Shown here: positions 1-64,000 of the stretch, piece after piece | Layout: each line of letters begins with the position of its first letter | How positions within the stretch are numbered: position 1 is the first letter of the stretch | Assembly (NCBI RefSeq): GCF_037042905.1 | Contig: NC_087252.1 | Span: 2,916,001 to 2,980,000 of the forward strand | Direction: 5' to 3' | DNA length: 64,000 bases | DNA from: Lytechinus pictus | Lineage: Eukaryota | Position numbers and translations under genes: made by a program | Notes under the pieces: model-generated | Seen by the model: the letters and a program-made list of their open reading frames with translations, nothing else | Databases searched by the model: none | Told to the model about the DNA's origin: nothing

Positions 1-422
1 CTTGATGAATGAAAGTTGATACCAATACACAAATAATATTATCGGTTGGTTTATTTCCTTGGTCCCGGCTTACAAAGAGTTGCGATTGATCTGATCAACC
101 ACAACTACGGAAAGCCAACAACGTCAGCATGGTCAACATCTCTTATGCATGTTTATTCAAACTATTATCTAACTACGATTTATATTCATACAGTCGTTGT
201 TTTTCATGAAAATTTCAGTGAGCTCCTTTTTGTTTACCGAGGACATTGTTCATATTTCTTGTAGAAAAGATGACAATTATCGATTTCCATAGAATTGAGG
301 TTGATCGGATCAATCGTAACTCTTTGTAAGACGGGACGATGTAATCATAGAGTTATTTATTGAAAGGGTGCATATACTACTATGAAAGTTACAATCACAT
401 CTACACAACCAACTCCACACCG

Positions 423-814
423 CAGGGCCTTGGGAACGATTTTTGTTAGTGGGGATGCTGATGTAAATTTGAAAAGGTCCCTCTCCCCCGAAAAAATAGT
501 TTTCACCTACAAAATGGAGGTCAAACTGATCCCCGGTAATTTGAAAAGCAAAAAAATAGTAAAGATAAGAAATAATAATAATAAATAAAAATAAATAAAT
601 AAAAAAGGGAGGGGTTTATCTACAAAATGAAGATCACATTGGTCCTCAGTAATTTGAAAATAAAAGGTTTCACTAATTTGGTTACATTTTTTCCATTTTA
701 CATATCTTCCAGAATACCTGGGATGCTGCCCTTGGAGAATAATACTCGCAGCACCCCCAAGGTAATTTTGGGGGGTGCTGACGCACCTCCAGCACCCCGC
801 TTCCCAGGGCCATG
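423..814. mobile_element. hAT-like MITE
   Basis: Terminal inverted repeats cagggccttgggaa / ttcccagggccatg; flanking 8-bp near-duplication ccacaccg (415-422) / ccaaaccg (815-822); non-coding. Confidence 0.7.
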
Positions 815-1230
815 CCAAACCGATAGAAACTTCTACTTTATTTCTAATGGTTTATCATCAATGTAATCGGTTGGTTTGAATTAGAGCCTTAGTGTGACTG
901 TAGCAATGTCTTTCAATGCATAGCTGTTGTTAAATTGAAAGAAAAAAAACCTAAAAAAGTCAAATTTGATTGACTGTTCACATATCTAAGATATAAACAA
1001 TTGCACTCATTCATATCCCTTAAGGTGGTGCTATTCTACCAACCTCTCGGGCTAAGATCTGAACCGCTATTAGTGTCACATGGAGACTCAAACGATAACA
1101 AGTCAACACATATGCCATTTTCCATATAGAACAATCCACTTGCGCTACACTCATACCGTTTTCACATTGAGACACTCAAAGGCGTCGAAAACGTGGGAGC
1201 TGATGTTTTCAAGCCGAGTTACAGAGTAAA

Positions 1231-2196
1231 AACAAGTGGAATGCCTCTGGCCGTCTCACCTGCATCACGCGATTCAATAAAGCAGCAGTGCTGATTTTGA
1301 AAACTACTATAACTCGCACAAGATGTTCAGTGATACTTGGTTACTCTTATTTCCACGTTTTATGAACTAGACCAATACACTTATAGAGATATGATGGCAA
1401 TTCAACAAATACCCCCAACGTGGCCAAAGTTCTTTGACCTTACATGACCTTGATCATGTGACCTGAAACTCGCACAGGATGTTCAGTGATACTTGATTAC
1501 TCTTATGTCCAAGTTTTATGAACTAGACCAACACACTTTCAAATTTATGGCTGTAATTCAACAAATACCCCAATTTGGCCAAAGTTCATTGACCATAAAT
1601 GACCTTTGACCTTGATCATGTGACCTGAAACTTGCACAGGATGTTCAGTAATACTTGATTACTATTATGTCCAAGTTTCATGAATCAGATCCATAAACTT
1701 TCAAAGTTATGATGGTTATTCAACAGATACCCCCAATTCGGCCAAAGTTCATTGACCCTAAATGACCTTTGACCTTGGTCATGTGACGTGAAACTCATGC
1801 AGGATGTTCAGTGATACTTGATTAACCTTATGTATAAGTTTCATGAACTAGGTCCATATATTTTCTAAGTTATGATGACATTTCAAAAACTTAACCTTAG
1901 GTTAAGATTTTGATGTTGATTCCCCCAACATGGTCTAAGTTCATTGACCCTAAATGACCTTTGACCTTGGTCATGTGACATGAAACTCAGGCAGGATGTT
2001 CAGTAATACTTGATTAACCTTATGGCCAAGTTTCATGAACTAGGTCCATATACTTTCTAAGTTATGCTGTCATTTCAAAAACTTAACCTCAGGTTAAGAT
2101 TTGGTGTTGACACCGCCGCCGCCGTCGCCGTCGCCGCCGCCGCCGCCGTCGGAAAAGCGGCGCCTATAGTCTCACTCTGCTATGCAGGTGAGACAA
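1231..2196 (+). mobile_element. HINE/DINE-1-like (Helentron-associated) non-autonomous element with an internal tandem array
   Basis: Subterminal IR gtctcacctgcat (1253-1265) / atgcaggtgagac (2182-2194); 3' hairpin gtctcac..gtgagac (2169-2194); (CCG)n near 2112-2150; five ~156-192 bp core repeats (gatgttcag at 1322, 1478, 1640, 1803, 1995). Confidence 0.7.
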
Positions 2197-2406
2197 CAAC
2201 AGAAGAAGGAAAGAAAAAGGTTACAAAGTGAGAACAGTTAGCAAACTAAATTGATTGCTGTGTACGAAATAAATATGTATATGTACGTTTTTTGTTAACA
2301 CAAACAGAAAACAAATTAGAAGTCAGAAATTTGCTTTCAAAATTTGCATTTTCAACGTGACAATCAGGAATTCTTGAAGCACCACACTAAAGATGGTCTT
2401 TTAATA

Positions 2407-5038
2407 TCATTCATTGGGTATCAAATGATTCGTCTTCAGATTAACGGTCAACTTTACGATCAATTCATCAAATAAATATTCCCGTCCTCTAGCATCTTCA
2501 GGCCAATGTACGTATATACGGCCTGCCATCACTAAGGCACAACCTTACTAAGAATGGTAGTTCTTCTCCAGGGTTGTCTTCCAGGAATAACAAAAGGACA
2601 AACTCAGTCTGGGTATCCGTCACGTGGTCAATAGCCGTTCTGAACTTGAGCATGAACCAACGATCATTGATAGCTGCCCTACTGAGCACTACGACCGTCT
2701 TGTAACTCCTGGTAACCGCATAGTCAATCGCCTCTAAGTAATACATACCTGCGACAAGATCGGCATCACCGTATACCTCCCTCTGGAAATGCGGAAGCCG
2801 TTCTTCTATGACCACTCGAAGATGTTCCCGGACCCATGCTTCGTCATCTTCATGCAAAATAACATTCAAGTCGTACTCGTAATCGTCATGGTCCCGAGGG
2901 TCTCGAACCTCCATATAACCTAATGCGGCCAGTTTTAGAAGAAAGAGCCAGCGTCGTAACTGCCATCGAAAATGATAAACTAAAATAATGGTTGCTATCA
3001 AGGAAATGACAGCAATTGAAGGCAAACAGACGATGTAGACATTGAAACCACACAGTTCAGTGGGGTTGAAGTCTAGGAAAGGCTTGTCTCTGAGTGGCTC
3101 TAACGATGCTATACCACAAATCGTTTTATCCTTTTGAAGAAGTTTTACTGTAGGCGTACTAATAACCCAACGGACAAGCCAACTTAACTCACAATCACAT
3201 GCGATTTGGCTCTGCGATATATCAATTCCCAAAAGCGAAGATATGATAGGGTCAAATGTACTTTGATTCAGAAATGTTAATTGATTTCCTGACAGGATGA
3301 GGCGAGCTAAATTTGGATTATTGGAAAACACATCACCGTCAAGATATACCAAACTATTGCCAGATAGATCCACGGTTTCTAATTTTCATAAGACCTTCAG
3401 TGAATCATGAGGGAGTTTCGTAATATCGTTCTCACTTAAGTCTAGATATTTGAGATATTCTAACCCTGTGAAGGCTTTAGAATGGATACTTGAGATACTA
3501 GAGCTTCGAATAGTTAAATTCTGCAGACGTGGGAGGGATCGAAATAAATCATGTTTTAACTGAGCGCCTGTCATTTCATTTCCTTCCAATTTTAAAAAAG
3601 TGAGGTTAAGCAAGCCATCAAATAAAGACACATTTAATGTGGGATTCCATAAATTAGGCCAGTAATATGTATTAGATATTTGCAAATTCAGAAGCAACCT
3701 TGATTGGTTAAAGGACGATCCTGGTATAAGCCTCAAAGATGGATTTCCGTACAAAACCAGACTACGGAGGTAAGGCGTTACCAACTTCAAGTCTGTTATA
3801 TGTGTACCTGAAAGCCATAAAGTGTTAAGTCTCTTCATTTCCAAGAAAGATGTTGGTTCCAAGGAAACGAGTTCATTTGCATCCACATGTAAATACCTCA
3901 AATTTGTTAATCCCTGGAATGTTGACGGTTGAATTTCGGTTAAAGAATTGTAACTTAAGTCTAAATATTCAATCAGGTCATTTTCCCAAACATCCCCATT
4001 TAAGTTTATCGTTTTTATTTCATTATAGCACAAGTGCAAATATATTAATTTGCCCATTCCGTGAAAAATGCTTGGTTCAATCTTTTTAATCCTATTCCCT
4101 GTGAAATCAAGATCAGCGACATTTGTTAAACTCGAAAAGATATCAGAATATAGTTCGATCGAATTACCCTTTAAACTAAGACTAGATATGGTGGAATTGC
4201 GCAGGAAATCGAATAAACCACTTGGAATAGAAAGGTTGTGAAAATTGCTGACAAAGAGTTTTTTTACATTCGAAAGGGAGACACCGAGAAATATATCTTT
4301 AAGCGTTTTCGATTCTCCTATTTTCAATGATCGAACTTGAAGCGATGCAATTACATCAGGATCGACCGAAACGATAGGGTTGTCGGAGAGATCCAAACTG
4401 TCTAGTTTGCAAGTAAGACGGAACGTATCGTCGTTGAGATGATAAATTTTGTTACCCGACAAATCAAAGACATCAATTTTACCACACAAGCTTATATTGA
4501 TAAAACTCAACTCATTGTCGCCGACACTCACAAGTTTCACTCTTGGACTCCACCTAATAATGTCATCTGGAAGTGATTTTAAGCCTGAACAGGACATATC
4601 AATGTAACTTAGTTCTGTAGCCCATCTTAGTAGACCTTCATGTGGAAGTAGTAGACCTTTGTTATAGGATATGTTAAGTTCAGACAATAATTTGAGGGGA
4701 TGGAAAGTGGAAGAGTACACGTTGCTTATGGCGTTGTTGGATAGGTCTAGTTTGGTTATATGAATGTATCTTTCAAAGGAAGAACTGAAGAGCTCAGTGA
4801 TACTATTACGAGAAAGCAACATGATTTCAACTCCATCCGGGAGATCTTGTGGGACGTTGGTTAAACCAAGTTCTTCGCAATTCGCAGTCTTTGTAGGAAC
4901 ATCAAAAACACATGTGGAAGAGGAACCCTCCTTGTCCTTGTAGGGCAATGCATTGCCATTCACATAAGTTGCTTGTTGAAATAGCATGACTATCAATAGG
5001 TTAATGGTGACGAGAAGCACTGGGCGGTCTAAAGCCAT
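2407..5038 (-). pseudogene. Toll-like receptor pseudogene (LRR ectodomain-LRRCT-TM-TIR), paralogue of 13582-16233
   Basis: ORFs 3386-5074 and 2498-3373 are in the same frame, separated by TGA at 3386-3388 where the paralogue has TGG. A 4-bp TATA insertion near 2513-2518 shifts the frame at the TIR end. The homologous stop is at 2407-2409. ATG at 5038 follows a ttttacag acceptor (5051-5052). Confidence 0.9.
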
Positions 5039-5399
5039 GATGAAAATCGTCTGTAAAATAAAGGAATAGAGCAATGTAACTTTAAGACCGTCATTTTAGC
5101 AGCATGCATGAGATTGGTGCTCGGCGCCATGGGCACTTTGATTTGAGATTGGTCATAAAATAATCAGGATAATTGTACGATATGTATGACCCGTTGGATG
5201 TGCAGTTCAATATTTGAAGTAGCAAGAATGGGAATTTTTAATCAATAAGTCACTTATTAACTCAATTATTTATTACTTTATTCTTTCTTTATTTTTTATA
5301 AAAAGGATGGCCACTTCAATAATCATAAATGCAGAATACTTGCCAGGGAACCTTTATACAATATGTATTGTTACTGGTATCATCAATCATCACTGTAAT

Positions 5400-5520
5400 T
5401 ATACAAATACTACTGCTACTCCATTTACTACAATTACTGCTACTAAAACTACCACTGCTACTACTACTTTTACTTCTACAGCTACCACAACAACGGCAAC
5501 TAACAACACCAACTACAATA

Positions 5521-5598
<78 letters not shown>

Positions 5599-5599
5599 G

Positions 5600-5646
<47 letters not shown>

Positions 5647-5674
5647 ACTACTACCACTACTACTGCTGCTGCTA

Positions 5675-5712
<38 letters not shown>

Positions 5713-5732
5713 ACTACTACTCCTGCTACTAC
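5400..5732. repeat. Compound (CTA)n/(CTG)n trinucleotide microsatellite
   Basis: Direct reading of cta and ctg runs. Confidence 0.95.
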
Positions 5733-7602
5733 TTTATCGGTATATCGTCGAAAAACAGTCATGTCTTTGAAATGAGAAAAAACAACAACAAAGAACAAAC
5801 AAAGAGGGAAAGACATTCAAACTTTTTTACCCGAAATGCTTATAATGTAGGTGAAGATTAGTCAACTCGGATGAAGATAACCTCACAGCAAGCAATAAAT
5901 AAGCGTTGCATATTAATTTTACTCAGTAGACTGACTAGAAACCGATCAGAATTGTACTTTCGTACTAGCGATTAATCGCTTACTTTTGTGCTACGGAGTC
6001 ACGAAGCTTTCACATTCAGTGGAATCAAAAATGGGGGGAAAAATACGCGGAAATATAAAAAGGTAGGAAATTTAATGTGCCGTAGTTTGGATTTCATAAG
6101 GATCGATCTCTCTGGGAAATAGCATGATAAATATGACAAAAACAAAAATATAACAAAACAAAACAAAACAATGAGCTTACGCTGAACTACTAACTTGAAA
6201 ATTCGAGCAAACTTGAGAAATTGATTGGACACGTTGTGCAAGGGTATTATGATCTTATTACCTTCATAATTCAGGATAGAACGTAAAAAGTTAAGTCTTT
6301 TCTCATGACCATTGTATTGACCTATATGGCAAATGCATACATACGTTATACCCATATTTGATATTTTGGAGAAAATTTGTGATTATTAATGTATTTTATT
6401 AAATACAAATTCGATCTCAAGAATTGAAGAAAAACTATGGGGCACGCTTATTTGCACAGTATTTTTCCCCTTAGAAATATAGGCCTACTACATCGGAGGT
6501 ATTTTACAAAGTGCATACACAGCTTAAAACAAAAACTTGTATGGGATGTCAAAATACGATTAAGTGAATCAAAGATTAAACATGACTTTGTGTCAAATTA
6601 CCATGTCGAATAGCGCGCATGCGTGTACGTATGCCAATCAGGGAAAAATGTGAAATATTTGAAAAAAAAACATTCGAGTGATGTCCTTCCTCTTTTGCTT
6701 GCATGTCCAAACAAAAAATATAAACGATAAAGTGACAAATGCTGTTACATTTACAATCGTTTTGTCATAAAAAATTGACTTGAAAGAGGAAGTGAGATGA
6801 ATTTATTTCTTTTTAATTATATTAGTTTACATTTGCTTGTCGGTAAACTTTTGAAGAAAAGAGAGGGTTTTTTATCTCCTTGGTCGAAAGAAACACAAAT
6901 AAATTCTAATAATGATAATTATAAGAAAGATTCCAAATGTACACAGCATTTGATAGGATTTCAGTTCAGAATGTTGCTTTCTTTTATTTTGGCGTTAAGT
7001 CATTTTTTACAAAAGTAGTTAATGTTCAGCCAAGCATGATTAAATGATTTGTTTTTATTGTGTCAAAACGCTCTAGAAAGTCTATAAACACAAACACACA
7101 CACACACATCACTCAGACACACCCGAACACAGATTCATGTATGCTCTCGTTATTCGGTCTGTCAACATTAACTTAGTAATAGAACATATGAAGAACTGGA
7201 TTCCAAATGAGGCAAAATCCACTATTGACAAAAACTTTTTTTCCATATAGATATATGCATCCTAGACGTGGGAATCAAATGCACCATACTGTATTTGAAA
7301 ATAAGTTTGGGACCATTAGCCAAAATTGATTGCAGTTTTATTCCAAAAAGGAGCCATATCCACTATAATTTGATAAATTAAAATTGGTCAATTACTTGAC
7401 CACATTACCTTATAGTTTATATGCATTTTGATGTCTAAGTACATGTTATGGATATATATTCACAACCACTATTTCTATGAATATTTAGCTGCTTTTGAAA
7501 TGAGACGCCGACAAATCAGCGTCCTTACAATATATATATATATATATATATATAGGCGAAAAAATGACAAGACGATTTGACGTTGCTGTAGACCACAATT
7601 TA

Positions 7603-7641
7603 ATCCGAGCTTTCGGCCTTAATAGGCCTTATTCATGGGTT
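7603..7641 (-). ncRNA. Minimal hammerhead-ribozyme-like motif with a variant core
   Basis: Minus strand ACCC-ATGAATAA-GGCCT ATTA AGGCC-GAAA-GCTC-GGAT: stem II hairpin, GAAA box and short palindromic stem III; box 1 deviates from CUGAUGA. Confidence 0.35.
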
Positions 7642-8030
7642 CTATTTTAACAAAAACGAACGAAACATATCAATAGTATAGAGGGAGGAACAGGTGGAAA
7701 TATGGGCATATACATGTACATATATAATAACTGATAATAACATATAACATTGACGTCGTACGTATACAATATATGCACATACATATATACATATACAAAT
7801 ACATACATGCACATACGTATATATATCTATATACATAAATACACTTATACATATATATACATACATATGTACATATACACAAACATACACATGTGATGTA
7901 TGTGATATATATATATATGTATATATATATATTGTTAAAGAAATGGATGAAGAGAACAAAAGTAGGCGTAGTTTAAATCAAGGCTCCCCAGAGCTATCTG
8001 CCCTTTGGAAAAATTGGTGATGCCGAAAAT

Positions 8031-8102
8031 TGTCTCTGCTGGGAATCGAAACCGGGCCCTCAGCTTTAAACGCCAGTGCCTTAACCACTAGACCACAGAG
8101 AC
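8031..8102 (-). mobile_element. tRNA-derived head (SINE-like or tRNA pseudogene)
   Basis: Minus strand GTCTCTG..TGGTCTAGTGG (A box)..GGTTTCGATTCC (B box)..CAGAGACA; perfect 7-bp acceptor stem but mismatched anticodon and T stems. Confidence 0.65.
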
Positions 8103-8566
8103 GGGTTAGTGGCTTGGATGACCCCGATCCGATTGACCGACATAACGGATGTATCAATCAAGTCTTGTTGCAGTTGTTCGTTTAATGCATGCTCGCAAAA
8201 GGTGAGTCGGGTGAAAAGATAAGACGATCGCTACATTTTCTAAAGTTAGTAACGTTAGAGTCTTGACAAACGACAACGTTAGGTAATGTTTTCGTGAGAT
8301 TTAACGTTAGCTTAGCCTTAACGTTAGGAGCTAAGAGTAGACTCAAGATCTACGTTAGTTCTAACTAGACCTAGCCCTAATGTTCCGTTTAATCTTAGAT
8401 CTGACGTAGATTCTTGCCGAGATCTAACGTTAGATCTAGACTCTAATGTAGATTTTAGACTGTTAACGTTACTTAGAGTAGTTCAGACCACAATTTGGTT
8501 TCTAAAATATTCTAGGCCTAGTAGGCCCTAATTGGTACTGCATTGATATTCGAATTAGAGACTTAA

Positions 8567-9161
8567 AGGAGAATCCAGCCTTGGCCATAAAATGTTGTGT
8601 TGGGAAGGAGAAAAATAAATCAAACAGAATGGCGAAAGTTTGAAAGAAATCGGACAAGCAATAAGAAAGTTATAGCTGCTTTAAACTTGAGATCACTAAT
8701 ACTATGTAGATTTCAAATTGACAACTGGGTAAGTAAATTATGACAAGGGGCAAGGACAACTTTCCCATAGGCCATGTACTTTATTATCAGGGATTTGTGG
8801 TTTTCTCCTAAGTACCCATTCCCCTGGGGCAGTAATCTAAATATAATCCAGGTAGTATATTGTTTGATGTCCTCATGAAAGAAAAATATAATTTGAAATA
8901 AAACTTTTGGGAAAAATGACATTTTAGCCATAATATGTATTGGAGTACATGGAAGAGTAGTCCTTGCCTTACATCACTATGACATCCCATATGCGGCCAA
9001 TTTAAAGTCTCCATGGGTATAGTGATTACCAATATTTACAACTTTTAAAAATTCATAACTTTCTTGTTGTTTTTCCAATATTGTTCAAACTTTCACCTTT
9101 CAACTTGTCTGATTTTTCTTTTTCTTATAAAAACAAGTTTTTATTTGGGTTGGATTCCCCT
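8567..9161. mobile_element. Kolobok-like MITE (TTAA target)
   Basis: TTAA|aggagaatccagcc ... ggttggattcccct|TTAA. Confidence 0.7.
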
Positions 9162-9599
9162 TTAACGTCAGGGGCAGGGTTCTAACGTTAGCCTGGGGGG
9201 GGGGGGGGTATAGGGCTATTAGGCCTAACTTGTTTAAGATCTAGACTAGGCTTTAGATCTAATTTTATTTCGGTTCATAAAATATGTATGGACTGCATGC
9301 TTTTATCTTCGAGACACAGTTTCTTTCTGCTCACGGGTACCGCATTGGCCAGACCATGCCCTCGGGCAAAGCCCTCGGGCATAGTCGCTTTGCAGTCCCC
9401 TTGAGCCTTTATAAGCAACCATGCCTCTCAAAGCAGTCCATAGATCTATACTATAATTTAAATGTATTTTAAATAGCAAGGCCCATTGTAAACCAGTTTT
9501 TTCATTGTCAAATGCTGAATTGGTTTGAAATAATTGCCTGGAAATAACTGATGTGAAACAAATAAATTAATAAATAATTAGAACCAATAAAGAACATAC

Positions 9600-9810
9600 A
9601 CAGTAAAAACGCTGTTTAATATTTTTATACAACGCTGTTTATTATATGAACCTTACAGTATTTGTTTAACCACTTATACAATCATGTTTAATATATTGAA
9701 GATTAGATATTGAAAATTAAACTTTGTTGCATAAGATTTAAACACTTGTTTAAACCGTTTAAACAATTACTGTAAGGTTCATATAGTAAACAGCGTTGTA
9801 TAATTTTTTT
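9600..9810. mobile_element. Palindromic MITE fragment (cacagtaaaaa terminus)
   Basis: tatacaacgctgtttattatatgaaccttacagta is inverted against tactgtaaggttcatatagtaaacagcgttgtata; related decayed sequence near 12700-13340. Confidence 0.55.
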
Positions 9811-11015
9811 GTGAACCCTTGCCCAACATGCCCAATCATATCTAAAGTCTGTTATAAGTTTCATATTCCAGAGAGATAGGCCCTTCTACATGTATAATGC
9901 AAATTGCGGTATTATAAAATCAACTACCCTATTATATTTCCGCTTGATATCTTTCTATTCTCGGTAGCACTGAATGTGAAAGCCCTCTCAAATTTATCTT
10001 GTCGATGATGACATGCTGATGCCAAGTTGATGATAATTATGCACGATTCGGTGAGACGAAAATCAGTTGTGACAATGACCAAGCTAGCTCTTATTCTCGG
10101 ATGACCCACTGGCTTCCAGTTTGTCCACCAAAGTTGACTGATATTCACCTATATTCAATTCGGGTAAGATATATTTGATTTTTCCCTCTTTGCCCCCCCC
10201 CCAGTTTTCAATATCTGGAACATTTTTTTTCAAGTAATAATATCGATGCTCGTAAGTTTTTGCAGATAAGTGAAGTTTATCAAGACAACGGTCTGTATAA
10301 ACCAGACAGAAGGGACACAGTTAATTTGCAAACCTTACCTCATTGTATTGCATATTGGTCATTCCCATACACGCACGCACACACAAACATTATATATGTA
10401 TATATATATATATATATATATGGTCATTTGGCCTTATTTTGCTTTTCTGAATAACATTCACCGTGTGTAATATTTTGACTTTATTCCAATTACCAAAAGT
10501 TTCAAGAAGTTTATCAAAAATATTCATGAACTTTACGTTTTCATGGAAACGGGAGTTAATCCGAAACACTTTTCATTCAAAATGGATTGAATACACTTAT
10601 GCTCATTCTTTATCAATCACTTCTACCAAAATCAACATTTCAATTTGGGAAGTTCATTCTACTCTATTTAAGAGTCATCACAACAGGTAACAATAATGGC
10701 ATTTGCATAAATCCTTCAAATTAATATATTTTGTTTCATAATTTTTCTTTTTAGATTATTTTGGATTTTGTCCCTTTTGCATAAAAAATCTTCGGGGTTA
10801 TAGCTGTACACATGGTTTGACGTAAACACAATTATTATATTTTTCTCTTCCCGTACCCTCTCTATTGTCCGCGTAGATGTTGAAATTGTTTACTGCTTTG
10901 TTTAATAGTTACGTGTAGAACCTTTGCCTGATGAAGCAGCAAATTGAAATTACTTTTCATGCCAAATGGACCAAATCCCTAATAATATAATACGATGTAA
11001 TATTCATTATATATT

Positions 11016-11019
<4 letters not shown>

Positions 11020-11061
<42 letters not shown>

Positions 11062-11103
11062 ATATATATATTCATATATATATATATATATATTTATTAT
11101 ATA
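11020..11103. repeat. (TA)n microsatellite
   Basis: Direct reading. Confidence 0.9.
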
Positions 11104-12974
11104 TGTTTTTTTTTTGATGATTCGTACTCATAGTAAAATAATTTCTTGAGTGGAAACATGAATTTGGGTGGAATAAGAAACGCCGATTTTTGATGAATGA
11201 GGAAAAGTGAATCTAGTCTCTTTCGCATGGTAATACTTTATATATATTCCTATAATTTTGTGATTATCTTTGCGAAGTTGAACGAAAATAAAGCTGTATC
11301 GTGAACTGTTGTGATTTGGAATCTATTACTTGTGTGATTTATTTATAATTGAACCAATTTACTATGTTAATCGTTGTTGTTCACGTATTTGCAATTCTGT
11401 CTTTAACTGGAAGAAATGTTTTAAAGTATCAATATAGACCACTATGTTCCCAGAAAAAATATCCTTGAAAAAATATGTTATATACATAACTTTGAAATAT
11501 CATTTCGATAGATCTTTCCAAATGCTTAATTTATCTTTATAAGCACTATAAAAAAGAACGAAACCGAGAGTTATCGATCTTATTTCATAAATTAATCACA
11601 ATTAAAATTTGATAAATGACGTATCTTTGAAACTTAGTTTATATCTTTGAGCGCTCCACATACTCCAGCGTACTATGTCAAACGTGACCTGCCACCCCCA
11701 AGCCAGCGATAAATCGCCAGAGAAGACTCTCTACAAATAACCAAACTAATAATTTTGCCGTCTAACGGAATTAAAAAAAAAAATTAATCTGAAGGAGTAA
11801 TACTTTTTCTTCATATTTTTGAAATTTGAAGTTGTAAAGGAAAAAAAAATATGAGAAACAAAGGAGTTTCTTTACACTAATTTTTACCCGAGTCTTGTTT
11901 TCTCCTTATTGTGTTGAAGCTCTCACTGACTTTTTTCAACAATTAAGCACGTGCTAATAATACATCTAGTTAATGTTAGATAATTTGTTTAAGATACATT
12001 TAATTTTAAAGCTTAGACTATGCTTTTCAAGCTTAAAAGGAAAGCCATTAAAGTCATTTAGAGCAAGCAAGTCAACAATATACTCCCTGTAAACGGGCTG
12101 ATAATTTTACTCTGGTCCCTATTCCCAGTTGGTATTTACTTTCACGTATTCCCAGCTAGGTATTTACTTAAAGTTTAAAGTAAGTTTACGACACTCATCC
12201 TCAGTCAAGCAAAGAAAAATAAAAAAAATTACACAATTATAATGAGTTGAAACATCCAACATACTAGTAAATAAACACAGAATACAAAGAACAAAAATTC
12301 TAAATTGCTAAATTCGTTATTTCTCTGTTTTACGTGGTGAAAATCCAATAATGTCACTCTGAACAAAAACAAAAAAATCAGTACGTTTGCTCAATAATGA
12401 GTGACCTTCATGATATTTTGCTGTTTTTTTAAACAAAAGAGAGCAACATTTAGTTAACATTGGACATGGTGGAAGATCTATTTTATATTTAGAATTATAA
12501 TTTCGGATGCAGTTATATTATTTTCCCTTTATTTATACACACTTGACGATGCGAGTCCAATAAAATAAAGCTGAAACTGAGAATTATGAATAGTTTGTAA
12601 TTACTTGATGACAATTCTTATTGAAAAATTGATGGCACATGCATGTTATCCTTATACCACCCTTTTTCATTTGATGCAACAATTAAGAGTACACAATTAA
12701 CAATGATTTAAACTATGTGAATCAGAACGTAATTAATTGTTTAAACAGTTAAAATAAGTGTTTAAAATCTTAAACAACCATGCTTAAATTACTGATAATA
12801 AATATTTGAATTTAAACTTTGTTTAAGATTTTTAACACTTGTTTAAAATGTTTAAACAACTATTTGCGATTCACATAGTAAATATTTTATGGTATGGTAT
12901 TTATTAGATTTCGTATATCTCAGTATAATAACGAATTGCACGTTCATATATAATACCAATTAAAATTAGTTGTA

Positions 12975-13231
12975 AATATGAATATTTATATAGCATTTAA
13001 TGCGAATGTTCTTAAGCGCTGCATACTATTACCCCGGCTTTACCGCGGCTATCGGACGCTCGATCATTTTAAGGAATTCCTTCCTAACGGGTACCATTTA
13101 CTATACCTGGTTGGAGACTGGCAAATGTAGATAAATGCCTTGTCAAAGGACGCAAGTGCTGCGGTTGGGTTTGAACCCCGGACCTTATGGTTTGAAGTCC
13201 GGAGAGTTATCCACTGAGCCACAACCACCTC
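12975..13231 (-). mobile_element. tRNA-derived SINE, near full length
   Basis: Minus strand A box TGGCTCAGTGG, B box GGTTCAAACC, central gtcctttgacaaggcattt...aaatggtacc, tail gcgcttaagaac..tgctatataaat; a matching tail fragment lies at 56802-56870 (+). Confidence 0.8.
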
Positions 13232-13581
13232 TACATAATTACCTCTACCATGTCTACAGAAACATAAACACCGCCAGCTATAAGCTTCATAATAATGAAT
13301 AGCGTGTATAATAAACATTTAAACGGCGTATTTACTGTATGGAAAGCATTCTACATTTATAATTATTGACGGGACTACCCTTCAAAACAAAACTAAATGA
13401 ATAAATGAATTCAGTAATGGAACTGCTCTGTCAACGAGTCGTGCATAACGTATAAATATCTTTTAAATCTAATTAATGGACGTCGAAAAGTTCTAAGCAA
13501 GAAATCTTATAGATGCTGCTACAATATGAAGATGTGGTTGTTATATTGTTACATCCCTTTATTTTGCAGACGATTTTCATC

Positions 13582-16233
13582 ATGGCTTTGGACCGCCCAG
13601 TGCTTCTCGTCACCATTAACCTATTGATAGTCATGCTATTACAACAAACACCTTATGCGAATGGCAATGCATTGCCCTCCAAGGACAAGGAGGGTTCCTC
13701 TTCCACATGTGTTTTTGATGTTCCTACAAAGACTGCGAATTGCGAAGAACTTGGTTTAACCAACGTCCCACAAGATCTCCCGGATGGAGTTGAAATCCTG
13801 TTGCTTTCTCGTAATAGTATCACTGAGCTCTTCAGTTCTTCCTTTGAAAGATACAGTCATATCACCGAGCTAAACCTATTCAGCAACGCCATAAGCAAAG
13901 TACATCCTTCCACTTTCCATCCCCTCAAAGTATTGTCTGAACTCATCATATCCGCTAACAAAGGTCTACTACGTTTGCATGAAGGTCAACTGAAATATTC
14001 TATAGAACTAACTTACATTGACATGTCTCATTCAGGCTTGACATCAATTACGGACGATTTTCTCAGTTGGAACACAAGGCTAAAATATTTGTCGCTGTAC
14101 GGCAATCAGTTGAGTTTTATCAATATAAGCATGTGTGGTAAAATCGATTTGTTTGATTTGTCAGCTAACAAAATGTACCACCTCAACCACGATACGTTCC
14201 GTGTTTCCTGCGAAATTGGCAAGCTACATCTCTCCGACAACCCTATCGTGTCTGTCGATCCTGATGTAATAGCATCGCTACGGGTCCGATGGTTAGCTAT
14301 AGGAAGTAATACACAAACATACACTATACCAACACAAACGCTTAAGAATATTTTCCTTGGCGTCTCCCGTTCGAAGATAAAACATCTCCTTGCTAACAAT
14401 GTTCTTTATCATTCGATTCCAAGTGATTTATTCGATTCCCTGCACAATTCCACCATTTCTAATCTTACTTTAGTGGGTAATTATATTGAATTATATTCTG
14501 ATATCTTTTCGAGTTTAACAAATGTCACTGGCCTTGATCTCACAGCTAATAACATAAAAGAGATTGAACCAAGCTTTTTCCATGGTATGGGCAAATTAAT
14601 ATACTTGTACTTGGGCAATAACCAAATAAAAACGATAAACTTGAATAGTGATATTTGGGAAAATGACCTGATTGAATTTGTAGATTTAAGTTATAATTCC
14701 TTAACCGAAATCCAAAATTCAACATTCCAAGGATTGCGCAATTTAAGGTTTTTACATTTGGATGCAAATAATGACCTGGTTTACTTGGAACCATCATCTT
14801 TCTTGAAAATGAATAGACTTGAAACTTTAACGCTAACCTATACTAATATTCTGGAATTGCGCTTGATAACGCCTTATCTCCGTAACCTCTTTTTAAACAA
14901 AGTACAAACTTTAAGGCCAGGATTTTCTTTGGACCAATTAAGGTTTCTTGTAAATTTGCAAATAAAAGATTCCTCTTTTTTTGATGGCGATTTCTGGGAA
15001 CCTGCATTTAATGTGTCTTTATTTGATGGATTACATAATCTCACATTCTTAGGACTAGAACATAATGTAATGTTTCAGGAGCCGTTAAAATATCCGATAT
15101 TTCGATCTCTCTCAAGTCTGCAAAATTTATCTCTTCAAGATTCTAGTATCTCAGGTATTTATTCCAAAGCCTTCACGGGGTTAGAATCTCTCAAGCATCT
15201 AGACTTAAGTGACAACTCTATTACAAAACTCGATCCGGATTTAATGAAGGGCTTATGGAAATTAGAAACCGTGGATCTATCTGGCAATAGTTTGGTATAT
15301 CTTGACAGTGATGTGTTTTCCAATAACCCATATTTATCTCGTCTCATCTTGTCACGAAATCAATTAACATTTTTTAATCAAAGTACATTTGACCCTATAA
15401 GATCTTCCCTTGTGTATATTGACATATCGCAGAACCAAATCGCATGTGATTGTGATTTAAGTTGGCTTGTCCATTGGGTCACTAGTACGCATATACTTAT
15501 ACTTCTTGAAGAAGAAGAGACATTGTGTGGTATAGCATCGGTAGAACAATTAAGAGATAAGCCTTTCCTTGACTTCAAGCCCACTGAGCTGTGTGGTTTC
15601 AATGTCTACATCGTCTGTTTGCCTTCAATTGCTGGCATTTCCTTGATAGCAACCATTATGCTATTTTACCATTTTCGATGGCAATTACGACGCTGGCTCT
15701 TTCTTCTAAAACTGGCCGCATTAGGTTACATGGAGGTGCGAGACCCTCGGGTCCACGGCGATTACGAATACGACTTGAATGTCATTTTCCACGAAGATGA
15801 CGAAGAATGGGTCCAGGAACATCTTCGAGTAGCCATAGAGGAACGGCTTCCGCAGTTCCAGAGGAAGGTGTACGGAGATGCCGATCTTGTCCCAGGTATG
15901 CATTTTTTAGAGGCGGTCGACTATGCGGTTACCCGGAGTTACAAGACGGTCGTAGTGCTCAGTAGGGAAGCTATCAAGGATCGTTGGTTCATGCTCAAGT
16001 TCAGAACGGCTATTGACCACGTGACGGATACCCAGACTGAGTTTGTCCTTTTGTTATTCCTGGAAGACATCCCTGGCGAAGAACTACCTTTCTTAGTTAG
16101 GTTGTGCCTTAGTGATGGCAGGCCGTACGTACATTGGCCTGAAGACATTAGAGGACGGGAATATTTTTGTGATGAATTGATCGCAAAATTGACCATTAAT
16201 CTGAAGACGAATGATTTGATTCCCAATGAATGA
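13582..16233 (+). CDS. Toll-like receptor, single-cysteine-cluster type, intact (~883 aa)
   Basis: Signal peptide MALDRPVLLVTINLLIVMLL; LRRNT (CVFD..ANCEELGLTNVP); many LxxLxLxxN repeats; LRRCT NQIACDCDLSWL; TM IVCLPSIAGISLIATIMLFY; TIR (YEYDLNVIFHEDD, GDADLVPG, SYKTVVVLS). ATG 13582 lies just after a ttttgcag acceptor (13568-13569), and homology with the paralogue starts there. Confidence 0.95.
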   Translation: MALDRPVLLVTINLLIVMLLQQTPYANGNALPSKDKEGSSSTCVFDVPTKTANCEELGLTNVPQDLPDGVEILLLSRNSITELFSSSFERYSHITELNLFSNAISKVHPSTFHPLKVLSELIISANKGLLRLHEGQLKYSIELTYIDMSHSGLTSITDDFLSWNTRLKYLSLYGNQLSFINISMCGKIDLFDLSANKMYHLNHDTFRVSCEIGKLHLSDNPIVSVDPDVIASLRVRWLAIGSNTQTYTIPTQTLKNIFLGVSRSKIKHLLANNVLYHSIPSDLFDSLHNSTISNLTLVGNYIELYSDIFSSLTNVTGLDLTANNIKEIEPSFFHGMGKLIYLYLGNNQIKTINLNSDIWENDLIEFVDLSYNSLTEIQNSTFQGLRNLRFLHLDANNDLVYLEPSSFLKMNRLETLTLTYTNILELRLITPYLRNLFLNKVQTLRPGFSLDQLRFLVNLQIKDSSFFDGDFWEPAFNVSLFDGLHNLTFLGLEHNVMFQEPLKYPIFRSLSSLQNLSLQDSSISGIYSKAFTGLESLKHLDLSDNSITKLDPDLMKGLWKLETVDLSGNSLVYLDSDVFSNNPYLSRLILSRNQLTFFNQSTFDPIRSSLVYIDISQNQIACDCDLSWLVHWVTSTHILILLEEEETLCGIASVEQLRDKPFLDFKPTELCGFNVYIVCLPSIAGISLIATIMLFYHFRWQLRRWLFLLKLAALGYMEVRDPRVHGDYEYDLNVIFHEDDEEWVQEHLRVAIEERLPQFQRKVYGDADLVPGMHFLEAVDYAVTRSYKTVVVLSREAIKDRWFMLKFRTAIDHVTDTQTEFVLLLFLEDIPGEELPFLVRLCLSDGRPYVHWPEDIRGREYFCDELIAKLTINLKTNDLIPNE

Positions 16234-16412
16234 TATTCGGAGAACAATTTCAATCGGGTTCTTCAATCATTCATTATCCTGCTGACTTACATGTACGCGG
16301 TATGGCAAAAATACCAAGCGACTTATAATAGGAACTGCCGCTTTTCAAAGGCGGCGACGGATTAAAGATCAGCGCAGTGTAATTCGCGAGGCATCCAAAG
16401 CCAGTTAGCTCC

Positions 16413-17974
16413 AAAAAAATCAAGCGCTGTAATTTTGTTCTACTTTCCAAACCAGTAAGTCACCAAATCTATATATTTTAGGTGCATACATTTACTACCG
16501 ATATGTTGACGAAAATAGATAACTACCTATTTAGATTTTTTCTGTCAACAGAAAACTATTGCTAATGATACGGTGGGCAAATAATACCGCTTTGGAGGAA
16601 ATTGAAATTCAAATGAGTGGAATCTGTTGCCATTTTGGCTGATGAACACAAATCTAAGTATTTTTGTTTTAGAATACGTCTAAAAAGGTTCCAAGCGATT
16701 TTTCAAAATGGCCGCCGAATTCCTCCCAAATGCTTTTTTTCACGTGTAAATCCTTAAATATCTATATAAATATGGCTTGCAATATATCTATTTTAATGGT
16801 CACTGAGCACAAACACACATGAATCAGATAAGTTGGGTTATTTTAAATGATGCTTTGGGGTGAAAAACAACATTTTTTCGGTGATTTCTGGTAAGAATTG
16901 CCCCCAAATCATTTGTTTTATGTACATGAAAGTTTGATTACTCATTCATCTAAACATATGTTTTCATGGCCACTGAGTCCAGATAAAAAAAAAAGACATG
17001 TTTGGTCTTTAGTACTGCCTATTTTGAGTGAAAAATCACATTTTCCGTAATATTTGGTAAACATGACTGAAAACATACTGCAAATATTCATGCAACCACG
17101 GCTTGTAATTTGTATAAACATGTTTTTTTTTTTTATTGGCAGCCAATTACAACTTTATCAGTTGAACTGACTAAAATGAAATTAAAAAAATCAAGCGCTG
17201 TGATTTTGTTCTACTTTCCAAAACAGATAGTCACCAAATCTATCTATTTTAGGTGCATACATTTACTACCGATATGTTGACGAAAATAGATAACTACCTA
17301 TTTAGATTTTTTCTGTCAACAGAAAACTATTGCTAATGATACGGTGGGCAAATAATACCGCTTTGGAGGAAATTGAATTTCAAACGAGTGGAATCTGTTG
17401 CCATTTTGGCTGATGAACACAAATCTAATAAGTATTTTTGTTTTAGAATACGTCTAAAAAGGTTCCAAGCGATTTTTCAAAATGGTCGCCGAATTCCTCC
17501 CAAATGCTTTTTTTCACGTGTAAATCCTTAAATATCTATATAAATATGGCTTACAATATATCTATTTTAATGGTCACTGAGCACAAATACACATGAATCA
17601 GATAAGTTGGGTTATTTTAAATGATGCTTTGGGGTGAAAAACAACATTTTTTGGGTGATTTCTGGTAAGTATTGCCCCAAAATCATTTTTTTTTGTACAT
17701 GAAAGTTTGATTACTCATTCATCTAAACATGTGTTTTCATGTCTAAACATATGTTTTCATGGCCCTGAGTCCAGAAAAAAAAAAGACATGTTTGGTCTTT
17801 AGTACTGCCTATTTTGAGTGAAAAATCACATTTTCTGTAGAATTTGGTAAACATGACTGAAAACATATTGCAAATATTCATGCAACCACGGCTTGTAATT
17901 TGTATAAACATGTTTTTTTTTTTTTAATTGGCAGACAATTACAACTATATCAGTTGAACTGACTGAAATGAAAT
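16413..17974. repeat. Direct tandem duplication, two ~770-790 bp units
   Basis: Unit 1 16413-17183 and unit 2 17184-17974 both start aaaaaaatcaagcgctgt and end gttgaactgact.aaatgaaat. Confidence 0.92.
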
Positions 17975-18394
17975 AATCTGTATCTTAGTGGATTTTTTGT
18001 GTCAAATACTACCCCCAAAAGAAAATAATTTCTATGCAGGATTTCAGACGCATACATGTCTTGAAAATATTACTAAAATTGCTGAATGTATTATGGATAT
18101 TTCAATGTTCATATATTATGCTGTAAAACTGTTGGTAAAACAATTACCATTTTCACAAATTTTGTTACATTACTTAGGGTTTTCATAAAATTTATGTTTT
18201 GCCATGCAATCTATTAGTGGGCTTACCAATAATTTGATATGCATTATTTACATAACATTTGTTAGCAGAGCGTTAATGTCATCAGTGATACTATCTTTTG
18301 AAATAGATGTGTTTCTTGGTGAGGCTTTCAGGTCCTCGTCAACTTTCAACAAAATTTCACCTGCAACTTTTACATCCCTTATCTGAACAATATT

Positions 18395-18704
18395 TAGCGT
18401 ACCTACGGGGGGGGGGGCAGACTGGCCCCTAACGAGTCACAACCAATGCAAGCGACTTATCTCTGCCCCCCCCCCCCCCCCCCGACGAGTTTGAAAGTGA
18501 AGCCTTTTTTTTTTTTATCAATTTTTTTCTGGTGCGCAATGTCCTTTATATCCTGTCGAGGACCTTTTTTTTTTGGCTTGTCAAATTTTTCGGGTCCAAA
18601 ATCTGTATATTTGTGGTTAAAGACCTTTTTTTTTTGCTTGTCAAATTTTTTTCGCGGGTAATTTTGCCCCCCCCCCCCCGTGGAAAATCCTAGGTACGCT
18701 ACTG
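18395..18704. mobile_element. hAT-like MITE with G/C-run subtermini
   Basis: IR tagcgtacct / aggtacgcta(ctg) with internal poly-G and poly-C runs. Confidence 0.6.
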
Positions 18705-20052
18705 ATCTGGAGCTATCATGGGCCAAATATTAAATATTCCAGGAGCCGTTTTTTTTAGAAAATTGCTAATATTTTTTGTCATTAGCCCATTTGATCAGAT
18801 ACTTACAGATTTTCCTCCTTATACAGTGCTATTTCGTACATGTACATGTTCAACAGTACAGTTGCGTAAACAGTCTATATACTGCATTCTTTTCTTCAGA
18901 ACAGTAAGCCAAGCGTTTCTAGATCCCACATCTCCTGGCTTTCAAACTCACTACTTACAAGCCTATTGTTCCTTGAAAGAATTCAATCAGTAATTTTAAT
19001 ACTATAGTCTAGCTTTAAACAAAATATAATACACGGACCAGCATTGTGCAATTGTCATGATCATTGTCTGATTTTCTGAAATAGTCAGTCTTCGGCATCT
19101 GCCTCTTTAGTGCATCAATATATATATATATATAAAAAAACAGCAAGTCTATCTCCCTACATACCTGAGCCTGCATACATTATATCTATATCTTCTTAAA
19201 ATCAACCAAATAATGTAGGATCAAAGAAAATCTTCATTCTGATTGATATTTTGTATAGAGTACCCTGATCACCCACTTTTATTGATGCCCAACACAGCAG
19301 TTCCATCATCATTATCATGGGGAATATGAAAATATATCTCATCATTGTGTTGGTTATAACAACAGCATGAGAAGTATTTATTCTGAATCATTATAGACAC
19401 TGTGATTTTGATGTTTTGTTGTTGTATACATGTCAGTAACCAATTTGATGAAAAATTCGGGTATATGTTATATGAATACAACATTTGCAAGTACTTGTAC
19501 AGTATATGCACGTTTATGGAATTAAGCTCTGTTATAATATAACTTTTCATTTAATAGGCATTTATTTATTTATTTAGTGTGCACTCTTCTTAAAATTGTT
19601 CAAGTGCATTTTTTATTTAATTTTCAAGGATACGTAATCAATATATTGTACTAAATTATGCACACATTTGATGATACCATGCAAGCAATTGTGTTTGATA
19701 AATATCATCATGAATTATTACCATATATATACATATATATATATTATTTTCTTTAAAATGTTTTAACATTAATTTTCTTATGTCATAAAAAAACAGTTTC
19801 AATTCCGCATAGTGTAATGACTGAATATTATACGTTGACTGCGCGTTGCCAGTCGTTCACCGCATTAACAAAATGAAATTAATAGCATGGTTATTGGCTG
19901 ATTGCTTGTTCAAAATATATCACTTTGTAATAAATGAAAGAAAGAAAAAGAATGGCATTTATGATGTCTTTGTGATTATGTGTGTGGTTTGCATTCGGAT
20001 TAACTATTTATTGATGAATATGTTGACATAGCAGATACCCTTTCAGTGATCT

Positions 20053-20235
20053 GGGGGCCTTTTCATAAAGCTGTTCGTAAGTTAAGAGCGACTTTAAGAA
20101 CGACTGGTGAACCTTTCTTACGCGCTAAACCATCGCCAATGGTGTATACCATTTACCAAAAGAAAAGATCACCAGTCGTTCTTAAACATGTTAAAGTCGC
20201 TCTTAACTTACGAACAGCTTTATGAAACACTCACC
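20053..20235. mobile_element. Palindromic MITE
   Basis: ttcataaagctgttcgtaagttaagagcgactttaa inverted against ttaaagtcgctcttaacttacgaacagctttatgaa. Confidence 0.8.
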
Positions 20236-21047
20236 TGGTCTTCGTAACATGGATACACATAACTTGTTTCCACTGACAATTACAACCGTCTAAATAAACA
20301 TGAAATAACTGCATAAAGGATAGTGGGAAATGTGGGGTTATTAAGAGAGTGATTGAACGACGAAAGTGGTAATTGGTTCTTCAATCATGTGTCAGATTAC
20401 TGAACATAGTTAAACTATAATGACATCAGCGCACACATCCGCACACACCCACTCAAAATATTTGTCTTCTGTTTTTGTTCAATACCGAAACATAATTTGG
20501 TTGTTTGAAGGGTCAATAATAAAAATATATCCGGAACCAGAATATGCAATCAAGCTTCAATATCTACCATCAGGTCACTCATGTATTTTACATTCATGTA
20601 TTTTAACATAAGATACGCAAGCCTAAATTTGTGGCTTAGCAGTAAGACAAGATACACACATTGGACGAATGGTCAATATGGCCAATGACCGATACGGTCG
20701 CTTTAAAGGGGCTGTGCTTGCAAATAAGGCAGCCAGGTAAATTCTTATGGGCTAAAATACGCGAAAGTGATAACCAAAACAATGCTATCGTTTTCTAAAA
20801 AAATGTTTAATATTTCTACTGCAAAACGAGTCTTAGATATGAATATATCGTTCACGGAAAAATGAAACATTTGATATACATTGATTGGCATTTAAATATT
20901 ACAAAACTGGAAATTCATTTTCAAAATGCTTCGAAGAAAAGCAATTTATTTATGCTACTAAAATATAATGTATATCACAATGATTGATAACAATATAATG
21001 AGTTTAAGCTCTTAAGTGGCCGATATCACCGACAACAATAAATTTAA

Positions 21048-21632
21048 AAAAATAGACACCTCACGAAATCCAATTTTATGATATATGTCATGAACACATA
21101 ATTATTATATATGACCTGAGCATGTCCTTCCAAATAATTTGATTTCATATTCATGTGGTATGTGTTAATGCTTCGATGACCAGGAGGTATTCTTTGCAGT
21201 GATGTAAGTTTTGGTTTGCGCCAAATTAAAACAATGACTACAATGGACGATTAAGATGTCAATAGTGTCATAATCCTAAAGCCTTGTATCAACATTCATG
21301 TCAATAATCAGTAATTTACATTGTGATTGTTTAATAAAAACATTTTAGTATCAATTCTCAAGTTAATTAATGGATTGGTAGAATGTTCACAAACTCATTT
21401 AGGATTTTGACTTCATTGGCGTCTGGATTCATTCATTGCAGTCATGCATTTCTTTGGCGCAAGTAAAATTTACATCACTGCAAAGAATGCCTTCTGATTA
21501 TCCAAGCATGAAGACATACAACATAAATATGGTATCAAATTATTTAGGATAAGATATTTTTCCAGCCATAATAATTATGTGTTTATGACATATTTTCCCT
21601 TTAAATTTGGGATCTGTGAGGTGTCAAGTTTT
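21048..21632. mobile_element. Degenerate foldback/MITE (~600 bp)
   Basis: gacacctcac/gtgaggtgtc, cataattatt/aataattatg and attctttgcagtgatgtaa/ttacatcactgcaaagaat form nested inverted pairs. Confidence 0.7.
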
Positions 21633-23340
21633 GTTTTATAAATTCAATCAAACATGCCCCCCAAGGAGAAACAATGGGTGGTGGCATTAAACGCTTCACA
21701 CTTTACGTTGATAAAAATCACAACATGTATGATACGCAAATAAAGGAGCCAATAACGTCACACAAGTATTTCATATTTCCATAATTATGATATATTACAT
21801 ATTTCATATTTTCTAAAAGAAAGAAAACATTTGTTAATTCATCATGGAAATATTTGGAGAAGCATACAGAAGATGCTTTATCAGCATATTTAACGTATCC
21901 CCCTCAAAAGAATGAAAATATATGCCATATTTAAACAAAATTAATAGCAACTTGAACAAACATGTAAACATCATCGGCTCCATCAGCTGCATCCCGTCAA
22001 CCATTTGAATTATTATTATTATTTTAATCAAATATAACAATGCATACAAATGTCATCAATTTATTTTAACATCTGATTTTTAAGCGATTTAAAAAAACAC
22101 AATATAGCTCATTTCCTTTTTCTTATTTTCTTCAAGTTATTTTTTTTGGTAGACTTTATAAGCACAACGACCAAAGCAAGCGATTTAATTAAAAAAAGAA
22201 AAAAATACATATTATCACATTGTCATCAGATTCATGAAGAAAATGGCTCTTTTAAGCCAAGCTAGAAGACCAAAAAACGAATTTCTTTCTTTTCAAGACA
22301 TCAAAGTAATCCGTGTGTAATTTCGTTAATTCTTTTAATATAATTATTGTTCTGATAAATTAGATTCTATTCCTAAACAAACAACGTAGCATTTAAGTCG
22401 TATTTTTCCTTTCCATACGTCAACACATAAAAAGTACTCAGAGTGTATTGAACTATTCACATATTATTAGTCCTCACATATAGCATCCTTTGTCTACCTG
22501 AATAAAAATGAACACACATTTATATTTTTTACAGTATAAGCTTTGCTCTTCGACTTATATCTTGCAAAACAGAAAAGGGTCAAGAACCAAGCAGTAAAAT
22601 TAAAAGGTGCGACACCATTGTCATTAACGCATTTGTCTAGCAGAAAGCAAAATAATCATAATTCTAAGAAAATGTCTAATATCAAAATTATCAAACAAGA
22701 CATATTTCACACCTGAAAACTATTACTGTTGTTGGTTTTGTACACTTTGGAGGCAACGGTTTTAGGCACGATTTAAAACATCATCGGTGGTAATCACTAT
22801 TACGTAATTTCATATTCGCATTTCGTTTGAATATGTTTGTTCTTGGCATAAACTTATTATTTTTTTCAATATTTTATAAATTCTAATATGTACCATGATT
22901 ATAAACAAAATATATATTATATCAAAATGATGAAATGACTACAGAGAAGTTATGATATCTCATTATCTGAATCAATCGAATCGTACAATAAGAAAAAAAT
23001 TATGTATGTGATATTAACTTCAAGGCAGTACTGGCTGTTGAAAGATTAGAGCAAGAGTCTTTATCTCGACCAATCTCTACGAAAACAAAGCTTAGGATTA
23101 AGAGGTACTGCTTAATTATTATTATATCAATTAAAATCTCAACATATTCGACCCAATGACTAAAAACTTTCTCAATTGCTGAGTTACTCAATAATTTGTC
23201 AATCTGAAAAACTCAAAACCCAAACCTGATTGGCTCAAAAAAGGAATGCTACACACGTGACTTGTTTTAGAATCCTTCATGATTTCATGTACACGGGTCA
23301 ATCCTTCCAATGGTAACTTACATAAAGGTTAATGCACTTT

Positions 23341-23730
23341 TTAAATCCACCCTCCAGTTCCAGTGATATTAGTATTTTGTAACAAACCCGTGCCCTTTAC
23401 AACATCCGCTTCGTCACGAGAGGGCGTCCTATAGGTTGAAGAGGGCGCTGTGCTACCTGCGTAGCTGCCGGTATCCGAGGACGCGTACGGAATCGGATCT
23501 TTTCGCAGCGTGTCCGGCGTTTTCGGTTTCTTTGCAACCGGGGGCGGGGCAGAGTTTTCCGTCTTGGCGGTTTCCTTGGCGATTGGAATTTCCTCATTCA
23601 CGGGTTTCGGCTGGACCGGTTTCGGCTCGACTGGTTTCGGTTCCGGATTCGTGTCCTTCTTAACTGGTTCCGGTGGTTTTGAGCTCGGTTTCTGAGATCC
23701 CTTCCCTCCAGAATTATACTTCACACTCGA
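23341..23730 (-). CDS. Mesh/SUSD2-like gene, terminal exon of long tail (isoform B), Pro/Lys-rich
   Basis: ttgcag|TCG phase 0; SSVKYNSGG...PKPVEPKPVQPKPV...TGGWI*; stop TAA 23341-23343. Confidence 0.8.
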   Translation of the reverse strand, partial: SSVKYNSGGKGSQKPSSKPPEPVKKDTNPEPKPVEPKPVQPKPVNEEIPIAKETAKTENSAPPPVAKKPKTPDTLRKDPIPYASSDTGSYAGSTAPSSTYRTPSRDEADVVKGTGLLQNTNITGTGGWI

Positions 23731-26700
23731 CTGCAAATATAAACAGAGGGAGAGAGAGAGAGAGGGAAAGAAATATATGTATCGGATTTAAGCATTAATG
23801 CATATTATCGTTTCTTTTGCTGTAACGGAAAACAATAAGAGACATTGACACCCCCTGCACCCCCCCCCCACAAAAAAAAAGGTTTACATGGTGGTGACGG
23901 ATGTGCGTAATTTGTGATATTATGAATAAGGGAAAATTCACATATGGTTACTTAAAAGAGATTAAATGTTTGTTGACAGGGTATTTTGAAAGCGTGACAA
24001 GGGATACATTGAATGGTCGAAATTTAGGGGAGAAAAGATAATGTAAAGATGCAAAGCGGCATGACGTTGGAAAAGAATGCAATCAAGAAATAGTAACACG
24101 ATAGCAATTCTTTGCTGCAAGGATAAGAAAACATCGACCACATGCATTGATCATTTTTTTTGTAATCTGGTCTTTCCTAGTATTCCGTTGATGCAAGATG
24201 AAATATGGACATTTTGAATCTGAATAGATGTAAACCGTGTCCATTATTGTTTATTTATGTCCAACTTGTCTTTTTACCTAACTTTACCACGTAAAGTTTT
24301 TTATGTATATATTAATATAATGATTTCATGTATATGTATGAACGAGAATTAAACAAAAAGTCCTTTTAACTACAGTTTTAAGAAAATGATTTTAGTGTTA
24401 TTGATCCTAAGTGATTGTAAAATGTAATAAAGTGTTTAACAGAAAAAAATGCGTGACTGAATCGAAATATTTTCATAAGTCATTACCCTAATCATGATAT
24501 TAAATGAGAACACATTTTTTTAAATCAAATTTATTTTAAAGTTATAGAGCCCATTTGAACACCGCGATATATTGGCAAACATCTAATATAAACCAACAAA
24601 ATATGTAGATAGTAAGAGCTACCTGGGAAATCGCGGTGGGTTTGTAGATTTGAGCGGACGGACCCGTGTTCCCCTCGCTAGACTTTTGGGAGGATGATGA
24701 TCTGGTGGATGCTCGCACATCGGTGGGTTTCTTATTCAGCGGCTCCGCGAGCTCAGCATCTCGGTCGTCGGTGGACTTAGACTGTTTTGATTTCTGTGAG
24801 ATTAAGGGAGGTCAAAGGTCATGTACTTAGTTGGGAGGGGCACCAAAATATATATTTTGATGATTTCATGTGTATAAATTTGTGGGAAATTACCATCGTG
24901 GGGAAATACTCTTTAAATATCAATTCCAAAATAATTTCCCCCTTGAACACAACATCCGAATCCAGGTACAGCTGTTTCAAGTGGAATTATAAAGCAGTTG
25001 TAGCTACATATGTTATTGATTTAGTATCAGTATTGATACTTGAATAAGACTAATTCTGAATATTTTTTGTTTTTATGTGGCCCATGCAAAGATGGTATTT
25101 GCATTTAAGAAATTTATTCGAACAGTACGCGTATGTTTTTTTTCTGTGCGTATTGAAGAGAGTAGAATTCAACAGTGTTGATTATTGTTGTCAATATAAT
25201 GTGATGATATATTAAAAAATCAAGCCTCATGGTTATAATTTGCTATGATTGCTAGGTGAACTTTGTGTGATGCGAGAAAAAAAAACGTTTTGCTTAAAAC
25301 ACTAGAACAACATACTGAAGGAAATGAGTTGCTTAAGAAATCAAGGTAAGGTCTGTTATGGAAGAGATGGTATGTATATCCGTGTTATTGTTATTAAATC
25401 CGGGCTTCAACTGTTTCGTTCACCCATTATGAGTCGTCAAAAATGACACAATAAAATAACACACTCTTAACAATTAGTTTAAACTGTATCCAATTCTGGT
25501 TGAAAACTACCCAGAGTTGGATAACTTCTATAATTACATATAATTGTTGTGTGGACAGTATGTTGTCCAACACTTCAAGAGTGTAGGTTTTACCAATTAC
25601 ACAGTAAAGGCATATGTTGCTAATACATGTAGATCTACATTGTGTGTGATTGAATTGGAAAAAAGGCAAAATTTATAAATGAAAGCAAAAGGAAAATGCG
25701 ATTGACATGCAAGTTTATGGTTCATATAGCAATTCTGAGGCTTTTGAAAAAGGGTATTTAATAAAAAGAAATAGGAGAGGGAGAGAGACAGTGAAAATAA
25801 AGAAGTGATATTGACAAGCATGATGTACGGTCAAAAGCTTGATAGGAAATGAGGATAACACATCACACAAAAATATAGGAATATGGCGTTGATGAGCTCT
25901 TTCGTGGAAACGGAGAAGATCAGAACAGAAATAAAGTATAATAAAAGTGTTAATCTACGTGTACTTAATTTTAATTATTGGCATATAAAAGTTAATATAT
26001 TTAAGAGCGACATGAATAACTTTATAAGCTATTTTGCCAGCCCGCTTGGAGTTCGCATTCATCTGCGTTTATTGGCGCCAATCTGACATAAGATTGACTT
26101 CTCCCAATTAATTAGCCATATCTAAATATATAGGTGACTGCCAAATCTAATTAAAAAGTGATAACTAATTATGCCCTTATACATCCTCTCAGTACACAGA
26201 TAGACTTGATTTATTATTCACAAGAAAGCTGAAACTGAATCACAAACTTTCAGATAAATTAACATCTTCATTTGTTTTCTTTCTCCGAAAAAGCACCCCA
26301 TGCATCTACCCTTAACGGAAGTAATGTCACATTTTCTTTTGGCCAATCCCGTGGCACAATACCAACACAGTTTCAACAATAAATGTGTCTTGGTAATAAT
26401 TTACCAGAATTAACAAAGTTCAATTAATTATGTTATTACCGTAAAATTTTCAACCATTATGTCTCCACTCACATGACTAAAATTAGCTTGTTAATAATGA
26501 ATTCATGTCGTTATATGTCATTCATACGGCGGTGGGTCTTCATGCGAAATTGAGTTTTTTTTAGCTTGCAACAAACACTCGAATTCCCGTTTACTTCATC
26601 ATGTTCACGTCGCATTTCGAGTATTTACATGGAAGGACGAGCTTTCAGTAAATCGCTGGTCCAGACCAGCTCCGGGCTGAGTTGCAAAACGTTGAGTTTA

Positions 26701-29700
26701 TGAATGCCCGTGCTAAAATAGCCTGTTCCAGACCGGTACTTTTTTGACGCCGCTACTAGAAGCAACAAACCTGTGCCATCAATTATATACCCTAGTATTT
26801 GAATTGGTGGTCGTAAAAGTAGCGCCGCCCTGCTATGCAGTTACTGAACATGTGATGCGGACTATTTCAGTGCGAGCCTGGTGCAGACCAAAACATCCAG
26901 AGTTACTAAAAACGGTAAGTTTCACAATGCGACTTTAAACGTGACGCGAGTGTTTGTTGCAAGCCAGTACAACCAAAACATGCTGAATTTCTTGTCTTTT
27001 TAGGAATTTATGCTGCAGAAAGCTGGTACTTACTTTATGTACCTCATAGCGGCCTTTAGATCCCTGTATGATGAGTTTTGATATTATAATATATTAAATA
27101 TGAATGGAAATTTTCTCTTATAAGGGCATTTTTCATAGTTTAGGGTACTTACCCCTCCGTAACCTCGATAATTCGATTTCTGTGGAGTGACAATGCATGG
27201 CCAAATAATGACAAACTATGAACTGATTGGAACTGAGTAAATATCAACAATTCTGAACACATTGTAAAGAAGAGTGGTTTGAAAATGAGTAACAAATATG
27301 TCCCTAAAAATTTACACTGGGAAAAGTTCTCTCCACATGCAGACTTTTTATCCAAGTTTTAATTTTAGTGTTGGTCTGATCACTAATTTACTAATAACGA
27401 CAATGTTTGGGTGAGTAAAACGTGGAATGGAGGAGATATGAATATGTCTGTGCATAATGTGCTACCGTCATGCAACGCTCTAACAACCCTCACTCCCGGA
27501 AAATATTCTGTGCAGTCAAGGTACATTTCGTTTTCCCACAAAAGAAAAAAAAATCTACTCTGATCCATAAACGATGCTGTTGTCTAAAATAGATGTCATG
27601 AAAACCAACAGTACGCATTGTAGCGACATTTCCCCATGCACAAGAGTGTTTGAATGGATTTGCTTTGTTTTCCGAGATATCGTCGAAAAACGTAAACTCC
27701 CTGCCATTAGCCTCGTTAAGACGTGGGATCCGGGTCAAGGGAGAGTTACTCCGACCAAGATACTCCTAGGATCCCACGTCTGATCGAGGCGACTACGAGA
27801 ATTAAATCAGTCGACATTCATTATACCACTTACCTTCTTTTTGCTCTTATTATAATAAAGGATTCCGAGGACGACTAGGAGGATGATGATGATGACGGCG
27901 AACGTGACCCCAACCGCGATGCCCACAACGTTGACTTCATTTCCAACTAGGGAACATGGTAAGAAAGCATTGAAGAAAATGATGATGTCATTTGGCAAAG
28001 TATGAATATTAATCAGTTGAATACGGGATTATGTAGTTCCACGACTGATGGGATCAGCCTCATGTAGTTGGAAATTATTGTACATGTTCAAAGGCCTCCT
28101 TACAACAGGTCCACGATCACGACTAGATATTAAATTTGCCTTTATTCTAATATGGATGACAGCATAGTCGCAGGTTTGAATGTAGGTATTCGTACGATGA
28201 TTAAAAACATCACGCAGTAAGATAATTCATGTTTCAATATCAGCATCAAATTTTAATACGTTTTGTTCCGAAATAGGGTCGCAGAGCGATCGTAAGGTGT
28301 GCGGTGGCCTTCACGCATACACCTCTTTCTTAAAAGGAATTATCCATCCTGTTGTGAAATATTGCGGGCCTACATGCATTTTTATCACGTTAAAAATTAA
28401 TACCAGTATGCATTTATTCGGCAAATCGGACTTGGAATAAAGTCCTTGTATGTGGGTCGACTCTCTTCTAATGCTAGTAGGTAGATTCGAACTTGGAACC
28501 TTATCATTGCATGCGCAATGAGTACACCATGACGCCATATTGACGATATTATGCTCTGGGTGTTCAAATCACTGTTTTTATTGAGATTCGTGCTTAATAA
28601 TAATGAGGTGAGGTTTTCTTTGACAAAATAAAAAGTATTAGGAATCTCGTCAAATCTTTGCCAGGTATTTAAAAAATAGGCATAAATCTTGCTATAAAGT
28701 GCACTTTCCCAGATTTCCAATTACTTTGTACATGGCTTTAAGGTGGACTGTGAAAATGTGTAATTAATAGTCGCTCCAAGCTCCGACATAATTATGACAA
28801 AGACGATTTTTTCGGAAAGATCATGACCTGGCAAGCGGTATGGACAGTTTGGATATTTTTTTATTTTGTAATTTTACATTCCACTCATGAGCATAACGAG
28901 GTCTTTGAGATTTGAGATAAAAAGGAAGTTTTTTTTAATTCGCTTACATAAGAATTTGTGATTTAATGATTAGCTATATTCGTTTTGAAATATTTTTTTC
29001 ATCACATCAACTGAAGGGCTACATCGTGTATATGTTTTTTTTTCTTCCCAGCGTCATATTTAGGGTTTATTAAGTCAAAGACTACACATCATGAATATTC
29101 ATAAACATGAATCGTAAAGCTATAGAGTAATTGGCAAAAAAACCCAAAGCAAAACAAAAGACAATTGTGGGACACTAGGATAATTGTAAGAATGGTAATG
29201 TTGCGGGTTCGGATCCCAATATGGGCAAAAAATTAATATGAAATGCTTATATTCATTCTATCTTGTATCACCATATCTTTATACCCATAGACAAAGGATT
29301 ATGCACCAACATATAATTTTAATCGCAAGCTATGCTCCTCTTGGGGCCCTTCCGATTTTTACTTGTAAATTTTGTATGTATTTGCTTTACTTATGTTTTT
29401 AATGGAAACGAATGAAAATAATTAAAAATAAATAAAATGACATATTGGACGCTATCTTGAAAATAACCTTTTTTCTGGATGCGGATTATGGTAGAATATT
29501 AGTTTGCTATTAATTAGGTCAAATAGTACCACAAACATTTGAAAAAAAAAACATTTGTTGCTATTTGTTTGGGGTCTAGCCATACATTGACACGACTACA
29601 TAGGCAATTAATTAATATGAACAAAAAAACTATCGAAATTAAGGCGAGACTTTGTATAGATCAAAGTTTCGTAGCTTAAAAATATCGCTTGCACATTAGA

Positions 29701-32700
29701 ACATGCCAAGGACTGGGAAGTTTGGTGTAGCTCCCTTCCAAATAACGATTATAATGAGCTGCGAACAGCAATTCTTTTAAAGCACCTGCAGGACCACACA
29801 CCTTAATATCATTAATTGCACTTTTAATAATACCTACTTATACTGTGAAACCCAACCTGCATTATTGCGAGTCCTATAAATTGATCGCGATGATAAATTG
29901 TATATTCATATATATTTCACACACGAGATATACATGTATATAAGTTTTTATTAAAAAAAAAGCGTGATAAGCATTTGTGGTATTCCTATAGCTCATAAAT
30001 ATCGCAATTTTCCTCTACATCGCAGTTTTTTTGGTAATAATTGATAGTAGGCCTATACATCATTGTTGAATCGCCTTTCGAAGTGAAAGTGGGATGGGCT
30101 GATGATAATACGCTTGGATGAACATTGTTACCATATTCGAACGAGGGGTGGACTTAAGAAAAGAAACCCAAACTATTCAATATCTAAGACTAACACACAC
30201 GCACAAATATTTATTTTGCCTACGACCATGAATGTTGGTAAAGATTAAGATGTGAATAAACAAGTCTAGAAAAAAAAAGAATTGATGAAAGAAAACCTGA
30301 GATACTAATTATGTCCATGATTTTTCATCTAATATAGAAGTATACAATACATTACCGGGGCCGCGAAGCGGGGGGGGGGGGGGGCGGCTGGAGGGGCTTC
30401 AGCCCCTCTCTTTTTTCCAAAACCGTGTACAAAAACGTAACAAATGACCATATGATTGTAATTTGTTTGCATGGTCAGCCACCCCCACTTTTCGCTCAGC
30501 CTCCCCCATCCACTTTGAAAACCATTCCGCGGCCCTTGCATTAAATATCTATTTTGTATTTTGATGAATGAAAATCGTAATTAGTCACCCTTGCGTCCTA
30601 TTTATTATTATGCTAACAATATGGATTAATCGAATTGTATTATGATCAGTCGTGTTTATCATGATTGCGATGTTAAAAAATGATGGGCATCATTTGGATA
30701 ATTAAACCTGGGTCAGTATGGGTTTAATCCTATATTCAATCATTTTACTTCACACTATATTAAATAATTGTTTACATATTCTTTATTTGGTTTTCATGAA
30801 AGGGTTTAAGTAGCAAAGAATCCCTTGAAATTTCATGTACACGGATATGATTATATTCAATCCATTTTTGGAAACCTTTCATCAAATGATTTAGATTAGC
30901 CTATTTGTATAGTTGGCAACTGATATTACATCGAGGTGTTTAAATTTATGCTAATAGAACATCACCAATTGAGCTTCTAATAAACATGCAATCGTGATAT
31001 ACATATATATATATTCACACACCATGATAGCTTATGTTATACATGTTGTTCTTTATAACGTAAACACAAATCATTTTCCTGATTCTGTAACAAACACCAA
31101 AATGAAAAAAAAAAGAAACAGGCATTGGTGAACATTATTGGTCATATATTAACATGAATTGTTGAAGGGGGATATTTGACTATAAACATGATAAATGGAT
31201 TTAAACGGGCTGTTTCACAATAAGCCTTTGTAAAAAAATATTATGCAGACCGTACGAAAGAATGGAATTGGCAAACCAGGTGATTTTTCTAATCAAATTA
31301 TAATACAGACTGTCGAGATATGCTAAAAAAGTACATTGGGCAATCCATATTCAATTCTTTTTTGTATATGATTAAGTTTTTCATTGATTTCACGATCAGC
31401 ATAATAACAAAAAGAAAGAAAACAATCACTTACATTAATTCATAACGCACTCTTCTTCAAGACATGCCTTATATAAATAATATACTTTTCGAACATTAAT
31501 GTCAAATGTAACTTCAAACTGCAGAGCTTCATTGGATGTCCTTTCGGTCTTTCACTTATAGCTGATCGCCATTTTGGAGCGTGTCTACAGTGTGTTCACA
31601 TGAAATCAAAAGTGTGTTCACTGCGTATCACCAGTGTGTCAACAGTGCACCAACAGCATGTCCACAGTGTGTTCACAAGAAATCTACAGTATGTTCTGAA
31701 TGTGTTCATTTTATCAACAGTGTGTTCACAGTCAGTCCACAGGAAATCGACAATGTGTTCACAGTCTGTTCACAGTGTGTCAACAGTGCATCAACAGTGT
31801 GCTCACAGTGCGTCCACAATGTATCAATAGCGTGTTCACAGTGTTTCTACAGTAAATCAACGGTATGTTCACAGTGTGTCTATAGTATGTCCATAGGGTC
31901 AAGATGTGATTCAGAGTTTTGAGAATCCTAACATTTAACCGCGTGAATACAGTCCCACACTGTGAACACCTATGCGGTTCCAGTGTTCACAATACGTTCA
32001 CATAGTGGACTATGAGAAAATGTGCCTTACACTGTTCAAATGCTCATATTAATGTGAAGAGAGTTTCACATTGAGCTGCTCACTGTGAGCACACTGTGGA
32101 TGTGGGACAGTGTGTTGTTTCAAGCATGGCTAAATGAAAAAGGAGATAATTTATCCACGCGAATAATATTATCAATAATAAAATCGAGTCATGCTGGACA
32201 CAATGAATGAAAGACATGCACATAATGTATTTTAAAGACGACTCGGCGATTTAAAATGATTTATAGGTCGGCGAACAAAGCCAGGTCATGAAGGTGTTTG
32301 TAATTTGGAATGGCGCGGTTGACGAGGTGATACGTCACAATGGCGCGCCAGACGGTATTGTTTATGCGCACAATGACAATAATTTATACTGGGCGCAAGG
32401 AGCGCCCATATTTTGGCGCGCGCGCCTAGGTGAAGGCGCGAAAAATCCTTCATTTTAGTCTTGGCTTTCAACGGAGATGAACGTCCAAATGTTCGCTTGT
32501 AATTTTCCCACCTCCTCCCCAACAACCATCCATGTAAATGTTACGTTTGGGTCAAACAATGTTGGAATGTTTAAACACATGCAATGGGGAAGGTCGAGAA
32601 TGAAGATACTCTAGGTATCATTCAGAGTTGATTTGTGTTTTATTGGAGTGTATAGCTCGTTATGAATGGAATAACGGATGTAGAATTGTTGTATAATAAT

Positions 32701-35700
32701 ATGGACATTTGAATTATTTTACTTACATGAATTTAATGTTGATTTATATAACGAAACACGAATTCAAATCCGGGGGCAGTTTGCCTGGTCGCACATCAAA
32801 ACAATATAAAGATTGTCGTGTATTTAGAAATGTGGGCCGTAAGGGAATTTTATCCTTCTGATCTATTTTGGTCTGTGGTCAGGTGGGTTTTCGCCCTTAC
32901 CCGTTTTTGGGACTGGGTGTTCGTTATATTTTGGTAATTCACATGAATTGAGTTCTCATATTATTGGCATGGCATATGTTCTTTAATCCACAATGGTCAC
33001 TTTTGCAAGGTGTGTAAAGCAGTGAATGATATTTTAGCCTCTAGTTATTAGATTTTCCACTTTGATGCCATGTACGTTGATTAATATTTCATATTGAATC
33101 GGGTCCTCATTCGGTACCTAGACGAAGGGGATTTATTTATAACTTTACATAGTACTTTAGGAACGCAATTGTAATTTGAATGTAAGGGTGTCACGCTCGA
33201 ACTTTCAGTTTAGGCCTCACCTGATCTCATAGGCGGGGAGGCTGGTATTCTGTATACATTTATATTTTTCGTGAAATTTTGGCCTCACCCAAGGTCTCAT
33301 GCGGGAAGGCTGGTATATATATGTATATTATATGATATAAGTATGCCATCTGTAATCCACCGATTTGCCGATAGCTCATACATGTAGTTAATAGCTGTGC
33401 TGGTATTCCTGTCCGGCTAGCAGAGAACCAGTGGGAAAGCAGCCGTGAAATTTAACGTTGAATTTTATGGGAGGGGGGCCTTCTAGCCGGGGGTTTAACC
33501 CCCCTTCGGGGAGCTAAACCAAGGCTATCGGTTGGTTCCAGACATACATGAATGTAAGTCTCTAATCAGAGGTATTCATATCCATGTTTTATACTTATGT
33601 GATTGTGACACCAGATTCGGAAAAGTGTTCATCTCTATTGAATAAAGCCACGACATAATCGCATATTATTTTGTTTTGTCATTTTGTTTGCCGAGTATAA
33701 TACCTAGTAGAGTGGCATATCCTAAAATGACCTGAGTACAAAAGAATCTGACAATTTGTCTTCTTGCAAAATTATTATTTATTCGTGCATTCAGTAAAGA
33801 TTTGATTGACATTTTGTGGCAAGGCTTATAAAATACGATGTGATGATCGTTATCTAATATAAATGGAATGTGAAACAATTTACTATAGTATAAAGGGAAA
33901 TACCTATTCTGTATTTCCTGATTATTTATGAATAAAAATACTCTCAATAAAAAAAATCATATTATTCAAACTTATTTTTAATCAACATTTAAGATAAACA
34001 TGTCAATACTTGTGTCTAATATGGATTGATTAATGCCGGTGCTGAGAATTAGTAAATACCACAAAAATGTATTTATTGACAAATGAATACACTAGAAGGC
34101 TGGTTATTTGTGTCTTTCCCTTTGAATACAGCATTATCTCACTATATTCACGGTCGTTCTGTTTTATGCCTTCAGGTTCAAGAAACAAATTTTTGTTTTG
34201 TTGACCTCTTTTTTTCTAATAATAAAAATGCCACATCACATGATACAAGTGGTTACATACAAGTTCATGTCATACACATGTGTGTGTATTAAACAAGTAA
34301 AAAAAATGCGTGCACATGATTTTGAATACTCGTCGATCTCCAATTTATTCATATTTAGACGGACTTTGTGGAACTGTTCCAGAGAACGCTAATGTCAGTA
34401 AGGATTTAATAACAAAATCCGTGGCGTTTTTCGGACAAAATAGAGAAAGAGTCTGACAGAGCCCTCGCTTGCAGTGGTTGAATACTTGCGTTTTTAATAC
34501 ATTACCTGTTTGTGTATTCTCGACTGAATTCTATTGTAGTACCTAGCGTTCTCGAGAACGTTCCCGTTCTCTAACGCAAAATTATCATTGATAAGTAACA
34601 AGACAAAGACAATGAAAACAAAAAGCCAACTCTTCCCCCTTCCACTATGCCTAAAATTTGCAGAGAGTAATGACTTACCATATCAATCATCAATTCACAC
34701 GCTCTGAAGTCCTGAGCTTCAGCATTTCCACATTGTTAAGATTTTCCAGTAATAAAAAAAAGGTAAATTGAATACTTGTATGCAATTAAAAATATATTAT
34801 ATAGTAACACATACAACCTAATATTAATGCGGTTTTGCACTTTGTGCCGAATTGCATCTGTATTAAGATATTCTCTGAAAATTGGAATGAAAAACTCACA
34901 TTATCTTCCGAGCCAATCTTTTTTTCATTTTTTTCTATAATTTTATTACTATATACATTTCCCTTTTTCCAAATATGAGTCATATTGGGAAAATATATTC
35001 CAGCTATTTTTCATGTTTATTACCGATTTGTAAAGAATGTAGCGCATCCATGTACATAGAAAAGTTGCAGATTAATTAAATTAATGTTTCTGTTTTTCTT
35101 AAAGCGAATAGATATTGTGCTAACATAGTTTTCTATCTATTGTCATTAAAATACATTATTATACTAGTTTTTGACCGTATGAATTATTTACAGCGTATCA
35201 TCATTTATGCAATGCTTCTATTTACAACTATACAAAACTACATGTGTCTTTTATCTGAATCTTGACATTCAATAGCCTCCTATATAAATAATGCATTTGA
35301 CTTTATTTGTATTATTGCTTTAACCTTATAAGGAGTAACGAAGAAATGTTACTAAAGCTTAATGTAACAAACGGAGTAACTGGAATACAATAAGCACTCT
35401 TTAGCACTACGGAGCACAACACTAATTAGGAAACAACTTTTTGGTGAAAATGGAATGTAAAGTATATTTGTATATTTATATCGCATAAATTCTAAGAAAA
35501 GGAAACTTGAACAGATGAATGTGACATTTAATGCCAGGTTAAATTTATACTAAATGTGATTACGGCTGTTATGTAATGCACTGACGGCTACAAAGTTGTT
35601 GTAATGAAAGTATATTTTCAATTACAGCATTCTTTAGGTATTTACCAAACAATATCAAACATATCAAAAGGGACTAATCGACAGCGAAAAGAACATTACA

Positions 35701-38700
35701 GTATTATTCAGAATCCTGAACAATAAATTGAGGAAAAGGCCTGGCATTTATACCTCGAATTTGTTAATCTGATTTATATTTACATATTTTCATCGATAAC
35801 TTCGGATAATCAAGTCCTGGTTGATGCTTGATCATCTGACTAGCTCCCTGCTTGGAATTGGTTGGATGAGTACTGTGCACCTTGCGCTCTATGAAACGCC
35901 AGAGCTACTGCCTTTCTACCTGTCAACCTACCCTGGTAAATACAACCCCAAGACGAATCCGAACGCAAGTCGACCAGCACCACCTACATGTCATTATATG
36001 CCGTCGCCATAACTTCCATGGGTCAACATATATTTCTCTCAAAATTGAGGGACTTGACTACTATTTACACTAATCGATGGCAGTGCACCAACCAACTCCA
36101 TAATGTCATGTATTTCTTCGAAAGCGAAGGCTGTGAGATATTTCAAGGACTATAAATAAGGTGTTTCATTGGATGGTTGAGGCGTTTTTGCTGGGACTTC
36201 TGCTGTGTTGATATGCTCCAAGCTCCCGGTGTCGTTCTCCATACCCCAGTTGACCTCTGCCTCCTTGGTAGAAACCTTAGGTCTGTTCGTAGATGAAGTG
36301 TTGGTCATGGATGATAGGAAAAGGAAAGGGGAAGAAAATATGTCGGAGTTGGAAAGGAGCCAGTGAGGAACAGGAAGCAAAAGTGCTACTAACTGCCAGA
36401 AAAAAGGATCCCTAATTGAACTATCAATGCAACCATGGCAACGTGAATGGTTGAGCATTTCGTAAGATAGGAAGTGTAAGAAGTAAATATGCATTTATGT
36501 GTGAATAGCATTGAAAACGTCTTCATGAATTAATTCCTTCGATTAAATGATTTTATGAACATGGCATAACCTTTATCAACATGATTGAGAATATCATTAC
36601 ATTTATCATCTACATCTATTTAGTATATAATCACCAATGAGTATTATAATCTGGTAACATAAATTTACTTATCGAAATCCTGACCCTGAATTTTAAATAT
36701 ATTACCTCTCTAAACCTATGACATATTTATTTATTTTATCAAAGTGTTTTGCAATTGATTGCGGCTTTGGAATAATGATAAGGATCTTAATTTCATTTCG
36801 AGTATTTCAAGTCTCCTAAGTCACCTAACGATTCAACAACAATAAATACTAGCTGTGAGAAGCGTTTCTTCGTGTAATTTGAAGACGATTTCACTGATAA
36901 ACTGCTCTCAGTAAAATCGGTTAACATTGGTTAAGTTGCTTCGGACATCAATAACTGACTACGAAGTTTTTGAAAATTACCTTGTCAAGTGAATGAAGTA
37001 ATTGTAAAATTTTCTTGGACCAACCAGGAATTTTGGAATTGAGGTTTCTGAAAAGAGGACTAACCTCGGTAAACATCGCGATTGTCCTCAGACAAGGGCC
37101 TGGTCGTTCACAGAGTTACGGCAGATGTAAAAATCAAACTAAAATTGAAATCGGTTGGAATTAAAATCTCTTGACCAAACCATTATACTGTAGATTGTTC
37201 GAAGAGGAGTTTTATTCCAATTCCTTTTGTAAGCTGAGTCCCACATAATTCTAAATACACTCACGAGAACAATCAAACAGTAGCCCTACTTAAAAACAAA
37301 ATAAGAAAGCTACTCACGCTTGTTTCTCTGTGTTAAACGAACCGTACTGCCAATACCGAAGGAACACGAAGACACCAACGACGACGAGTACGATAAAGAT
37401 AAGTGAAAAGACCACGCTGAGGGCGATGACGAGGGCGTTATTGTCACCGGGGACGATGTCGCCATCTGGGCCAATATGATTAGGACAGGGCAGAGAAATG
37501 GGGACAGAGAAAGGCTAGAATCAACCGAGTGGGGTTATTAAACTGTATGCATGGTATGAGATGGGGACTGTGGGTGCTTGGACGGGGTAAGTTGAACGTT
37601 GATTAGTGCATATTACAATTTCGTCAAAATTTGAAAGTACATTTTAATCTGCAAACAAGTTTAAATCTATTTTTTTAATGGCATGTAATAAAAAACCGTT
37701 TTGTCTGATATGAACCGCTCGGAAATTTCAGTTTATTTTGCTCGATATGAATTGCCATTTTTCTTGCCATTTGCTCTGTCCATACTTTACCTTAAATAAT
37801 GACACATGCTATAATTTACATGTACATCAGATTATTATGTCGCTTGATATCTCCTAACCATTTTAAACATATTTCTGGGCAAAGAACGCGTGTCTTCAAC
37901 TTAATTCTAGTGAGTAAAGGGTAATTCACAAATACAGCTTTAAAGCCCCACCCCCCGTCTCTCATTCTCTTTCCGACATATTACTCTTTCTGTACTACTC
38001 ACAAACACACACACGCACTCACGCACCTCAACATCCTTCACACAAAGGAAACCACACACAAATTTGCAGTTTCACCTTTCTTCTCTCCATATATTTGGAT
38101 TCTGTCACGTTGTATCTGAAGTAGCTTTCTCTCTCTATCCCCCTCTTTCTTTCGTTACCCTCACACAGGCACCCAGAACATACATACACACGCACTCACA
38201 CATCCTCACCAACATAAACTAAAACACATGCGCGCACACACCATCCATAGGCACATAGTTATTGCGCGTCTAAGGTCAAAAGCATTTTACTTCTGGACCA
38301 CTATGCCCAATATAGTCCTACGTGACAAAAAAATGTTTTGAACCGAGGTGGGGTTTCAGCCATTTAATTGGAACGAAATGGAAAAAAATGTGATAAAAAT
38401 ATAGAAGAGGGCATGTTGGGAAGGTAAACTTACCGATGCATGTCGGGGCGGCACTGGACCATATCCCGTCCTGGCATACAGACTGCATGGCTCCACTCAA
38501 CGTAAAACCATCCTGGCAGGCGAAAGATGCTGTAAGGCCATCCTCGCTCAGAGCGATGGAGCCATTTGCAGGGGTGTCCATGCCGCCGCATGTGGATTCT
38601 AGGGCATAGAAATGAAAAAGCAAACAAACAAAAACGTGAAAACGATGACATCAGCATACTACCGAAATATAATTGTAATAAGAAATATTATCAAAAAAAG

Positions 38701-41700
38701 AAAAGAAAGAAATATAGTCACTCTATGTTGGCTAGAGTTTTACTAGTTCTTATATTAATTGTGTTCCCTTTCAATAGTATATCAGAATGAAATTCAGTGC
38801 TAAAACGAAAAAAAGGTTCCCGAGCCATTTTTCTATGCATACAAACGACATTTAAGAGGTATAATTTTATATTCCCATTATTATTGTTTTTTTCCACTAT
38901 TGGTATTATCTTCATCATCACTATGACCCTTTTCTTACTCCCTTTTTACGTTTATTACATATTGCAGAGGTATAGATTGAGTTTGTGGATTGTTCCTAAA
39001 AGCCTAGGACATTGTCAAAAGCTCTTACCTATACATTCATTATCTCCTTCTGATCCGGTCCATACAAGGCTTCCTGCCTCCATGTCATATTCACATCGTT
39101 TGAATGATGAGCCAACCATTAATAAACTTTCATCGCAGGTAAATGTGACCTCAGCGCCTTCAAAATATTTATTCGAATCTGACGAGTACGACTTTGTGCC
39201 ATTGTAAGGTGTAATCAGATACGGGCATGAGTCGACTACGTATAGGAAAGAAAGAGATTATTTTTTTCAAAGATGCTACGAATTAAACAAAAAAATGTAC
39301 ATTAAGCCCATCTCAAGGTGAGGAAGAATTTTCGAATATTGGGAGTGTGAGTTTGGAAGCGCTGAAAGAATTTTGCTTTGTAAGTAGTTTATTTTATCAG
39401 GGAGGCCCTTCCAGCAGTATACTTTATTTTAAAAGAGGTTCTGAAAAACTAACAAAATGAGGAAGATATGCATAAAATATCCATATCACAGTTCCGATGC
39501 AAATACGTTCTAGCTTATGCATTGTATGAAACAACTAAAGATGGATAAGCAACGGGATATCTTGAAGGCAAAATTGAAAATAGCACAATTATTGATTATT
39601 CCATGTATTTTTGCAGGGATCAATTTTCAAATAAATAAAAGAATAGTACATTATATAGACAATAATAAGAGGAATATATATATTATGTATGCCTATGTTT
39701 TAATTATAACTTTGCAAGCGTATATGTTTTTGAATAAGAATTCCTCGCTTCCACTGGAAGCTGGTTCCATAGAACCTCGATGGGAAAGGGAAACCTCATG
39801 TTTTATTCTATAGTAGGCTTACTTTTACGAATGTTTTCCGAGCTGCTCTCAAATTCCTCGTAAGCATCCAATGTAGCCAGGGCTAGTTCCTCATCGTCAT
39901 TTGACACCTCGTAGTCGAACAGACACTGGTAAACGTTGTTACATGGTGGGTAAAGGGTAGGGAGAGCTACGTTCATACGAGGAACGAAGGACGTATTGTG
40001 GTAGTGGGAATGGTCCCTGTTTGACACATATCGGAATAGGGTGTAATCTGCTTCGATCTCCCCTGTTAGAAATTAAAATAGATAATAAGTTTAAAGGGAT
40101 GGTCCGGGCTGAAAGTATTTATAGCTTAATAAATAGAGTAGAATTCACTAAGCAAAATGCCAAAAATTTCATCAAAATCGGATAACAAATAACAAAGTTA
40201 TTAAATTTTAAAGTTTAGCAATATTTGGGGAAAACAGTCGTCATGAATATTCATTAGGTGGGCTGATGATGTCACATCTCCACTTGTTCTTTTGTATTTT
40301 ATTATATGAAATGAGGTTTATTCAATTATTTTCCTTCAAGAAGTAGAAAAATTGGAATGACAACTGATTTAGTGCATTAGATATTTATTGCTGCAACTTA
40401 TTTCATTACAAGGGAGACATATTATTCACACAAGTATGAAATAATGAAAAAATAATGATTTTATGTAATAAGATAAGAAAACGAAAAATGGAGATGTGAC
40501 ATCATCAGCCCACCTAATGAATATTCATGACGACTGTTTTCACAAAATATTGCTAAACTTTAAACTTCAATAACTTTATTATTTGTTATCCGATTTTGAT
40601 GAAATTTTCGGCATTTTGCTCAGTGAATTCTACTCTGTGTATTAAGATTAAATATTTTCAGCCTGGACCATCCCTTTAAGCGTTAGACGTGTTAGATGCT
40701 TACTTAGGGTGGAATACGAGAAGATTATAACTCAACGTTAGATATAAACTCAACGTTAGATTCGCATTCAGCGTTAGATGTAAACTCAACGTTAGATTCG
40801 CACTCAGCGTTAGACGTGCACTCAACGTTATAGATTCTAAGTCAGCGTAAGATATAAACTCAACTTAAGAAACGAACTCAACGTTAATATAACCCCCAGG
40901 CTAGATTTGAAAGCAGCGTTAGATAAACTCTCAGCGTTAGACTAGAATTATTATTCAGCTAGAGAGAAGTGTAGGCCTATGCTTAAAAACTGTGAAAAAG
41001 GTATTTTCCGTCCCATTCGCCCCTTCTTAATGGGTCCATTTTTTTTAGCATGGGCGGAACCCAGTTTTCGGAATGGGGGGGGGGGGGGGGTAAAAATGTG
41101 TTATTGTTGTTGCTGTTGTTGACAAGCATAGAATGATAAATAAAGTTGGCCATCTTTGCTATCTACAAATGTGTCTCCCCCATAATTTTAGGAACAAAAT
41201 CTTTCCCAATTCAAAACATAAAAGTGTGTGATAAAAAAGGGAGCTTCCGTCACTACCCAGTGCCCAGGGAGGGGGTAATATTCGTGTACATAGTGGCAAG
41301 AATGGGGGGGGGGGCTCTTTGGGCACCCCGACGCCCCCTTCACCGAGACTAGGATAAGGGCCTGTACATTATGTTTAAGTTCCCATGATAATATTATAAA
41401 CAAGAAACACCTGCGAGAAGGTAATGTCATCATGGTTTTTCTTACATGATTGGCCAAATTGGAAGATCTCTTCATCTGTCGGATCCTCAAGTGGGGTGTT
41501 ACTATTTCTTGCCTCCAAGTCGTTGCTGGGGTCACCATCCATGTTGCCTAGCAACCCAGACAAATGATCGCTCTGGTAAAAATATATATACAAATGGTTT
41601 TAGATACACTCTAAAAAACGAAGTGCTAATTCAGCTCTTAAAGAGCGTGTATAGTGACTGCACTTCGGAGTGCTGATTTTCTAGTTCAAATTTGAACGAG

Positions 41701-44700
41701 AAAATCAGCACTCCGAAGTGCAGTCACTATACACGCTCCTTAAGAGCTAAATTAGCACTCCAGTTTTTAGAGTGTAGAAGTGACATCCAAATTTATTTTG
41801 TAAAAATGACAATGATGATGATAAATGGCAATAGTTATGATGATAATACGACTATTACTTCTACTCCTTTCCTATTACAAATGGTAATAGTGATAATAAT
41901 AATCATAATGATAATAATCGTAATTCTTATAATGATAATAATATGAAATGATAATGATATCATCAATAACACTAAGTATAATCACTAGTAATTAGATGAC
42001 GATAACAAATATTAAAATTATTCTAAAAATTATATGATTATTAGTGCTGATAATTGTACGAATTTCAAGAGTGCTCAATTAACTTCAAATGTGGTGTAAA
42101 ATTGAACACTTTGTGTTCGAGATTTCTAACACGATTGACTATCCAAAGTTAAATATTAGATGAAATGCTAGTTCATAATACCGAACAAAAATGTTAAAAG
42201 CTACTGAAATAGTTGAATCTAATTGGTTGAGAGCAAGTTTGCCAAAACTTTCCCTGACATAAAGAAGATAGCATGTCAGAGCCAAACCAACATAACCGAC
42301 TCAAAAACGACCAATTGTATGTCTTTAGTAATAACGTAATGCCTTTGGTAGGTCTCGAGTCGGATTCACGGGTGTAGCTGTGGTGAAAAGAAGCATATCT
42401 TACATCTATTGTCGACGGCAGGATTGGTTGTACAGCAAGCATTCCGTTGTGGTAGTTGACTGCAACGCCGATACCGGTTTCTTTGAACATGACGACGACA
42501 CCGTGGATCTCGACATCGAGTTTAAATTCTGTGACGCCCACGGCACAGCCTGGAAAAAAAAATCGTTGAAGTTTGTAAGGTTGTAAATATCACAACTATT
42601 CTACATCGTTATATCTGGTGTGTATGGATGTTTCACATTTTTTTTAAATTTCTCAAGACTATCTCAATTTTTATTTGCTTTTTAATTAAGCTGAATTGTT
42701 ATTAAAGACCTGAGGCAATATGTAACATCAGATTCTTAAGAGGTTTCAAAATCTGATGACAAAAAAGGAACGAAAAAATCAAAATAAGAGAAAGAGAAAA
42801 TAACTAACATTTAGTCTCTGCCGGGCTTTATCCTCAGCAATGCTTTCCAATTCTCTAAATTTAAGTAAAATTGCATGCGTCATCTTTTCATAGAGAGCAG
42901 GGGCTTCCAATCATTTAAACATGACAAAGCACTATTATTCGATTGGAAATATATTCGTTTATTAGCTGTATCAATCCTTACAAAACTATCAAATCAGGGC
43001 CGGATCTAAAATTCAAAAGGCTGGGATGTCAAAAAATGCATATCATTTGAATTTAGTGGAAATTATATTTTACTATTTATCCGACACTGTGGCTCAGTGG
43101 TTGAGCGACCACCTCTTTAACAGGAAATCGCTCAAATCCGGGATGAGACCTAGCAACCCGTGAAAAATGAGACCTTCTTCCTTTTTGTCAGCCTCTCGTT
43201 TTAGAAGAGTTTTATGTTTTGCTCGACAGAAAAAAAAAACGATCACAGGAGCTAAAGTGGCAACATTGGGTAAATAAGTATTATTATCACCATTTACCTC
43301 AATTAGGCTACGTCATAATGTGATTTCGAATTAAAGGGATACTCTGGGCTGAAAATTTTTATTTCTAAATAGAGTAAAATTCACAAAGCAAAATGATGAA
43401 AATTTCATCAAAATCAGATAACAAAAAAAGATATTTAATTTCAAAGTTTAGCAATATTTTGAGAAATCAGCAATATACACGTCATCATGAATATTCATTA
43501 GGTGGGCTGATGATGTCACATCCCCACTTTTCTTTTTCTTATGTTATTACAAGAAATCATAATTGTTTCATTTTTTCATAGATGTGTATATGATTTGTCT
43601 CCATTATAATGTAATAAGTTTCAGCAACAAATAACTAATGCACTTAATCAGTTGTTAATCCAATTGTTTTAGTTCTTGGTAGAACATTTTTGAACAAACC
43701 TAATTTCATATATAATAAAATACAAAATAACAATTGGGGATATGACATCATCAGTTTGCTCATTGAATATTCATGAAGACATGCCTAGAACTGTTTTAGC
43801 GGAATAATGCAAATCTTTAAAATTCAATAACTTTGTTATTTGTTATCCGATTTTGATAAAATTTTCTGCATTTTGCTCTGTAAATTTTACTCTATTTATT
43901 AAGATATGAATATCTTGAGCCTGGAGTATCCCTTTAATAACCGCCGTACAAGAAACGAGTTTGTTTTCCACTAACCTTGTAAATCTGTGAAGGTCTGCTG
44001 TGAAAAGTAAACTGACTGCCATTCTGCATTGTCTTCCGTGCCCCTTCTGTAAACGTCCATACCGCTGCTGGCGCTAGCATCCACAAAGATGGCATCCGAA
44101 CCGCTATCCTGCATGGCGACCGAAGATAGTTGAGTCACATCAACTTCCCTACCTAGTGGTTTCAAGTAATTGAAAATTGTTTGTTTGTATTTTTCCCCAT
44201 ATAGAAAGACAAAATATACATGTTAAATATCAAACATTGGTGATGTGACAGATAATCTATTTCAGGGGCAAAAAACTCAATTCACTTCAATTCAATACAA
44301 AGAAGAAATACAAAGAAACATTGAATGTGAGTTGATGCGAAATCAATCGCGTGGCTTTGCACGAAGGTAATAACAAAACTTGTAAGGCTGAATAGTCTAA
44401 AAAATAATAAGCAAAACATTGATAATAATATTAATAAAACATAAAATTTCCTACCAGTAATAAATTAAACGTAGGAAAAAAGAAAGAAAGAAAAACACAC
44501 AGTTATAGTACACTAAACACGATTTGAAGGGGGTGGGGTTAAATATGGCACAAGTCATACATTGACATCAACTGTTAAAGTTAATAATAATTTACGAGAA
44601 CATTTTTATACTGTTTTCTATAGGAAAATGTATATTGTGAATTAGTTATTATTAGTGGCATGGCACCAGTGCTAGTGTTCTCCATGGGGCATTTTTTTTG

Positions 44701-47700
44701 TTTGAAATTATGAAGTTAATGTAGGCCTATATTGTTGTTTTATGTAATTTTGCTAATTCTAGAGTAAGGTGGACCAATATCCTTTTTTGTCTCCTAAGGC
44801 CAAAGTGTCATAATAAACTAAGAAAGTACAAACAAATAATCATCTAATCTTTAAAACATATAAAAGAATGTGCAATATCAATTTCAAGAAAGAGATATAA
44901 AATCATCTTTACCGTTTATATCCAGTGTCTTTATCTGTCGCCCCTGGAGCTCGAAGTCAAATAGACCTGTCTTAGTCCCACTCATAGCATAACGAAGTAG
45001 GGTGTACTCCCCGAGCCCGTTGAATGTGAAGTTAGTCCTATCCATTGTGATATAATGAGGATCACCAAACGACAATGCTGCAATAATAATGATGATAGGA
45101 GAGTGACCATGTAAACATAAGTATGCATTGGTAAAAACAAATGAGATGGGGTAGCAGAAAAGAAGAAAGATAAAAACAATAAGGGGGAAAATACTGAATG
45201 GCAAGTAAATATTGAGGAGGATAAGCAGATGAGGATGACGAAGAAGAAGGACAATGACAAGGGGTCAAAGTAAAATAACAGTCAGAAAAAATCTTAGAAA
45301 AGAAAATCAACAAAGAACAAGGAAACGAGAAGGAAATAGATGAAATAAGTTAAAGATGAAAAAAAAGTAGGATGAGAAGGAACACTAGAGAAGTAGAAGA
45401 AGAAGACGGAGAAGAAAGCCAAAGAAAGTTCTTTTCAATGTAATTTAACGATTTTATAATGAAGAAAGTTAAGAGAGTAATTAACACGATTAATGAGGCT
45501 TACAATTTTTCATGTTTTATCGACGTCCAAGGCCCAGCTTAAAGAATGCTACAATTGTTTGAGGTAAGTTACAACTATGAACGGGTGGTCTCAGAACCTG
45601 AAATGCATCGGTCAAAGTATTGCAAACAATTACGAACAGGATTAAAGAGAAATATTTACCTATAGTTGGTGGTTCGTAAGCAACACAATCAGTGGTTGGT
45701 CTGACTTTAGTGTATTCGAAGCATTCCTTCTCGCTAGCCCATCCACAACAAAAGTGCATGGCAATGACGTCGTTGGACCAATGGGAAAGTTCTGGAACTA
45801 GATATCTCTGCCTGTAGGGACTTGCTCCTCGAATATGTGATCGGCCTGCCATACCTGCGTACCTCGTGTCACCAGAGTGCATCAGGAGGTTGTTTTCATC
45901 ATAGCAACATTTGGTACCGGACATAGTAATACGACTACAAATAAAAGAGGAAAGAAAAACACTTGCACGAACAAATCGCAGCAGATATTTCTTATTCTGG
46001 GCCTGTAACACAAAGTTTAGCGATTAATTGCTAATTTGAAAGAACAATCCTAATTAGCCTAGTCAGTTTACAGAGCGAAATGCGCAACGATGATCTTGAT
46101 AAGCCATTTCATTAAGTTATCAATCGCTTACTTTTGTGTTACGGGGTCCTGATGATGAGTAATATGTTGCAGTTGCGTATGTACGAGGGGCATGTGTCGC
46201 TAGCTACCAATCTCAGGATGACGCAAAAATAGTAAAGGCTTAGGGGGATCTTTGCTGCGTCATATTCCGGACAGGCGCATGTTTAGCTACATAGCCGGTA
46301 CCAATGTACAACAGGGGTTTTGGTAACAGAAGCTACATAGGGTTTTAAGAATACATATTTTGTATTTCATATTTCGTCACTAATTTAACCAGCTACATCA
46401 AGACCAGCACCGCCACCACCTATGACTGGAGTAACACCACCAATGGCTACAACAATCACGAATAACTAGTAACTACTTGCTAACACTATACGAAGTGTGA
46501 ATAATGACGAATTCAAGGTAAAGAGTAAGCGAAATTCAAGGACCTGTCTATACTGACCGTTAAACATTACGTCCTAGAACATTTAGGAAAGTATTTGACA
46601 TTTGGCAGTTCTCCAACTTTTTTTATACCATCTAGAGAGATAGCTGGCCGTTTTCTGTCATTTGCTACGATCAGATGAAAATATGGCTGTCTAACAACGT
46701 TTGAGGATAAAACAATGTTTGTCTGATGTAGTTTCGTGAGACAGTAATAAATGTATATGACAGAGTCTTGTTGTGAAGTGGAGGGGACAAACGAGAAGAC
46801 GCCCCCCACCCAGAAAAAAGAGTGAAATATAAAATAATCAATGTGGATTTGGCGCTTTAGAAATACTATATATTGTTATTATTATACAATGACGAGAAGG
46901 AAAATGGAGAGAAACAATAAATAATAAAACAAAATCAAAAGAAAAACAACTACGATAGAGCGATCGAGAAAGCCAACAAACCTTGCATAAGCGCTGAGAA
47001 CGCAATATATGGCTCCTTCATTTTCCGCACAATTTGCATCCGTGCTCAGAGTATTGCAGGAGGGGTCGGTGACGAAGGTCCCTACATCTTGTGTTGCCTG
47101 TTCTAAGGTGCACGGACAAGCCGGAAGGTTCTGAAATAGGAAAGTATGAAATGTCATTATCATTATTACGTTTGGAGTCACCCGTGCCAGGGAGGCGAAA
47201 AACGTACTGAATCACTAATGACCCGCAGGTTGACCCCTACTCTTATACGAATGGTGCAGTGGGTTCTTAACGCACAAAGGAGGTGACTCTGTTCGGAACT
47301 AGGCCCACATTTAACGTCGTATCCCAGGGACGGGGTGTTTTTCACTGTAACATAGTTTGCATCTATGAAACAGGGGAGGGGCATGTTTACACACAACGAA
47401 GGCTTCATTTATCGGTTCCATGATAATTGCTCCGCCGACAGTTGCTCCGTCGACACTTGCTCCGCCGATAATTGCTCCGTCGACACTTGCTCCGCCGAAA
47501 TTTGCTCCGCCGATATTTGCTCCGTCGACATCTGCTCCGCCGAAAATTGCTCCGCCGACAATTGCTCCGCCGACATCTGCTCCGATTATACGACAATTGC
47601 TCCGCGACAATTGCTCTGCCGATAATTGCTCCGCCGACATCTGCTCCGCCGAAAATGGCTCCGCCGTAAATTGCTCAGATAATGCGACAATTATTAATTT

Positions 47701-50700
47701 ATTTTTTTATTCGTACTTTCATACGCATAACAATTGTAGCACAGGCTGAAGGCGTCAATTTACAAATTTGTAATATAATTATTACAAAGTAAACTTAAAC
47801 TATGCTTGCATGATATATTATATGACATACACAGGGGCCGCGGAACGGTTTTCAAAGTGGGGGGCTGAGTCAGAAGTGGGGGGCTGACCATGCTAAAAAT
47901 CACAATCATATGGTCATTCTTACGTTTTTGTACACGGTTTTTGAAAAAAGTGGGGGCCTAAAGCCCCCAGCCCCCCGGTTCCACGGCCCCTGATACATGC
48001 ATATAGAAAGAAATAGTAAAAAGGGGTAAGCACAAATGAGGGATATATATTCGTAATACTTATTCATGGTGGGGGGGAGCATTTGTGTAAGTTTTATTAC
48101 GTGCCTGGTGATTAAAATGAAAAAAATACGCGTTTTCATGTACTTATTATAACAGTACAAAAAAATTAGATATACCCCATTCTTAGCGTCAAAATCGCTC
48201 AGACTGGCGAAATATGCTCCGAAGTGGAGACATTTGCTCCAGGTGAAATTCAACGGTACCCCACCTTAATTGTCGAAAGCCTGTACTGTAGTCACCCAAA
48301 ATGTTTACTCTCGGCAAATTTTGTCCCACACAAACATGACCAAGACATTCAGTAAGTAAAAATTAATATTCAAGAAAATACCAACTTGTGAAAGGCTACA
48401 TGTCGTGTCACCTTCTCGGCACACCCCTCCACTCTGGTTTACATATCCTCTCGTATACACAGTGCTCTCAGTCTGGTCTCCACATCCACATTATGTCATA
48501 AACACCGTAGGTTTTTAGATTATGATAATACCGTATATAATAGTCAGTTGCTTTTTTGTTTTATGTTGATCATGATTGTTTTCTTCACTGATAGAAAAAG
48601 GATAATTAAATTTAAAAAAATAATCAAAAAATAAAATCTATATGGTCCGCCAATAGTCGAATTATATTCATTATGATGTTATAATGTAAGTAACAGTTTG
48701 TTGTTGATGGGGGATATAATTTTACACGTAGTTTCAAAAAATAAAACAAATCAAACAAGATTTTCTTCTATAAATGATATACCTTCATCTGTATATGGCC
48801 GCCTGTGTTTTTCCAAGAATGAACTTTATGAGAAGAAAACGTGTGTTCATGTACTTATTATCATTATCATTGTACCACCATTATCAGCATCATTATCATC
48901 ATCAGCATCTTCATCATCACCACCATTATCATTGTCGTCGTTTTGCTTATGCGGAAATCAAACAAAAATGATTGTGAAAAAGGTTATGGAGGGAAAGAGA
49001 GAGAGAGAGAGGGGGATTGAGTGAGAGCTTGAGGAAAAAAGGAGGTGTATGGCTTATTATTTCTGAATATCGCGATTTCTGATTATTCATGGGATTAAAA
49101 TAGAAGGATAAACTTAACAAGTTCTTGTCATACTTTTTTTTTTATATTTGATTTACTGATCAGAACATGAGATAAGAAAAATAATGAAAAATGTACGCTC
49201 TCGACAGTTTTATTAACGTTTTCCAACCAAAACTACACTTTAATGACTCCAAACACCTTCATTTTCACACACTCGGAACTATGGACACGGTACACATAGG
49301 CGGATCCAGCTTTTGGCGAAAGGGGGAGGGGCGTACTGCCGAGCGGCGCACATATTTTTGCACTTTACCGGCGCCATAAAAGAAAATGTTGAAAAAGGGG
49401 TAAAGTCTGACCCTGTCAAATGCTCTTTTCAAAATGTAGGATTTCCAGTCATGCCATTTTGCATGACCACACGCATATAATATTTCCGGGGAGGGGGGGG
49501 GGGGGGGCAAGACTCGAACATATTTTTGAAAGAAAAACGATGGAGTAAACGGACCGAGCTGCTCAATGGGGCGATTATTTTTTTTTACAAGTGTGATAAA
49601 AGTATTTGGTGCACATCTCACATATGCACATTTTTCATAGTTTTCATGAAATGTTAAGGAAAAAAAAGTGTTTTCACAACAGCTGATCGGGAATTCCCCC
49701 CCCCCCCTTCCCCCCTTGCTGCGTACGACCATTCCCTGAAGTCCACTTAAACATATCTCATTATAACAGAAAATATACATCAATTTAAACATATAATCTT
49801 TCTAAAACATATATAGAGAGAGATTGAAAAACTTATTAAAGAAAGAAACAAGCAAAAAGTAACACAAATTATGCATGTTATGTGCGATTTCAAAATCTCG
49901 TGTACTAACCCTTTTATTGCGATGAGGCCAATACTTTTGTATATTAATTGAGGTACAAGTTTTTTTTTACTATATACAATGATACTACATCATGAATCAT
50001 TTAGAATACATCACCAATCCAGGTTTATATATTATCATTCAATTTTCATGTACATGATGTATAGGCCTATATACAGAATTTGGTATTGATATATATATTG
50101 TGATGCTTTTCACTAAATCTAATGCAATTTGCAATGATGAGTAATTTTTATCTAATTACTTTGACGAAACTGGATATAATGCGTATGACCTGAATTCAGA
50201 AAGAGATCCTTCAAGACATGCAGAGCTTTGGAAATAGTTCTCCAGTTTTACAGGTATCGTTATCTTTGTTTTTAACTTCTTCCTGAGTGATCAGATGAAT
50301 AATATTTAACTTAATGGAAGATGAAAATAAATCAAATTTTGTGGCGTAAACATTTAAACGTTAAAACAAAGATATTGACAAACTGTATTTATACATTCAA
50401 AATGATATTAAGTGGTTTAAGGTCTAACGAATATACGTCTGGTTGCGTAATTATACACTCCCGGTATTAGCAACAGGTTTTAGCAAAGTTATGAACTAAA
50501 ATATCGAATCATCTTCATAATATTAGTACTCCTTTTCTGCGATGTAATTTGATACTCATCAACTGAGATTAATATTTCAGAATTACTTGTGATATGCAAA
50601 TAATTGTCTATACAAAGGAGAGTCTCATGATGGTGCGACACTAGGAAAGGAAAATATATGAGAGAATCGGGGTTCGAGGTTAGCAACCAAATATACCCAG

Positions 50701-53700
50701 AAAAAATAAACCACTAGAATTTGTCAGAATGTGTCGAAATTCTGCAAATAGGTCAATCTTGTGACTTTTGGAAAGGTACTTTTGGGAACTTATGTAATGA
50801 ATCTCTCACGCATGATTTCACTGGAGTGATGATTATTTTTAAGTAACACATGAACAAAAAATATTGATCAATTTCAGCAACGTCCCTGCTTAAAGAGCAA
50901 TGCTTTCAATTGTTACGGTGCATTGAAAAAAAGTTAATAACGTTTAATACAAGTTACTCAATGGATAAAAAGTTAGGATAATATTATCTGAATGCTACTG
51001 AAAAACATTTTTTTTGTAAGCAACCATGGGCAACATCTTTAAAATACTACTGAAGGACTTGATTTAGAATCGCACCACGTGCTTAAGACTCTGGCAGCGC
51101 CGATTTATAACCAGATAGCGCCGATTTATAACCAGATGGCGCTGATTATTCTTGACCGGCCCCAATTTAGATATAGGTGGCGCTGATTATCCTTGATCGG
51201 CGCCGGTTAAGACTCTGGCAGTGCCGATTTATAACCAAATGGCGCTGATTATTCTTGTCCGGCGCCGATTTAGATTTAGGTGGCGCTGATTATTCTTGAT
51301 TGGCGCCAGTTATATGCAGTCAGCGCACTGCTGATTATTTTTAAACGGCGAAGTTGTTGGGAAAAGGGTAGTTAAAAGAAAATATAAGGAAGATGAGATA
51401 TGATTGTGCTTTGCTGGGGGATAGTCTTTCCTTACTGTTGCTAATATGATCAGTGTATATTTTTTAAGCGGCGCCTTTTCTTTCTTTTACTTTTCTTTTC
51501 TTTTTTTTGAGCGGCGCCTTAGGCGCCGCTCAAATATTATGGGGGGGGGGGGGGCGTGCGCCCCCTGTGCCCCCCCTGGATCCGCCACTGGTATACATGT
51601 TATTGAGAGTAGTGTCACTTTCAAAACCTTTCTTAGCTGCAAGGAATACTGAATCTCATTTCCACAATGTGCTCTGAATGCACAATGCCTGTGTTTCTAA
51701 TATGTACCCAAATTACCAAATTTAAAGAACACATGTTAAGATCTAATGAATCAGCAAAATAATCCACCTTCTATCATGATCAGCAGGCATAACAGCCTAC
51801 TCTTGAATACTTCAATTACAGTTTGTCGAAAGAAATAACACAAAGAAAAAGAAACATATCGAATTGTAACTCTCGTAAATATATCAAAAATATTCAATTA
51901 ACGCATCGCGCTCTCATTTCTTTTACGAGATACCCCCCCCCCGAAATATGGTTCATGTTTACAATTTAAAAAAGGCGTATAAATGTCCCCTTTCCAGGTC
52001 AATAACAGCTCGCGCTTTGTGCTCGCATTATAAATTAAGTGAGATGCGTATTGGGTTTCATGAATTTGTAACTATATTATTGCTGGTATATATATTATTG
52101 TCTTTTCAAAATAACATTATTTGTTTAGACGTAATGAGAGAGATACATACATATATTCATTTATTATAATATATTTATATTGTCGCTATTGCACAGAAAA
52201 GAGCAAAAATACAACCGAAGTCTAGTTTTATAGTAACTCACCAGTAACGTAATGAGCCAACAACAAAAAATGGAGGGGGCCAGACAAGGATGACATTTAT
52301 TTTCCTTTCCTTTATTCTTTTTTTTTCATTGGTAGGGAGAATGGGGGGGGGGGGGGGATCCGTGCCCCCTAGCACGCCCCTCCCCCATCTGTACGCCAGT
52401 GATGATCATACTTTCGTTTGAAACAAATTGAAAGAAAAAAAGTGTAAGGGTAGATAAGGCCCAATACGTAAATACAAATTATTGATAAAAATATTAATAA
52501 TTATAATGCTGATAAATATACAATAAATCAAGCGGTCACCAATAAAAATAAACAACGTGAAAGAACAAAACGAGAAAGAGAGAGAGAGAGAGAGAGCCCG
52601 CGCGAATGTATGGTGTATAAGTTGCTGGAAAGCAGAAGAGATATTGTGTCCAGCACCCCCCCCCCCCAAAAAAAAAAAAAAAAAAATATATATCTCCACC
52701 GCTCAAGACCGGAGTGAAACCAATGATAATAATATATGAACAAAAATCCAGATTCACAATTTCAATGGGGAGTGTGTCATTCCCCTTCTCCGTTTCAATT
52801 TGTCAAGTGGCAGCGGCAGGGAGAACAATCTGTTTTGTTTTCAAAGCAGAAAGCTGTGATGATAGGAGGAGAATAAAATAAATAAAACATTAACGAATAA
52901 CAAGAACAAAACAATTTGTATCAGGATGAATCTCTTATTATTTAACATAGACCAACTTGGAATAATAAGATGTTCATGCAATTGTCGTATAATCGGATCA
53001 GATGTCGGCGGAGCAAATATCGGCGGAGCAATTGTCGCGGAGCAATTGTCGTATATTCGGAGCAATTTTCGGTGGAGCAAATATCGGCGGATCAATTGTC
53101 GCGGAGCAATTGTCGTATAATCGGAGCAATTTTCGGCGGAGCAAATATCGGCGGAGCAATTGTCGCGGAGCAATTGTCGTATAATCGGAGCAATTTTCGG
53201 CGGAGCAAATATCGGCGGAGCAATTGTCGCGGAGCAATTGTCGTATAATTGGAGCAGGTGTCGGCGGAGCAATTGTCGGCGGAGCTATTGTCGGCGGATC
53301 AATTTTCGGTGGAGCTGATGTCGGCGGAGCAGATGTCGGCGGAGCAAATATCGGCGGAGCAAATATCGGCGGAGCAAGTGTCGACGGAGCACATATCGGC
53401 GGAGCAAGTGTCGACGGAGCAACTGTCGGCGGAGCAACTGTCCGGAGCAATTGTCGGCGGAGCAATTGTCTTATTTTGCGTAGCAATTGTCGGCGGAGCA
53501 ATTGTCGGGTCACCCTTCACCCCCCCCCCCCCTATTTCCCAAATCGTGTACAAAAACGTAAAAATGACCATATGATTGTGATTTCTAGCATGGTCAGCCC
53601 CCGCACTTTTATTGAAAACCGTTCCGCGGCCCCTTTGTATGTCATGTAATATACCATGCAAGCATAGTTTAAGTTTACTTCGCAATAAATATTATAATAT

Positions 53701-56700
53701 ACAAATGTGTAAATTGACGCCTTCAGCCTGTGCTACAATTGTTATGCACAATTCTTCTTTTCTTCTTCTTCCTGTAAAGTACAGACTGCCGTTGGCATAT
53801 TATCATACTCGTGCTTGTCAAGTGCCCAGATGAATAGTGCGATTAAAAATCTCTACAAAACTATGTGCGGCTAAAAACAGAAGAGGCCTTAACGAAGCCT
53901 CCTTTGCTGCACCTCCTGCTTGAAAGACGCGAGGGAGGTGCTGTGAACTATCTTTGCTGGGAGTGAGTTCCACATTCTGATAGCATCAGTAAAGAATGTT
54001 TTTTGATATATTTGTGTTCTGGCATATGGGATTTGGAACTTATCAGGATTTCCACGTGTACATGGTCCAGTTGATGGAATAAACTGGTCATCCGGGATGT
54101 CAATAAGCTTGTTGATGATACCGTAGACCATGCTAGCTCTCTGTTGTGCCCTTCTTTCCTGAAGCGTAGCCCACTGGAGTTGCTTTAGCATATCTGATAC
54201 GCTGCTGGTACGTCGAAAGTCTCCTAAAGCAAAGCGGGCGTAACGGCGTTGTACCATTTCCAGTTTTGAGATGTTCCTCTGGGTAAATGGGTCCCATACC
54301 ACAGCAGCATATTCCAGTACTGGAAGGACAAGTGCTTTGTAGCACAACACTTTCGTCTTGAGAGGGCAGTCCCTGATATTTCTCTGCAGGAAGCTGCTGA
54401 CTGAGTTGGCAGACTTAGTTGTTTTGTCTACATGGTGATTCCACTTCAGGTTTTCTCGAAGTTTACACCAAGGTATTTTGCTTTATCAGTCTCCACCAGG
54501 GGGGTTCCATGAATGCAATATGGTGTTGAACTCTTGATAACTACCCTCTTATTGGTAACATGCATAACTTGGCATTTTTGCGGGTGAAATTGCATGAGCC
54601 AGTCATCTTCCCATACTTGAAGAGCATCCAGGTCCCTCTGAAGCTGTTTAGTGTCCTCCTTTGTCTTGACCTTTCTGTACAAGATGCAGTCGTCAGCAAA
54701 GAGGCGCACCGTAGACTGTGATGATACATATTCAGGGAGGTCATTAATGAAGAGGAGGAAGAGCAGAGGTCCGACCACGCTACCTTGCGGCACTCCTGAG
54801 AGAACGGGGGCTTCATGAGATGTAACTCCTTCAATAAGAACCCTCTGGGAGCGGTTGCTGAGTAGATGTTCAATCCATGAGTGAATATTGCCTCTGACTC
54901 CATAATAGTTGACTTTGTACATCAATCTACCATGGGGAACCTTGTCAAAGGCTTTTGACAAGTCCAGTAGAATCACACCAAGCTGATCGCCAGCATCAAT
55001 ACCCTTGGAAAGGTCCTGAACAGCATGTAAGAGCTGAGATGTACAGGAGCGCTTCTTGCGAAAGCCATGCTGGGCGTCACATAAGATGTTATTGCTATCC
55101 AGGTGGTCAAGAATGCTACTGCAGACAATGTGTTCCAGGGTCTTGCACACAATAAATGTCAGCGAGATTGGCCTGTAGTTTTCTGCTTCTTGAAGACAGG
55201 AACTACATTAGCTCTTTCCAGTCATCCGGAATAATGCCTTGGTCAACAGATGCTTGAAAGAGAATAGTGAGGATAGGCGTGAGTTCTGTCGCAAGTTCCT
55301 TCAAAAGTCTCGCTTGCAAGCCGTCTGGACCTGTTGCTTTGTGTATCTGCAGTGTTGATAGCAGATTGTCGCACTATCGGAGCAATTTACGGCGGAGCAA
55401 ATGTCGGCGGAGCAAATATTGACGGAGCAGGTGTTGGCGGAGCAATTTTGAGAAGAAAACAAGTGTACAAATAATTTGCCATTGCTCGCCATTTAATTCC
55501 ATACGAGGCATCAAAACACATAGGCAATATGCCTAAATAACATAAAAGGTAATGGACATCAACACAATCTGAATAATGTCGTGAGACATAACAAAAGACT
55601 ACATATGCATTAGAACTGTGGCATACTGAAAGATATGGTCACGTGAACACCAGGAGGGTAGTAACTCCTCCCTGGGGCTGTTGATCACGTGACCCACCCG
55701 CAGGATATTAGTTCTCACGGGTATTTCCCCTAAATCTTGGTAATCAACATCTTTGGAGCATATACTTTGATATTAATATTGGTGATCTGTCAGGTTTCAA
55801 ACAATTTGTTTCTGAACACAAACCTTCTACACATTGTATAAGGCTATCCTTTCATGCTCCTCCTTACCATTTCCGTGTAACAACCAAAATTAGCCACATT
55901 ACGTACTATGCTAAGTCTGAAAATACATATGACATGTATATGCATATATCCATACTATGGTTGTATCCGCAACCATGTTGTATCTGTGCATGCTTCCTTG
56001 ATAAACGCTGTAATTGCCCGCCCAACCTTATGCAAGCCAAAGAGTTACCTTCAGATTTCCTGTGCTCCTAATTTCCAACATAAAATCAATGTCTCTCCCA
56101 ACTTCCCAACCAATGCTTACATAATTCTTCCCAACCTCCCAACCATAATGTAATGTCTCACAGGAACATCATAAATCGTGGTACACCACATTTCCTAAAC
56201 ATTTCCCATGCTCCTACATGTAATTACATCCTAGAGCTCAAGGGCTCAATGTCTCTCCCAACCTCCCAACCATGCTGACATAATTCTGCCCAACCTCCCA
56301 ACCATAATGTAAAATCTAAAAAGAATATCATAAATCTTGAAACACAAAATTTCCTAATCATTTTACATGCTCTTAATTCCACCAAAGAGACTCAAAACTC
56401 AATGTCACTCCAAACCTCCCAACCATGCTGACCTACTGTCGTAATTCTGCCCAGCCTCCCAACCATAATGTAATGTCTCACAGGAATATCATAAATCGTG
56501 ATACACGAAGTTCCTAGATATGGTTATTCTCAACAGTAACTCAGCTCCACGTATAAAGTCAGTTGGTATGGTAACACTCAACAATCATTTATTGTTCCAC
56601 TGCAATGCCTCACAATCATGCAGCCCGTACACACTTTTACCTTGTGTGTCTAAATTTTGTACCATAGGTCCTCCCCTCTCGATATTATAAAATAAAACCC

Positions 56701-59700
56701 CGATATCATAACAAAGTACATAGGGTGGGAGGGGAGGGAAACTTGTTGCCTCGATGGGAGTTCAAACTGCAATGGCTTTATACGAGCACATGTCACTATA
56801 GAGTCGGGGGTAATAGTATGGAGCGCTTAGAATCATTTGTATTAAGCGTGATATGAATGCTGCATATTATAATGCAAGTTCCCCGCTGTGATTAATTCAC
56901 ATGATATGCAACTAGTGATCAGATGCACGTTCTAACTCAATTTAAAATATTTACATAGTTTAGCACCTGACTTATTCTTCAATAAAGCTAACACTTGTCT
57001 CTCTCAAAATTTTACTGATCACTACCTTATCGGCGGAGCAATTGTCGCGGAGCAATTGTCGTAAAATCGGAGCAAATATCGGCGGAGCAATTGTCGTATA
57101 ATCGGAGCAGATGTCGGCGGAGCGATTTTTGGCGGAGCAGATGTCGGCGGAGCAAATATCGGCGGAGCAAATATCAGCGGAGCAGACGTCGCCAGAGCAA
57201 ATATCGGCGAAGCAAATCTCGGCGGAGCAAGTGTCGACGGAGCAAATATCGGCGGAGCAAGTGTCAACGGAGCAACTGTCGGCAGAGCAATTATCCGGAG
57301 CAATTGTCGGCGGAGCAATTGTCTTTATTTTGCGTAGCAAATGTCGGCGGAGCAGATGTCGGGTCACCCATTTATCTGTTCCTGGTGGACTCGAACCCAC
57401 GACCTTTTGTTCAACAGTCAGGCGACTGAGCTAACTCGCTTCCTCATCAAAAGGTTCTAGGTCCCTTGATATTCCTTTATCGCCATTATTGCTTTAACGA
57501 TTCCGAACCTGGTGTCTGATGAGGCATTTGCCTCGAGAGTGCTCAGAGCTCAAAAGACCAAAGACTCTTGAGATGGTGATAAATGCCGATCTAAAGTGCC
57601 TTAAGGTAGTATCTGTGAGTGTTTATATTGGGCAAAGAGCAAGCCTAGGGTGTCACCAGGCGATGTAACTCTACAAAATATAATGCCATGAACTTAGATT
57701 TATATTTAAAAATGCTGTTTAGACAACAAAAAACAAGTAATTTTCCATATAAATGTTTTAAAATTGTCGAGATGATAGCTCTTCTAATAATTGTATTTTA
57801 TAGTTGTGATACACTTGTGGATTCGGCATACACCGATATCCCTTTTTTTCATACCTCGATAAACGGTCCTTTGGCGTCGTCTGCCGTAAGCCAGTCATTG
57901 CATTTATCTGTGGCCCACAAGACTGGATCCTCCTGATAGGACTGTTCCATTAGATAGCCCAGGGGATGAATGTCGCTCCATAGGACACGTTCACGACTGA
58001 ATTTAGGCAGAAAAAGTTGGAATGTCTGGTCAGTATAATAACATTTTTGTGCATCAATATTTGGTAAGTATTTTAGTTTTAAATGCTATATTCTAGATGC
58101 TTATGTTATCATTAATTGAAAGACTTCTATTCTGAAGTGGATGACTGTTTACAAAGGGACATACAAAACAGTAAAACATTACGTCAATATCTAACTGGGC
58201 TAATATACGAACTTTATTGTTAGAAAAAACAAGAAAATATTGTGTAGGAAGTTCAGGGTGATTTGATAATGATGTCCTTGGAATAAGAGGGTGTGGGAAG
58301 GGGGGGGGGAGTGATGATTAAATATCACCTACAATGTATGCCGGTATTGATTGATCAAACCATCGCAAATAATTTAAAAAAGTGTAAAAAAGTGTAACAT
58401 TGAAAGGGAGAAGATATAATTCGAATGTTAAATTTGAGAAAAAGCCTGTCAGCCTTAAAATGTCTACCCATATGTAGACCTGGCTGAAGTGACAACTTAC
58501 CCGTTTGCATTCCCAGTAATCCTGATCACTCCGAATGCATTGTCTTCCGTCACTTCCGGTTGTGCCGTTGGAGTGAACGTATGCGAGCCATCATCTGCTG
58601 TGCTATTAGTTATCAGATACACTGTTTCCCATCGCGGTCCAGGACTGTCCTCGCGGTATGCTAGAACATTGATCGAGAGGGCGCTGTCCGAGCTGCCAAA
58701 GCTTTCTTGGTCTGGTTCCCAAGTAATAGTAAGAGAGTTGTCGGCCACATCCCAATTGAAAGAATCTGTGTCCCTTCTTGTTATGGTAGGCGTTATTCTC
58801 CCGCTTTCAACTAGGAATGATAGAGGATGGTACAGTCAATGAGTTTTTCCCGTTTGCCCTCTTAGCAATGTGGCTATATAAAAGGAAAACATGTAGGTAT
58901 ATAGCGCGATAGAAATATGGAATTCAAATTAATACGAATCTGATTTCTGGTGTTGAAACGTATTTCGCGTGATTATTCTGATACTCACGGAGGGAATATA
59001 TGGTTGAAGGTGAAGAAGCAAGTTCGTCATCGGCCTTTACCACTGCAATGGTCACCTCTCCGACGAGGAAGAAAGGGTCAGGGACGCAATATGCCTCGTT
59101 GGTGTTAAGGACCGTCGCATTGACTTCCTGGATGATCTCACCACCATGGGAGAACACACAGGTCTGGACTCGCTCTACCGCCCAGCATGGTCCATAGAGG
59201 TATATCCTTTCGCCTCCCATCATACCGCAGCGGGCTGGGGTGATTGACAATTCTGAAAACGGTTTTAAAGACAATAGGGTTTTCATGTGTATATGTTACA
59301 TAAATAACATTGGCTCACTAGCTGCAGCGGTTGTTTGTTACTGTGGACGAATGTGGTAGACCTTTATTCAAAATCAGTTGATTAACATTCGTTAAAATAC
59401 ATATTTGGACCATCACACACTAAAGTTGCAGACAGTTTTTCTGGCATCACAATTTCTCACACACGCCTAATCATGAAATCTAATAATTCATGCACTTGCT
59501 ATCACCGTCTTTGACGTCTTTTTCCCATAAAAGATAATTTCACTAGTCCCATCCCTTTTTCCAACTTTTCATTCCGATTTTGGTGAGACTCGACGTCGAT
59601 GTCATCAGTAATATTTTCTCATCATCCCATTAGCGTTGTAATCATCACACGTACCATCATCAGTCTCGTTTTTGTCTTCATCATCACTACCACATCTACC

Positions 59701-60020
59701 AAAGTGATCTAAGTCTTCTTCACAATCATTATCTTTTAAATGTATGCAACGGCAGTCTTGACAACAGTCTTCTTTCTCCCATTCTTCCTCCTAATCATCA
59801 TTATGAACAGCAACGCCACCCATTTATTCGATAATGTCCCTCCGTTATTACCTGCTCCAGGTCCAGTTTTGCAGACTGGATCAATGATTGAACTGCTGTC
59901 TACCTTGTATGCGTAGACTCCATCTACGTCTACGTTGCTGTCAGTAGGCAATTCCCGTAATGTATCTTGATCGTAGTTAAAAACTTCGGAAATCTCACCG
60001 TCTGACATCAGAAACCCAAC
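23341..60020 (-). CDS. Mesh/SUSD2/MUC4-like type I membrane protein (NIDO-TIG-AMOP-VWD-2xSushi-TM); multi-exon gene span, 5' end not in view
   Basis: 18 candidate coding exons with AG/GT boundaries (terminal exons end at stops) whose phases join in frame; diagnostic motifs [55 protein letters not shown] and two CCP repeats. Confidence 0.9.
24623..24793 (-). CDS. Mesh/SUSD2-like gene, cytoplasmic exon (isoform B)
   Basis: cacag|AAA...CAG|gtag, 171 nt, phase 0-0, open: KSKQSKSTDDRDAELAEPLNKK...AISQ. Confidence 0.78.
26564..26964. mobile_element. MITE with 18-bp TIR
   Basis: gcttgcaacaaacactcg / cgagtgtttgttgcaagc, perfect. Confidence 0.65.
27708..27792. repeat. Short inverted-repeat element (hairpin)
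   Basis: gcctcgttaagacgtgggatcc / ggatcccacgtctgatcgaggc. Confidence 0.7.
27834..27946 (-). CDS. Mesh/SUSD2-like gene, transmembrane exon B
   Basis: ccctag|TT (phase 1) ... AAG|gtaagt (phase 0); VGNEVNVVGIAVGVTFAVIIIILLVVLGILYYNKSKKK. Confidence 0.82.
30355..30538. mobile_element. hAT-like MITE (caggggccgcg family)
   Basis: IR ggggccgcg / cgcggccct; internal sequence matches copies at 47832-47992 and 53520-53636. Confidence 0.7.
31581..31890. repeat. Degenerate 11-bp minisatellite (acagtgtgttc)
   Basis: Repeated cacagtgtgtt/caacagtg units; inverted units at about 31955-32110. Confidence 0.75.
32814..33655 (+). mobile_element. Probable solo LTR
   Basis: Ends TGTCGTG...CACGACA (7-bp IR, TG..CA); AATAAA at 33641-33646 just inside the 3' end; internal duplicated ggcctcacc..tctcat..ggctggtat; no clear TSD. 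Confidence 0.5.
36150..36282 (-). CDS. Mesh/SUSD2-like gene, terminal exon of short tail (isoform A)
   Basis: Long pyrimidine-rich, AG-free tract then gaacag|A, matching the phase 2 end of TM exon A; PKVSTKEAEVNWGMEND...NETPYL*. Confidence 0.7.
37318..37465 (-). CDS. Mesh/SUSD2-like gene, transmembrane exon A
   Basis: cccag|AT (phase 1) ... GC|gtgagt (phase 2); DGDIVPGDNNALVIALSVVFSLIFIVLVVVGVFVFLRYWQY. Confidence 0.85.
38434..38598 (-). CDS. Mesh/SUSD2-like exon: Sushi/CCP 2
   Basis: 165 nt, phase 1-1; CGGMDTPANG..FACQDGFTLSG..CQDGIWSSAAPTC. Confidence 0.9.
39029..39235 (-). CDS. Mesh/SUSD2-like exon: Sushi/CCP 1
   Basis: 207 nt, phase 1-1; SCPYLITPYNGTK..VTFTCDE..VGSSFKRC..WTG..C; not in the ORF track. 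Confidence 0.88.
39823..40062 (-). CDS. Mesh/SUSD2-like exon: post-VWD region
   Basis: aacag|GG completes FGQSW; ..CNNVYQCLFDY..; donor at 39823 (gtaagc) or 39829 (gtaaaa), both phase 1. Confidence 0.85.
40095..40675. mobile_element. Kolobok-like palindromic MITE
   Basis: TTAA|agggatggtccgggctgaa ... ttcagcctggaccatccct|TTAA; long inverted arms. Confidence 0.85.
40680..40942. repeat. Degenerate ~19-20 bp tandem repeat (ctcaacgttaga)
   Basis: Repeated a(a/g)cgttag motif; a similar motif-rich tract lies at about 8245-8470. Confidence 0.7.
41446..41572 (-). CDS. Mesh/SUSD2-like exon: VWD C-terminus
   Basis: Phase 0-1; [27 protein letters not shown]. Confidence 0.9.
41607..41774. mobile_element. 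Near-perfect palindromic MITE
   Basis: TA|cactctaaaaa ... tttttagagtg|TA; arms pair to the centre ttcaaa/tttgaa. Confidence 0.85.
42404..42549 (-). CDS. Mesh/SUSD2-like exon: VWD
   Basis: ttccag|GC ... GAT|gtaaga, phase 1-0; VVVMFKETGIGVAVNYHNGMLAV. Confidence 0.85.
43335..43933. mobile_element. Kolobok-like palindromic MITE, same family as 40095-40675
   Basis: TTAA|agggatactctgggct ... agcctggagtatccct|TTAA. Confidence 0.85.
43976..44152 (-). CDS. Mesh/SUSD2-like exon: VWD
   Basis: 177 nt, phase 1-1; GREVDVTQLSSVAMQDSGSDAIFV. Confidence 0.82.
44913..45077 (-). CDS. Mesh/SUSD2-like exon: VWD N-terminus with GDPH
   Basis: Phase 1-1; [28 protein letters not shown]..LQGR. Confidence 0.92.
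45660..45934 (-). CDS. Mesh/SUSD2-like exon: AMOP C-terminus
   Basis: Phase 2-1; GTKCCYD..VPELSHWSNDV..FCC.W..C..Y..RPTTDC..YEPP. Confidence 0.92.
45999..46149. mobile_element. Small MITE
   Basis: IR ggcctgtaacacaaa / tttgtgttacggggtcc; a related right end lies near 5970-6000. Confidence 0.6.
46982..47130 (-). CDS. Mesh/SUSD2-like exon: AMOP
   Basis: Phase 0-2; [33 protein letters not shown]. Confidence 0.92.
47205..47340 (-). mobile_element. SINE fragment with a Deu/Nin-like central domain
   Basis: Minus strand gtccctgggatacgacgttaaa...ttaagaacccactgcaccattcgtataagagtagggg resembles the DeuSINE domain (from recall, not aligned). Confidence 0.55.
47420..47690 (+). repeat. 15-bp minisatellite array (ttgctccgccgaNNN)
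   Basis: Direct reading; the same unit is inverted at 52981-53514, 55365-55446 and 57029-57368. Confidence 0.9.
47832..47992. mobile_element. hAT-like MITE (caggggccgcgg family)
   Basis: IR caggggccgcggaac / gttccacggcccctg. Confidence 0.75.
51085..51310. repeat. Degenerate ~21-bp tandem repeat (ggcgc(c/t)gatt..)
   Basis: gcgccgatttataaccagat and ggcgctgattattcttga units. Confidence 0.75.
52981..53514 (-). repeat. 15-bp minisatellite array (ggcggagcaa..) ending in gggtcacc, likely a transposon end
   Basis: Same terminal gtcgggtcacc as the array ending at 57368. Confidence 0.85.
53752..55364 (-). mobile_element. 5'-truncated, frameshifted non-LTR retrotransposon (LINE, CR1/L2-group-like reverse transcriptase)
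   Basis: RT motifs QHGFR, LDLSKAFDKVPH, GVPQGSVVGPLLF, LFADD, KYLGV; C-terminal PVLEYAAVVWDP and WNSLP; (GAA)n 3' tail at 53752-53770; frame breaks near 54446 and 55190. Confidence 0.93.
56085..56505. repeat. Three ~150-160 bp tandem units
   Basis: caatgtctctcccaacctcccaacc...ccataatgtaa repeated three times. Confidence 0.8.
57029..57368 (-). repeat. 15-bp minisatellite array (ggcggagcaa..)
   Basis: Direct reading. Confidence 0.88.
57375..57440 (-). mobile_element. tRNA-derived SINE head fragment
   Basis: Minus strand TAGCTCAGTCG (A box)...GGTTCGAGTCC (B box); D-arm partly deleted. Confidence 0.55.
57855..57996 (-). CDS. Mesh/SUSD2-like exon: AMOP N-terminus
   Basis: Phase 2-0; RERVLWSDIHPLGYLME..WATDKCNDWLTADD..FIE; not in the ORF track. 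Confidence 0.88.
58501..58810 (-). CDS. Mesh/SUSD2-like exon: TIG-AMOP linker
   Basis: Phase 1-2; LTITWEP..LSINVLAYRE..FGVIRIT. Confidence 0.88.
58989..59252 (-). CDS. Mesh/SUSD2-like exon: IPT/TIG domain
   Basis: Phase 1-1; LSITPARCGMMGGERIYLYGPC..CVF..AYCVPDPFFLVGEV. Confidence 0.9.
59852..60020 (-). CDS. Mesh/SUSD2-like exon: NIDO C-terminus
   Basis: catcag|GTT ... G|gtaata, phase 0-1; [26 protein letters not shown]. Confidence 0.85.
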
Positions 60021-60185
60021 CTGATGGATAAAACAATGAAATTTCCAAATTGTTTCTCAATCTTATATGCGCCAATGTCCCAAACAGCACAGCTCACAAG
60101 TCCGCGCCTTCCCGAAACACTCAGCGGGGACTTTGCTTGCATTCGTTACCCTGATTGCACTGTGGGTAGCTTCAGGACTGTTTAA

Positions 60186-60778
60186 AGGACATGCCCACCC
60201 AACAAAAAGTTGATTTGAATAAAAAGGGAAAAATCCTACAACCATAACACTGAAAATTTCATCAAAATCGGATATAAAATAAGAAAGTTGTGACATTTTA
60301 AATGTTCGCTTTATTTCACAAAATAGTTATATGTACATCCTGGTCAGTATTCCAATGAGGAGACTGATGATGTCCTCCACTCACTATTTGTTTTGTATTT
60401 TATTATATGAAATATTCTAATTTTCTCCTCATTGTCAAGTGAAACAACGATTATTTCCTCCCTGAACATGTGGAATTATCATTGTTTAATACGAAATGGT
60501 TCAGTCAAGTTGGCCCTTATTGACAAATCCGTAAAAAAATGAAATGTTTAATTGAAACAATAAAAAACAAAAGAAATAGTGAGCGAGGGACATCATCGAC
60601 TGTCTCATTTACATGCCACTGAATTGTGCATAACACTGTTTTGTGAAAAATAAGCGAAACTTTAAAATGTCATAAGTTTCTTATTTTACATCCGATTTTG
60701 ATGAAATTTTCGGCGTTATGCTAGTTAGATTTTTCTCTATTTATTCAAATCAAGATTTTTCTGGGGTGGACTTGACCT
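60186..60778. mobile_element. Kolobok-like MITE
   Basis: TTAA|agg ... cct|TTAA; inverted arms contain aaatttcatcaaaatcgga, shared with the other copies. Confidence 0.8.
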
Positions 60779-61024
60779 TTAAGGAAAACGCTGTAATTTT
60801 CTGGAAATTTAGTTGTCCCTGATGGCGAATTCTTAAGAACAGCAAGGGCAGGCTATCCAATGTGTCAGAAAGTCACTAAACGTCCGAACTTTTGTCGAGA
60901 CAAATACTTTGATGGGGACATTTTTGTGTTATCGAATACCAGAGAGAGTCTTTTTAGGAATGGCAAAGGAAGCGTACAGGCTCTTTCATGGGATAGGACG
61001 CCCTGGAATTCAAATTAATTATGT

Positions 61025-63905
61025 ATGATGGCCCTAAAGGGACATCGCAAATATACCAAATCGCGAATATTCACGACGAAATTGGCGACGAAATTCACGA
61101 CGTCGCCAATTTCGTCGTGAATTTCGTCGTCAATTTGAATATTCACGACGAATGGCCAATGTCGTCGTGAATTTGTTTTGCTTGCCTGGGCGGTATGCGG
61201 GTTGAAACCAATTCGTCTGCTGCTAATTCCTCCACTGCAGGGTCGATCTACATTCATTTAGTCTAATGCAATTCTGTCCATTAACTTTTCGCCTAACAAC
61301 CATATGGTCCAATAACCATTTGGTCCAGTCATCACTTCGTCTATAATCACCAGTTCGTCTATGACAATTTCGTCTCACAACTAGTTGATCTAATATCAAC
61401 TTTATTTTCCTTAATTTCGCCCAATTAACACTTAGTTCAATTAGACCAAATGGCATATGGAATAAATGGCAATTGGACCAACTTGGTTATTAGACAAAAT
61501 GGCAGTTAGACCATGTGGATAGTGGACGGACTGATGGTAGACCAAATGAAAGCAGACAAGTTGGCATTAGACCAATTGAAAAAAAAACATTGAAACGATA
61601 GAACGATGTCCACTGCTATCCATATGCTTAGGCGGATCCAGGGGGGAGGGGGCCGAGGGGCCCGCCCCCCCCCCCCTATTGGCAGAGCAAAAAGGGAAAG
61701 AAAGAAAAAAAGGGAGGGAAAAGAGAGTAGAAACAGAAGAGGAGGATCGAGACGAGTGAATAAAGTAAGATGAGGGGAAGACATGGAAATAAAAAGAATA
61801 TTTCATGTCACTATATAAAATTTTCGCTCGCGCTTCGCGCTCACATTGTCTGTAAATATGACAGTTTTATGGTCTGAATATCAACATTTTCCGCTCGCGC
61901 TACGCGCCCACAAATTTCGATTTATCAGGTATACCTATTATTTTCGTGTATTCCATAAAGTTTTCAAAATATCCCTTTTCAGGTCTGATTGTCAAAACGT
62001 ATCAGCTGGCGCTACACGCTCGCATTTTGATCGTATGTCTCAATATTGATTATACAATCCCCTTTTCATGACAATGCAAAGATTTAGGCTCACAATTTGC
62101 GCTCGCATTAATTGTTAAAATATATTAACTGATGCATCCTATTTATAATTACAAAAGTGCTTGAAATGTCCAGTTTTCAGGCCATAATATCATCAGACTT
62201 CACGCCCTCATTAGGCATTAATGAATAAGATATTAATTTAATAATTGAATTGTCCCTTTTGTTTCATCTCGCGCTTAGCAAGAGGAATAGGAAGACATTC
62301 ATCATTTCCATATGTTGACATGTCCTACATGTCCTAAGGATGTACCGGTCCTATGTCAAAACTCAAAGTAATTATAATGAAAAAATCAGCTCTGTGCAAT
62401 CCATATCCACTTTACAATTTTCTTACAAAGTGCTTGAAATATAGAGCTGAAATTGACTTTTTTTTCAGACCGGAATATCAAATAGTTTAAGCTCGCGCTT
62501 CGCGCTCGCTTTGATTTTCATGATAAAAGATGTATTTAGAATGCCCAGATTCTAGGTCTAAATATGAAACACGCGCGCGCATGTTTATTCAGATATTCAA
62601 CTTGTTCTCTATTTAAATCATTATCCAGTTTCAGATCACAATATAAACAATTTTCTGCTCGCACTTTGTGCTTGCATCATTAATATAGGAATTACTCATT
62701 CTTTTCCAAATTTACAAAACATGAATAGAGTGTCCCGTATTTAGGCCTAAATCTCGATTTTTTTCGCTCGCGCTTCGCACTCGCATCAATTGTTTAGTTA
62801 TATAGCTATCCTGTTCACGATTACAAAAATTGATTAAAATTTTCCATTCTTTATGTAGAAATGTCAAAATTTTTCAGCTCGCGCTTCACGCTCGCATCAA
62901 TTGTTTATTATATACCTATTCTGTTTAAGTTACAAAAAGTCCTTAGAATTTCCATTTTTAAGTAAAAATTTCAAAAAAATTCAGCTCGCGCATCGCGCTC
63001 GCATTATTTGATTTTTAAAATATATAACGTCTTCATGACTAACTGCATGCAGTCTTTAACAGGTACCTATTCCACCAGTTCATTTCTGCTCGCGCTTCGC
63101 GTTCGTAGTAATTATTTATTTGCATACACATCTTTTTTAAGAGAACAAACATTTCCCAGAATGTACAAATTATAGGAAAAAATACATAATATTTCCAAAA
63201 AAAATTAGCTCGCGCTTCGCGCTCACATTATATAAATAAGGATTATGATATTATATATTTATGTTGATTTATAAGAATAAAGCTAAGACCACCCCTTCAC
63301 AGAAACCAAAAATCATCTTCGAGCGGCCGATCGGGGAAAATATGGCTGAACAATATTTGGCCCCCCCCCCTATCGGCGAAGGCTGGATCCGCCCCTGGAA
63401 CACCTAACAGGCAATGCGCGCGCGAAGCGCGCGCGAGCGAAAATTTTATATAGTGACATGAAAGATTCTTTTTATTTCCATGTCTTCCGGCCCCTCATCT
63501 TATTTTTTTAACTCGTCTTCCTCCTCTTTTTTTTTTCCTCTCTTTTCCCTCCTTTTGTGTTAAAAATTGGGCGAAATTAAGGAAAATAAAATTGATATTA
63601 GACCAACTAGTTATGAGACGAAATGGCCATAGACGAACTGGTGATTAGACGAAGTGATGCCTGGACAAAATGTTTATTGGACCATATGGTTGTTAGGCGA
63701 AAGGTTAATGGACAGAATTGCATTAGACTAAATGAATGTAGATCGACCCTGCAGTGGAGGAATTAGCAGCAGACGAATTGGTTTCAACCCGCATACCGCC
63801 CAGGCAAGCAAAACAAATTCACGACGAAATTGGCGACGAAATTCACGACGTCGTGAATATTCGCGATTTGGTCTATATTTGCGATGTCCCTTCAGGGCCA
63901 CCATA
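61025..63905. repeat. Long inverted duplication (arms 61025-61430 plus 61690-61842 versus 63415-63905)
   Basis: ggccctaaagggacatcgcaaatata / tatatttgcgatgtcccttcagggcc and catgtcactatataaaattttcgctcgcgc / gcgcgagcgaaaattttatatagtgacatg. Confidence 0.88.
61630..63397. mobile_element. hAT-like non-autonomous element with an internal ~115-bp satellite
   Basis: IR ggcggatcca / tggatccgcc; recurring gctcgcgcttcgcgctcgc motif; non-coding. Confidence 0.7.
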
Positions 63906-64000
63906 ATTATGCGGCTGGTTACGCCGTGCATCGCCCTAGCAAATGCTTTTACTGTAACGTGTAAATTTTATTTCTTAGTTCTTTCATTGCGACACCTAGG

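Follow-up and report, generated by a model that had tools for sequence, protein, structure and literature searches.

The window, 64,000 nucleotides of the sea urchin Lytechinus pictus, carries on its reverse strand a gene of the Mesh/SUSD2 family that very probably splices one shared ectodomain to either of two membrane anchors (cassettes A and B), each with its own conserved tail, the tails likely coupling the protein to different partners or membrane sites. The mechanism is a choice between alternative last exons of the neuropilin-2a/2b type. The original prediction, that this choice swaps the whole anchor and tail, was borne out, since both sets of junctions were seen in the same runs. Use of the acceptor of the first transmembrane exon (TM-A) would lead the transcript to end at the poly(A) site of cassette A, while skipping of TM-A would remove the whole cassette within a 10.5-kb intron and cassette B would be used. 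All features described below lie on the reverse strand.

Thirteen exons of the shared ectodomain, from the end of the NIDO domain to the second Sushi domain, were located in the window by exon chain and Pfam (38434–60020), and five further exons, encoding the signal peptide and NIDO, lay just beyond the window end, reaching G000:C8:2988652. The full ectodomain, an exon chain obtained by beam search, comprised 18 exons, all with AG/GT boundaries, and 1076 amino acids without a stop, of which 1005 were identical to the L. variegatus orthologue. The domain order was NIDO-AMOP-VWD-Sushi-Sushi, with one intact ectodomain upstream of both cassettes. Of the architecture first proposed (NIDO-TIG-AMOP-VWD-Sushi), the NIDO, AMOP, VWD and Sushi domains stood, each passing the cut-off of Pfam when the L. 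variegatus orthologue was searched, and the Sushi exons in the window numbered two; TIG was undetected, the exon at 58984–59262 giving no Pfam match to TIG/IPT at E ≤ 1, and this segment was present and conserved in relatives. The N-terminus was hydrophobic, fitting a signal peptide, and each isoform had one C-terminal helix, with mean hydropathies of 3.4 and 3.3. The letters GDPH at residue 672, at the start of the VWD domain, were the same in the fly Mesh alignment; this motif acts as a self-cleavage site. A FastTree tree of 32 hand-chosen rows, in which P0137 was assigned as fly Mesh by eye from a published alignment, placed the echinoderm clade (support 97) as sister to arthropod Mesh plus a SUSD2-like protein (98), with a joint support of 99; a quick tree was also built. 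By this phylogeny the urchin gene is a co-orthologue of arthropod Mesh, not a one-to-one orthologue, and it is among at least five Mesh/SUSD2 family members in the urchin genome.

The last shared exon, encoding the second Sushi domain (38434–38598), is the branch point; its AG/GT boundaries, Pfam match and RNA joints to 37465 and 27946 agreed with the phase-1 donor read from the sequence beforehand. AG acceptors and GT donors were present at the coordinates given here for all cassette exons. In a 14.7-kb region, a search for stop-free segments in phase 1 that lie between AG and GT and encode a strong helix gave exactly two, namely the two transmembrane exons already proposed (TM-A at 37318–37465 and TM-B at 27834–27946); it gave none in 25.4 kb of upstream gene sequence, on the other strand or in 60 shuffles. 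The claim that TM-A cannot join TM-B in frame also held: joins of TM-A to TM-B and of TM-A to the following exon of cassette B (B2) met a stop within a few codons, and no TM-A to TM-B joint was present among the joints listed. Because the former join is out of frame, each protein would have a single anchor. No Rfam family matched between 21000 and 41000.

Cassette A is the proximal one. Its TM exon, 148 nt long and single copy in G000, has a phase-2 end and continues into a terminal exon whose coding part (36150–36282; ..NWGME..KTPQPSNETPYL and stop) ends in ..NETPYL, a fit that had been proposed on phase and that both the frame and the joint 37318>36282 (four contig sets and 17 reads) confirmed. 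The main 3' UTR spanned 34322–36149, with contigs stopping at 34322 and depth dropping beyond, and a minor extension reached about 31368; an AATAAA at 34349–34344 is the likely poly(A) signal. The cytoplasmic part of tail A was about 57 aa long with a net charge of -3.

The distal cassette B opens with a TM exon of 113 nt that ends in phase 0 and reads through 24623–24793 (B2) and 23341–23730 (B3) to ..GGWI and a stop. The coding part of B3 (..VKGTGLLQNTNITGTGGWI and stop) was single copy in G000 and contigs began there; the 3' UTR was at least as long as 21555–23340 (contigs 21555–22099 and 22149–23732). The cytoplasmic part, about 194 aa, net +12 and K/S/P-rich, matched the predicted frame and composition (two further exons, a tail of ~190 aa rich in Ser, Pro and Lys), but the prediction had missed two microexons, a 6-nt insert and the skipping of B2. 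The 27-nt microexon (27153–27179; KSNYRGYGG) was joined on both sides (27834>27179 and 27153>24793) in X1, X15 and X4, the former joint occurring also in four reads of X22. The 30-nt microexon (27034–27063; GSKGRYEVHK) has AG/GT boundaries in the window and appears in RefSeq isoforms of two species, and is known from these models only, no RNA joint to it being found among those listed; the two microexons never occurred together in the 18 B-type models listed (18/18). The insert AATCAG before TM-B was carried by 10 reads of X22 and matched the ES/DS variants of RefSeq; a motif search gave a candidate site at 31079–31084, where the next letters are GA and not GT, and no GT-flanked site in the window. 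B2 is an in-frame, skippable exon of 57 aa with two conserved islands, TDxRDxELxxPLNK and SAQI(Y/F)KPT. It was included in X1, X15, X4, X7 and X22, at levels ranging from nearly none in X17, where TM-B runs into B3 and the loose end is 23701–23730, to about 60% in X4.

RNA evidence came from eight runs examined among 24 listed; X1, X15, X17 and X4 represent two studies, and X22 consists of raw reads of a second species. None of the listed run records was labelled RNA, yet the contigs were spliced. The Sushi exon was joined to TM-A in five of the eight runs (38434>37465; contigs of X1, X15, X17 and X4, and 26 reads of X22) and to TM-B in six (38434>27946; contigs of the same four and of X7, and 93 reads of X22 with 57 start points). 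Both routes thus co-occurred in X1, X15, X17, X4 and X22, rather than one junction set alone being observed, and each had its own stop and its own 3' UTR contigs. In the raw reads of X22, 26 followed A and 93+10 followed B; overall A was the minor form, at about 20–43% in the five runs with both joints, contig depth being a rough measure. Tail A was present in X7 without the TM-A joint, and X19 and X20 barely expressed the gene (one read at the B joint).

Conservation of both cassettes in related echinoderms, put forward as a check, was found in other sea urchins. In RefSeq, L. variegatus and S. purpuratus each have models whose ectodomains are identical and which end in either A or B. Diadema models showed an A end in D. 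antillarum and a B end in D. setosum (one end per species). The models named 'sushi domain-containing protein 2(-like)' in L. variegatus (XP_041471015-021, 054-059) and those of S. purpuratus (XP_030833837-845) represent the same gene with the same two cassettes: isoforms of 1168–1169 aa end in A, and the rest end in B and show the same variants of microexon and B2 (the listing covered 15 of 17 members in the main cluster). For two relatives, then, RefSeq already has models of both forms, and the mechanism was known before; the isoforms are automatic models, uncommented, and a literature search found no paper on them, although Jonusaite 2023, Izumi 2012, Xiao 2017 or their supplements may cover them. 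Identity to the window was 70/92 (Strongylocentrotus) and 52/91 (Diadema) for cassette A, 156/204 and 118/210 for cassette B, and 799/1047 and 575/1035 for the ectodomain; by residue identity, conservation of the cassettes equals that of the ectodomain. As far out as Diadema, tail A had kept NWGM and about its final 12 residues nearly unchanged.

The two tails had been described as without evident similarity, and a shuffle test agreed (457/500 shuffles scored as high), while the TM-A and TM-B exons were weakly alike (2/500). Profiles of TM-A and TM-B each found the other first, with best E values of 1.5e-5 and 1.3e-7, and did not find arthropod Mesh TMs at E ≤ 0.5. Since hydrophobic composition alone gave TM profile matches down to E 0.002, the two exons are only probably old duplicates; the duplication of a single TM exon would have taken place in the echinoderms, and each copy would have a tail of its own. 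Among 144 distant relatives, the tail B profile had no match and the tail A profile one weak match, P0103 (E 0.089); comparison of P0103, picked from the 144, with three A tails gave 0, 9 and 5 of 2000 shuffles. This sister protein keeps NWGME, and tail A may predate sea urchins. The two-anchor switch probably arose independently of arthropod Mesh. Its inheritance from the last ancestor that arthropods and echinoderms share would accord with the two types of TM flank among arthropod Mesh-like matches (P0137 and P0126), but is unlikely given that TM-A and TM-B are closer to each other than to any arthropod TM, that the tail profiles found nothing significant outside sea urchins, and that the sea cucumber and crinoid models retrieved have one end each. 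Under an independent origin, a tentative scenario is that a Mesh anchor switch evolved twice, in echinoderms and arthropods, because one ectodomain has to serve both sealing of the junction and signalling or trafficking, and that in urchins a conserved group of microexons with tyrosines, adjacent to the membrane, then tunes B by cell type and tail A may be older than the group. Should arthropods have a parallel arrangement, the isoform designs of this junction protein would be convergent.

Transcripts of both forms occur, and distantly related sea urchins retain the two, which makes it likely that A and B do different jobs. B, which predominates and whose long basic tail is rich in Ser and Pro and tuned by microexons, would be the junctional scaffold and signalling form and A a compact form sorted differently, an assignment from tail features that has about an even chance of being right; a signalling tail and a septate-junction role are what we infer for the urchin gene. 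That splicing is real but the forms interchangeable, A being either a by-product that is tolerated after an ancient exon duplication or a means of changing the 3' UTR alone, is improbable. Such a view would suit the occurrence of both forms in every two-joint run, at ratios without strong difference, and a tandem S. purpuratus paralogue that keeps TM-A with a divergent, shorter tail; however, decay is what one would expect of a redundant exon, and both cassettes and the ends of tail A are conserved. Partial duplications do occur in the family, with several such copies in tandem in S. purpuratus and another at C8:6.77 Mb that ends before both cassettes; a relaxed TM scan 3' of the latter gave weak candidates only, none related to A or B. 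Nevertheless, it is extremely improbable that the B exons come from another gene or promoter located at 28–36 kb, are left over from a tandem paralogue or result from misassembly. The junction reads 38434>27946 (besides five contig sets) refute a second gene or promoter, since they link TM-B straight to the Sushi exon, which lies 10.5 kb upstream; the window has no ectodomain exons between the cassettes, and RefSeq models of two species show the same join.

In LAMP2A/B/C and Dscam1 (exon 17.1/17.2), sorting is changed by alternative exons that replace the anchor and, in some cases, the tail as well; LAMP2 tails are about a dozen residues long, and Dscam swaps its TM exon and keeps its tail. 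Neuropilin-2a and 2b have identical extracellular domains and differ in spliced juxtamembrane, transmembrane and cytoplasmic parts (PMC8070368). The urchin gene likewise has a shared donor to two TM exons, each route with its own stop and 3' end, but belongs to an unrelated family, and its cassette B is multi-exonic with internal alternative splicing. Fly Mesh is found at smooth septate junctions of the gut in a complex with Ssk and Tsp2A and is needed for the barrier (PMC4964579; PMC9545526), and several C-terminal isoforms of it are described (PMC4964579). The urchin protein resembles arthropod Mesh in its NIDO-AMOP-VWD-Sushi-TM order with GDPH and in its tree clade, but has two Sushi domains where the arthropod protein has one, and the tails are unalignable. 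The long fly form ends in ..STEV and the beetle form in ..VTDV, whereas urchin A ends in ETPYL and B in TGGWI; the S/T-x-V end, which both urchin forms lack, belongs to those fly and beetle isoforms and is not general in the family.

Sea urchin Mesh reportedly acts in the larval gut barrier, in work by Jonusaite and colleagues of 2023. Sea urchin Mesh is given as LOC580458 in PMC10250714. If the present gene is the gut-junction Mesh of urchins, antibodies, probes and knockdowns directed at one C-terminus or 3' UTR would catch only part of the protein pool, and the two single-copy cassettes would offer clean handles on Mesh tail function in a larva that is transparent and for which a gut-barrier assay exists. 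The retrieved L. pictus gene models, in which the gene is split, are corrected as well: XP_063959437.1 begins in AMOP and has the A end only, and XP_054761047.1 enters an intronic retroelement.

The RNA data revealed both predicted junction sets, the last shared exon (the second Sushi exon, 38434–38598 on the minus strand, with a phase-1 donor) being spliced to either of two transmembrane exons. Eight of the 24 listed RNA runs were examined. The joints from Sushi to the proximal transmembrane exon (TM-A, 37318–37465) and from TM-A to its tail exon (36150–36282) were found in contigs of runs X1, X15, X17 and X4, which belong to the best-matching organism and come from two studies. Run X22, from a second organism, showed them in 26 and 17 raw reads, respectively. 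The joint from Sushi to the distal transmembrane exon (TM-B, 27834–27946) occurred in contigs of X1, X15, X17, X4 and X7; X22 supplied 93 reads of it and 10 further reads that carry a 6-nt insert. A candidate site for the insert matches at 31079–31084, where the next bases are GA, so that its placement there is unproven. Depths of A and B in four contig pairs (56.6/137.5, 74.5/100.5, 86/257.1 and 49.1/105.2) gave A a share of roughly 20–43%, contig depth being a rough measure. The TM-A joint was absent from X7, and the gene was barely expressed in X19 and X20. No joint from TM-A to TM-B appeared among the 14 joints of one list or the best 15 of 27 of another.

The A contigs stopped at 34322, 22 bases past an AATAAA, and depth dropped at the same place; B had a separate UTR of at least 1.8 kb. 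Alternative last-exon choice is the most likely mode: use of the TM-A acceptor would bring in A's stop and poly(A) site, and skipping it would remove the A cassette within a 10.5-kb intron. The two splice routes are seen directly in the RNA; we infer that splice choice is linked to polyadenylation.

All exons of the original prediction were present with the AG/GT ends and phases proposed for them, and the A and B routes each translated without a stop. TM-A had been considered unable to join TM-B in frame, and its junctions with TM-B and with the next B exon (B2, 24623–24793) indeed reached stops within a few codons. A blind scan of 14.7 kb, looking for stretches that resemble phase-1 exons and encode a strong helix, yielded exactly the TM-A and TM-B exons; the upstream sequence, the opposite strand and 60 shuffles yielded none.

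Further splicing was seen inside B. A 27-nt microexon (27153–27179, minus strand) was joined ahead of B2 in X1, X15 and X4; in the second organism TM-B mostly went directly to B2 (61 reads vs 4 with the microexon), and in X17 B2 was nearly absent, TM-B reading into the terminal exon B3 (23341–23730). A 30-nt microexon (27034–27063, minus strand) has good splice sites and is included in RefSeq models of two species, and was in none of the RNA joints listed. The two microexons may be mutually exclusive, because only 89 bases separate them and the two never occur together in the 18 B-type models listed.

The longer version of the A 3' UTR contains two repeats, one dispersed and one in tandem. A 1476-bp element (32223–33698) had at least 27 full-length matches at 98–100% among 80 listed, the window copy included, and a second copy of its last 737 bp precedes many other copies. 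The X1, X15 and X17 contigs of the UTR lack this element, which in X19 and X20 was transcribed mainly from one strand and gave end-to-start joints. It has the look of a mobile element that is young, non-coding and polymorphic and whose direct repeats are split. The tandem repeat, at 31578–31900, has a degenerate 11-bp unit.

The window corresponds to G000:C8:2916001-2980000, and its TM-A and tail-A exons were identical, letter by letter, to L. pictus model XP_063959437.1. The ectodomain was intact (18 exons, five of them beyond the window end; 1076 aa), with 1005 of 1076 positions identical in L. variegatus and a GDPH motif at residue 672. Of the Mesh-like domain set proposed, Pfam detected NIDO, AMOP, VWD and Sushi (two exons), and TIG had no Pfam match. 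The top-ranked ESM Atlas clusters were 'Protein mesh', with a score of 0.97. FastTree, run on 32 chosen rows, placed the echinoderm clade with this gene as the sister group of arthropod Mesh and a SUSD2-like protein together. Since the AMOP exon matches the genome six times, the gene is regarded as co-orthologous to Mesh; TM-A and B3 each occur as a single copy.

For both L. variegatus and S. purpuratus, RefSeq holds isoforms that share an ectodomain and end in either A or B. Diadema models end in A (D. antillarum) or B (D. setosum), and both cassettes are kept in other sea urchins. The Diadema split is ~200 million years old. Identity to Strongylocentrotus was 76% each for A, B and the ectodomain, and to Diadema 57, 56 and 56%; the cassettes are thus conserved about as well as the ectodomain. 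The tails proved unrelated, and their profiles, run against 144 distant relatives, gave no significant match outside sea urchins. The TM-A and TM-B profiles were each other's first match, suggesting an old exon duplication, which is probable only, because composition alone can reach E near 0.002. Protein model P0103, sister of the urchin clade (support 90), retains NWGME and may have an A-like tail. Arthropod matches included two TM types, neither fitting the urchin profiles. In three tandem S. purpuratus paralogues (P0029, P0040 and P0041) TM-A is retained and the tail is either divergent or missing; some of them have extra Sushi repeats.

That the A and B tails are both conserved implies that each has partners of its own. 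The favoured assignment, with about an even chance of being right, would make B, which is the majority form and has a long basic tail, the one that acts in junctional scaffolding and signalling, and A a form sorted differently. LAMP2 and Dscam are parallels to this anchor swap. Neuropilin-2a and 2b differ in just the way the urchin forms do (PMC8070368). Insect Mesh is reported, in a review (PMC13308350), to signal via arrestin to Duox. Neither urchin tail resembles that of fly Mesh. A sea urchin Mesh, which may or may not be the product of the present gene, reportedly has a gut-barrier role. No published description of the A/B isoforms was found in a search outside which the most relevant Mesh papers lay. 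The original observation is confirmed and its interpretation supported; the isoforms are already implicit in automatic annotation and the kind of switch is known. Three things go beyond routine: that the two tails are so deeply conserved, that B carries layers of further splicing, and that there may be convergence with arthropod Mesh.

Frameshifted reverse-transcriptase fragments (53889–55207, minus strand) lie in a 10.7-kb intron; RefSeq XP_054761047.1 splices the gene's N-terminal half into them, and the annotation therefore splits the gene. A recent ectodomain duplicate (G000:C8:6763338-6771634; loci L011 and L002) is about 90% identical, its similarity stopping at window position 38000, short of both anchors; its model XP_063959536.1 runs into the intron and stops, which makes the duplicate a candidate secreted form or pseudogene. 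A distant Mesh-like paralogue, 30–45% identical with its own TM exon, lies directly downstream on the same strand (G000:C8:2882665-2904138; loci L019, L020 and L022), and another at C8:34.31-34.33 Mb. Two putative single-exon Toll-like-receptor-type genes were recognized by eye (LRR, TM and TIR-like end), one at 2498–5095 (minus strand), whose frame is broken by a stop near 3386, and one at 13513–16233 (plus strand) with a 906-aa open frame.
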